A DNA stretch of 63,037 bases, counting the filler, from Craspedostauros australis (Eukaryota), in assembly GCA_030167865.1 (NCBI GenBank). It is 10 parts of 10 records of this genome, joined end to end, with 100 filler letters (N's around TTAATTAATTAA, not from the genome) between each part and the next. Parts side by side here need not be neighbours in the genome. Positions count along the whole stretch, not along the records: positions 1 to 5,901 come from JALAGF010003004.1; 9 more parts are not named here. One strand, written 5' to 3'. A program made the translations under genes and the position numbers. Below are positions 1 through 63,037 of the stretch, piece by piece; position 1 is the stretch's first letter; each line of letters begins with the position of its first letter. The notes below the pieces were generated by a model, which did no database searches, was not told the origin of the DNA, and saw nothing but the letters and a program-made list of their open reading frames with translations.

Positions 1-471
1 GGAGAGCAGAAGGACGCCTACTGACGTTGACAGGATGTCATCGTGTCACCACGTCGACATCTGTCTCCAAGTCAGAGCAGGAGGTGAAGATCCGATGACC
101 AAAGAGGATCAGCATCATGGATACTGAAGGTGAAGTTCAAATGGTAAGTACTCATGGAGTAGTAAGCCAGTAGTGAATGAACAGAGTGTCGACTACGGAG
201 TACGCATCAAACACAGAGTATCGTATGGCACAAAGCACATGATATTGAGAGAGAGAGAGAGAATACAGAGAGGAGCGAGAGAGCATCTTGTGTACCGACT
301 CATAGTCGGAGACCCAATCTACAAAACAGACAGATATGCCAAGAGCATCAGGCAAGAGAACGGAGACATCAAGAGGATCGGAGTGCTCAAGTAATGAAAT
401 AGCAAACGAACGACTATCAACCAATACCATCTTCCACGATCGTAGGTTGCCATGAGCAGAACTTGCCAACA
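1..471 (+). repeat. 5' LTR of copia family A (5' part outside window)
   Basis: Homologous to the inverted copy at 35055-35760 and to fragments at 47112-47544. All copies end at ...CTTGCCAACA, which defines the LTR 3' end. Confidence 0.9.
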
Positions 472-1256
472 CGTTTATAAACGATAGATCAGGGCGAGCC
501 CGTGGATCGGATCGTGTGAGGAAGACGAACATCATTCAAGAGCAGCAGGCTGAATGAGCGAGGAAGAGGAATTGAAAGACATCCCTCTGTCCCAACCCAA
601 CTATCAAGCAAGAAGAAGGTGCGAGTGAGACTTGACCACAACAAGAGAAGGAAGCAGCTGCGGCTACTGTCCTATCAGGCGCAGAGGCAAGCGCCATCGC
701 CAAGACCGAAGAGGAACGGTCTGCAAGACTACATCGCGAGAAGAAGAGGATTCTCAAGGCAGCCAAGCAAGAGGAGACTGGTGTGACGAAGAGCATTCGC
801 ACAGCCAAACAGGGTGGGAAAAGTGAGACGCCACCAGGAGGAGAATTTGTGAGCAAATCAATCTCAGAGCGAGTTTTGGGGTCAAGCGAGTCGTGTAGCT
901 CGTATTGGTCAAAGATTCTGTGACCGTACAGTCATAAGCAACCGAGGCGGAGTGTTTGTGGCTGAAACAACACAAAGGGAAAAAACGAACAGAGCATGTG
1001 TCTTTGTTGGATTCATGGCATGCGGTCACAATCTGGTTCACAACAAGGAGTGTATCAGCAATACACCAACAATAGATAAGCAATAGAAGACTGTCATCTA
1101 TGTGCCTGAGAGTGCTTCACTTCGCGTCCTGAGCACGCAAGCAAGCCAGAATCATTCGTCTCCGCGAAACAACTAGCGAAAATCGAAGAAACGACAACAC
1201 AGAAACGAACGGAAATCAAGGGCACGAGCGCACCAACAACGAAACAACAAGGCAAC

Positions 1257-4200
1257 ATGGCAACATCAGCCAACACGAACAAGCGACACATCAAGGCGCC
1301 GATGTTCAGCGGTGAACAAGAGGATTATAGCCCACGGGAGTCCCAAGCGAAGGCATACGCTCGTACACAGAAGACGAGAGACGTGATGTTGGGCAAGACG
1401 AAGATCCCAACAATGAGCGAGATCGAAGCAGCCACCGGAGAAGACAAGGAAGCATTGGAGGAAACCTACAAGCTGGCATGCAACTGCTTCAGCGACCTGA
1501 TCCTCATAATGGATGCAGAGAAAGGGAAAGGGCAAGCAGGCCATCCAATACATCAATCAGTCCATCTCCAACAATTATCCCGAAGGAGATCCACACGCTG
1601 CATGGAACGTTCTCGCGGAGAAGTTCCGGCCATCCGACGCGGTGACGAAGATCAAACTCAAGCGCCAATTCAACAACGAAAAGATGAAGAGAGACACGGA
1701 CCCCGACATCTACATCACGCAACTCGAGAGTCTACGATCGCGTCTCCACGATGTGAAGTACGAGATCACGGACGAGGAGATGATCATGCAAATCCTCAGC
1801 ACCGTGAGCGTGGAATACAGAACCCACATCGTGAACTTCCATCACCAACTCACGTACAATCCGGAACTGGTTACCATCAACACAATCAGAGGAGTACTCC
1901 GCACAGCACACGCCACTCATCAAGGAGGCAAGGCATACATTGACGACTTCCAAGACAGCAACACGAAGAGCAACGACACCGGCTTCACGAGCACCGGCAA
2001 CTTCAAGGGGACCTGCCACAACTGTGGTGTGTATGGTCACAGATCCTCCGATTGTCCAGAACGCAAGAAATCGAACAACAAGAAAAACAACAACAACAAC
2101 AACAACAAGATGAATGGAAAGCGCAACAACAATCGCAACAAGGGAAGTGGCTTCAACGGCAAGTGCAACTACTGCAGCATCTTCGGACATCGCGAGGCAG
2201 AGTGCCAAAAGAAGAAGTTCAACGAGAAGAAGAAGGCCGACAAACAGGCCAACACAGCAACGGAAGGACACGACAAGAGCGGGCACAAGATGGTACTCTC
2301 TGCAAAAGACACGCCACTCTGCATGTTGGTGTCCGACAACTACATCGAAGACTCCTTCTTCGATAACTTCGAGTGCGTCGGGAGTGACAACGAAGTGCAG
2401 GACGATGAGATCGTCCCGGAATGGCTCAGCGAGGAGCCCATCATCCACGAGGTGGATCCAAGACGCGAAGTGAGCTACGAATGCTGCTTCAATGCAAACG
2501 ACCTGATCGGTCCATAAGGCGACGGAGCCGAGATAGACAGTGAGGCCATCGATAGCGACATCGAAGAGGCAATGAGCAAAGACAACGAAGACGCCGACGA
2601 GAACGGCTCAGACAAAGACGCCGACGAGGACGGCGCAGATGAAGACGATGACGATACCACCAGAGACGAGGCGAACCGCGCCGAGGCGCTGCCTCCTCCA
2701 GCAATGCAGAACGAGAGAATGGGCATCTTCGATGAAGAGGACAGCGACGAAGCTGAAGACCATCCAAGCGATACGTTCAATCCTTATGAACACGTCGTCT
2801 ACCCAATCCGAATCCAATTCCGACCGGAACCAAATCCCAGAAGAGTTGACGACATCTACCGACTCCAGACCTTCCCAGAACCAACGGTCACTGCAAAACG
2901 GATGCAGAAGCAACTCATCTACGACGCGGTGCTAACAGCCGCAATGCCGATGTTTCCAGGGTTCGTGAACGAACCATTGCGATACATTTGGGTGAACATG
3001 GTAAGCACCATCCTTTCCGCTAACTTCAAATCGATTGAAGAGATCCTCGCAAACGCAGCCATTCTCAACCGACTACTGAAGGCAAACGAAGAAGACGAAC
3101 TCTCCGAACTGGACTTACACTACGTCCTCAGAGGATGCATGCAGGTGCTCCTGCGCGAGCGACCACGCGTCACGCCGTATGACACGGTCACTGGAGTTCA
3201 TCGTAACAGCACAGTCCCAGCGCACTTTGCAGAACTACCAAGCGATGACGACATGGACGAAGATCGCAATCCATACAACGAAGATGGAGTCCACGAAGAT
3301 GAAGAAGAAGACAGCCTCATGGATGAAATGGCTGCAGCAGCCATGGAGCAGCTCCACGAGCTGAGCACCAAGTACAAGGACAAGGTCAACAAGGACACCT
3401 GGCTCGCCGACAGCGGAGCTTCGTGTCACATCGTCAATTCGGATGCCGCTCTCTTCACCGTGCGGCACATCAAGTCCTTCCTCCAAGTGGGAGACAGCAC
3501 GAAGCTGGACTCTCCCAAGATGGGATCCATTCGCTTGAAGGTCAAGCAACAAGACAACACTGGCCACATCATCCGGCTCGACGATGTGAAGTGCACACCA
3601 AAAATGGCGGTGAACCTTTTCTCAACGAACAAGGTTCTGTACAACGGTTACCAGCTTGGTAACAACGGCATTCTGATGGACATCATCAACGGATCCGGAA
3701 TGAAGATCGTGTTCGATCGAGTCTTCCCCACATCCAACGGATTCATCACGGGAGTGCAGACGCGTCCCATCATGCCAACAGACGACAACAAGGCTTGCAC
3801 AGCCATCATCAAGAATCCATCCAAGGAGATCAGCGTGGTGAACTTGCATCGAATGCTCGGCCACGCGCCACTCGAGACCATGAAGCGGACAGCCGCTCAA
3901 TACGGATGGAAGATCATTGGCGAGATGCCAGTATGTCGCGACTGCGCGGTCGCGAACGCAAGAGTGAAGAATATTCCGAAGGCAACCATTCCAAGAGCCA
4001 CTCGCCGCGGCGAACGGTTCTTCATTGACATTAGTTANNNNNNNNNNNNNNNNNNNGGAGATAAACGCTACTGGACCCTGATCGTGGACGACTGCACGGA
4101 TCACTGCTGGAGTTTCTTTCTCAAGAACAAAAGTGATCAACCAGGGTACATCAAACGATTCGTCCAGACGATCAAATCACACACAGGTGATCAACAAATC

Positions 4201-5901
4201 ATCTTCCGAGGAGACAACAGCGGAGAGAACAAATCCACGCAGGATATTCTCACCGATGCAGGACTCAACATGAAATTCGAATTCACGGCATCGAACACGC
4301 CGCAACAGAACGGTAGAGTGGAACGCAAGTTCGCGTACCTCTACACCAAGATCCGCTCCATGCTCAATGGAGCACAGCTTGACAAAGAGTATAGGCATGG
4401 CCTGTGGGCAGCAGCTGCGAGCACTGCCACCACCATCGCCAACATCACCGTAGCGAAGAATCAGAAAGAGTCACCGTACCGCCAATTCTTTGGCAACGAT
4501 CCACCATATGCGGATGCACTCCGCACATTTGGAGAAGTGGGTGTTGTGAAGACTACCTATGGCGGGATCACCGCCAAACTCAAGAACAGAGGAGAAGAGA
4601 TGGTGTTCATCGGATATGCACACCAACATGCATCAGGGGTCTACAACATGTGCAGACCATCGACCAAGTCACTCATCTGTTCACGGGACATCAAGTGGCT
4701 CAACCAATCATACGGACAGTTCTGTGGCTGGGCGCCAGCACCGAACATATCCAGCAAAGCAGGAACGACGGACGCAGATGGCTTCACAACCATCAGACGG
4801 AAGGGAGCAATGCCAAGCACGGCAACGCGTCGAACATCAGAAGCGAAGAGAGTATCTTTCGCTGACACGAACAAATACCATATCCTATCAGACACTGATG
4901 ATGAGGATAATGAGGACGACGGAGCAGTGACTCAACTAATCCAGAATGACGAGGAAGATCGGAGCGAATCCAATCATGAGGATGACGAAATCCTACCCTC
5001 CGGCGACGAAGCCGATGACGAGATAGGTGTCACCCCTCCGAATACACCAGCGAGGTCTACACATGACACACCATCGAGACCTCCACCAACCAAACCAAAC
5101 AAGCGTGACATGGCTAGAAAGGAGAGAATCCGACGTCATGAAGCACAAGTCAGGAAGGGAGAAACTAATCCCATGTCAACTACAGGGAAGAGTATTCCCA
5201 GAGCTCTGTGTGAGCTCGCAGACTTCAACGAACGAGGTCGAAAGGAAGAAGGCTATGAGAGCAAGTCATCATCCAACGAAAATAGTGACGAACTGAGCGA
5301 TGAGATGACTGACGAATCCAACAACGAAACTACAGATGACAAAGAAATCGTAGACGAAGAAGAGAAGATCGAGATCACTCATCATAGCACAACAGGACTA
5401 TACAGGATGAATGCAATCATCACCAAGACACCAGCAATCGACATCAGACTGTCGATGCAGGACGAGAACAAGGAATCAAAGAAGCACATCGAACCAACGA
5501 CATTCGATGGAGCCTTCAACCACCCAGATCCCATCCATTGAAAGGGATATCGAGCAGTCATCAAGAAGGAGTTTGACTCAATGGATACACGCAAGGTGTA
5601 CAGCAAGATCAAACGAGACGCCATCCCACACGGCCGCAGATGCTGCAAATGCAAATGGGTCTTCAAGCTGAAACGCGATGGCACACATCGAGCAAGGCTC
5701 GTTGCATGTGGCTATTCACAAGTCGCAGGAGTAGACTTCCAAGAGCATTACTCACCTGTCATCCATGACGTGACCTATTGGGTCATGATGGTGATCATGC
5801 TGATCAAGAAGATGGATTGCGCACTCGTCGATGTCGTAACGGCATTCCTACATGGAGACCTCGACGAGGAGATCTACATGAACTGTCCCAATGGGATGGA
5901 T
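1257..5901 (+). pseudogene. Disrupted gag-pol polyprotein
   Basis: Frameshift near 1520-1535, in-frame TAA at 2515-2517, and in-frame TGA at 5539-5541 where the sister copy at ~57303 has CGA. Confidence 0.85.
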
Positions 5902-6001
5902 NNNNNNNNNNNNNNNNNNNNNNNNNNNNNNNNNNNNNNNNNNNNTTAATTAATTAANNNNNNNNNNNNNNNNNNNNNNNNNNNNNNNNNNNNNNNNNNN
6001 N
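5902..6001. other. Assembly gap with artificial six-frame stop linker (recurs at ~34.68, 44.70, 48.16, 49.40, 52.52, 53.99, 55.82 and 57.49 kb)
   Basis: N44-TTAATTAATTAA-N44 repeated identically. Confidence 0.98.
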
Positions 6002-6089
6002 CGAACGTGCCATCGCCCAAGCAGATGCACAACACACAAACACTACTAATTAGGCCGTCCCACGTAGCAGTAACAAATAGCCAGATTTT

Positions 6090-7140
6090 AACAAGCATAA
6101 AATGTTAATCGTTGATGTCCTCCCTTGTCTGTTGTAGTGAGTTCGTGTTTGGTGTCCTGGTTTGAAAAAGGCAAGCACAGCATCGCGCTGACTGGTTCAT
6201 CGTGTAAGTGCTNTGCTTTACTGTGGGGAACACTATTTGCCAACGATGCATCTNGGACCCACTGGAAAGCCGTGGTGGAGAATGGGCAAGGAGCTTCGTC
6301 CACGTGGGGTGACATCCTTCCTGGATCACAAGAGGATGGACTAGGCAACCAGACACTGTTGCCTGCGCAAAACAATCCGAGTGTGTCCTAATGAAACGAA
6401 CGAAAACACCAGGGAAACATCTGGACTGTGCAATCACACGCACGTTGAGCGGAGCGGAGCGAGGATGTTCACAGCACGAGCGACACAAGCAGGGAGCGAC
6501 ACGAGCAGGGAGCGACACGAGCAGGGTTCATCACGCAATGACGCGTGCCTATCAGGACAGGAAAGGGAGGACATGATGCTGCCTACCCCCCTGCGAACGA
6601 ACATGCTCACTTTCGTCACGGGTGTGGAGAGTGACGAGTGAAGAACCAAAGTACACTGGGCAAGAGTATGATGAGACAATGCATGTTTGGTGGAGTGCTG
6701 CGCAGCAATGAATTGTGGCGCGAAAAAAAAACACCCCCACGCGTTCGAGAGTTGTTCCGGCACGAAGACACGCACCAGCACGAACAACGAATGCGAAGCA
6801 AGGACCCTCTTGAAAAGCAAGGGGCGATTGAGCCGAAGGGCTGTCACGGCGGGAAGGAGGCAATGTGACGTCGCGTGTATGGGAGTGGGGATGTCTTGGA
6901 GCAGACACGAGGGGATGGAAGGAGAGCAAAGCGGACGTCATTGGCACGTTCACATGGGTGCTGGACATCGCCAGGCACTCACGTTAATAAGCGCAACGTC
7001 ACGCCGACACGGGAAAGGCGTGCTCTAGTAGTCGCATGAGTCGATGATCCCAACGAACATAGCACGGCAGAATACGCTTCAAGCGTGAATAAAGTACAAA
7101 TCGATACATGTGGTGTCTTTACCGCGCTTCCCATGCTGGT
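6090..7140 (+). repeat. Dispersed non-coding repeat, copy 1 (probable old non-autonomous TE)
   Basis: Collinear similarity to 59160-60110. Shared blocks include GGTGTCCTGGTTTGAAAA, GACACGGGAAAGGCGTGCTCTAGTAGTC and CTTTACCGCGCTTCCCA. Boundaries approximate. Confidence 0.75.
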
Positions 7141-8845
7141 ACAAGTTTGAACGAAAGATTCTACGTAAAGGGACAGAACGCAACGCGCCGAACGTACAAC
7201 GTCGGAGGCCGTCTGGCTTCTTGTTGTTTCTCTGGCAAGGAACGGTTCGTCCCAGCATCAACGACACAATTCCGTGCCATGCTGTGCCTTGCACGAAACT
7301 TCGTGTACGAGTAGGCGCCATGGCGATCTGTCGAATTTTCATTCAACCGGAGTGTAATCTTCAAGCAACACTATACATGGGAATCCGGAAGCTGCACTCT
7401 CGTGAACGCAACCACAAGATCCGGCTCATGCCATGTGATCTGCGTTGACGAGACTTCGAAAGAAATGTGGAGACGGGCGACGGGCGCACGGCTCCCTTCA
7501 CAAGATCCTGTTCTGTGACGAACAGCGCTGGAGCAGCAAAAAGCGAAAAGAAGGACATCGTCAACAGCAACGATGATGGATTCGGTTGCATTTGCGTTTC
7601 GCTGGTGTCGGCTTCATCACGGGAGCACCGACACCATGGCAACGTGTTGCCGACAGTTTCATCGCACACTCATGTCTGCGATGGCGCTTCAATGCTCGTT
7701 TCGGTTGACGTCGCTTGCATTTGAGTCCTGGCTGCCGTCGCAGGAATGCCGTTGTCGATGAGTTGACACCATCATCCAGCTGCTGCTGCTGCTGTTGGTG
7801 TTCTTGCAACGAACTGCCCCTTGGCCTCCTCGTTCGCCCTTTTCTCGTCACTGCTTCTTCCAAGTGCCATCAGGCAAGCCAACCGTGAACACCACACCAC
7901 GCGACTATCCACTGAACTAAACCACAAGACGAGGTACTACATGACACTATGTTGCTGCCCATCTGCTTTCAAGTTGGGCGACCGCAGTACGACGGCCATC
8001 GACAACGCAACTTGGCGCCCGATGCAGAAGCATGGTGAGAGTTGAACAGGAGAGCTCGTTGGTGGCACCGCGATCCCCACCACCCAACACCGGCTGTGTA
8101 CAATCTGTCGTGGAGTTCTCAGGCATTCTCCAATCGCGTTGGAGGGTACTGGCCGAGGCTCCTTTTCCGCGATGTTCGTGGCCAGACGTGAGTACAACAA
8201 CAGCCGTCCGAATTGGTGGAATGAGGAATGCCTTCTCCGCAGTCCCGAACATTACTCCCATTCCGGATGCTTCTCCCACTCATTCAAATCGCCAAAACAC
8301 CAACGCCGCGCGTGTTCTCCCTTCTTCTTCTCTGTTCCACTCTTCGGGGGAAGCACTTGGCATCCGTGGAGTTGAACAAAGCTATCATGTTTGAACATAG
8401 AATAGGTATCGCACAACATAATCGTCGTAAACTATTTTCATGATGAAGCACACGCGGGGTAAACGCATGCATGGTGCGGTAAAGCGCAAGTTAATTGAAT
8501 CATTATCCATTGTGCATTGTGTTGTGTTATGTGTAATTGTACTCTCATGTGGTAGAGGCTTACATTGCAGTATTTCTTTGAGAAGTGTACCGTCGCCATG
8601 CATATCCGTGCTACTTCTCCTTCTACTGCAACAGGGATAGCTCCTGCTGTGCGCTGGATGACGCTCGGCAGCCTGCCGTCGATGCTCGCACACACGCACG
8701 CCTGGTTGCAACCGATCCATCGGGAACCCGCCGATGGGAACGACCTGCTGTCTTCACGCACCATGGACGCGCTGGTCTTTGATCTGCATGCTCGTCGGCG
8801 CGTGGACGGACGCGTACTGCACAGCGAACGCCGCAACGTCGAAAT

Positions 8846-9418
8846 TTAGGCGCAGCAGCAGGAATGAACCTCATTGGGATAGTTCTCAGGCGTCATGATG
8901 TTGTCCTCGATCTCCTTGGCCAGGAAGTAGTGCGGGTACGCGAAGAAGGCCGTGAGGACGGCGCCCACGAGTTTGCGGAGGATGAGGAGGTTGACGCCGA
9001 AGGAGAAGATGTAGGCGCAGAAGCCGATGAGGACGAAGTTGCGCTCGAACTTGATGGCACCCCGGATGGCGAAGCTGTACGCGGCGATCTCGAGGAGGTG
9101 GAAGAGGATGCGCAGGCCGATATGCAGGCTCTCCATCTCCTTGGCGGCTTCCTTTGTGTCCTCGCTGGCATCGCTCTCCCTCGCTGCGAGCTCCACCAAC
9201 TCGTATCCCAGGAATTGCAGGAAGACGTTCAAGGTGAGGAACGTGACCATGACGATGTTGACGATGATGACGGCGCGTCGCATGTCGCAGCAGCTGCCGC
9301 AGCACACCTGTCCTTCCTTCATTCGTGGGCTGGGGCTGCCGCCGCCACCCGGGGCTCCGGTCACTATTTCACCATCGGGGAATTCGAACATTGCGTTGGC
9401 TGGGATGTAGGTCGTCAT
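8846..9418 (-). CDS. Small 4-TM membrane protein of a diatom family (CCGxCCDMRRAVIIVN motif), 190 aa
   Basis: Single-exon ORF with GC3-rich codons, Cys cluster before TM1, four hydrophobic segments, and C-terminal YPH...MTPENYPNEVHSCC. Confidence 0.85.
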   Translation of the reverse strand: MTTYIPANAMFEFPDGEIVTGAPGGGGSPSPRMKEGQVCCGSCCDMRRAVIIVNIVMVTFLTLNVFLQFLGYELVELAARESDASEDTKEAAKEMESLHIGLRILFHLLEIAAYSFAIRGAIKFERNFVLIGFCAYIFSFGVNLLILRKLVGAVLTAFFAYPHYFLAKEIEDNIMTPENYPNEVHSCCCA

Positions 9419-10157
9419 CTTGCTCGTCTTTCGTTAATGGGTGGAACTTGGTGTCTGCTGATAGGAATGGAATGAATGGATGGATGGATGCGCCTCTGCT
9501 GCTGCTGTCACTTGTCAATGTATTTGGATTGCGTTTGCGTTTCTTCGTCTTCGTCTCTTGCTGGTGCTGATTCTGTGTGTCTATGGCAGCAACGGGCCAC
9601 CAAGAAAGGAAGCCTCTCTCTTGTTGTCTCCCGACACTTTGCGCTGCCCTCCTTGCTGTTCTTCCTCCGCAAACCTGTTTCGTGCGTTGGGGGGAGATCT
9701 TTCGCTCTGTTTCCCACGATTGGACCACTTCGATCAGAACAACTTCGATCGTGTGAGAAGGAGAACTGTGAATGGAATTTGGTTGAGGGCTTGTTTGATG
9801 GTACCAGCACGATCGCAGTGGCGCCAAAAACCGATCAGAACTTTCCACGTGGAACCTTGTGGAAGTCCGAGAATTGCCAAAGAACAACCAAGATGCGTGC
9901 CAACAACCACGATCTCTGCGGTCGGGAAAGGGGTGGATGCCAACAATGTTCACCACCGCGAATGGCACCACCGCGAATGGCACCACCAAGAGAGGGAGGA
10001 CGCTGCCATACGACTACGACCTACCAATACACGGACATCCAGAGTACCAGTGTGCTGGATGCATGGGAAACCAACAGACGTTGATGAAGCAATCGCAGTG
10101 CCAACCATGAGAGACACGATGGGGCTTGAAGCGGCGCCAACAACTCGTGCGCTACGA

Positions 10158-11343
10158 ATGCGTGCAATGCGGTGCTTGTTCATAGTTGCTCTCCTGCTTC
10201 TGAATGGCGCCAATGCCTTTCGTTCTGCGCAGGCATCGAGACATCGCCTTCTGAATCCAACCTTCGATGGGACAGCTGCAGCCTCAAATAATCGACCTGC
10301 CACCGTTCGCCAGCCCTTGGCACGCCAAGCTCTGCCAACTACGAGTCCAGGCGCTTCCCTCCATGTCAGCAATGCCATGCATCCTGTCTATCGATGTTCA
10401 CGCACGCGATCATCCACCTTCACGCATGCATCATCATTGCTGCCATCAGCAGCCGCAACATCAGCAACGTCGTCGCAATTGAATGCGCTGCCCGCTGGCC
10501 TCGCCACCGTGTCGTTGCCATCTCAGACTCTGCGAGCGGCGTTGGCGTTGCTCCTTTCATCGGCTGTTGGCATTCGGTTCGATGCGGTGGTTCCAGGTGC
10601 AGGGATTCTCGGGACCTTGCTCACTGCGGCCTTCTTCTCCAACCTCGGGCTCATCCCAACTGCGCACTTCCTCTACGATCTGTGCTGGACGCTCTTCCTC
10701 CCGGCGTCGCTGGCGTTGCTGTTGCTGGCCTTTCGCACGCCCGACAGCAAGGATCTCGCCTCGCAGCCACCGCAGCCTACAACATCCGAATCTAGCGATA
10801 ACGTCAACGCCCGAGCACCACCAGCCGAAGAACCCATCGCAGTTTCCATCCGCGCTGTCGCCATACCATTCCTCGTCGCCTCGGTCTCGTCGTTGCTCGG
10901 TTGCTTGGTATCCTACCTTCTCATCAAGCGCATCCCATCGATCGCATTGCCAATGCGCGATGCGCAGGTGGCAACGGGCTGTCTATCGGCGTCGTTGGTG
11001 GGAGGCAGCGTCAACTTCTTCGCGACGGCCAGGTTGGTGGCTGCACCGGCATCCTTGCTGGGGTCGTTGGCGACGGCGGATCTCATGATCATGGCCGTGT
11101 ACTTCGCCTTCCTCACGGCGGCATTGCAATCGCCGTCCTTCCGAAACTTATTCGTGGTGCCAAGCGATGGGCGTTCCAAAAGTCGCGAAGTGGCAGCAAG
11201 CGAGCTGGGAAAGGATTCCAACGATGATGTATGCAACGATGGCAGCAGCAGCAACAACAACAACAACAACTCAATCATTGGAGCAATATCATCGCCGTTA
11301 CCCTCCACCGCATCCGACTTGGCAAAGGACCTACACAAGACAG

Positions 11344-11384
<41 letters not shown>

Positions 11385-12047
11385 CATGAAGAGGCGCAAC
11401 AGACAAACCCCACTGTGCACAGACAGTCATTGAGACGGATCTTTCGGTCGGCAACGAGAAATACGTACCTGGGGATCTCGGTTTCTGCCATGGCGGTGAT
11501 CATCGTTCGATGCGCCAACTTCATCGAACGCTTGATCCCTCAGGTTCCTGGGATGGCATGCGCTGTCATCGCCGTCGTCGCTCCCTTCATCAACAACTAC
11601 TTCACCAACCGCTTCCAAGGTGAGGACTCCGCCTGGACCACCATGCAACGAATAGCAGGCCCCGTCGGCGATCTATGCTTCCATTGGCTCTTCGCCGCGA
11701 TCGGGACAGGCGCCAACATCCAGCAGGCTCTCATCACGGGACCAGCATGTCTGCTCTTCGTGGCCCTGGCCGTCACCATCCATGTCGGTGGCACCTTCCT
11801 CGGCTGCAACATCGCCCAGCGCATGACGCCGTACTTGCGCAAGCACATGGAGCTGGAGGACGTGCTCATTGCATCCAACGCGGCGATCGGTGGCCCCGCC
11901 ACGGCCGCAGTCTTCTGCAGAGGCATGAAGGGCCCACGTGTACGGGGATGGACCATGGCGGCCACCGTTTGGGGAGTGGTCGGGTACGCGGTCGGGACTA
12001 CCATCGGAGTCGCCATGTTCCGACTCAGCCAGTTCCTGTCTCCATGA
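10158..12047 (+). CDS. DUF819-family multi-pass membrane protein, probably plastid-targeted
   Basis: Motifs GGSVNFFA and IASNAAIGGPATA...GVVGYAVGT with about 10 TM segments. The N-terminal signal peptide ends ANA-F (ASAFAP-like) and is followed by a Ser/Thr/Ala/Arg-rich transit-like region. Start inferred; the ORF is open from 9480. Confidence 0.85.
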
Positions 12048-15000
12048 GAGCCGTGTTCTCTCGTATGGGCCAAGGTACGGTACGGTGCGAACATGGCATG
12101 AACATGGCATGAACATGGCATAAACGTGATATGGTACGGGAAGGGCGCAACGCAAGCACACACTAAACTTTGCCCCTCACCCGTGCATCCTCGGAGACGC
12201 ATTATCCACGACACTGCGAGTCCAGCTGAAGGGTGCACTCGGAAGTCAAGACATCATGCGGATACGGGGACGAATAGACGTATCAACACGATCCAAGCAT
12301 CAACATGGCGCCTCTTACATTATTGGTATTATTTGTATGCCAATGGGTCGATTTCTTCCACATCCAGACGGTACAAACAGTGCGAATACAGATCCAACAC
12401 GAGTGAGTCTCCGCGATGGGGCTTTGGCAATTGCCGACAATGCCCTGCGAGCATGGTTCATGTTGATTGTTGCTGGGACTCCAGACACAAGAAACAACAT
12501 GGTGTGGCAAAAAACATGGCATGGCACGACATGGAATGACCCCATCCTGTGGATCTATTGCGTCAGAATGGATGGCATGGCAAGCTACGCGGGTTGTTGC
12601 CACGACCATTGCCCACAATGCAAGAAGGATCGAACAGGTCTGCCTCTGCGTCGTATCCGGCTTGACGTCAACTTCGCACCGCTCCCAATCCTTCGCATGA
12701 GCAGCGATGGTCTCACGCGCGTGAGGTGCTGTGGAGAACTGATGAGTTTGCATGCCATGTTGGTTTGTGAGATTCAGATATCCTGTCGCAAACACATGCA
12801 ATCATGAGACGCGCGCAGGCACGCGCACATGCACGCACATACAAAGGAGAGGCATGTGGGTACAACGCATGGCCATCTCATCTATGGCACATTCATGTCC
12901 CCTCATGACCATCACATCTCTGTCACATGTAATGCACGACTGAACAAGAGAGCGAAAAGGCAAGCGCACACGCGGGGGACAAATGCGATACATAGCGACC
13001 CTTGCACAATCCCGCCGAGTACACATGACGGGTGCTTCCGCCATCTGTTCGGTGTCGACCAAACTGATGCCTCCTGCACCCAAGCAGAGGTCGCATTCAT
13101 TCCGAAAGGGGAGGAAACCGCCAACATCACGATCGAATCAAGCGAACGGGGAATGCTCATGGGATGAAGAACATGATCCTCACGCGTGCGTGTACGCGTA
13201 CGTGTACGAGTACGAGCACCCTTGCGACAAAGTGGCGCCCCAGTCCAGAGGTTCTCCCACATGACACAAGCAAGACATAGGACGGTGACGTTGCTGCAGC
13301 AGAACATTCTTCGATGGATACATTTCTCTTCCAGCTTTCGCATCGCTTCCAACACCACATCACGGCATCATATCACGACATCATATCACGTCGCGTCGCG
13401 TACAAACAACATCGGCGCAGACGCATCCCCAAGACATCTTCTTGCATCGCTTCTGCCTTTCTGGTACTGCCACCGTCGCTGGCATTGCCACTATCACATC
13501 AATTGACAAAAAATGTGGAGAAATGGCAATGATGGCAGTGGGCCAAGGGCTATCCACACCCGTGCGAACACATCCCAGACCTCACCCATACATGCACGCA
13601 GCTACGAGGCACACACATGGAAGACTACTGCTTGCTTGACGCATGCTCGTTCTCGTTCTTGTTCTCGTACCCGCACTCTACTCACGGGAAGATGCAGACG
13701 CGGAAGGGCCGTTTCGTCGTTGTTTCGGAACGCAACTCAGGAAAATGCTCCAAATCGTCTGCCTCGAGAATTGAGGTTTCCTGATCATGTGTGGATTTAT
13801 GTGGGGCCGGCCACACCATCTTCATGCATGTGCCCACATAGGAACAAAGAACAGTCACGTCATCCAAAAGGATTCTCCTTCTTGACGCACAGTCACCATC
13901 CGGAATGTTCTTGGGGTGATGGCTCATTTTTTGGCTTCGCTTGTGCAGAATTCCATCCAACGCCCGGATACGCATCAAATCCATACAATTCTCGCAATGA
14001 GGCACATGGATCAACCGTCACCAATCGCCGGGCCATCATCACATTGGACGATGCCATTTCTCCAACCAAGCGCAGAAAATGTGGCGACCCAAGCCAAGGA
14101 AACTTATTCGCATGCACTATGCGTGTTTGTGTATGACAGATCATGGTCTTTCAACAGATCACCATCCCGCCTTCTGCACCTCAACAGGTACCAACGTGGT
14201 GAGAGAGCACCACCCAAGCAAGGAAGCAAGCAAGGAAGGGCAGAATCGCGGAATGCTCGTAGACGGAATGGGCTCGTATGCAAAGAATGAGGACGAAGAC
14301 GAAGGTGCATCAGACCCCTTCGTGCAGCCTCCTTGTTCTTCGCAGTGTCTGGGATGATCGCAGCTCTTGCAGAGGTGGACACAAGTGTTACGCAAAGGGG
14401 TTTGGGATTCTTCGCAGAGCAGAGCTGACATGGCGACAGCAGAAAAGGTGCGCAAAATACACTGAAAAACAGACAGGGAGAGAGAGAGTCGCAGTGAGGG
14501 AATCGATGAGTAAGCGAGCGCGAGAGTTGGCGAGACAAGAGGGAGGAGCAGCCCTTTCTCCTTGCGCAATACAAGAATGCTTTTTTGGCTACTCTACACT
14601 TCCTCTCATTATCTGACACTGTGGCTTTGCTCACGACTCCTCCACGCCATTATTCCAAAACAGAACCGACGCAACTCCACTCAATTCGCAACACTCCTCC
14701 ATCATTGTCCAGCTCCGACCACCGCCACCGACGCCCAGCTATCCTTTGTCGACCGTTTGGACAAGACTTCGCAAGAATTGCAAACCGCAATCGCAACTGA
14801 AACCGAAGCAACACCTCGCCCTCCCACCAACCACATCGGCTGGCGCACCTCTGCTCGATCAAAGCCAGGAACGACGAAAACCATCCGAGGAACGAGCACC
14901 ACGCCGCGCAGCATCACTCTCGTTATCAATATCATCACCTCTGGTAAGTTTGACATCTCACAAAATGATACGGCTGAACATGATGCGCAGTGTTGTCGAC

Positions 15001-15815
15001 GATTCCAATGCTCTGCTTGTTTGCTGCTGTTGCTCTGCGTTCCTGTTTCAGCAAACCCGCAGAGCGACGATGTTCTCCATCCAAAACCTTTGTCCGAAGT
15101 TGCCAGTCAACCATTATGAATACTCCACAGTCATCATCACCATGGTTGGGGAGTTTGGGCCATTCACGGACTGATCCACCATGGACTGTCTCTACAGGGC
15201 TTGCTACCGTTGCGCTGGCAAAACTTCTGTGAGCACACTCGGGTGATGGACCATGTGCGGTCGAGCGGAACGGATTGCACCGGAAGATGATGAAGTGAAA
15301 CGGGCCGCAACACAACGCAACGCAACACGGCACTTGCATACTCGTATACCATGCGTACCGCATCCGTCCTCTCAACGCACAAAGCGCGGTGTGCAAAGCA
15401 CGATTTTCGATGCGTGCGATCAAGACAGCATGTCATTGGAGTGTCTGAACGTTCGCAATTGCACCATACTCGTGGGATGTTGGCCAGCCTCTCTGTGCCC
15501 GATACATCGCTGCCTCCGGACACGCAATCATTGACTTGCGAGACCACGACTACTGTGTGTTCCCTCCCCCCCCCACACAACCATCAGATGCTCAACCAAC
15601 TTACAAACTGACTCACTCAAGCGTTGACCCTTTCGCAATCGTTGTCGATCCGCTTCAACTTCCAACCAATCCCAACCATCTGCACGTTGGACGTGTTGGT
15701 CGTATTCATGCTCGTAGATCAACTCCACTTGCACTATTCCTCCACAACGCACAGCGTAAACGCAGAGTATTTGGTTAGCCTGCCGTCAAGAGCTTACATA
15801 GCCGAAGCCAAGATC

Positions 15816-18024
15816 ATGACGAAATCAAAATCAAGCCAGAAGCAGATGCAAAAGCAAAAGCTGAAGGGCAGTACCAAGGCATCAGCGAAATCGATGAAAG
15901 CCGCCAAGACCAGCTCATCCGCCATGAAGACCAAGCGCCATCCCGATGCTCCACGACGCTTCAAGCCAGCTTTCGTCTACTACTTGCAGCAGGCGCACGC
16001 GGCCGTTAGACAGAAACTCGAAGCGGAAGGATTGAAGGTGAGTGGTTGCGATCGCATGCTGTGTCTGCTCGCGCCACATCCAACGTCTATGTTTGTTGTC
16101 GGACACCGTGGGAATGTGCGACTATTGGAAGCGGAACCTCGGTTTGCTCGTCCATCACGGACAGTGGTGCCACGACTCTCTGTCCCTTTCGACGAGCGCC
16201 CCCAGTGCACGATGATCAATGATCGATGCAACATGCTCGAGAACTGACCCCCCATCGATTGCTCTCTCGAACCATTCTCTCCGTTTGCTTTTGTTTTTCG
16301 TCTTGGTGCGTGTTGTCCACACATACCTACATACACGCACACATGCGTTCGTGCGACAATATCCATCGGCTTCATCGAACCGACACAGTCCGGGATGACC
16401 GATGTTTCGCGGGTCGTTTCCACCCAATTCAAGAGCCTCAGTCCGCAGGAAAAGAGGCACTGGGAAGATCTGGCGGCACAGGACAAGGAGAGGTACGACG
16501 TCGAAATGTCCCTGTACGATGGCCCGATGAAGATCGAAGTGCCCGCCAGAAAGCGAAAGGACCCGGACGCTCCCAAACGCCCCGTTTCCGCCTACCTGGC
16601 GTACGCCAACGGGATCCGTGGCGAGGTGAAGAAGCTGCATCCCGAGCTCGATGCCAAGGGAATCTCCAGACTTCTTTCCAAGAAATGGTCCGCATTGCCT
16701 GCGCACGTCAGCAACAAGTACCGAGACGAGGTGGCCAAGAAGTATGCGGTCTACAACCAGAAGATGGCCGAGTTCAACGCCCACAAGCATGAAAGGGAGG
16801 AATTGAAGCGGCGTGAGCAAGAGGCCAACACCAAGCAGCTTGTGGAAGCCAGACGGCGTGAGGTGGCTTCTGCCGCTGCTGCTGCTGCGGCTGCCGCCGT
16901 TGTCGTTGGTGCTGCTAAGCCAGACGCAATCAACTCATCCACGGCACGGGCTGTCACCCCGAGCAGCGCGAATGACGCAAGCGCACGTACCGTGCAGGTG
17001 CTGCCGTTGAACAGCAACTGTCCAATGGTCACAGACGTCACCAAGCCGACTTACCACAGCGCCTACAAGACGCTTCGCTGCGGCCTTCCTGCCTCATCCT
17101 TCTCTCATGGCTCCGCGAGCTCCGAGTGGATGCCGCTGACCGGAGGAAGCGTGGAATCAAACGCCGCCACTGCCGCAACCACCAAGACCGAGACCACAGG
17201 CGCAGCTACAGCAACTGCCACCATGTGCGCAACCGGAAACGATGCAGCAGCAGCAATCAAGCTCGAAAGCACCACGCGTGAGGACGCGCCTGCACCACTC
17301 CCAACATTGGAAGATCTCTTCATCGATGTCCCGTCGCCTGGACGAGGTAATATCCTCTCTTCGGCGTTGCCCATGAGGAGCTCTCCATTCTTTGACAGCC
17401 CGTCCTCCACCAAGTCGCACGCAATCTACCGCAGTATCGACAGCTTCGGCAAGACGGACGCGCATGCCTTTGGCATGGACCCTGTGGCCCAAGGACACGA
17501 CTTTCCGACCAAGAACTGCCTCAGCCCTCGTCGACACGTCTATCGTCCAGCCATCCAGGACCACGATGACTTTGGCACCTTCGCACGAAGCAATTACTTC
17601 GGTAAGTTACTCATTTGTGACGCATGTACACCATCAAATCAAATCAACACGCCCCGATTCACTTGACTTCACTCCACGATGATACGCTCCGATTGTTGAT
17701 GGCTTCTCACCTTTCATTCTTCTTCTTTCGCGATCGAACCGGCTTTTGCTTCCATCACATCTCGCAGCCGAAAGCACTGCGTTTCCGATCAGAGAGAGCC
17801 AGTACAGAACATTCGACCATGCAAATGTCGGCTACTCTGCCCGCCCATACCCGCTTTCACCTGCTAGAGTGACGCCGCGGTTTCCTCCTCCGCAGCAGCA
17901 GCAACAGCAACAGCAACACTGTCACCGCCACCATCACCACCAGATGGAGTATGGCTCGCAACGATTCACCGAGCCTCGCATGAACTTCCCTTCGTTCCGT
18001 TCGACCTTTGACTACACAAAGTAA
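15816..18024 (+). CDS. Two-HMG-box DNA-binding protein; exons 15816-16037, 16389-17601, ~17870-18024
   Basis: Boxes HPDAPRRFKPAFVYY...WEDLAAQDKERY and KDPDAPKRPVSAYLAY...W..L. Intron 1 (GTGAGT...ACAG) joins box 1 in phase 0. GTAAGT donor at 17602. Last exon less certain. Confidence 0.88.
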
Positions 18025-21000
18025 ACGTGAAGTGACCCGAGATGAAGCTTGCGAATCCTCGTCCACCGCTGATTCGCAGCAGTGTCTTCACACAATATGT
18101 GATCCGCCGCTCGCCGCGCCCAACTTTTTCAACAAGAGAGAGTAAGAGAAGGCAGCAACCGCAGTCAGGCGACCAACCATCCTTCCATGTCTCTACACAT
18201 CATCGACTTGTGCAATGTGCAGGAGCCTCCACACACATACATACTCGTCTATGCAAGTGATATATCCCCGTATCCCCTTCTTTCCCTTCGTATAGTACAT
18301 GCAATCATCGACGAACGCAACCACCGAACCCACATCGCGTTGCGTCATGCCAATACCAGACGGCAAGCCAAGCGCATGCGATTCGTCAACTCTATCACAC
18401 TCGTATTATACTATTACAACATGTTTCAATAGACCACATCTTCGACGTTTCAGATCACGAGATCACTAGTAGATGATCCTACGCGGTGGCCAACCTTGAC
18501 ACAACATGGATAGAGTATTCCATGCCATTCTCTTTCTTCTGCTCTCGTTTTAGTTGATGCTGTATTAGGCACATGGAGAGAGCGCGAAGAATGACGGAGC
18601 TTGCCCCTCTATTACACCCACCACAGATACGAGTCCACAGAACGATAACTCTAGCATAACCTGACATACCAAGCCATCCAAGGCCATGCCCGAACAGCGA
18701 AACACTCATCCCATTACGAGGAGAGAGTGGTCGACAGCAAATCTCACCAAGTGGAGCTCGAGTGGTTTCACCCGTATTGATCAGAAGAGCGACAACCACA
18801 ATCACAATCGCAATCGCGGCGGCCACAACAGCTGTAGCCATAGCAGAGATGAAGATCATTTCTCGCACAACGTTTCAAGTCGAGTGTTGCTCTTCGCTTC
18901 CTTGCCACAAGGCGTGCCGTTGCGAAGAAGTTTCTGTCGGCGAGAATAGAGAGTTTTCGCATTCAGCTCCCTCAGTCGATGTCAATTGTCACAGTTCGCA
19001 TTGACTCTCGAGTAGAGAAATTACACAGGACTGATTCGTGACATAATCCTGCATGGATTAATTCGAGCGGATTTGAGTCTATCCTATGACCAATGTATCA
19101 AGTTTAGACAAGTTCGATGCATTTCCGGTTCGGCAACATCCTATTCTGGTCATGCCTGTTATGATATTGTAGATAATGGCCAGGGAATATAAATATATAA
19201 AAATTCGTTGTGATGGGATTGTCGTTGTTGTTATCTTGGATGTTGTTGTTCGAAATTGAATGCATACGGCGTAGCATCGCTACGAACATAGATATCAATC
19301 AACGACAAGAACGACCAAAACCTTACAAATGAAGCATCATGATTGGCTGTTTCTTGTTTACGCGTGGAAGTGATATTTTTTGCCGGGACTGTACGAGCTG
19401 AGAACATTTCAGTTCAGAGCGCCCGAACTGAATTCTCATCAGTTCGCCGAGGGGGAAGTTCGCATCCCGCCCCTCGAAAAGTGTCTCTATCAGGTTATGA
19501 CTCCCTTGTGGGACTGGTCGTGACTGGGTGAGCTGAGTGCGAAAACTCTCTAATAGAAAGCGAAGCAGCGCATTATTGTTTCTGGGGATTCCAGACGAGC
19601 ATGCGTCCAAGGGCCAAACGCTCGTACGCTTCTCATGTGCGACATCCTTGCCACCACACAGCAACCTCCACCACGCTGGGGAATGCATGTGGAACGAAGA
19701 GGGGTCCGAGACTCCATGAACGCCTCTCGCTTGTCTGAAAAGGGTCGCGGATTGCCTCGCCCTTGGTTCGAACCGCGTCTGCGACAATCGTGTGTTTCCA
19801 CCCTGTAGGAGCCGGTTCGCAAAAACACGATGTTGGTGTAGAATTGTGTGCGTCCAAAATCGGCACGAGGCACAACGTGTCACATGATCACTGGGCAATA
19901 AACGGGATGACTGAAGAAGAATCCTCGGATGAATCACGACTCAACCGCCTTCTTCGACTTGGTTTGAGGTGACCTGTTGGGCGCGATGCGGTAACGTTTT
20001 TAACGCCCACGACGCCATCCGGCGCCAAGCGTTCTCATCTCGTTCTTGGTTCACGTATTGTGGCTGATATTCGTGACTGAGTGACAAATGGAATAATGGA
20101 TCAACTCGACCAGAATGGACAAATCATCCACTTTCTCTGGATTTGATGTTCTCGGCGATGGCACGAGAAGATGTTGTTGTTTCGGTTGTGCTGCCGCTGT
20201 GGCTGTTTCTGCTGTTGGCGCCATGGTCAACGTTGTTTTCCCACCATTCGTCTGCGGATACTTCTGGACGATAAATTACGGACGCAACAGCAGCAAGACG
20301 ATCGCTGGAGATCATCAAGCTGGTTGGACGACTTGTACGTGCGCTCAGCAGACAACAGTCTTCCCCTGCTCTCTATACATGTACGTGTCTCTTGGTGTGA
20401 CGTTGATGCGTGGTGTGGCGTTTTCGAGTGACTCCCTTGCTCTCTGCTGATTGTGATGGTGATGCAGCGATGGCGATGCAGCGATGATGCCTGGGAGACT
20501 CATTCCATCAAAGATGAGAAGGGTGCCCAGCGGCTGATGTGTCGCGACGTTGACACGCGGAGACTTCGCTTTTGTTTTGATGTCTTGTTGATGTGGGTGG
20601 GAGGTCCCTGCAGCGGAGGGCACCAACGCGGATACCAAACAAAAGATGACAAAGTGGGCAGGGTGGGAAATGAGAACTGCACGATCACGCAGCGAGACTC
20701 CGAAGATCGGTTGATCAACGGATGAGCCCTGTCCGGATCGTTTCTCTCCGTTGACTCGTGGTGTGGTCCGCGACTCCATCCCGGAGCGCCGCATGCAACA
20801 CAGCAATGAGAGAGACAGAGAGGACAAGAACAAGAGGAATCGAAACGGAGCTGAGGCTCCGCGAAATCATACACACAAAACAATCAGATCACAACCAACA
20901 ACGCCAACCAATAGCATCCATCAAAATTGCAATACAACAAAGAAACCAACCAATCCGAACGGACCATCTCTGCCCACATCAGCACTTGAAGACAAGCAAC

Positions 21001-21143
21001 GGCAGTCTCCACAAGCAGATCGACGAAGCCTGCCGCCCCTCAATTGACACGCCACATCGCAACCTTATTGATTTCTGCCCTCCCTTTTGCTTTTTTGCGC
21101 ACTCATCATGACAGTCGCAGCTCCCATACTTCACAACAGCACC

Positions 21144-21758
21144 ATGTCATCAGGATTCACACAAACAGGCAACGCCGCATCACTGGCAAGCGCGGAGGCC
21201 GCGGAAGCGGCGCTGCTGAAGCCCAAGCCAGCCCTGGTGAAGGACAAGACGAGGAAGAAGGATCCGAAGGAGCTGACCTGGGACGAGGTCGCCATCGAAG
21301 AGCATGACCAGCTGCGGGGGACCCGAATGAAGATCGAGGAGCCCAACACACCGTACCATCACCATTCGTACGACAGCGGCAGCGAAACGGATGGCAGTCA
21401 CAGCGGACGCCGCGAGATGCGGATGAAGGAATCGCCCACGAACCGCGGACACCCGACCATATCGTGGGACACGCTGCAAAACAAGCTCGACAGCGTCGCT
21501 GCTGTGCGCGAGCAGTACCCGTCCTCGCCAAGCAGCCAGGGGATGGCCGCCGCCGGTAGCGGAGAAGAGGGTGAGATGGATCTGGAGAGCGATAAGATGG
21601 AGGGCGTGGACAAGCAACGAACAGAAATGAAGAAGCTGGAGTTCCAGGAACATCGCAAGCGTCACTACAACGAAATGGAGCTCGTTCGCAAATGGAGGCA
21701 GGAGCACCCCGATGGTGGAATGGGCGACGATGAGAATGATGCGGATGATGAAACGTGA
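21144..21758 (+). CDS. Protein phosphatase 1 inhibitor-2 (IPP-2/Glc8 family)
   Basis: Hallmark motifs LTWDE...MKIEEPNTPY and FQEHRKRHYNE; acidic tail. Confidence 0.92.
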   Translation: MSSGFTQTGNAASLASAEAAEAALLKPKPALVKDKTRKKDPKELTWDEVAIEEHDQLRGTRMKIEEPNTPYHHHSYDSGSETDGSHSGRREMRMKESPTNRGHPTISWDTLQNKLDSVAAVREQYPSSPSSQGMAAAGSGEEGEMDLESDKMEGVDKQRTEMKKLEFQEHRKRHYNEMELVRKWRQEHPDGGMGDDENDADDET

Positions 21759-23299
21759 GAGCTGTGGATGTTGCCGCTGCGCCGGCAGCTGCTGTCGGCG
21801 ATGGGTGCCCACTCCCGAAGGAATTGCGGTTATGCGAACCCGAAGGTGCCCATCACCACGACAAAAGAGAAGGCAAAACCAGATGATGTGATGCGAAGAC
21901 CGACACGCACACAACAGAGAGGGAGACAGAGACGGAGGCAGCCCAGACAATGAGAACGCTATGTCCAGTGAGGCGCGCTATGGCAATGCGCGACAGTAGA
22001 GAAGCAGTGCAGAGTCCGCCACCGCCGATGGCCATCAGTAAGGCGATCAACAACTTTGATGATGTTACGAGAATGATAGGAGTCACTTAGTCGTACTATG
22101 CTAGTTTTATGTTCTGTAAGCCTCGATACGACCACATCTTCAGTTGCGGAGTGTGTCAGACTACCAATAGACAGTGCTTGAGAGTACAAGTGTGTATAGT
22201 AGGTCGTTGTTCTCGACCCTCTCTGGGGTTGGAGATTGATTTTTTGTGGCCAGTGCAGATTCACCGACCGCATTGCCACATACTCGCACTGGCTGAGCAA
22301 TGTTGAAGGTTAATACATGCTGAACCACCGCATTGAGTACGCACATGGGGCACATTCCTCGTGTGCTGACGTGACGGACGCTGTTAGAAGGACCTAATTT
22401 CACGATGGTAGCTCGAGGTCTTTGCTGCCGACTCGACACGTTTTAATGTGTATTCGTTGTGACGATGGATAAAGTCCTCCTTGTCTAAGTGATGACATAA
22501 CTCCCAACTATAATACAGATTACCATAGGGAGGAAAAGGCGGCCTGGCCTGTTCATGAAGCTTAACTACGAGCTACAGTTCCTGGCACCTCGTGTTCCAT
22601 CCACCCAAAATTGAAAAGCGCTGCACACATTCAAGCGCATGACACCACATCGACACGCCTTCAAGTAAGGTACGCGTGCGTGTACTCTCCCTACTAATAC
22701 GTACGTACAACGAATAGCAGCGGATGCCATTTTGAAGAGGCAAGAAAACACAACGAGAACGCAGAAACACCGAAACAGAGACCAAAGGTGATGACGAACA
22801 CAACAACAACACGAAGTTTGCAGGGCCTTTACGGTTGCAGAGACCAACATCATCCACTTCCCCACTTCCTCATTCTCCCTCTCACTCTCACTCTCACACA
22901 ACAATAGCTTCACCTCGCTCTCACTCTCACATCGCCCCACATCACATCACTCCACCTCCAGAGCAAGACCAAACAGCAACGATACCTTCCACACAAGTGC
23001 GAGGGAGAGTATAGTATTGTATAATACGAGCAAAAACACAAACACAGACACAAACACAAACAACCTAAGCTCAGGCCAGGCCTGCAAACCAAGAGAATTC
23101 CCATAGGTCGTAGGTCGCAGAGTATCCGGCTCCACTCTCAAGCTCGCTCTCGCGCTTGTGATCCTGCGTCTATTTGTGTCACAGTCCACATTGATCCACG
23201 CTGGTTCGCATTGGTCAACAACTGCATCAACAACAGCATCAACAATCACAACAATCTCACTGTCCACCTCCGAGTCCAACCGGAAGACATTGAAAGACG

Positions 23300-25679
23300 A
23301 TGCCCCCAGCCATGACACCAATCACCCCTCCGCAACCTTCGCAGGTGACAGGGAGGAAGCACCATGGCGATGGCACACCCAAGCTAACGGAAGACACCGC
23401 AACGGTGGTCTCCGCCGCATCCTCCTCCGCGCCGCAGTCTGCTTCCGAAGCCGCACCCCTCGGACTGGTCTCGAATGATCCCAATCCACCATCGCGGCAT
23501 GGAATGGATGTCATCATCCCGAACGATGCGGACTTCGTCGACTTCACGCCACCCTCCACGGAGCAGCTGCATTGGAATCACGATCGCATCCTCGCCAACG
23601 AGATGAAGTCCCTCACCATGCAGCAGCGGGAGAAGGTCTACGAAGAGATCCACGGCGTCTCGACGGCCCTCGAGGAGACGCCTGAGATTCTCGAGACCGC
23701 GCTACAGCAGCTGCAGACGGCCATCGACAAGATCCCGCGCAAAGCGGCCTACCTGCAGGCCTTGCAACAGAACGCGGACTTCGTCCTCGATCGCAACTTC
23801 CAGCTGCGGTTCCTGCGTTCGCAAGCGCACAACGCCAAGGACGCGGCGCATCGTCTCGTGCGCCATTTCGAGACCAAGCTAGAGCTGTGGGGCGCCGATA
23901 AGCTCACGAAGAACATCACCATAGACGATTTTGACGACGAAATGAAGCAGCTCTTCTTTGATGGTGGCAGCATGCAGCTGCTGCCATGTCGCGACACGTC
24001 GGGAAGAGCGATCACGCTGTCGTGGGAGAAGTACCAACGCCAATTCTTCCGCACCGACGATCCCAAGCATTTCATGGTGCGTGTTTTGGAATCGATGATG
24101 TTAATTCATGTGAAGTATCCGTATCGTGTTTTATCGCGGCAAGGCGTGGTGTGACGTGGCAAGGCGTGGGGTAATATGCTGTCATATGCTGTGATATGCT
24201 GTAAACCTTATGTGCCTCGAGCGTATGTATGCATTGCCATCTTCTCACGATGAACCGAACCTTGCTCGTCGTATCACATCCTAACACGCTCAACGCAATG
24301 CATCCAACAAAATACACTGCAACACTACGATTCACTACACTCAATACAGAACCGTCTGTTTTGGTACTACATGATGTCATTCTCGGAGGATGTCGAGACG
24401 CAAATCAACGGCATCGTCTACATCGGTTACGGTCTCGACTTCGTTGCGCGCTTGGATGAGGATGAATTGAATGTCTGGTGGGGATGCTGCGGCGTGGCCA
24501 ACGTCATGCCGGTCCGCATCACGGGATTCCATTACTGCTACAACGATCCCAAGCTGCAGCCCATCATCTCCCTGCTTTCGCTCGGCGTCGTCGGCACAGT
24601 GCGCTGCCGTATTCGAACTCATCTCGGTACGTTGCCTTTCCTATTCACGGTATTGCGTGAAATTGCGTTGCATTGGATCGCATTGAACATCTGTGAATGT
24701 GTTCCAGTGTTGATTGACCCGTGCGCAGTATTCTGCTGTGCTTTCGATTGTAATGCCTACGGTGTATACGGTGTGTCTGCCTTTTTCTCGTGATGCCAAC
24801 TCTGCGACACTCACAAAACCTCTCGCTCCATTCGACATCACACTGCCACACTATTGCAATGTCACAATGTCCACCACAGGAACGCACCAGGAATGCCTGT
24901 ACTCATTGATGACCTTCGGCATACCGTACGATGCCTTGCCAATCAACACTGACGGGGAATGGCGACGCACGAGCTTCCTCAAATGGGCCCAGCGCCGATA
25001 CAAGAAGGAGCAGAACATTGAAAAGTACAAGGACGCCGTGGAGCTACCCTCGCGTTCGGACGTTCTGCTCGGCCGTGGCAAGCCAAACCAGGCGCACGCA
25101 GGAAACAAGTACCTGCACGATGTGATAGCCAGCAAGTACGAACAGTACGACATGTCCAGCCGGCGCGAAAAGACAAAGATTGCCACGGATCTAGTGCAGT
25201 CGATCAAGGATGCATCTGGACGATTCCTCAAGCGTGATGAGAATGACATCTGGATGGAGGTGGATGACCACACTGCGAGGGAGAAAGTGTGCCACGGCTT
25301 CCGCAGAAAGCGCGAGGTGAATACCATCACGATGAAGCAAACCGCCATGGCCGAAGCTGCACAGCAACAACAGCGGTTACGCCAGAAGCATGAGCAGATG
25401 CTGGCGTCCACGACACTACTACCGCAAATGACAGGATCGGCAGCATCGTGGAACTTCATGAGCCAGCAAGCCCAGCAGCAGGTGTTGATGCAGCGCGCCT
25501 TTGGTTCCATGGCGGCAGGAGGGGGCGCGGACATGAGCAATGGAGGGATTGGAAGCGGCAAGTGCATGCAATTCCCAGCAATGGGGTTTGGCAGCAACAA
25601 CGAGGTTAACAACGTTCAATTTCCGATGCAGCAGCAGCAGCAGTGTTGTTCCTTCCAGCCAATGCCCAACACATGGTAA
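23300..25679 (+). CDS. CRAL-TRIO-like + DUF6824 domain protein; exons 23300-24076, 24350-24626, 24880-25679
   Basis: Motifs REKVYEEIHGV, FQLRFLR, RDTSGR, HYCYND, GTHQECLYSLMTFGIP and the DUF6824 motif DVLLGRGK..HAGN..GRFLK..W.EV...AREKV..GFR. GT-AG introns preserve the frame. Confidence 0.9.
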
Positions 25680-25855
25680 ATGTGAGCGTGAGTGTGAATG
25701 TGAGATACAATACACCGCAATCACTCATCAATAGCTCATTGGGAACAGATTTGGGTCGAATCAAAATCTATAAAATGTTCTAAAAATGGATTCATACATT
25801 CCTCTACGCCATACGAGTACGAAGTGAGTGGCACGAACATGGTGCTCCTGGCAGC

Positions 25856-27547
25856 TCAGCAACTGTCAGCCCGGCCCAACAGCTCGGTGGCTTCCGTGAC
25901 CTCCGAGTTCCAAATTAGGTTCTCCTCTTCTCTTTCGTTGGGTGAGACCTCACGAAGTCGCTCGCGCAGCTTGCGACTTGCCTCCGGTCCGTCCACGTCT
26001 CTCATCGTCAAGTACGTGTCCTCCATCGTGGTGTACGCCATCGCCAGGTTGTTGAAGTCGTTGGCATCCTCGCCGAAGGGATCATCAAGCTCGATGGCGA
26101 CGAGTTCCAAACCGACGAAGCCATAGGTGAGGATGAACACCTGGCAGCAGTGGGCGAGGAGCGGCGACTCGTCTCCCAGAAGGACGAACGGCACGGTAAA
26201 GACGTACGCAAAGAGGAAGGTGCGCGCCATTTGAATCAAGGGGAACGGCACCGGGGTTGTCAAGAACTTTCGGATTCTGTGGCGTTGCGTAGCAGAATAT
26301 TGGGGGGGGGAGAGTGTTGGTTGCGTCCGAACAATGAAGAATCAGAGGACGCAGAAGGACGTCATCCCAACATTCGACAGAGTATAACCGTACGGTACGG
26401 TGCAGTGAAGGCGAAGTGATCGGAATGAGGAAGCATGCAAAGATCAATATTGCAGAGCCCATTTACCAGTGAGTGCCGAGACTCGAATGTTGATCGTCGG
26501 GCTGTACTATCCACAGAAGGACTCGCACCAACGGCACCAACGACAACAACGAAGCAGGCACAGGACTCACCCGTAATACCCGCCCATGAATCCATCAACG
26601 CTGGCCAACAGTGCGGTCTCATGCATCGCAGTCAGCGGGACTTGCAAGCGCTGGGAATGGGAACAGATCGACTTCTTCAGAAGGTAGCCAATCCAAGTTG
26701 GGACTCTCATCGACTCTTCGAACTCGGTGCGTTGTTGATGAGCCAAGCAACGGACGTCTGGATTGAGATACGAATTGTTGCGAATGTTTTGCAGCTCCTC
26801 TCCGCTCAGCTCTGGCAGGTTCCAGGGAGCGATGTTGTCGCTCGGGTAGTCAACGACCGCCATGCTGGTGCGCAGAAGGATGAGGGCGCGGTACGCGATT
26901 TCCAACCTCCACTTTTTCGAGGCTTCGTCATCGTTGCCTTTCGCAGATAGAACTGCCATTGACGAGATTAGCTCGCCTGTTATTTAGTTGTGCAATTGTG
27001 CGGCGTGGCAGGAGATGGTACATAAGTGAAAGCAAAGCAAGGTGAGCGACGGCGTGCGAAGATGAAGCAAAGTGAAATAGTGCAGAGCTGAGATCGTTGC
27101 ACAGCAGCAATTGGGAAGGATGATCAAAAGGCATGGTGTGGAAAGGCATGGAATGATGGAGCAGAATCGAAAAAAACGAAAGCATGGAGTATGGTACTTA
27201 CGGGTCTCGCGATACATAACTCCAAGATGCTGTCGAGCCTCGTCGAAGCGGCTGAGCACAAGGTTGACGCGAGAAACCAGGAGGAAGGCAACCACCACGG
27301 CGATGAAGTTGTGCCCTTCGTCCGAGATCTCGAGATCTTTGTAGTACTCTTCCTGTAGGTAGCGGCCGATCACCATCAAACTAACATTGGCGAAGCAGTA
27401 CACAATAATGCGTGGCCACAGGCTCCCATTGAGCTGCGTCAACACAGAGAAGTGATCAGAAGAATCGTAGAGGATGCCGTGGCTTTGGGAAGGAGTCTTT
27501 GCTCTTGGATATGAGCGGGGGGCACGAGTTGACGCCGGCATAGTCAT
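25856..27547 (-). CDS. Bestrophin/UPF0187-like anion channel, paralogue 1; exons 27547-27202, 26976-26571, 26276-25856
   Basis: Motifs FLLVSRVN...RF.EAR, TPVPFP and GLELVAIELDDPFGEDANDF. Both GT-AG introns preserve the frame. Confidence 0.92.
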
Positions 27548-28857
27548 TGCGGTTCCGCAGGATTCTCGTCAATGGTGACGCTTCACGATCTTGGCTCGCG
27601 ATGGACTGGTCTGCTCAAGATGGAGAGGTTTGCGAGCGGGATGGACGGGCCGCGGGCGTGATGGTGGTGGTGAACGTGGTAATGAAGGCGAGTGTAAATA
27701 CTCGTTTACTGCGGCCGTTTCTGGTGTTTGCAATTTATGTGGGATTCCTCTCTCGCAGTTTTGCACATACTCGTACCAGACATACCATTGATCGTACGCT
27801 TTTGACTCAATTCCGTCGTTTGATGCTGCCCGTCGCAGCAGTGCTGCTGTTCTCGCAGGGGACCATGCTCGTGCCGTGCCCTGGCCAATCGCAGAGACGT
27901 GTCACCACCATGAGAATTCAGATGGATCTCTCTTTCGCAACAACGCTGAAGCAGCTTTGGGCGCCTTGCGCCTCCCCATTCTGCGCACGGACGAGGTTCG
28001 TTTTTGGTGAGAACGCCCATGGATTGATGGTTGTTGATGTTGTCACGTGAGTGCAGGTATCTGATAGTACGTGCGTGTGGTGCGGTACGATCCACATGAT
28101 GGATCGGAGTCGGCAAACAGGAGAACGCCTCTCCGCTTCACGCCATGGAAAACGCGATTCTGCTCTGACGTTGGTGAGCAGAAATTGCGACGGAATTCTG
28201 GAATGAGAACTCCTTGTGAATTGTAGGTGTAGAAACACCGCTGGATGTGGAAGATACAACAAGGCTGACAACGAAACAGAACTGGAGTATTCGAATGAGT
28301 CGATAATATTCGAAGTAAATCGATATTTCCACCGAACTCCATCCAAAACCGAACCATGTTGTTCTTCTTTTGCACAAACGAGAGAACAAACAGAAGCGAA
28401 AAGTGACGAACTCGTGAGAAATGCGCGTTTCGCCAACCAGACATGCTGAGAACGGTTGGTTTCTGTCTGCAGGTGTGGAACGATGCAGGATTCGTCCAAT
28501 TGGTTCTTGAGAGAATTGTCACACAAAAGACGCCGTCACACATCGTGAAGGAACGGTCCAAATCTGCATTGATGGCTCCTACTCGCACAACAGCAACGAC
28601 GACATCACCACCAGTGCATGCATAGGTCGTACACGTATGGGTCGCAGGAACAACAACAGCAACAACAAAAGTATTGGTGTAGATTGTCGAGTGTCGCGAA
28701 TAGGAGCAGAAGCACTGCCGACATCAACAGCGCACAAAAGGTTGATCGAATCTGAACAAGGCGCACTCAGCTCTCCGCTGCTCTGCCATCCAACCACTCT
28801 GCCATAGTCGTACAACCATCATCAGCACTCTCACTCGGCCGCGTGCGACAATCCACC

Positions 28858-30171
28858 ATGACGCTGCAACGCAAGAAGTACCGATACAATGTCGAACAAG
28901 TGCAGTACGCTGGAACGGATGGGTTCGAGCAGGCGCTGGACATCTATCGGCCAGAAGAAGCTTATCAAGCAGACAGCACAGACAATGCTGCTGATGCTGC
29001 TGCTGTTGCTTCCACAGATGCAGAAGGAAAGCCACCGATGATCGTGGTCCTGGTCGGCGGATCCGCCTGGATGGGGCGCATCGCGCCTGTGTACTGGATG
29101 ACATCGTGGTGGAACTCCTCCGGACCCAAGGTCATCACGTCCAAGCACGGCGTGCCGTGCGTTTGCATCCGCCATCGCGGCGCATTCCCGCATCTGTCGC
29201 TGGCGGAATGCATCACGATCATGCTGGTCCTGACCATTGTGCTGTTGCAGCAACAGCGGCTGGGCGATACCAGTGATGCCGGCGAAGAACAACCGAGCAT
29301 TCATTTTGGGAAGGTGGCGCTGGGCGAAGTCATCGGCGTGACAGTCCTCCTGCTGATGCGATACTTCGCATCCACAGCTGCCAACTTTGACGACATGACG
29401 AGCGACGTCCTCGCGGCATTGAAATGGGTGCACTCAAACACGCACTACGTCTTGCACCAAGATGCGACGACGCAAGGAGACGCACAGAAACCGCTGATCG
29501 TGTTCGGCGGATACAGCTCGGGTGGTCATGTAGCGGCATCCGTGCTGTCGTTTCCGGAGCGGCGATGGAAGGCGCACGGCCTGCCGATTCCAGAATTGTG
29601 GATGGATAGCGTGCTAATGCTGTCCGGAGTCCTGGCGGTGGCTCCGACGCCTTCCGCCGAACAGCAACGGCAATGGCAGCAGCAAAAACAAATGATCGCC
29701 AACGCAAACGCATCAAGTCCAACGATCGATCCCGACACGAAGCTCAGCGCGGACGTGAAAGACTACGGTGTGGATACGTCGTTCGCATGGTTCCAGGAGT
29801 GGCTTGTGAGCAAAGTGTTCGGCCACACGTCCGCGTCCATACCATCGCCGCTCTTCGAGTACAACATCCCCAACATCCCGCATTACTTGGTGGAATGCGA
29901 GAATGAGATGGCCCTTCCGATCTTGCGGCCCATCTTGGGAGTCTTCTTCTCCTCAACCCAGTACGCGCAGATGCTGGCAGACCGTGGCATCACGTGCATC
30001 CACAAGGTGCTGGTGTCTGGGGATCATTGGACGATTCTGGATACGGCCGAATTTGACGAGAGTCTTGGTGATTGTTTCGAATGCATGACAGAAGGCAACG
30101 ACGACGATCACGATAACGGGAGGAAGGTCATCATGAACGGCAGCCAACGGACGAGCAAGAAGCACATCTAA
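28858..30171 (+). CDS. Alpha/beta-hydrolase (HSL/isoprenylcysteine methylesterase-like) with hydrophobic insertion
   Basis: LDIYRP, oxyanion-like VGGSAW, D...ALKWV, nucleophile elbow GYSSGGH and C-terminal GDHW. Confidence 0.85.
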   Translation: MTLQRKKYRYNVEQVQYAGTDGFEQALDIYRPEEAYQADSTDNAADAAAVASTDAEGKPPMIVVLVGGSAWMGRIAPVYWMTSWWNSSGPKVITSKHGVPCVCIRHRGAFPHLSLAECITIMLVLTIVLLQQQRLGDTSDAGEEQPSIHFGKVALGEVIGVTVLLLMRYFASTAANFDDMTSDVLAALKWVHSNTHYVLHQDATTQGDAQKPLIVFGGYSSGGHVAASVLSFPERRWKAHGLPIPELWMDSVLMLSGVLAVAPTPSAEQQRQWQQQKQMIANANASSPTIDPDTKLSADVKDYGVDTSFAWFQEWLVSKVFGHTSASIPSPLFEYNIPNIPHYLVECENEMALPILRPILGVFFSSTQYAQMLADRGITCIHKVLVSGDHWTILDTAEFDESLGDCFECMTEGNDDDHDNGRKVIMNGSQRTSKKHI

Positions 30172-30626
30172 TGATGACATACCATTAATAGACCATGCCT
30201 CCAGAGATGCAGACGATTGCTCTCAATAGAGAGTACTCCAGATGATGGATGCTGCTAGAAGAATTTTGGAGTGATTTTGTGAGCAAATGTGTCTAGCTTC
30301 GTCGGAATAGAATGCGTGCGATGTTGTCGTTGTGTTGTTCTCATTCCCGAGCTGTTCTGATCGCGGGACTAAGTAATGAGTCAGCGAGTTGATGTACTTT
30401 GTTGCAAACCGAAGCACCACACGAAGCAACAACGACATCGTGGACAAACAACAACAAGCACGGCGCCTGCTGTCATGAGGATGCTGACCATCACCATGAC
30501 GACGCCGACGATGAACATAGAAACCGCTACTTCGCGACATCTATCGTATCAGCAACGAGATCGCTCATCTTCCTCGCAAAGGCCTCTTTAGCACAAGCAA
30601 GCACGCACGCACGCACGCACTCTATC

Positions 30627-31145
30627 ATGCTCTTCTGGAAGAAACAGGCCGAACCGGCTGCGGCTGATACCGACACGGCAGCGCAGCTACCGCCAGCGGA
30701 CGTGACAACCGCCAAGACCACCAAGCGGTCCTTCGATGACATCGACGCGGTCACGAAAGCCAAGATGAATCAGGCCAACGAGCGCATTGCGCAAAACCTC
30801 AACGTGGGTTCGAACGATGGGACTGCGGCAACGGGAGATGCCGATGCGATTGCACAACAACCCACGCACAGACACGGACGACCCAAGCCATCGCCGCACG
30901 GCAGGGAAACGCAGGGTGCAGGTGCCGTCATCGGTTCCAACGGCGAAGTCAAGGATTCTCCGGCATTGTTCATGACGGATTGCAAGAAGCAGCACGCGGC
31001 ATCACTGCAGTGCATCGAACGCAACTACGACAACCGCGGGGCCTGCCAGCCGCTGTTCCAAGCCTACAAGGATTGCCGCAAAGCCGAGAATGAACGGCGA
31101 CATGAGCGCAATGCGGCTTTGGTGAAGAACAAGAGCTGGTGGTAG
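30627..31145 (+). CDS. Twin CX9C (CHCH) mitochondrial IMS protein, COX23-like
   Basis: CKKQHAASLQC-IERNYDNRGA-CQPLFQAYKDC (CX9C-X10-CX9C). Confidence 0.85.
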   Translation: MLFWKKQAEPAAADTDTAAQLPPADVTTAKTTKRSFDDIDAVTKAKMNQANERIAQNLNVGSNDGTAATGDADAIAQQPTHRHGRPKPSPHGRETQGAGAVIGSNGEVKDSPALFMTDCKKQHAASLQCIERNYDNRGACQPLFQAYKDCRKAENERRHERNAALVKNKSWW

Positions 31146-31625
31146 GGCGTTTCAAAGAAATGCGGAAACGGGTGGAGTGTGGGGGATTATTGATTCGCGG
31201 CGATGCTCGTTGCTACGATCCACAGATCTGCTACAATCTGCCTCCCTCTTGTTTCTGCAGGAACCTGCGGTGACGAAAGTGGTGATGGTGGCCCTGACTG
31301 CGAGACCACAATCCAATGGTTCAATGATTCAAGATGCATTCGATACAAATGCAACAGAGCGAAGTAAGACATGCTCATTGCCAACAGCGACTGGCTTGAG
31401 AGTATTGATTCCGAACCAGTGCCACCAGTGCTACATATGTAATCCGTCATGGGCACCATGCATGTATTCATCAATCAACTCAAGTCTCTCTCTCTCTTCT
31501 GCCTGGTTGTTCTTTGCTTGTTCTAAAGTGTATTAATATGTATCATACTGCAAATAGTTGAGTATGAAGACCCGTGTGATCTATCATCCATGCTACCAGC
31601 CTTGCCGCTGATGATGCGACAATGC

Positions 31626-33506
31626 TCAACAAGTTTCAGTCATGTCGGAAGATTCCTCGACACCGACTGCTCGGAGAGAATGGAAACGCTCGGACTCCTC
31701 AGCACGATCTGATCTCAACGAATCGAAAGGTTCTGACTCTCTGGGATTCTCGACGTCGCTTTCCATTGCTTCGGGTTCGCTGGGCGCGGCCTCTTCGGGC
31801 CTGTTGGCAACGCGCACGTGTCCCATCTTCTCGCGCAGCTTGCGGCTGGCCTCCTCGCCATCGATGTTCCTGATGGTCAGGTACACGTCTTCCATCACCG
31901 TCTCGGCCACGACGAGGTTGTCGAAGTCGTTGGCGTCGTCACCGAATGGATCATCCAGTTCGATGGCGACCAATTCCAATCCGACGAAACCGTAGGTGAG
32001 GATGAAGACTTGGAGGCAGTGCGCGTAGATCGAGGAATCATCGCTCAAGAGGACGAATGGGACGGTGAAGACGTACGCGAAGTTGAAGGTGCGCGTCATT
32101 TGAACGAGTGGGAATGGCACGGGGGTCGTCAAGAACTTGCGCATTCTGACATCATGATGATGCATGGTGGATTGCAATTGTACATTTGGGCGATGGTTCG
32201 ATGATGCGTTGATGCAACGGCAAAGAAGCAAGCGAATGGCACAGCAACAAAGGATGAAGGTTGGATGGATGGTTGGATGGATGAAAATAGGGTGAGATTG
32301 AGGTTTGGGTGGGGTTGACTCCGATTGAGTCACAGCAGAGCACACCATTTGGCTGTGTGAGCTTTTTCATGCCGTGATCGAACCGCGAGTTTTCTGCGTC
32401 GCAATATGTTCTGCCAAGCTGCTGGATGGGTGGATCAATCGAGAGGCGAACGCAGAAAGAAATTAGCAGAGATGCAACTACGGCCTCTCCAATTACGGTG
32501 CACACCGGAGCAACTCACCCAGCATATGCGTTGAGGAAGACATCGACGTTGGTCAAGCATCTGTGTTCGAAGATGAGCTCCAAAGGGACTTGGAGACGCT
32601 TGCTGTGCGAGTGGATGGACTGCCTCAGCAGGAAAGCGATGCGTGTGGGCACCCTCAACGACTCTTCAAACTCAGTCCGTTCATGGTGCACCAGATTTCG
32701 GGTCTGCGGGTTGAGGTAGGTGTTGCTCCGCACATCCTCAAGCTCTTCGCCATTGAGCTCTGGCAACTCCCATGGAGGGATGCCGGCGGTGGGGTAATCC
32801 ACGACCGCCATGCATGTTCGGAGCAGAAGGAGCGTGCGGTACGCAACCTCCAGCCTCCACTTCTTGGATTCCTCGTCGGCATTGCCATCGGCAGACAAGA
32901 TCGACATGACGGTGATCAATTCGCCTATCGACAGCCGAAGCATTAGGGAAGTGGCGAACGCGATTGAGGCGCGCCGAGCATGAACATGTTATCAAAAATG
33001 AGAAAGTGTGAGGATATATGGGTGTGGGCGAGAGCGAAACGAAGGAGACTTTCATAGGCCGAGGTGCATTCCGGCGAAGCTGCTGTTGGACATTCTCAAT
33101 GCACAGATGAGCGTGACATTAGGGTTGGATCATTGCACCAGTACTCACGGCTTTCGTTGAACATGATCCCGAGGTTGGTGCAGGATTCATTGTACCTCGC
33201 CATGGCGGTGTTCACGCGAGAGACCAGCAGGAAGGCCACCACAGCGCCCATGAAGCCATGGCCTTGGTCTGACACCTCGATTCTATCGAAGTAATGGTCT
33301 CGCAACAAATGGACAGTGATCGCCAGCCCAACATTCAGCACGCAAAAGCCGATGATGCTTTTCCAGATACTGCCATTGAGCTGTGTCAAGATGGAGAGAT
33401 GATCAGAGGAATCGTACAAGATGCCGTGGCTCTGGCTTGGAGTCCGCGCACGGTACTTGTGACGCGCATCGCCGGATGTGGTTGGCGAGCTCATTGCGAG
33501 ATCCAT
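31626..33506 (-). CDS. Bestrophin/UPF0187-like anion channel, paralogue 2; exons 33506-33149, 32924-32519, 32145-31626
   Basis: Same motifs and identical intron positions and phases as paralogue 1; ELDDPFGDDANDF. Confidence 0.92.
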
Positions 33507-34733
33507 GCTTTGGTTGCTCTTGTTGGCGTACGGTGCTAATCATAGAAGTTATGAACAACCGACTTCAGAGCAGAACCTCAGCAATAATGTTAGTCGGAGT
33601 AGAGCAGAGTACTACCCTCACCGCCCTTGTGGTTGATGGAGCGGACAGAGACATTGCCCTGCCTCCAAACAGAATCATACCCCGTACCACCAACACCAAA
33701 CACAAACACCGCACCAGAGAGAAGCCAAAAGCAGGCGGCGAGGTCGCAAGGGAACAAACAGGGAAGCGAAGGCGGACGTGGAGGCCGCGGCAGATTAGTA
33801 TGATGTATCGCATGGTACGTGCACCACACAATGCCGCGTGCGTGTAGGTGGGAGAGGATCTCATGTCACCACCTCCAGTCATGGGGAAGAAGGCGACGCA
33901 ATTCCGCACAACTCCACAGCCAACGGGTTGAAGCAACCTGTTCGCAAAAGAGGCAGTGGATGTTGGGGTTCGGATTCTCGGTCGCGGCCTGTAGATCTTT
34001 CGTTCTGTGCCAACCATCACACCTGCGTGGATGTCACCAAAAAATCCACAAGAGCGTGCGATACTCCGAAGCGCAGAACGTCATCAAACAACTGGCACGG
34101 AAGAATGCCAGACGAAAGACACGATTTCAGAAAATGACGTGTGGATCATGCTTGTTGTGAGTCACGGAAACTATCGGTTCACGAGTGGGATCCAGAAAGC
34201 GTGGAAGAATGAAATTTGTGCGATTGTGTGAGTCATAGTCGTGGAAACCGCATACGCCGCCTGGGATTGATCGTGGTTTGCTCGCCAACGAATGCGTTGC
34301 CGCGTCGGGCAAAGGCATCGAAGATGTCTGCAACACTCGCATGAGTCGAAGCCGTTGTTACTGTAGCCAAGTTGGGCAGCGAACATCCATTTACCCACGA
34401 TTCTACACGCCTTTGCTTCGTCTTGCAATTTCGTTAATCGATGCATCTTATCGTCTTTTTGTCAAAGTCAACATTCCTGTTGGCGGATGCGATCCAAAAG
34501 ATCCACCCACCTCGCTGGTGCAGTCCTCCATAAGTACTTCATTGCGTGGTGCATAAGTATTGAGGCACTTGTGATCGAAACAGACAGATCAGCAACTTGG
34601 TGGAGACTGCGACAGAACCACGCCTCAATTGGGNNNNNNNNNNNNNNNNNNNNNNNNNNNNNNNNNNNNNNNNNNNNTTAATTAATTAANNNNNNNNNNN
34701 NNNNNNNNNNNNNNNNNNNNNNNNNNNNNNNNN

Positions 34734-34771
34734 TCTAACTGAGGTTCCGGGTTCGAATCCCGGCATGGTAC
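34734..34771 (+). tRNA. 3' half of a tRNA or tRNA-derived sequence (5' half lost in gap; isotype not determinable)
   Basis: AGGTT variable loop, perfect T-arm CCGGG-TTCGAAT-CCCGG, acceptor-like CATGGTA, followed by T-runs. Confidence 0.6.
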
Positions 34772-34816
34772 TTTGCTTTTGCTCACCCCTTGTGATTTTT
34801 CGATAGTGCTCTAATA

Positions 34817-35760
34817 TTCGGTCTCGTCGATCGCGCTTGCCTCTGCGCTTGATAGGACAGTAGCCGCAGCTGCTTCTTTCTCTTGTCGTGGTCGAGTCTC
34901 ACTCGCACCTTCTTCTTGCTTGAGAGTCGGATTGGACAGAGGGATGTCTCTCAATTCCTCTTCCTCGCTCATTCAGTCTGCTGCTCTTGAATGATGTTCG
35001 TCTTCCTTGCACGATCCAATCCACGGGCTCGCCCTGATCTATCGTTTATAAACGTGTTGGCAAGTTCCATGATTGGAAACCTACGATCGTGGAAGATGGT
35101 GTTGGTTGATAGTCGTTCGTTAACTATTTCATTAGTTGAGCACTCCGATCCTCTCAGTGTCCGTTCGTTCTCTTGCCCGATGCTCTCGGCACTTCAATCT
35201 GTTTTGTAGATTCGGTCTCCGACTATGAGTAGGTACGCGAGATGCTCTCTCACTCCTCTCTGTATTCTCTCTCTCTCTCAACATCGTGTGTTCGTGCTAC
35301 ACGATACTCCGTGTTTGATGCGTACTCCGCATTCGACACTCCGTTCATTCACTACTGGTTCCTACTCCATGAGTACTTACCATTTGAAGTTCATCTCCCG
35401 TATCCATGATCTTGATGCCCTTTGGTCATCGGATCTTCACCTTCTGCTTCTGACCTGGAGACAGACGTCGATGTGGTGACACGATGACATCCTGTCGACG
35501 TCAGTAGGCGTCCTTCTGCTCTCCAGATGTCACATTCCATTGGTGATGCAGTGGTCTGTCAGATGATATCATCATCTGAGGTTTAGTTGGGAAGTACCTC
35601 GAGATTCTCTTGGTACCATACGTCTCCATTGATGGATGGACGGATGATATTTCCAATTCTCTCAGAAATCGTCGATTGCAAATTTCCTCCAGAAATTCTG
35701 CTCATTTTCGTGTGTTCCATTTCCACTGTAATTCTGACAAATCACAGCATACTATCGACA
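34817..35760 (-). mobile_element. Copia family A: complete ~706-bp LTR (35760-35055) plus truncated 5' leader
   Basis: Reverse complement of 1-~710. Termini TGTCGA.../...CCAACA. Homology stops at ~34817. Confidence 0.9.
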
Positions 35761-36614
35761 CGAGTGTAGTTATACCGTCCAAGTGCGTATGAGAGAATAG
35801 CGGGTGAACGATGCACATATACTCGCATGTACATCTCGACATATACTCACATGTACATCTCGACACAGGTGAGGAGCCACGTGCGCGACCGCGTGGTCGT
35901 GCCGCAAGGCGCAGCCGCGCCAGCTCCGTGCTGCAAGCACCGAATGACAAGAGCGAAGTCAGATCACGATCGCGATCGAGACCGCGGTACCTCATGAAGA
36001 TCAACAAGAACAACGCCAACGGCAAACGTCCCGTCATTCGTGGCGAGCTCTGAGCAGTCTGCGCCTTGCGCGTATCGGAGTGGTCAAGAAGTAAATGTTA
36101 GAACATTCAAGTGTTACATGAACGAGGCACGTATTCTACGATCTGCAATACATACGAATCCTCTGCTGGAACAGATCAAGCGCAATACGAAATCGACGTA
36201 CAAGGCGCAGTTGAGAGTATTGCGGGTAGCGATGCACGTCCACCGATGTGTAATAACGTATAATATAATATTGTAATATGATGTAATATTGTGTATACTA
36301 AGAGCAGTCCCCCTTCATGGTTGTTGTAACGATGCCAGGTACTCTGCCAACTCGGTGTGTCCTTGCATTGAAGCAGCATCCTGCAGTCTCAAACCAAACC
36401 GATTGCGGATGCTCGTGTCCACTTCAACATCAGGCGTGTCGAGCCAATCATGTACCATCTGCAGACGTCCGTACCAGCACAAAACGTGCAAAGGCGTATT
36501 GCCATCCACATCGGCAATGTTCACATCTGCGTGAGCTCTTTCCAACAATTCGTCGATGACGGACTCGTGCACGTCGTTGCCGGTCACGAACATTGTGGAC
36601 GCGATGAACAGCGG

Positions 36615-36971
36615 TGTCGCGACATGGGTTATAAGCGTTAATTTCTTGTGTTTATGCAGGGCGTGGACTGGCTCCGTGGTTCGATTCCGCAGCGCGCTAT
36701 TTTAACATGGTAGCGTGACCTAAGGTTCGATTCCGTCGGCTGGTACCCACCCCTGCTACAAAAACACACAGAAACACCCGAAACTTGCCGACTGCCTACA
36801 GCGGCAGTATAAANNNNNNNNNNNNNNNNNNNNNNNNNNNNGGGGGCTCAAGGGCATGAATCCAAGAATTAGGGAGGGTGTCGCGACATGGGTTATAAGC
36901 GTTAATTTCTTGTGTTCATGCAGGGCGTGGACTGGCTCCGTGGTTCGATCCCGCAGCGCGCTATTTTAACA
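36615..36971 (+). mobile_element. LTR retroelement with 93-bp LTRs (TRIM-like, or a copia collapsed in the gap)
   Basis: LTRs 36615-36707 and 36879-36971 (TG...CA, 2 differences). PBS TGGTAGCGTGAC at 36708, PPT AGGGAGGG at 36871-36878, TSD CAGCGG at 36609-36614 and 36972-36977. Confidence 0.93.
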
Positions 36972-37024
36972 CAGCGGAGTTTCGTCCCTCATGTTGGTCA
37001 GGTTGGGATCGGTCTGGTGCATAT

Positions 37025-39872
37025 CCACGGAGAATTTTCGCCGCGATAATGGAAACAATTTGCGTCAGGATGCAAGTTTTGGCCCTTTTCTGGAATTGTT
37101 GCACCCTGACGCAAATTCTGATTTTGTGTGGAGATTTAACACGACGAGAAAACGGCTGCGACTTGTTGGACTCACATCCACAAAACTCCCTCCTCTTGTG
37201 CGGACTTCCTTCGTCTTGTTTTCGCGTAGTGTGCAGTGTTCTCTGCACCAAGCACATACTCTAGAGGATGCTGTCATTTGCAGTCATAACAAGGATGCCA
37301 ACTCTAGTTTGTTGGTACCATACCAGTAATAGCACAACTACGATGGCATAAACATGGCATTTTCTTTGCCTATCCAGTGTCTTCATGTCTTCTCGACTAC
37401 TTGTATTTCTTCATATGTTGATAGGACCTGCGGTCCATTCCGTTCTTACTTCACTTCATCCTGTGCCTCTCCAGGCAGCTTCACATAGCCACAGTGTCTC
37501 GTTCATTCCTTTTGAGGTGAGATGTGCGTCTTGGTTTGTGTCTGCATCTCTGTTGCTTCCTTTTTCTGTTAGGTTCCAACCTTAATAGATGTTCCCATCG
37601 AATCAACGTCGCCATCTATGCGCTTATCTCTCAAGTAAAGATTGCTTGCTTCATTGAGAAACATGAATGTTAATGTACTAACATAAATAAGAAGATGCAC
37701 GTATTTGATAGCAGGGCGGCAATCAGATTCACCCAGATTGTGGCAACACGCATGACCGCCGCGAATGCAGTCGCCTTCCCACACATCAGTTTCTGTCGAC
37801 CAAAGGGAGCTCACTTGACAACAGTGTGGGTACATGTATATATGTAACTCAAGGACTAAGCTGATTAGTGTTGCACAGCCTGCATCGTAGGCGCTTTTAT
37901 GCCGCTCGCTTTGATCTCGTGTTGGGCACGAGGCAGAACAGCTATCGAGTCGATATGCATATGCGTACAGCAGAAATCGACGCCTGTCTCCAGCACCCTA
38001 TCTCTGCCCCCGCATTCGTGTTGTGCATATGTACCATCGAAATGAACTCATTTGGTTGGCCCAGCTACCATCTATTGCAGAGCCAGTTGTGTACTTTGGT
38101 TGGAACTTGCTTGTCAGGAACACGAAGCACTTGGTGCAGTTGTCCCACCCAAATTGCTACAGTCCCAATGTCTGTGACATCCTCTCCTGTCATCTGTAGT
38201 CTTTCCCGCGCCACTGTATTGGCTTCTTCCTGTATGCTCGCTCCATATTCTCTCACGACTTGCTTCATGTCAGCCTCTGGACCTTCCTCGCTGTGGTGCA
38301 TTGCCTGGTTGCGTTGACGCCTGTTCTCCCATGCTGTTTCCAAAGCTTGTGTAAAGCTTGTGCCGCCCACTTGGCTGCCAAAAGCCTGCACCCCATTTGA
38401 TTGTAGTTGTTTGTCTGAAGCCTCATCCATGATGTTGCGATAACACCCTTCACTAACTGGTTCCATCCGATCTCTTGCTGGCCGTCCGTCAGTGTAGTTT
38501 CGATGTTGTTGGCTCAAATGCACACAACAGGCCCCTGTCCTTGAGTACACTGCTTGGCATTGTGCAGCATAAGCTTTGTGATGGCCGGATGTGTTGACAT
38601 CTTTTGCATCGAGTTCCTCAGCCTTCGTCGCTGCGCCTCCCGCAGAGCCATCAACTCCTGCGACTGACACACCCACAGGTGATCAGGATGCTCCGGTTCG
38701 CCACACCTTGGACAGCTATCCGTTCTCCATGCCTTCCAACGCATCATGAGCGTACCCACTGCTGCCTGTCGCATTAACATCTTCATCGTGAGCACCCGTT
38801 GCGTGTCGGTGAGGTCATTCGCCGCCCTCCATTGCGCCTGTGTGTCAGCTTCGCCTCCATCTGCTTCCATTCCTCTCTCTTCGGACCTTGGCCATGGCCT
38901 CCTCCACCACTTTCCCAACAATGCTACCACATGTGATCCTCGACCTCCGGACACCGTTCCGTGCGACAAACTATGCGTGCTTTCCTATGTGATGGTGCGG
39001 GTACATGTACTGGAAAACAATATCTGCTTCTATTGTTTGTATGACTCATTTGGTCTCAGAATTGAACTCCGCACAGGAAGAACATCCGTGCCTTCATTGG
39101 TGCAAACTCTTGTGTGAGATCCTGTCTTGCGGCAGGGATGCGCCAAGTGTTTGGAAGCCCAAATCCGGTAAGCACAAGTGTGAGGACAAGTGGCAGATCA
39201 TTCCTTTGTATTTGCAGCAATATGGAATAAAAGAAGACCTTGTACTTGCATGAAAACCAAGATTGTTGATGATCAATGTACAGAGGCGAATTGTTGTGCA
39301 GAAGGCACGAACTATGTGCCCCAACCAGCTCTACAGATAACACGGAGCTGACGGGTGACAGAAAACACTCTTTGAACTAAGAAAGAGAAACATAGGCAGC
39401 AAAGCTCGCAAGGAGAGTGGTAGGTTCGCAACAGGAAGGAGGACGACGGAGCCCCATATGAACACATCTGGCTCCTTTCTTCCTCTACGCAAGTAAGAGA
39501 GTATGCAATAGGCAAAGAATGCGATTTACAACACATAAAGTCACTAGTGTATGCATTGCAACTTTGAGAGAGTTGTTTCAATACTATTGTTGCTGGATGT
39601 GGAGCGCAGATAAGATTTGTATCCATCAGTACAAAACAACACGGTAAAACACACAGTATTTGTCCAACAGCACAGGCGACAAATGACGACATTGAATGAT
39701 TTTTTCGACGAGTATTCGAGTGGGTCAGAACATTTTTCGCTCCGTGTTAATTCTTCGCGTTGAGTTTATTTTTTGCACCCTGATGCAACAAATTGAGAAT
39801 CTGTGGGTGACTTGCATCAGGATGCAAAAAATGGGCGTTTTTGCACCCTGACGCAAAAAAAATTCTCCGTGG
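37025..39872. mobile_element. Non-autonomous TIR DNA transposon with ATAT target duplication
   Basis: TIR CCACGGAGAATTTT / AAAATTCTCCGTGG. ATAT at 37021-37024 and 39873-39876. Subterminal TTGCA(C/T)CCTGA(C/T)GCAA repeats at both ends. Excision restores the host frame. Confidence 0.9.
38065..38969 (-). mobile_element. Degraded 3' fragment of a non-LTR retrotransposon (Ambal-like C-terminus)
   Basis: CPRCGEPEHPDHLWVC knuckle followed, across a stop and a frameshift, by QQEIGWNQLVKG...W...LW...W...RN..MH, typical of diatom LINE ORF2 ends. Confidence 0.78.
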
Positions 39873-42800
39873 ATATCGACCAAGATGTCGAGGATATCCC
39901 AGTGCCCGCTCTGGCCGTCGCCGTAGTTTTGGACTGTAAGATGCAATGGGGAGTTGCCCTCACTGTTTTGGACATTCACGTCCACGCCTGCGATCTCAAC
40001 CAAGTGACCCGCCATATCATCGTGTCCACCAGCGCATGCAAAGTGCAGCGGGGTGTGTCCGAGCGCATCTTGTAAGTTGACATTGGCATTTGGCAGCGTG
40101 AGCAGGCCTTTCACGACGTCAACGTGCCCACCAGCGGCGGCAGCGTGTATGAGTGTGCTTGCGTTACTGTACCTAGCATCAATTTGGAGGTCGGCTTGTG
40201 CGATGAGATATTCGATCACAGAAAGACGTCCGTAGGTGTAGGCAAGGAGCAGCGGTGTGCAGCCTCGTTGGTCTTGGATGTTGATATTAGCCTGTGCCTC
40301 TTCAACCAGATGTTTCACCACTTCAAGGCGCCCACCTGCGCACGCAAAGTGCAGCGGAGTTTGGCCAGCGGTGTTGAGGATGTTGACGCCGGTATTGGTC
40401 TGTCCCCTCAAGTATTGCACCACCTCAAGATGCCCTTTCATGCTCGCAAAATGCAATGGGGTTTGGCCAGCGCTGTTGGGAGCGTCGGTACGGGCTCTCC
40501 ACACATCCACCAGATACCGAATGCCATCAGCATGCGTGCAGTCTGCAGCGCACATGAGATGCAGTGGTGTATTGCCCTCGTTGTCCTGCTGATTGACGTC
40601 GAAGTCCTCTTCCGCCAGAAGGTGCTGGATGATGGCATGATGCTGCGCATCTCCATCATCCGAGAATGTTTGTTTGCTGCAGGCAATGTGCAACAGCGTT
40701 TGGCCAGCATTATTCCGAACATGCATTTGGCTGTCCTCCCTATCAGCCAGGTACTTGAACATCTCGAAGTGTCCGTCCTTGATGATGATGTGCAAAGGGG
40801 TGTTGCCGTCATTATCCGCGATATTGACATCCGCGTATGCTTCCACGAGCCCTTCGACGAGAACGTTGTATCCGCTCTCAGATGTGTACTGCTTGCATAC
40901 TTCCATCAGCGGCGTTTGATGATGGTGATTGGGGATGTTGACATCGATTTGTGGATGTTGCAAGAGCATGTTGAGTACCTCCACCCAATGGCTGTCGTCG
41001 AATCCCGGATCATGCTCTCGGCAGGCAAGATACAAGGGGGTATTCCCATCATTGTCTTGAGCGTTGATGTTGATATTGATGTTGGTGATGTCGATCAAGT
41101 ACCTTACGGTCTCGTGTCGTCCAAATCGTGCGGCGCAATGAAGTCCAGTTCTGCCATCCTTGGTCGTGAGACCAGGATTGAAGCCAGCAGACTCGATGAG
41201 ATGCTGAACGGTCTCTAATTGGCCATGGCAACACGCATCGTGCAACGGCGTGTTCTCATATTGTATGTTGATGCCGTCACCAAGCGGACCTGTCAAGTAC
41301 TCGACCACATCCTTGTGTCTGTGTTGGCAAGCGAGGTCAAGGGGAGTATGACCAAGCGCAGATTGGATGTTGATGAGGGAGTTGACAGCCTCCAGGTTGG
41401 ATTCCACGAAGAGTTTGACCACACGCATGTGGCCTTGCTGGCATACAATATGCAATGGCGTGCGTCCATCGTTGTTGGAGATGATCATGTCGACCGTAGC
41501 GCCCAATCCCATCAAATATTGAATCACCTCGATATTTCCAAACCAACAGGCGCGGTACAGGCCTGTCTCGCATTTATTGTTGCGGGCGTTGACATCGATG
41601 TTGGTCTTCTCTGATTCCACCAAACATTGAACGACGTTGCCTTGTGTAGAACTACAAGCATCATGGAATGGTGTGTTTCCATTGTTGATGTTTGCGACGT
41701 TGACACTGGCGTGGACGTTTGCCTGCCTTGATTGCACAATGCATTGCACCGCTTTGGCGTGTTGGTGTTGGCAAGCAACATGGAGTGCTGTGTCGCCATC
41801 TGAGTTACGAGCGGTGGCATCAATGTTGATCCGAGTAGACTTCACCAAGTACTCTACCACTCCCTCCTGGCCAAAGCGGCATGCCAGATGAAGTGGAGAG
41901 TCTCCATCGTCGTCTTGCATGTTTGGATCTACGTCGTTGCGATCCGATTCCATGAGGCACTTCAGCACAGCTTGACGACCATTGCCACATGCAAGATGGA
42001 TTGGTGTGCATCCGCTGTTGTTGCGGATGCTGAAATCGATTCTGCCGTCCAGATCCGACTTGATCATGCATTCAACGACGCGGAGTTTGCCGTGTCGACA
42101 TGCCAGATGGAGTGGCGAGTCGCCATCGGTGTTTGTGACGTTGAACTTGATGACGTCCTCACCAAATCCAACCATGAATGCGACGATGTCGTCTTGGCCG
42201 TACTGACACGCATAATGGAGCGGTGCGCAGCCAGTTTCGTCTTGCTTGTTGATGTCGATGTGAATCTGCTTGGATGGTATGAAACGATAGACGATGTTCG
42301 TCTGCCCATGTCGGCAGGCCGCATGCAGTGGTTTGTTTTGCTCGAAATCAATCCCGGCTCTATCTGATGTGACGAGATACTCGGCAAGATCCGCGTCCCC
42401 GTTCTTGCAAGCAGCCTCGAGCGGCCTGCGACCCTGATAGTTTCTGATGTTGAGATCAACGTTGGCTTGATCGGATTCCACCATGTATTCCACAACGTCC
42501 CTCTTTCGCTTGCGACAAGCAAGGTTAATTGGCGTGTCGCCGTTTTCGTCTTGGATGTTGACGTCAACGTCGGCTTGATCTGATTTGATGAGGTGTTCGA
42601 CAATGTCGATGTGACCGTTTCGACAGGCGTAGTGAAGCGGTGTGTATCCCTTGTTGTTCTGGGTGTTGGCATCAACAGGTTGTCTGTCGTTGCATTCGAA
42701 CATGTATTGGATCAAGTCCTGGACCGCATTCACCTGTCCGTGGCGACAGGCGACGTGCAGCGGCGTGTTCCCGTTGTTGTTTGCGGCGTTGACGTCCATC

Positions 42801-44753
42801 TTCTCTTGATGATCCTTCAGCATGCGATCGATCACATGTCTCTTGCCATGCCGGCATGCAACATGCAGTGGTGTGTTTCCGTTGCTGTTGGGTGCGTTGC
42901 CACCGCCACCGCCGTTGCCGTTGCCTTGATCGAGCTCAAGCAAGAAGTCGGCAACGCCATCGTGCCCCCGGCGACAGGCACTGTGAAGCGGCGTATTCTT
43001 GTTCTTGTTCTTGTTCTCCGCTTTGGTGTCAACGTTGAGTTGTTGCGAATTCGCCAAATACCTGACGAGATCTTCCTGTCCGGATACGCAGGCGACGTGG
43101 AATGGCGTGTTTCCGTATGTGTTGCGGACCTCGAGTTCACTTTGGCTATCTGTGACGTTGCCATGTATTCCACCGCGTCCTTGTGTCCGCGCCGGCAAGC
43201 GAGATGAAGCGGCGTGTCTTTATCGTAGTTTTGGGCGTTTGCGTTGATCTTGGTTGGTTCTGATTCGACCAGTCGCTTCAGCACACCCGTTTGCCCACGC
43301 CAACAAGCGTCATGCAAAGGCGTATTGCCTCTGTTGTTGGTGACGTTGACATCGACGTCAGTTCGTTGTCGCTTCCTTGCCAACAGAAGTTCGATGTCGT
43401 CTTCGTCCCCGTGCCTGCAACCCAGATGGAGGGGCGTATCTCCATCCGTGTTCTTGATGGAAAGATCCATCTTGTTGCCCACACTTTTGGATTGCAGCAT
43501 GTAGTTGATCACATCTGTGTGCCCCTTCTGGCAGGCGTAGTGAAACGCGGTGAATCCCTTCTTGTTCTTGGCGTTGACATGAACTAAGATGTTGGTGGAT
43601 TTGGCGAGGGCGCGCACCACGTCCAGAAGTCCTGATAGACAGGCAAGGTGGAGCGCGGTGTTTGTCCTATCTTTGCCAGCGAACGACGTGTGTCCTTCCT
43701 GGTTGGCCAGGTAGGATGCGACCAAAGAACGGATCCACTCCTCGTCACGTTCTGCTGAAACGTGACCAAGCGGCGTCTTGCCAAGGTGGTCCTTGGTGTC
43801 GAAATTGGCATGGAAATGGCTGTCGCTGTGGTTGAGGTGCAGGAAGTACTCAACCACATCCGTGTGTCGCTTTCGACACGCGTAATGCAGCGGCGTCCAA
43901 CCGTTGTTGTTCTGCATATTGATGTCGATGTCGATGTCGATGCTGGTGGCTGTGTTGGTTGTGCTGTCGTTGTGGATGGATTGAATCAACGTATTGACCA
44001 CGTCCCTGTAGCCCTTGCGGCAGGCCAGGTGGAGGGGTGTGTTGCCGTCGTTGTTTCGAATGTTGATGCATACATTGCCTGCGTCCACCCCCAGCAAACG
44101 CCAGATGATGCCTCTACGCCGAAATTCGCAAGCCACATGCAGTGGAGTGTTGCCCCTTTCGTCTAGAGCGCTGATCTTCTCGATGGACCCATCCGCCGTG
44201 ATCAATTCTTGCACTCTCGCTACGTCGCCAGCACGGCAAACATCGTGAAGCTCCATGTTGTGTCTGAGCTGTTGGTCCTGCATGTTGGATGCGAAAGAGA
44301 AACCATGGGCGAGAGAAACAAAATGTAAAGGACACTCGGATGAGGACGATGAGCAAACGCGGCCGCTGTTTGAATCATGCCCAGCTCACAGAAGCCTCAA
44401 CAGGGACTCGGACAGCATGCGACCATACCATCCATCAACGTGATCGTTTCCTTTCGCATTCCCCAATTCAGACAGCCACATCATGCATGGAAGCCACAGC
44501 AAAACGAGACACTAGCGGCTATTGGCTAATTTCCGGTTGTTGGCACTTTTTGGTAATTATTGGAAACCATTGTGGGATTATTCCAGTGACTCAATTTTAA
44601 GGCACGGGAATTTCCCGATCGTGTCGGAAGCAAATCTTCGATCATGATGAATTNNNNNNNNNNNNNNNNNNNNNNNNNNNNNNNNNNNNNNNNNNNNTTA
44701 ATTAATTAANNNNNNNNNNNNNNNNNNNNNNNNNNNNNNNNNNNNNNNNNNNN

Positions 44754-46547
44754 AGTTGCCGTTGTTGCGGTTGCCATTGCCGCGGTTGCCGTTCTTCTTG
44801 GCGCCACCGCCTTGCTTGCCGTTGCCGCTCTTGGTTGGGGAGCGACAGTCCGCCTTCTTGTGCCCGTAGACGCCACAGTTGCGACAGTTGCCCTTGAACC
44901 CGCCGATCGCGGCCAAGGCCATCTCTTCCTTGCCATGGTTGCCTCCTTCGCGCTTAGAACCATGTTTGGTATGGTGGCGGTCGTAGGTGAGGCACACGGC
45001 CTCGCGGATGTCNNNNNNNNNNNNNNNNNNNNNNNNNNNNNNNNNNNNNNNNNNNNNNNNNNNNNNNNNNNNNNNNNNNNNNNNNNNNAGAGCGTTGAGC
45101 ACAAGCATGTTGTATTGCTCGGCGTCCATCTTCACGCCAGCACTCTCCAAACGGTTGCGGAGCACCTCCATGTCGGTGAGAAACGAATCAGGGCGCTCGC
45201 CCTTCTTCAACCGCATTCCATTGAGTTGAGCCAACAACTGCGCCTTCACTGGTGCAGTACGTTGCTCGTAGATGCACTCGAGCGCCTTCCACGCCTTGCG
45301 TGGGTCACCTGCCTCGTAGGTACCGCTCTTGCATCCCAGCACAGCCATGAAGGCAACATTGCCTTCCGGAGTTTCATGGTTAATCGCCATGGTCAGTTCT
45401 TCAAACACGTACTTCGCCAACGCCTTACGGTACTCAGCCTTCTCCTTGTAGGTCATGGCTGACACCTTCTTGGGTTCCCCCGTACCCGAGTCTCCGCCCG
45501 TCGTCGGGGCAAGGCCGGATGGTCCGAGAGGTTCATCCTTCACCACCACGGCATCCGCAGCTTGGAGGTAAAAGTTCCCGTAGCCCTTGCGTTCAGCGCG
45601 GGTGAGGAACTTAGCGCTCCATGCGTTCCAAGAGGACTTCTTTCCGTCGAACACGATGGGGTAACGATCGGACTTGCCAAAGAGGGAGCTCATGATGATG
45701 GTGGTGGTGAGGGTGATGGCGAGTGTTGCTGTGCTGATGGTAGTAGAAACGTAGGATTTCAATCGTAACGTTTCGAAACGTGTTGGAAATCCGGGGTTAT
45801 AGATATAGTCTAATGCTTATTAAACTGTACTGTTTTAGAACTGTGAGAACAACACACTCATTTCTCAAATCGTCGACTCGTTTGCCCATGATGATGTTGA
45901 TGGCCTCCTGTAGATGCCCCTCACAATCATCATTGCAATCTCTCTCTGTCATACCCATTTCATTGCTCGTCTGCTGAGATATCGGTCTACACTCCTGAGG
46001 TGCATACATGCTGATGCTTGATTCACTCTCTTCTCATCAGGCATCCATCACTCATTCAGTACACTCTTCTGTGTTGTTCACTCACTCCTCTCACATGCTC
46101 GCCGACAATCACACTTGCTCAGAACATGGAGTTCTGGCACGATCAGTCCAGTCCTTCGATGTTGTTCCAGTCCACACTTTGTTCTCCTTCGCTGGTTCTC
46201 TATCGGTCACGTAATCATGTTCTGGGTTCCGAGCGATTCAATCCGTGATTGCGTTCTTGCATAGATGTTTCAAGTTAACCGGTCAACCCTCATGCTTGGA
46301 ACACTTCGGTGTTCCAGTCTCCTTTTTCACATCCATCGTTCGCCATACCAGTTCGTAAATCCACTCAAACCATGTCTCACGATTAGTCTGTCCGTCGTCC
46401 GTCATACTCTTGACACACAGAGGAGGAGGTCCACAATAGACTTGGGAGNGTGTCCGACTTTGNTAGATCGGTGAGTCTAATTTTGGTATTATGGGAGGTG
46501 CGGCAATCTAGGATAATACGACATAGTCGCACCCTCGATTCCTGACA
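44754..46547 (-). mobile_element. Copia family B 5' end: ~767-bp LTR (46547-45781) and gag (ATG 45693 to gap)
   Basis: LTR termini TGTCAGGAATC.../...GATTTCCAACA. Gag motifs FDGKKSSWNAWSAKF, GDPRKAWKAL and the knuckle CRNCGVYGHKKADC. Confidence 0.88.
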
Positions 46548-47111
46548 TGAGTTTGGATTATGAGAACATGATCTCATCATTCTAAACATGGTGCCTATTG
46601 CACGAGTTTCTAATGTGCTGCTCGATTACCTCGTGGTTTATCTCGCAGTCTTTCCTAAAACATTGCCCAAGATGGCATGTTGATTTACACGATATCNNNN
46701 NNNNNNNNNNNNNNNNNNNNNNNNNNNNNNNNNNNNNNNNNNNNNNNNNNNNNNNNNNNNNNNNNNNNNATATGGATTGATCCGTCTACGTCGACGAGGT
46801 GCATGCATCACCTCTGACGATGTTGTTCTGGATCCTAAATGTTGTTGCCACGTGCTCAATGATGCACTCGGCTTTGCTGGACAGGTCAGCATACCATGAC
46901 TAAAATATAATCTCGATTCCGAGGATCACAGTGACCGATCCTCTGACGTCATACAATGATGTCAGTGCCTACGTCAGGTTCGATGACTGTAGTGACTGAA
47001 TCTCAATCGTGTAATCAAGACTCACTCGACTATACTCTCAAATCGAGTCGAATCAAAAAATAGTGAATCACGTTTCAGTCATGGGAGATGGGTACCTAAT
47101 TTCAATCTAGA

Positions 47112-47544
47112 TGTTGATAGACTCATAGTCGGAGACTGAATCTACGAAACAGATTGAAGCGCCAAGAGCATCGGGCAAGAGAACTGGCGTACACCGAGAG
47201 GATCGGAGTAGCCAAGTAATGAAATAGCAAACGAACGACTATCAACCAATACCATCTTCCACGATCGTAGGCTTCCGTGAGCGGAACTTGCCAACACACG
47301 AGCACACGATATTGAGAGAGAGAGAGAGAGAGAACACGACGAGCAGCGAGAGAGTATCTCGCTCACCGACTCATAGTCGGAGACTGAATCTACAAAACAG
47401 ATTGAAGCGCCGAGAGCATCGGACAAGAGAACTGGCGTACACCGAGAGGATCGGAGTAGCCAAGTAATGAAATAGCAAACAAACGACTATCAACCAATAC
47501 CATCTTCCACGATCGTAGGCTTCCAATCACGGAACTTGCCAACA
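47112..47544 (+). repeat. Rearranged family A LTR: 5' tip fused to two tandem 3' segments
   Basis: TGTTGATAG (LTR 5' tip) is joined to an internal LTR position. The two segments end in CTTGCCAACA at 47296 and 47544. Confidence 0.85.
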
Positions 47545-47684
47545 CTCCTGTTCTGCGTTTGGCGAGGTTCTTATACTGTCAGAGGACAGGCTACCCTTTC
47601 TTCATTGTAGGACAGAGATCAATCACGTTCGTCTGTAATCATGGCTGTGACGAATAATATCCAAAGGTGTGACGAATAATATCG

Positions 47685-47738
47685 GGTGGTGCGGCAATCA
47701 TGGATATCTTGACAAAGTCGTACCCTCGATTCCTAACA
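47685..47738 (-). repeat. Terminus of a family B-related LTR
   Basis: GGTGCGGCAATC..GGATA...GACA.AGTCG.ACCCTCGATTCCT.ACA matches 46494-46547. Confidence 0.65.
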
Positions 47739-48215
47739 TGGATGCTGGTGCTGGACATGGAAATAGAAAGGTAAAATATGATTACAGCAAAAATAGAGGG
47801 CAAAAGAAGTCCGGTTGTGTCCGGCTTTGCCTTCCAGTGTCGGACTTTGGCAGGTCAAAAGGGGAAGTGAAACTGCCAACGTCAGCGCGGTTAAACGTAG
47901 TGTGACCACGAACGTAGATGAGACGATTGAGAATGTGTTTTGAGTTGATTTGGTGGTTGTAAAGCTTGAGTTTTGTAAGATTGTTGTTTTTATGAGATTG
48001 TTTTGATTGAAGGTTGGAGAGGAAAACGAGATGGGCTGGTCATCACACTGCTCTGCTGTTGGTTGTCGCTGTTCATGGTCTTGTACATTTGAAAAATTGC
48101 TCCACAATCCCCAGGCNNNNNNNNNNNNNNNNNNNNNNNNNNNNNNNNNNNNNNNNNNNNTTAATTAATTAANNNNNNNNNNNNNNNNNNNNNNNNNNNN
48201 NNNNNNNNNNNNNNN

Positions 48216-49356
48216 NCAGCAAGCCCAAGTTCAATGGGGAGTGTAAGTACTGCGGTAAGAAGGGACACAAGATCCTACAGTGCTTCAAGCTGAAGGCAGC
48301 TATGAAGGAGGCAGACTCGGCCAATGTGGCGACTGATGGGATGGAAGGAAATAACGACGTGGCTCTTGTAATGACAGACGAGCTAATTTGTGTGCCCACC
48401 TTGGGAAACACGAACGAATTGGAAAATGTGACCAACTTGTCTGTGAACACAGGCGAAGCGAAAACACGTGACAACGACAGCAATTACCAAGCTGACTCCA
48501 AGGTAATGGAAGACGTCGCCTTTGCCGCCATCGTCGAACAGACTGACACATCTCCCATTCTTTCCTTGAGACCACACAACGTCAACAACAAGATGAGCAA
48601 CTCCAACCGAGGACAGGAGTCCTACTACGACGCAAGCCTCACCAACGAAGGGGCCACGGACACCGAAGATGTTGATGATGACATGGGCGGAGCCGACCAA
48701 GAGGGAACGGCCCGCCGCCCGGTGTACAACTTCGCTCCTGAGCTCTCTCGTGTGGACCGCATGATTGAGAACTCTTCACAACTCACCACCAACACAGCGT
48801 GGTGCCCTCTGTGCCTCAAGCGAGGACCACTCTACGCATGGTGCGTGGAATGCCCGGAGGTTCCCTTCTTCATCCAACTCCACACCAACCCAAGCGGAGA
48901 CGTGCCTACCAACGACGAGGAACGCGCAGAACGCCGCGCCATACTCGCANGAGCTGGTTCCCTCCGCCACGCTATCCGAGCGTCGCTGAGCAACGTGCTC
49001 CCGGCCAATGATGTGCGATCTGAACTGGCCTTATTGTGTTACGATGCTGTGGATACCCACACAGGGGACCACACTCCACAAATTGAGCCGCGCTCCGTGT
49101 ACTTCAAGCTACATGAGATAGGAATGATCAACACGGTGAGCGTCTGTCGCAACCCCTGCAACATCAACAACAGTTTGGAGTCTCGCCACCTCCAACCTTT
49201 CCCCAGCGACCTGCTCTCGTGCATGACTCTCCACGCTACGCACTCCATCCTTTGGATGTATCATGAAAGCGACAAGGGGGTTCGAGACTCAAGGGCGGAG
49301 CTCTCGGTGTTACCGCTCTTCTCGGAACACGGTGAAGACCACGAGGTGGCTATGGT
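48216..49356 (+). mobile_element. Copia polyprotein fragment (Gag knuckle to pre-protease spacer); could be a third family or the downstream part of family B
   Basis: KFNGECKYCGKKGHKILQC knuckle, acidic spacer, a CxxC-X9-CxxC motif, and a helical domain weakly similar to the family A spacer domain. Confidence 0.7.
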
Positions 49357-49456
49357 NNNNNNNNNNNNNNNNNNNNNNNNNNNNNNNNNNNNNNNNNNNN
49401 TTAATTAATTAANNNNNNNNNNNNNNNNNNNNNNNNNNNNNNNNNNNNNNNNNNNN

Positions 49457-49907
49457 GGGAGGAGGGGGAACTACACCATTCCAACTACAGGAGGATGGCA
49501 CAAGTCCCATGAAATGGCTGACTTGTGGGGGAGGAGGGGGGAGTCAACACCAAATGAACTATCTGTCAACACCATTCCAACTACAGGAGGATGGCACAAG
49601 TCCCATGAAATGGCTGACTTGTGGGGGAGGAGGGGGAACTACACCATTCCAACTACAGGAGGATGGCACAAGTCCCATGAAATGGCTGACTTGTGGGGGA
49701 GGAGGGGGAAGTCAACACCATCAACTGTGATACTCACACATCCACGTGCTCACACACACACACNNNNNNNNNNNNNNNGTACAACCAGCCACAACACACG
49801 ACAACACGTGAGACGGCGATGCAACGCTCAACACCAAATGAACTATCTGTCAACACCATTCCAACTACTGGAGGATGGCACAAGTCCCATGAAATGGCTG
49901 ACTTGTG
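49457..49907 (+). repeat. Four copies of a 55-bp hairpin-containing unit
   Basis: Copies at 49473-49527, 49569-49623, 49641-49695 and 49853-49907. The first three are followed by GGGGAGGAGGGGG. Confidence 0.92.
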
Positions 49908-52462
49908 CCCATGTCAAGGTGTGTTGGGCCTATGACAAGATCATTCGGCGATTCCCGTCTTGAAGAGACATCACCTACGCAAAAGGAATTGGAGCAGTGA
50001 GATTGAAATCGCACACATACGCTCAGATCGAACTGAACCTCAGGGGCGTCCAAATGAACAGCTCACAGGACGTGCTCCGGGCGGAACCGATCATGCTGGC
50101 TGACAGTCGCAGATTCCAGGAGTGCGCTGCACCCAATCCAAAGTCATACAGGAACATCGCCCTGCTCTACACTATGTTCGAGACTGGAGCCAGGAGTGTC
50201 ACATTTTGTCAACCAAGTCAGAAGGCTCCCAGGAAAGATCACTTGACAGGCCAATGGACCATCACATATCCAAATGTGAAGGTCGGAGAAAGCCACCTTG
50301 ACTACAGGCACATCATATTGTCGCACGAGGCATCAACCGCATTTGAACGATTTTGGAGATGTCACCACAACGTGGATTGGACACAGAAAGGGAACACATT
50401 CTGCATCCAGTCGCCCAATGCAATATACAAGTTCCTTGGGCACCTCGGTCTGAGCGCAGGCTACCCCAAGCAGTACTTCTCTGCGCATTCTGGACGAGCT
50501 GGTGCAATAAACACAGTCATATGTGATGCCATTCTGGCTGGGAAGCCAGTTTCTGTTGGCCAAGCGAATGCAACAATTCTGGGAGACTTCGCCACCAACT
50601 CTGAATGCATGAGATGGTACTACAGGGACGTGTCGGACACCATTGAGCAGTACAAGGGGCACGCAAAGGACACGTTGCATCTGACTGTGTTGCAACTGCA
50701 TCGCAATTTGCACAACATGCTGCAACCAATCACTCGACAGCACCCATCTTGTGGGGTGTCCTACAGCAAAGGCGTATACAAGGAGGCTGTTGCAATTTGC
50801 AACGAACTTGATGCCTCTTGGCAATTGGACAATTGGTGGCGCGCACAGGGCAACTCCTGGCGGACCAACGAGGTGTTTGAAGAAGCTGGCCTTCGGCTTG
50901 AGGCCAGTGGCCACCTTCACAAACAGGTGCTACAATGCACAGAGCTGTACACGTTGAAGCAATGCAGTCATCCAAGAAGAATTGGCAATATCATCAAGCT
51001 AATGATTGGAGCCGATGAGTTGAAAAGGGAAATGCTGATCTCCAACCACTCAATCAACATGTCTCCACGTTTCCTGCGCTACTTCCTCCTTCCTCAACAG
51101 CCATCAAAGGAGGCTTGCCAAGTACCAAGGCCAAGGCAACGATATGATGCGTCCAATTCAACCAGCCTTGGCCTGTTCCACCAACACTTATCCAGTCGAG
51201 CACGTGAGCGAAACATCGGCTTCATCTCAGTTGGAGACAAACAGTACAATCTCACAAAATTGAGCACAGCGCAGTGGAAGATGCTGAGACGACGCGAGCG
51301 GCTGAAGGTGGCGATCGATGCATCAAAGTTCTACTCATCAAACCCAGCTGCTGTCCTTCCACGGGAGGTGCATTCCAATGCTGCTGTCAATCAGACCAGC
51401 GCGAAAACGATTGGTCTCTCAACTGACGATCCTCCTGTCCATCACAATGAGGCAGCAGAGATGGATGATGCCATGGATAACAATCCTAGATCAGCAGAGA
51501 TCATTGATTTGATTGGCATTGATGTGGAAGAAGAAACAGAGGGAGATATTTAAGCAAAATGGTATGTGCTGAGTGGCATGGATCATGAGTGTGTCCAATT
51601 CTTTGTTGAGGGAGAAAACACCATTCGCATCGAGTACAAACTCCCCTCTGAATCTTTCCGCGCCCCCAATCGTCTTGGCAACTCGTTGAGCCGAATTGAT
51701 TTGGTCAGCAACGCGTTGCAAACAACACTATCTAAGTACCACGGATCACTTGCGCCCTTCCCAGGCAGCCGCAACAGCAGGCTTCACATCCAACGTGTTG
51801 TATTGCCCCACACGATCCAACCGGACTTTTGCTCCGGTGATACTAATCGCTTGTTCCACCCTCTTCGCTTCAACGAATCCCCATGCATCCCCACCATCAC
51901 TCGTCGCGGCACAAAGACGATGTATTGCTTGGTCATGGCAAAGCTGGACAAACTGGTGGAGTCCGTCTGCGACAACACGCGTGTCAAACAGTTCGACATG
52001 TACGAAGGGCCTGATTCCAATGATGACAATTCCGATGACAGTGACACTTCGGGAACAACAAACAAACAATCCACTCGCAGAACTCGAGAATCCGGAAACC
52101 AGTCGAGCCGAATCAACAAGAAGCCAAGANNNNNNNNNNNNNNNNNNNNNNNNNNNNNNNNNNNNNNNNNNNNNNNNNNNNNNNNNNNNNNNNNNNNNNN
52201 NNNNNNNNNNNNNNNNNNNNNNNNNNNNNNNNNNNNNNNNNNNNNNNNNNNNNNNNNNNNNNNNNNNNNNNNNNNNNNNNNNNNNNNNNNNNNNNNNNNN
52301 NNNGCCAACAGCAGCCGCAACAGGAAGAGCAACATGGCATACTACCACGATGATGGTACCGATAGTGACAGCAGCATTTTGTCCGAGGTGAGCACCATCG
52401 CAGATGTCAATGAGCCAACAACCCCCAGCAATGACACCTTCTTCTCCTCCAATGAAGACTGA
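49838..52462 (+). pseudogene. Tyrosine recombinase (Crypton-like or unclassified YR element) with long C-terminal extension; two in-frame stops
   Basis: Catalytic set in order: ALLYTMFETGAR (R), NVKVG (K), FSAHSGRAG (HxxR), LGDF, MRWYY (Y). ORFs 49838-49963, 49997-51553 and 51566-52462 are all in the same frame, separated only by TGA 49961 and TAA 51551. Confidence 0.82.
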
Positions 52463-55400
52463 TGAGCTCGAATGNNNNNNNNNNNNNNNNNNNNNNNNNN
52501 NNNNNNNNNNNNNNNNNNTTAATTAATTAANNNNNNNNNNNNNNNNNNNNNNNNNNNNNNNNNNNNNNNNNNNNGTTTTGCATGTATTCATAAGGGGGGC
52601 AGACACAAAGTATTCTATTGTATAATATGCTGGAGTAGAGCAGAGCCGAGTAGTGCAGAGTCTTTGTTCTGATATGAGCAAGAGCGTGAAGAGTACCAGC
52701 CAAAGCATTCATCATGCCATGCGTCGGTTTTGGGGTTGGTGCCAACACATCGCCACACACCAAACTTGCGCTGTGTGCTCAAGTCGGCATGCGAAGAAAT
52801 GTGCTGTTTGATTGCATTGCCACGTCTCCAGGACTGTTGCAATGCGTGTGGTGAAGTGCTGGCACGCTCTTCTCCTTCCACCACGCAGAGAACGTTCTGG
52901 CATTCCGTTCTCAGCCTCAACATGACATCCTGGCGAAAGGCGAGAACCGATACAGAGCATGTGAACGTAGAACACTATTGTTACAGATGTGGCAAAAAGG
53001 AACAATGCCCCTTGCATACTTATCCTGAGGGGAAGAGAACAACATGCTTGTGTAATTGTGGTGTTGTTCTTCTCCATGTCGTGCCTGCATGTGTTGTTGC
53101 AAGCAAAGCAGTGGCGCAACATCCGATGTCCACGTTCGCTCCGGATGAGCNNNNNNNNNNNNNNNNNNNNNNNNNNNNNNNNCTCACATGGGAGCATGCG
53201 TTTGTTCCGAACACAATTTTCAATGTGTTTCGAAAACTGGTTGGTCACGATGCAGCAACAAACACGATTGTTGATGTGCTTCAAAAGTGCGCGACAGACC
53301 TGCGTTGGTGCCCAAGTTGCTGCCCGCACACCGCTTTGTGCACCTGATTGCTTGCGTCATTGCGCATGCGCAGTAAATGCACGACGTGTGTACCTGTGCA
53401 AGTGCGGGGGAAGTGGATGCGCACGGAAAGCACACGTGCAGTGTGTGGCGCAGAAATCCCCAACACGTCTCCTGATGTGTGCATCGCGGTGTATTTCCCC
53501 AACTCCATGCATCTTCGCTTCATCCACGCAATTCCCAACGATGGCCATTCATCGGTGCATCCGCACAATTCCCACGACATCACTGCGACACTATTTGGTC
53601 ATGACTATGACATAAGTTGTATTCTGTATCTAGACAATACTGAATAGACTAACATCATTGATCACTCAAAAGAATCATAAAACGAAGAAAAGAATGATCT
53701 TATTCAATTTCATCGCTATCTAATGGCCAAGAACACTAGTAATTTATTTGATCCTCTGTTGTTTATTGCTTAACAGCATTGAAAGTTAAAGTGGAAGTGA
53801 CACTGTGATGGCAAGAGGCGGGATCGGATTCATGTCGTATCGGACTTATACAAGACATGTAAAAGACATATTTTTGCATCAAAATGCGAGACGACCCGGA
53901 TGTGCAGAGAATGTGCAAATTGAAGGGAAGGTGTTGGCAAATGTNNNNNNNNNNNNNNNNNNNNNNNNNNNNNNNNNNNNNNNNNNNNTTAATTAATTAA
54001 NNNNNNNNNNNNNNNNNNNNNNNNNNNNNNNNNNNNNNNNNNNNGGTTCTCGCCTTTCGCCAGGATGTCATGTTGAGGCTGAGAACGGAATGCCAGAACG
54101 TTCTCTGCGTGGTGGAAGGAGAAGAGCGTGCCAGCACTTCACCACACGCATTGCAACAGTCCTGGAGACGTGGCAATGCAATCAAACAGCACATTTCTTC
54201 GCATGCCGACTTGAGCACACAGCGCAAGTTTGGTGTGTGGCGATGTGTTGGCACCAACCCCAAAACCGACGCATGGCATGATGAATGCTTTGGCTGGTAC
54301 TCTTCACGCTCTTGCTCATATCAGAACAAAGACTCTGCACTACTCGGCTCTGCTCTACTCCAGCATATTATACAATAGAATACTTTGTGTCTGCCCCCCT
54401 TATGAATACATGCAAAACAACCACAAGTCTTGTTTGGTGCTTCTGTTCGTGCTCATACGCTGTCGACACTTCTTCGCGTCACCTCTTTTCCAGCCATGCC
54501 AGTGTTGCTTCATTCAGTGCGCAGATCAGGCAACCAGTGGTATCAGTCATGAGTGCAAATAGGCTGCTTTGCCATCATTGAATCACACCTGCTCTGTTCT
54601 TCGCATGATGCACTTGAACGCGCACACTTACTCTATTCGCAGTAATTCACCAATGGGCTTCATCTGTGTATCGCGCAACAGGATGAATCTTCGTACGTGC
54701 CCTGTGGTGGCTCAATGGCATCGCTCGCTGATGGGTGTATTGGAACATGGAGAGCAGTAATACCCATGTGCCAAATAGCCTCCGCATTGTCCTTGCCAAT
54801 TAGCAGATGATCTGCAATGAGAGAGCGAAACGCGCAAGGAGGAGTAAATAAAGTGACCACATTGGCATGCAGAGCACGGAGGATGCGGTCGTTCATGGAA
54901 AAGCGCGGCATCAACAACAGAAGCCAAAGGATTGCCAACCCAAATCAACCACGGCATCGGTGACGATGACAACAATTGCAGCGACAGTGGGACTTCAAGC
55001 CACCATCACGAAGCAGCCACGACATTGGCAACAGTAACAGTAGATATAATACAATAGTGACGACTTCAAATCACACGAGTTATCGCTACCATCTCAATAG
55101 TCGTCGCAGCATTTGTAGCAGTTGGTGGCGCGACGATGCAGGCAGTATCCGATTACAGGAGGGAGGCAACAACCGCGATGAAGACCTGCATTGATGTGAT
55201 CATTGCTGGGAGTTCGGATCAGATGAGAGGGATGCCAACACAAACGAAGAAGCCTCCGCGAAGACCATGTGGAAGCGGCGAACAATCGAAGCAACAAGTC
55301 GACAAAACGCTCCGTTGCCTTTCGCCAGAAGCGGCGAGGAGGCAAAGTTCACGTCAGACAACAACAGCAATCCGATTTGCGAAGAAACGTGCATGGGCGG

Positions 55401-55877
55401 AGCGACTAGGCGAGAACAATCCAAAAACGCTCTTCGCAAATACGAGGAGAATGGCAGCACACGCGCATGAAACGCAAGCGCCTCGACCGGCGGCTGCTCG
55501 GACAAGTTGGTTGTCGACGTCATTGTTGGAACAACGAAGACAACACGACTTGGACGTGTCTCGGAAATAGCGATACACAAAGCTGATGGTATCATTGTAC
55601 AATACATGGAGTAGTCAACAGAGTACATGTGAAGTTCTTACAAAGCGCTACGCATCATACCTGACAAATGCAATGGGACTCGTTTTTAGTCCTGGGAAAT
55701 GTGCGGCATAAAATTGCGGTAAATGAGTGAATTTTCCCAGCATCGGTCAATGCTTCCACTATTTCCCCTGCTCCCTGNNNNNNNNNNNNNNNNNNNNNNN
55801 NNNNNNNNNNNNNNNNNNNNNTTAATTAATTAANNNNNNNNNNNNNNNNNNNNNNNNNNNNNNNNNNNNNNNNNNNN

Positions 55878-57448
55878 AGTTTCTTTCTCAAGAACAAAAG
55901 TGATCAACCAGGATACATCAAACGGTTCGTTCAAACGATCAAGTCACAGACTGGTGACCAACAGATCATCTTCCGAGGTGACAACAGCGGAGAGAACAAA
56001 TCCACGCAGGANATTCTCATCGATGCAGGACTCAACGTGAAATTCGAATTCACGGCATCGAACACGCCGCAACAGAACNGTAGAGTNGAACGCAAGTTCG
56101 CGTACCTCTACACCAAGATCCGCTCCATGCTCAATGGAGCACAACTCGACGAAGAATATAGGCATGGCCTGTGGGCAGCAGCCGCTAGCACTGCCACCGC
56201 CATCGCCAACATCACCGTAGCGAAGAACCAGAAGGAGTCGCCGTACCGCCAGTTCTTCGGAAATGATCCACCATACGCGGATGCACTCCGCGCATTTGGA
56301 GAGGTGGGTGTTGTGAAGACTACCTACGGCGGGATCACCGCCAAGCTCAAGAACAGAGGAGAAGAGATGGTGTTCATTGGATATGCACACCAACATGCAT
56401 CAGGGGTCTACAACATGTACAGACCATCGACCAAGTCACTGATCTGCTCACGCGATATCAAGTGGCTCAACCAATCGTACGGACAGTTCCGTGGCTGGGA
56501 ACCAGCACCGAACATATCCAATGAAACAGGAACAACGGACGCAGACGGCTTCACAACCATTGGACGGAAGGGAGCAACGCCAAGGACGGCAGCGCGTCAG
56601 ACACCGGAAGCGAAGAGAGTATCTTTCGCTGACAACAACCGGTACTACATCCTATCGGACAGCAACGATGAGGATGATGAGGATGACGGAGTAGTGACTC
56701 AACTAATCCATAACGACGAGGAAGATCGGAGCGAATCCAATCATGAGGATGACGAGATCCTACCATCCGGCGACGAAGCCGATGATGACACAGGCNTNAC
56801 NCCTCCGAANACACCAGCGAGGTCTACACATGACACACTATCCAGACCTCCACCGAGCAAACCAAGCAAGCGTGACATAGCTAGAAAGGAGAGGATCCGA
56901 CGTCACAAAGCACAAGGCAGGAAGGGAGAAGCTAATCCCAAGTCAACTGCAGGGAAGAGTATTCCCAGAGCTCTGCGTGAGCTTGCAGACTTCAACGAAC
57001 GAGGTCGAAAGGAAGAAGGCTATGAGAGCGAACCATCATCCGATGAGGCGAGCGACGAACTCAGCGACGAGATGATCGATGATTCCAACAACGAAACTAC
57101 AGATGATGAAGAAATCATGGATGAAGGAGAGATCGAGATCACTCACCATAGTACAACAGGATTGTACNGGATGAANGCAATCATCACCGAGANACCAGCG
57201 ATCGATATCGGATTATCGATGCAGGACGAGAACAAGGAACCAGAGAAGCACATCGAACCTACAACGTTCGACGGAGCCTTCAATCACCCAGATCCCATCC
57301 ATCGAAAGGGATATCGAGCAGCCATCAAGAAGGAGTTCGACTCCATGGATACACGCAAAGTATTCAGCAAGATCAAACGAGACGCCATCCCACGCGGCCG
57401 CAGATGCTGCAAATGCAAATGGGTCTTCAAGCTGAAGCGTGACGGCAC
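55878..57448 (+). mobile_element. Second copy of copia family A (IN core to RT start)
   Basis: Highly similar and collinear with 4110-5683; open at the position of the 5539 stop. Confidence 0.95.
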
Positions 57449-57548
57449 NNNNNNNNNNNNNNNNNNNNNNNNNNNNNNNNNNNNNNNNNNNNTTAATTAA
57501 TTAANNNNNNNNNNNNNNNNNNNNNNNNNNNNNNNNNNNNNNNNNNNN

Positions 57549-58020
57549 TCGACGAGCAAGGGGACGCGCAAGTGACGAGCAAGGGGACGCGCAAGTGACA
57601 ACCAAATTTCTCGCAATTACCGTGGTTTTGTCACTGTGACATGCTGCGAAAACGGCCATACTACGGTGTCTAATCTAGTTGTATTTTAAAGGGCGGCAGA
57701 GTGCACTTTTCAAAAATAGACTGCATGAATGTAAGCGTACTATCCATATCATGCTAGCANNNNNNNNNNNNNNNNNNNNNNNNNNNNNNNNNNNNNNNNN
57801 NNNNNNNNNNNNNNNNNNNNNNNNNNNNNNNNNNNNNNNNNNNNNNNNNNNNNNNNNNNNNNNNNNNNNNNNNNNNNNNNNNNNNNNNNNNNNNNNNNNN
57901 NNNNNNNNNNNNNNNNNNNNNNNNNNNNNNNNNNNNAGCAAGGGGACGAGCAAGTGACGAGCAAGGGGACGTGCAAGGGACGCGACATGAGCACGACGTG
58001 AGCACGACGTGAACGCGACG
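57549..58020 (+). repeat. Short tandem repeats GACGAGCAAGGGGACGCGCAAGT and variants, in two clusters around a gap
   Basis: Direct 23-bp duplication at 57551-57599; variants at 57937-58020. Confidence 0.75.
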
Positions 58021-59159
58021 TAGACATGCCTTCGATGTGACATTGGTGCAATGGATGCACGACTTGGACGCGACTCTGTCACGACTTGGACACGACATAG
58101 GTACGACTTCGCACACTGGGCTGTACAAGGGGCGTTGCGAATGACAGTGACGCTCAACGCATGCGTGCGGAGAAACTAGTGTCCGTTCCGTTGGTTGGCC
58201 TGTTTCGACCCCATAAATAGGCGCCTGTGCTATCCGCAGGAAATACCCCGAGCACTGAACATCGTGACACAAAGAGCTGCAGGGGCATACATGTTGATCG
58301 TGCTTCGCTTCCATCATTTTGTGTATGGGACTCATGCGAACATCGCTCACTTGTTGTGTAACCGCCTTTCACGTGCTTGCTTCGCGGAGGTTCGCATCCA
58401 GGAAACGTGTTCTCGCCACGCGCGGTACTACACTGTTGCATGGAGGAAACTGCTACCGTTATCATCTGGATGTGCTCCACCGCGACTCCTCGCAGACGGA
58501 CGCGCGTGATGACATCAGCAATAAACATCGCGGTGAATCACGTGAACAGCGGAGAGTGAAGGTCGTGTCGCATGCGCTGTCCGACACCCAATCGCAACGC
58601 ACACAGTCTCATCTGTTCTCTCCCACTACTCTGCGCAACCAATCATGACCAATTTTGTCACGGTGAACACAGCGGGCGTGCCCATCACTGAACCAGGACA
58701 AATTCTGCTCATCTCGTGTGCGTTGCGATGTTCGTGTTGCAGTTGCAACTGCGGGGGATGATGGCGACAGCCAGCTCGTTGCTGTGTGGCGTTTGGGGCG
58801 ATTCTCCGTCTTTTGCCAGTGACTGGAACCGAAGTGAGCGCGTCACGAAGTCGGATGCGCTGATGCTGGACGCTGTGGGGCGCCTTGTGTCTTTGCGCCA
58901 GCTTACTGTGCGGATGGAATCCTCTGCCGCTGCCTCCAACCGACAACAGGCGATTCAAGCACTCGTCATGCACGCATCTGAAGCGCATTCAACACAGTAG
59001 CAACACTGACTCGAATTGAACTCTGTGATGGCTTGCCCTCGTTTGATGTTGTTCCTGTGATGCAAGAGGCATGCGACGGGTAGGCTGCGCAAACAGATGC
59101 ACAGAACACACGATAGCTAGCCCATCCCTTGTACTAGGAACACATAGCTCAACTGTCAA

Positions 59160-60110
59160 AACCACGAAACGTGATGATCGTCGATAGCTTCCTGTGTCTG
59201 TTGAGTTTGCGCGTGGTTGGTGTCCTGGTTTGAAAAGAGCAAGCAAACAATTGCACTGATGGGGTATTCGGGAAAGCGTCATGTTCCGTTGTTTGACGTT
59301 GTAAATACTATATTCTGAGTGTGCATCTCGGACGCACTGGACAAGCATCGTGAGGAACGCAAAGCGAATTTCGTGCCCTCGTGGCAACACCCCCAAAGAA
59401 GAAGACTGCCAGACACCCACGCTTGCTGAAGAGAGTCCCACTTTGTCATGCGAAAAACCCAGAGAATCACCAACGAGCACCTGAGCCGCACAGCCAAACA
59501 AACGTTGGACGGGGGCAGGCTCACCGCCTTCGACAACGGACACGAGCACGACAGTGATCACACAACAACGTAGCGCGCATTAATACAGGAACGTGGAGGA
59601 ATGGCGCTGCTCCCGGTGCAGAGTGCGACGATTGATGACATGAAGTTCAGTAGGCTGGTAGGACAACGGACAGCTTGTAGTTGGAGGAGCGCTCTGTGGT
59701 AATCAACGACGGTGCGAAAAGGAACCGATCGGACAAGTACGAAAGTTACCTGAGCAAGGGGAGGGGAGAACACGAATGATGATTGCAGATCAGCCACTTC
59801 TTTCCAAAGAGGGAAAGCAATTGTGTGACTGCATCGATGCCGCGTCGTGTGGTGGGTCTGGGAGGGGATGTGTTGGGACATACACGACAGGGGTGGAACG
59901 AGGAAAGGGGACATCATTGGCATGTGCGAACAGTGTGCGGCATCGCAACCACGAACGCAAATCAGCGCGACGTCATGTCGACACGGGAAAGGCGTGCTCT
60001 AGTAGTCCCATGAGTGCATGACTCGACAGACCCAAAAACCGCACAACACACCCCAAGCGTGAACAATTCAAAAATCGACGCAAAAAGATGCTTTACCGCG
60101 CTTCCCACGG
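59160..60110 (+). repeat. Dispersed non-coding repeat, copy 2
   Basis: Collinear similarity to 6090-7140; boundaries approximate. Confidence 0.75.
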
Positions 60111-63037
60111 ACACAAATACCGACAGTCACGAACGCAGACATGCCAACTCGGTCTGGTATGATCTTGGTAGCTCAAATTTAGCACTCTTCCAGGAGTCCA
60201 TTCGACATCCTCCAGAGCAACTGCAGTCAGGTTCAGATTCAGATTCAGCTGTGCTTTCGCTCCACCTCCACCTCCGTGGTCTGCTCCTCCTCCTACCATA
60301 CACTCCTTCCATACACTCCTGCCCTGCGGAGTGAACTCCAGAGTCCTACTATACTGTCCGCAAGGCATCGTATCACAACCTGTCACTCCTCCATCGCATG
60401 CCATTCCTTGTGTGACGAGACGCAGGCATCCATCAAGGCTGACAAGCCAAACACAACAGAATCACCAGACACGCGCAACAAACACACTCTCCTCCGTTCG
60501 TGGTCGTCCCAACCTCTCATCGTCGCACAGGCACAGCGTGCATAGTACTCCACTCGACAACTACTCTCCGAGTACTCTCCTCTTTTCTCCTTCTGACTTT
60601 TTGTACTCCGTCCCTGATTGCACTCCGAAGTATCACACAGGTATCACTTCTTGTTTGGAAGAACACAAACACTGACAAAGAGTGCCAAAGCGTGTCGGTG
60701 TGTGGGGTTAAGGAGCAGAAACGCCAATAGAATCGAAGCAGGGCCATAGCACGAGAGGAAGAGAGACCTTCTCATCAAGCGCCTTCCATCAACTCGTGTC
60801 GAGAATGTACGCAACAATTCGCAAGGGGAAAAGGAAGGTATAGTCCTCGGAAAGTATGAAGCCTGCCATGTCGATTCCGGACAGACGAGAGGCATCGCAA
60901 GCGCAGAGATCGCCTTCCCGAGACCAACAACATGGCGCTCATCGAGCGTTATTACAGAGTAGAAGCGCGTGGAGTCGAGTCGAGTAGAGAGTTTTGGCAC
61001 GAGCACTATTGCCTCGACGTGCGTGCCCTCGCGCTCGAACTCCCAGCCCCCATCATCACATCAGGTGGCATCAGATGTCATGGACATTGTACAGCAACGG
61101 CGTACACATAGCAATTTGTGGCATGTCTGTATGGAAGGCGATCTGCGTACTTTGTCGTGAGGCAATAATGTGTGAGGATGACGTGACGCGAAGGAACCAC
61201 AATCGAAAACGGCAAGATCACCACAAACGCGTCGCACAAGCAACATCCGCGCTTCCGAAGCTCGCTGTTGTGTTGGCTGGTCCACTCCAGACCCGCAACG
61301 CGGAATTCGAGGAATGAAAAGGGCGCCAGAACTCTGCTCACGTCTGCGCGCAAATGATGCCAGAGGACCAAGAGTCCAAGGAATGGGCCTTCTGCGTTCG
61401 GCAGACATCCCACACTCTTCGCTATGACACGGACCAACGGTGCGATTGTGAAGGAACGCTTCTGCAGCGATGTGCAAATCATGGAGAGCTCACCATGTGT
61501 TGTGGATGAACGCATCACAGACCAACATCGTCTCATACAATGTAGTCGTACCTGTTCTCTCACTCTCGTGAGGAGGGTCATTGGTTCTGCTGAGAAGTGG
61601 TTGTCGACATCTCCGATTGACAAACAGAAACAAGAAGTGGCACCATGCGTGATGGATGACGAACACGACAAACAACGCACAGCACACAAAACGCAGGCAC
61701 ATACACAATGAAGAGCAGACCATTTCCATGCCAAATCGCCGTGTGAGCAGGGTTGAAGAGGTTGGAAGCGACGACACTTTCTGAGAGTCTCGCACGCTCG
61801 TTCCCCATCGTGGGCTTGTGTGTTGCGATCCTTCCTGGGCCAAGGATGGTTGAGATGAGGAAGAACATTCACCAAGCACCGGAGTGAAGCAACATGTTCC
61901 GGTGGATCGTCGCATCTTCTTCGTCCACTGTCTCCGCTCATGGATGCGATACATACAACGGCTTTCATGTGTTAGCCATTCCTCGTTCCGCTTGCTGTAC
62001 TCAACCATGCCCGTCCTCCACACATGCTCTGCTCAACTTGTTCCGCAGGGATGCAAACGAAGCAGCGCGTGAACCTTACCACGCAGCTCTCCCTCGATTC
62101 TATCAGAACAAGCCACGGCAGTTCATTTGCAACAGAGGCCCTTCCGGAGGTGATCCTTCCCAGACATGCACTCCGGAGGTAGGGCACCGGTTCCGTTCCG
62201 TTGCGTTCATAAACTCTCTCTCTGCGTGTGTTTCTATGTGATCCTTTTGGCACAGACCGGTCGAGGGAATTGTCCTTTTGCATTTTCGGCTGCTCTGGGA
62301 CAATGGAAACAACACAACATGTCCGGTGGCACCAGAAGTGAAACGTGTTCATGAATGAAGGAGGCGGTTGGGGGATGGCGAACCAAACCAAGCAGAGGAA
62401 AGGCGAGGGCACAGAGAGCCAGAGGATGCAACCAGTCAACCAACAGCACCATTGACGCTTCCAACTCTCTGGAGAGAGTGGGAGAGAGAAGGCAATGGCG
62501 ATGGTATCAGCGCCTGACTTTGTTTCTTCTTCTCCATTCTTTTGCCTCATTTCTCACTCTAAATGCATCGCATACTAGTCTATAGGGAGATATCGCATGT
62601 AATTTGATGAGTCCCAGGGTCCAAAATAACCTGATAGAGACATTTATTTTGGGGGGTGGATGAGAATTTCGCTTCTTCAAATTACATGNNNNNNNNNNNN
62701 NNNNNNNNNNNNNNNNNNNNNNNNNNNNNNNNNNNNNNNNNNNNNNNNNNNNNNNNNNNNNNNNNNNNNNNNNNNNNNNNNNNNNNNNNNNNNNNNAAGC
62801 GTACATGTTTCTTCGGTTCGCATCTTCATTGTTCTTGAATTGCCTTGTTTCTTTCCTAGACTAACGTTGATGTGAACGGTTCGAGTTAGCCATGTTGCAG
62901 CATGCACGAAGCTGATCCTTGCCTCTGCGCAGGCCTTGTCCTCAGGCAACCAATTTCACACATGTCGAGACATGTTTTGGAGAAGTCGTAGTTGTTGTTT
63001 ACCACATAGATTATAGTCTTTAACTATGCGCCGTAGG

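Follow-up and report, generated by a model that had tools for sequence, protein, structure and literature searches.

In copia retrotransposons of two diverged families from a diatom-like genome, and in their relatives from environmental DNA, the 5′ LTR is directly followed by a conserved perfect palindrome where a primer binding site (PBS) would normally lie, and both halves of this palindrome co-vary strictly through Watson–Crick pairs. The best reading of this pattern, which may well hold but which we offer with reserve, is that reverse transcription would be primed independently of tRNA, through the pairing of two palindrome copies. To our knowledge, almost all LTR retroelements start reverse transcription from a borrowed host tRNA, and Tf1-type self-priming is the sole worked-out exception that we know of. 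The hairpin site of the GalEa elements seems to be another, and a deeply diverged copia clade now shows a solution of this kind.

Two copia families carry a palindrome directly after the LTR

The window, i.e. the whole 63,037-nt stretch analysed (10 joined parts of the Craspedostauros australis assembly GCA_030167865.1, filler included), carries fragments of two element families. In copy 1 of family A, the 5′ LTR (1–471, plus strand, truncated by the window start and ending in ...CTTGCCAACA) is followed at the PBS position by the palindrome CGTTTATAAACG (472–483, plus strand), which adjoins the LTR end ...GCCAACA. Copy 2 lies on the minus strand and comprises a 5′ LTR (35055–35524), the same palindrome CGTTTATAAACG (35043–35054) and a leader that continues to ~34817 and then stops; the two copies are 90% identical across 715 nt (35524–34817 in copy 2). 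A further LTR fragment that resembles family A and is tandemly duplicated in part of its interior (47120–47545, plus strand) also ends in ...GCCAACA and then diverges, with no palindrome after it, which independently confirms the family A LTR end. The family A leader of 785 nt is followed by a frameshift-split gag (1257–2517, plus strand; ORFs 1257–1943 and 1513–2517) with Retrotran_gag_2 and a CCHC zinc knuckle, and by pol (2572–5901, plus strand) with Pol_BBD, an SH3-like domain of integrase and the beginning of RVT_2, truncated by a scaffold gap at 5902. The domain order is Retrotran_gag_2, zf-CCHC, Pol_BBD, SH3_retrovirus and then RVT_2.

In family B, the 12-nt core CGTTTCGAAACG (45769–45780, minus strand) adjoins the LTR end ...TTCCAACA. 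The earlier note had reported both palindromes directly after CAACA, and their sequences and places proved correct. It had also taken the family B palindrome as 12 nt long; that core is indeed perfect, but the full extent is 14 nt (ACGTTTCGAAACGT, 45768–45781, minus strand), the last LTR base being its first A. As to the leaders, given as ~785 and ~75 nt, the value for family A was right, whereas in family B the ATG comes 87 nt after the LTR end, and 75 nt applies only when counting from the palindrome. The family B gag (44698–45693, minus strand; Retrotran_gag_2, CCHC knuckle) contains an N run and is truncated by a scaffold gap (44697–44753), and the domain search detected Retrotran_gag_2 only before this gap. 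The Gag sequences of the two families, described as very different, share 27% identity over 192 residues (E 2e-21); they are thus diverged as claimed, yet related, and represent two families of one lineage. Neither a complete element nor an LTR pair was found within the window, where only the ...CAACA LTR ends are visible, and the search for more LTR starts and ends across the window returned only the family B site already described and one match, within an ankyrin gene, that is put down to chance.

Perfect palindromes of 12 nt are not unusual per se: of the 26 counted in the window, 10 are scaffold linkers and 16 are natural, compared with 8–21 in 20 shuffles. The signal lies in position plus conservation. 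The pattern CGTTTNNAAACG occurs three times in the window where 0.08 occurrences would be expected, and 0/100 shuffles reached three.

Metagenomic relatives retain the palindrome at the LTR junction

Relatives were retrieved by a Gag zinc-knuckle pattern, independently of the palindrome site, yielding 349 candidate stretches and 24 confirmed loci; the Gag alignment A2 (11 sequences) was used for the locus search, as the 55-sequence alignment A1 was too diverse. A perfect palindrome was present directly 3′ of ...AACA in 7/7 close-group loci reaching the junction (L014, L015, L016, L017, L018, L021 and L022). These palindromes are 10–14 nt long and occupy the same position (CGTTTTAAAACG, CGTTTAAACG, CGCTAATTAGCG and CGATTATAATCG). 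Eight palindrome families are recognized, namely A and B of the window and at least six on metagenome contigs. The core in the clade is CG-NNNN(NN)NNNN-CG, often including the last LTR A; in five of the eight families (family B, L014, L015, L016 and L018) the palindrome reaches this A and the following T, and a second palindrome adjoins the first in 5/8 families. Ten of the 24 loci gave no readable junction, their contigs being too short (L019, L020 and L024) or matching in little beyond the zinc knuckle (L026 and L032–L037).

The LTR was delimited independently in L016, L017, L018 and L021 by a GGAAGGG purine tract followed by TGTT(G/A) ... (C/T)AACA, and the terminal inverted repeats match in all four (e.g. 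TGTTAGAA...TTCTAACA). By features visible in part of the families (the CCHC knuckle of Gag, the PR-INT-RT order, RVT_2, the TG...CA LTRs and the purine tract before the 3′ LTR), the palindrome families are Ty1/copia (Pseudoviridae-type) LTR retrotransposons. In the Gag tree they all fall on one side of a split with support of 86/88, and the Gag identity of the window families within this clade is 34% or less. L014 contains a single 1708-codon gag-pol frame with YVDD and SRPDI, which resemble metazoan rows of motif tables that are not diagnostic, and an Atlas search with its polyprotein gave copia clusters with no taxa recorded. No relatives were found when viral contigs were searched for loci with the single proteins pol A and gag B, when alignment A2 was run against viral contigs and against prokaryote genome contigs, or in a word-indexed protein search with gag B (proteins of 182–581 aa, E<=1e-5).

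The two halves of the palindrome co-vary

The co-variation set was small and comprised 10 sequences in 8 distinct rows, related by descent, in an alignment constructed around the motif. The central AT-to-CG swap between families A and B, put forward initially as evidence of symmetry, is weak alone, since a double change preserves symmetry one time in three by chance; it is the relatives, and not this lone swap, that provide the real test of co-variation. With them, Watson–Crick pairing was found in 47/47 pair cells of the 8 distinct rows. Symmetry-breaking relatives, which the earlier note had named in advance as evidence against its proposal, were looked for and none was found: two-sided changes occur in 3/6 pairs (6 cells) and one-sided changes in 0 pairs. 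Positions 3/10 change from T-A to C-G and to A-T, positions 5/8 from T-A to A-T, and positions 6/7 from A-T to C-G and to T-A, and even the central deletion of 2 nt in L014 is symmetric. The covariation score was reached by 0/500 shuffles, and slid controls paired in 30–46% of cells, although both controls favour the structure because the alignment was constructed around the motif. The co-variation thus supports the view that the site is under selection for self-complementarity along its full length, the selected property being that the site is complementary to itself throughout.

A role at the DNA level, e.g. as a site to which a dimeric protein binds, or an origin as a by-product without replication role, would accord with the abundance of chance 12-nt palindromes in the window and with the known 6-nt restriction-type or E-box-type palindromes included in several variants. 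However, a protein site would retain its sequence and not co-vary via different base pairs, and chance cannot put a palindrome at the LTR end in all seven metagenomic loci and in the three window copies. When the arm pattern was searched in viral contigs, its 13 matches all lay in unrelated contexts, 0 of them encoding a gag/pol relative, and the centre was palindromic in only 1/13, none in a retroelement context. Such a DNA-level explanation is therefore regarded as very unlikely.

No tRNA-type or Tf1-type primer site was detected

The claim that the site is not a tRNA-type PBS was borne out. Met-type motifs upstream of gag were found in 0/8 palindrome families, the half-tRNA-iMet site GGTTATG(A/G)GCCC was absent directly after the LTR from all eight, and TGG was absent from the first 80 nt in 5/8. 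Apart from purine-rich runs, no other k-mer block common to the leaders of the palindrome families was found. A Tf1-type complement within the LTR was rejected, as the longest LTR complement of the site was 5–6 nt in 5/5 LTRs tested, which is at shuffle level (shuffle mean 5.9–6.5). As a positive control, distant loci of the same search were inspected, and GGTTATGAGCCC or GGTTATGGGCCC was found directly after the LTR in L023, L025, L027, L028 and L030; these distant relatives thus show ordinary tRNA-Met-type sites, and the approach detects normal sites where present. In L029 and L031, TGGTAGCG... follows CA. The sequence GGTATATACC in L025, L027, L028 and L030 was considered as a post-LTR palindrome and rejected, since it lies within the LTR and an ordinary half-tRNA-Met-type site follows. 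Among the motifs sought, the palindrome families thus contain no alternative site of tRNA type or Tf1 type.

Pairing of the site with a host RNA, such as a tRNA from an organelle or an internal tRNA fragment (e.g. half tRNA-Ile or tRNA-Arg), has its precedents in the half-tRNA-Met-type sites of the five distant relatives and in the half tRNA-Met and half tRNA-Ile priming known in plant copia lineages, as far as the consulted part of PMC6317226 describes them. In addition, TTATAAA and TTCGAAA could, as complements, mirror 7-nt anticodon loops. Set out as an anticodon stem, however, the bases flanking the putative loop do not pair, and ARAGORN, as well as Rfam at gathering thresholds, showed no RNA gene in the window. 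Moreover, arms and centre differ symmetrically between families, whereas a tRNA-templated site would stay conserved or track different tRNAs and has no reason to remain an even, perfect palindrome. A host RNA partner thus has little to commend it and is considered a slight chance.

Central bases and pairing energies lean towards a duplex of two copies rather than a hairpin

In the MFE folds, a U5-leader stem encloses the palindrome and places it at the top. In family A, this predicted stem is formed by the U5 strand UUCCACGAUC (432–441, plus strand) and the leader strand GAUCGUGUGAGGAA (510–523, plus strand), and its duplex compares with shuffles at z -2.1 (fraction 0.023). In family B, the U5 end GGAUUUCC (45785–45792, minus strand) would provide the 5′ strand and GAAAUCC of the leader (45754–45760, minus strand) its partner, both given in element sense. 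The energy of the U5-leader duplex lay below the shuffle mean in 8/8 families, with fractions of 0.010–0.247 that are individually weak (z -0.6 to -2.8, mononucleotide shuffles), and because the U5 piece was cut 4 nt before the LTR end, the register that the stem seems to have partly reflects our choice. Single-sequence folds of the region were no better than shuffles (z -0.16 to -1.33).

The earlier note had left open whether the palindrome acts as a hairpin or through pairing between two RNAs. If priming were intramolecular, by a hairpin as envisaged for the fungal Conserved Hairpin Site, the palindrome would fold on itself or pair with a downstream complement, and would thereby give or position the primer. 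The fungal precedent comprises two elements, CHSeq1 and CHSeq2, in the consulted part of PMC5445492, and ATAGATCAG, immediately 3′ of the family A palindrome (484–492, plus strand), equals the CHSeq2 consensus A(C/T)AGAT(C/T)AG given there; no upstream partner for it was seen. In family B, the CHSeq2-like ACGUUUC (element sense; 45746–45752, minus strand) lies 15 nt 3′ of the palindrome and could form 7 bp with its 3′ half GAAACGU (fraction of shuffles 0.036), and in L014 the downstream complement also beats shuffles (fraction 0.016). However, the downstream complement is at shuffle level in the other 6/8 families, the self-hairpins are barely stable (-1.2 to -4.9 kcal/mol), and the single-sequence folds lend the hairpin no support. 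Furthermore, the central four bases are self-complementary in every version (TATA, TCGA, TTAA and AATT); a tetraloop hairpin needs no such centre, yet the centre stays so, and the data therefore lean to a full-length duplex of two copies. Of the two possibilities, the pairing of two RNAs is thus the one that the centre favours, the duplex energies of the homodimers (-14.6 to -21.8 kcal/mol) also speak for it, and hairpin priming is considered improbable.

A duplex of two copies would also be expected if the palindrome were a dimerisation site only, linking the packaged RNAs while the minus strand is primed by something else. Consistent with this are the self-complementarity that spans the whole length, centre included, the homodimer duplexes (-14.6 to -21.8 kcal/mol) that are much more stable than the hairpins, the place of the palindrome at the apex of the predicted stem, and the dimerisation of Ty1 through palindromes, as stated in the consulted part of PMC6844567. 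On the other hand, the leaders hold no other conserved block that might serve as PBS, and the palindrome abuts the LTR at the exact PBS position of the tRNA-type relatives. Purely structural RNA helices usually tolerate G-U pairs, whereas 0/47 pair cells contain one, a result that could be small-sample chance. A site for dimerisation alone is accordingly judged rather unlikely.

A proposed mechanism of priming by two palindrome copies

In the preferred reading, the genomic RNA and a second, co-packaged copy would pair with each other through the whole of their palindromes. A cut where the duplex ends on its 3′ side would then leave a 3′-OH beside U5, in a Tf1-like manner; Tf1 uses an RNase H cut within an RNA duplex. 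From this 3′-OH at the palindrome edge, minus-strand strong-stop DNA would be primed, and plus-strand synthesis would re-template one palindrome arm from the other in each cycle, since the primer would itself duplicate the site. Any one-arm change would thereby be either undone or passed on to the other arm, and this would account for the observation of symmetric states only. The fully reciprocal form of this scheme, in which the two co-packaged RNAs prime each other (a 12–14 bp palindrome duplex is cut at each 3′ edge, the R-U5-palindrome fragment primes the partner, and arm copying mirrors or erases changes), is possible but doubtful. If both packaged RNAs were cut past the palindrome, no PBS copy would be present on the minus strand when the second jump takes place, so that the model requires one intact template or another route. 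The second adjoining palindrome is not accounted for by the model. With respect to the initial proposal of tRNA-independent priming by a hairpin or by RNA–RNA pairing, the non-tRNA site and the selected self-complementarity uphold it, whereas the priming step itself is what we infer.

PBS-less priming in copia elements thereby becomes a concrete contest between cutting and priming by two copies, a hairpin, and a dimer site only. If mutual priming were true, these elements would possess a built-in upkeep of a perfect Watson–Crick palindrome, and an entire clade of eukaryotic retrotransposons would be freed from host tRNAs. Host control may also be affected: small tRNA fragments target the PBS of LTR elements, and such fragments would find no target in the palindrome families.

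Comparison with known priming and dimerisation sites

The HIV-1 DIS and the retroviral 'pal' sequences near the PBS link two packaged RNAs, and natural variants of the HIV-1 DIS stay palindromic (GCGCGC versus GUGCAC). The palindrome families resemble these retroviral sites and the PAL sequences of Ty1 in that their 5′ leader holds a sequence complementary to itself, displayed by a stem that is here a predicted one. In contrast, retroviruses with a DIS and Ty1 retain a separate tRNA PBS, whereas in the palindrome families the palindrome takes that position and no further PBS could be detected. The half-tRNA-iMet PBS of copia and Ty5 occupies the same place, right after ...ACA, and occurs in the distant relatives that served as positive control; it is likely the ancestral or sister state. 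The palindrome site is unlike GGTTATG(A/G)GCCC and varies symmetrically between families, which is unexpected for a tRNA-templated site. With Tf1/Tf2, the palindrome families would share tRNA-independent priming from the element's own RNA and the use of a region right after the LTR inside a U5-leader structure, all of which is proposed for them. Tf1, however, pairs its first transcript bases with a non-palindromic PBS, whereas the palindrome site is complementary to itself, with an LTR complement in 0/5. The consulted part of PMC6317226 predicts self-priming of the Tf1 type in the plant TAR copia and Tcn1 lineages as well.

The earlier note had reserved judgement on whether the feature was already reported; it does have a precedent. 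GalEa copia elements of fungi have a close analogue, likened by features of site and motif, in their "Conserved Hairpin Site", a palindrome in place of the PBS whose mechanism is left unexplained in the consulted part of its 2017 description (PMC5445492), the background of which puts the GalEa and diatom CoDi clades both in copia 'branch 1'. For diatom elements, our literature search found no report of such a site, and a term search of the main text of Maumus 2009 (PMC2806351) found no mention of the primer binding site. According to the same part of PMC5445492, the GalEa site resembles ours in the lack of a tRNA-type PBS (here among the motifs sought), in a conserved sequence that abuts the 5′ LTR and is palindromic once the final LTR A is counted (perfect here in 8/8 families), in variants that differ by mirrored changes (CTGATCAGT versus CTAATTAGT), in an LTR end ...caaCA, and in that no complement was found at the transcript start.

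What is novel relative to GalEa, as portrayed in that part, is a longer palindrome of different sequence, usually without a downstream partner and often with a second palindrome. The palindromes of our families are 10–14 nt long with CG...CG ends and an A/T-rich core, compared with 9+1 nt (ACTGATCAGT) in GalEa. CHSeq1 (CTGATCAGT/CTAATTAGT) or a close derivative was not found among them, and CGTTT(NN)AAACG, CGCTAATTAGCG and CGATTATAATCG occur instead; CTAATTAG was found only in L018, within a longer palindrome. GalEa CHSeq2 lies 2–41 nt downstream and is the inverse complement of CHSeq1 apart from a fixed A/A mismatch, an arrangement not seen here, where a partner exists in only 2/8 families. 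The second adjoining palindrome is a further difference. The Gag knuckle is C2C4H4C in the palindrome families and C2C4C4H in the fungal elements, and the hosts, which are fungi for GalEa, are here eukaryotes that are diatom-like or sampled as environmental DNA.

Palindromic sites after the 5′ LTR in the window

The three sites described in the earlier note were borne out in both sequence and position. In copy 1 of family A, the palindrome CGTTTATAAACG lies at 472-483, directly after the LTR end ...CTTGCCAACA; the same 12-mer recurs at 35043-35054 (minus strand) in copy 2, which is 90% identical over 715 nt, and the family B fragment carries CGTTTCGAAACG at 45769-45780 (minus strand), directly after ...GGATTTCCAACA. 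The pattern CGTTTNNAAACG occurs three times in the window vs 0.08 expected. Pfam assigned both elements to Ty1/copia, with Retrotran_gag_2, a CCHC knuckle, Pol_BBD, an integrase SH3-like domain and the start of RVT_2 in family A, and Retrotran_gag_2 in family B; the two Gag proteins share 27% identity (E 2e-21). Ten N44-TTAATTAATTAA-N44 scaffold linkers (5902-6001, 34634-34733, 44654-44753 and seven more) make the window a chain of short contigs, so that features adjacent here may lie apart in the genome, and because these linkers cut it, both elements are incomplete and no LTR pair is present in the window. The family A LTR end was nonetheless confirmed, as an LTR fragment at 47120-47545 has the same end, ...GCCAACA, after which the sequence diverges. 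This family-A-like fragment also holds an internal tandem duplication (47120-47297 vs 47368-47545, 95% identical). Just past the break-off point of family A copy 2, the stretch 34734-34780, which adjoins a scaffold gap, looks like a tRNA gene's 3′ half, with the T-arm GGTTCGAATCC and an acceptor strand, and received no call from ARAGORN or Rfam.

A 12-nt palindrome is by itself unremarkable: the window contains 16 that are natural, against 8-21 in 20 shuffles. Symmetry is kept by a single AT-to-CG swap in 1 of 3 cases by chance. The test therefore needed relatives picked independently of the site.

Junctions of related elements

Gag A had 1471 relatives at E≤0.001 in a representative library. 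An alignment of 11 Gag sequences gave the zinc-knuckle search pattern C[NHR]NCG[KV]YG, which matched 349 stretches of metagenome contigs, and 24 loci (L014-L037) were confirmed. Seven of these carry a perfect palindrome directly after ...AACA, namely CGTTTAAACG in L014, CGTTTTAAAACG in L015 and L016, CGTTTATAAACG in the near-identical pair L017 and L022, CGCTAATTAGCG in L018 and CGATTATAATCG in L021. Five loci (L023, L025, L027, L028 and L030) instead have the half-tRNA-Met-type site GGTTATG(A/G)GCCC, and two (L029 and L031) have a possible tRNA-Met 3′-end site, TGGTAGCG... after CA, read by eye at putative LTR ends. The junction was unreadable in the other ten (L019, L020, L024, L026 and L032-L037). 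The LTRs of L016, L017, L018 and L021 were delimited independently, by the purine tract GGAAGGG followed by TGTT(G/A) and by terminal inverted repeats matching the (C/T)AACA end, which establishes that the palindrome abuts the LTR. In L014 the contig ends repeat each other (1-408 vs 5536-5944), as they do in L025 and L032 (96-98% identity), so that these elements were assembled as circular permutations through a single LTR; the L014 junction was read at 5518-5540.

An apparent post-LTR palindrome, GGTATATACC, was rejected since it lies inside the LTR: at L030:2060-2125, and likewise in L025, L027 and L028, this half-tRNA-type LTR contains its end motif GCTGAGCTGCTACAGGT twice, with the upstream copy continuing as GGTATATACC. 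The contig of L020 begins with TAAAAC... (1-12); this may be a GTTTTAAAAC-type palindrome truncated by the contig end, so that only its right half remains.

Co-variation of the palindrome arms

The LTR-palindrome junctions were aligned (10 sequences, 8 distinct rows) and six mirrored pairs were counted. Watson-Crick pairing was found in 47 of 47 cells, with the caveat that the rows are few, share descent and were aligned around the motif. Three of the six pairs had changed on both sides (6 cells in the 8 distinct rows): pair 3/10 from T-A to C-G in L018 and to A-T in L021, pair 5/8 from T-A to A-T in L018, and pair 6/7 from A-T to C-G in family B and to T-A in L015 and L016; from L014 precisely the two central bases have been lost. 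No one-sided change was seen in any of the six pairs across these rows, and no G-U pair among the 47 cells. The covariation score was reached by 0 of 500 shuffles, and sliding the partners by 1-3 columns left only 30-46% of cells paired. That self-complementarity is selected is supported by the complete Watson-Crick pairing and the lack of one-sided changes. A site acting at the DNA level, or chance, is a highly improbable explanation.

In the Gag tree (18 rows; L030 dropped for its short frame, L026 and L032-L037 left out), the midpoint split separates the palindrome families, accompanied by three loci lacking a readable junction, from the tRNA-type families, with moderate support (86/88). 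L015 and L016 share the TA centre yet are not sisters, and the end branches of most palindrome families are long (0.9-1.3); the central changes therefore probably represent several events.

Alternative primer sites

A canonical PBS was ruled out, since none of the palindrome families was found to have Met-type motifs upstream of gag, the first 80 nt lack TGG in 5 of 8 families, and no other block common to the leaders was found except purine-rich runs. A Tf1-type priming site was likewise ruled out: in each of the five LTRs tested, stretches complementary to the site extend to 5-6 nt at most, as in shuffles. Nor would the site be the mirror of a tRNA, as nothing in a host-templated site would preserve an even, perfect palindrome through base changes, and flanks arranged as an anticodon stem are not predicted to pair. 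Independence from tRNA is supported. Priming by a host RNA is accorded very little probability.

MFE folding predicts pairing between the final part of U5 and a leader stretch ~20 nt past the junction, which would place the palindrome at an apex; the predicted stems include GGAUUUC with GAAAUCC in family B and UUCUUCUAG with CUAGAAGAA in L016. In all eight families these U5-leader duplexes had energies under the shuffle mean (fractions 0.010-0.247), and Fisher's method by hand gave roughly 2e-4, with mononucleotide shuffles only and a U5 cut point chosen by the analyst. Another perfect palindrome, 8-12 nt long and either following the first directly or overlapping it by 1-2 nt, was found in 5 of 8 families (L014:5540-5549, L015:820-829, L016:2930-2939, L018:1864-1875 and L021:1536-1545) and was absent in families A and B of the window and in L017. 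Its arms also co-vary, with changes mirrored between families (TTCAGCTGAA, TTAGGCCTAA, CTAGATCTAG).

A proposed self-priming model

The observation is thus confirmed and extended beyond the window, whereas its interpretation in the earlier note, tRNA-independent priming, is partly supported, the priming role being one that we infer. To the observed position, conservation and strict self-complementarity of the site, and the lack of alternatives, we add a tentative model, given slightly less than an even chance as a whole, in which two copies of the site pair with each other, a cut frees the primer, and arms are copied from each other. The palindrome would pair along its full length. Such a duplex is favoured over a small hairpin because predicted homodimers (-14.6 to -21.8 kcal/mol) are far more stable than hairpins (-1.2 to -4.9 kcal/mol), because the central four bases are self-complementary in every version (TATA, TCGA, TTAA, AATT), which a tetraloop does not require, and because the downstream partner that an intramolecular hairpin would need beats shuffles in only 2 of 8 families. 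Priming from an intramolecular hairpin is quite doubtful. A role in dimerisation only, which the same duplex would serve, is unlikely, if less so.

In Tf1, RNase H cuts an RNA duplex and thereby frees the primer. By analogy, cleavage of the paired palindrome at its 3′ edge would yield a 3′-OH adjoining U5. Provided that the primer is a copy of the site, each cycle of plus-strand synthesis would template one arm on the other, and a change in one arm would yield a heteroduplex, whose resolution would either restore the old sequence or produce a mirrored new one. Arm-to-arm copying would then explain the all-or-none symmetry of the changes and the lack of G-U pairs. The second strand transfer is the main difficulty of this model, as at least one uncut template would seem necessary.

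Comparison with fungal GalEa elements

The feature is a variant of a known but unexplained kind of PBS replacement. Its nearest known counterpart is the Conserved Hairpin Site described for GalEa copia elements of fungi (PMC5445492), in which a 9-nt CHSeq1 (CTGATCAGT or CTAATTAGT) is palindromic with the last A of the LTR; the authors of that paper likewise left the mechanism open. Common to both are the missing PBS, the palindrome at the LTR, its mirrored variants and a transcript 5′ end without a complement. Unlike in GalEa, the present sequences are different, the palindrome is longer, CHSeq2 is usually absent, a second palindrome is often present, and the knuckle is C2C4H4C. Directly after the palindrome, family A has ATAGATCAG (484-492), which agrees exactly with the CHSeq2 consensus given there for the fungal elements, and L017 has ATAGAATCG (4446-4454), a match or near-match; neither word has a complementary upstream partner, and both could reflect chance or deep homology. 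GalEa and the diatom CoDi clades stand together in copia 'branch 1' in the background of that paper. Outside subscription journals, "Conserved Hairpin Site" was found only in PMC5445492 and a bivalve TRIM paper citing it, and no description of this site turned up in literature on primer binding sites and the LTR elements of diatoms; a term search of the main text of the CoDi paper (PMC2806351) gave no mention of a primer binding site.

Other features of the window

Long open frames at 48173-52459 (plus strand), which after the linker start with a CCHC knuckle (CKYCGKKGHKILQC) and have no Pfam match at E≤0.01, may belong to another, very diverged retroelement. A 374-nt inverted repeat (52575-52948 vs 54045-54418; 100% complementary), both arms of which adjoin linkers, is probably an assembly artefact, the same contig end placed twice. 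Two ankyrin-repeat frames of 1157 and 483 aa (39725-44283, minus strand) adjoin the family B fragment across a linker. A diatom host is hinted at by the DUF819 host gene at 9480-12047, for which the commonest recorded phylum of the nearest cluster is Bacillariophyta.
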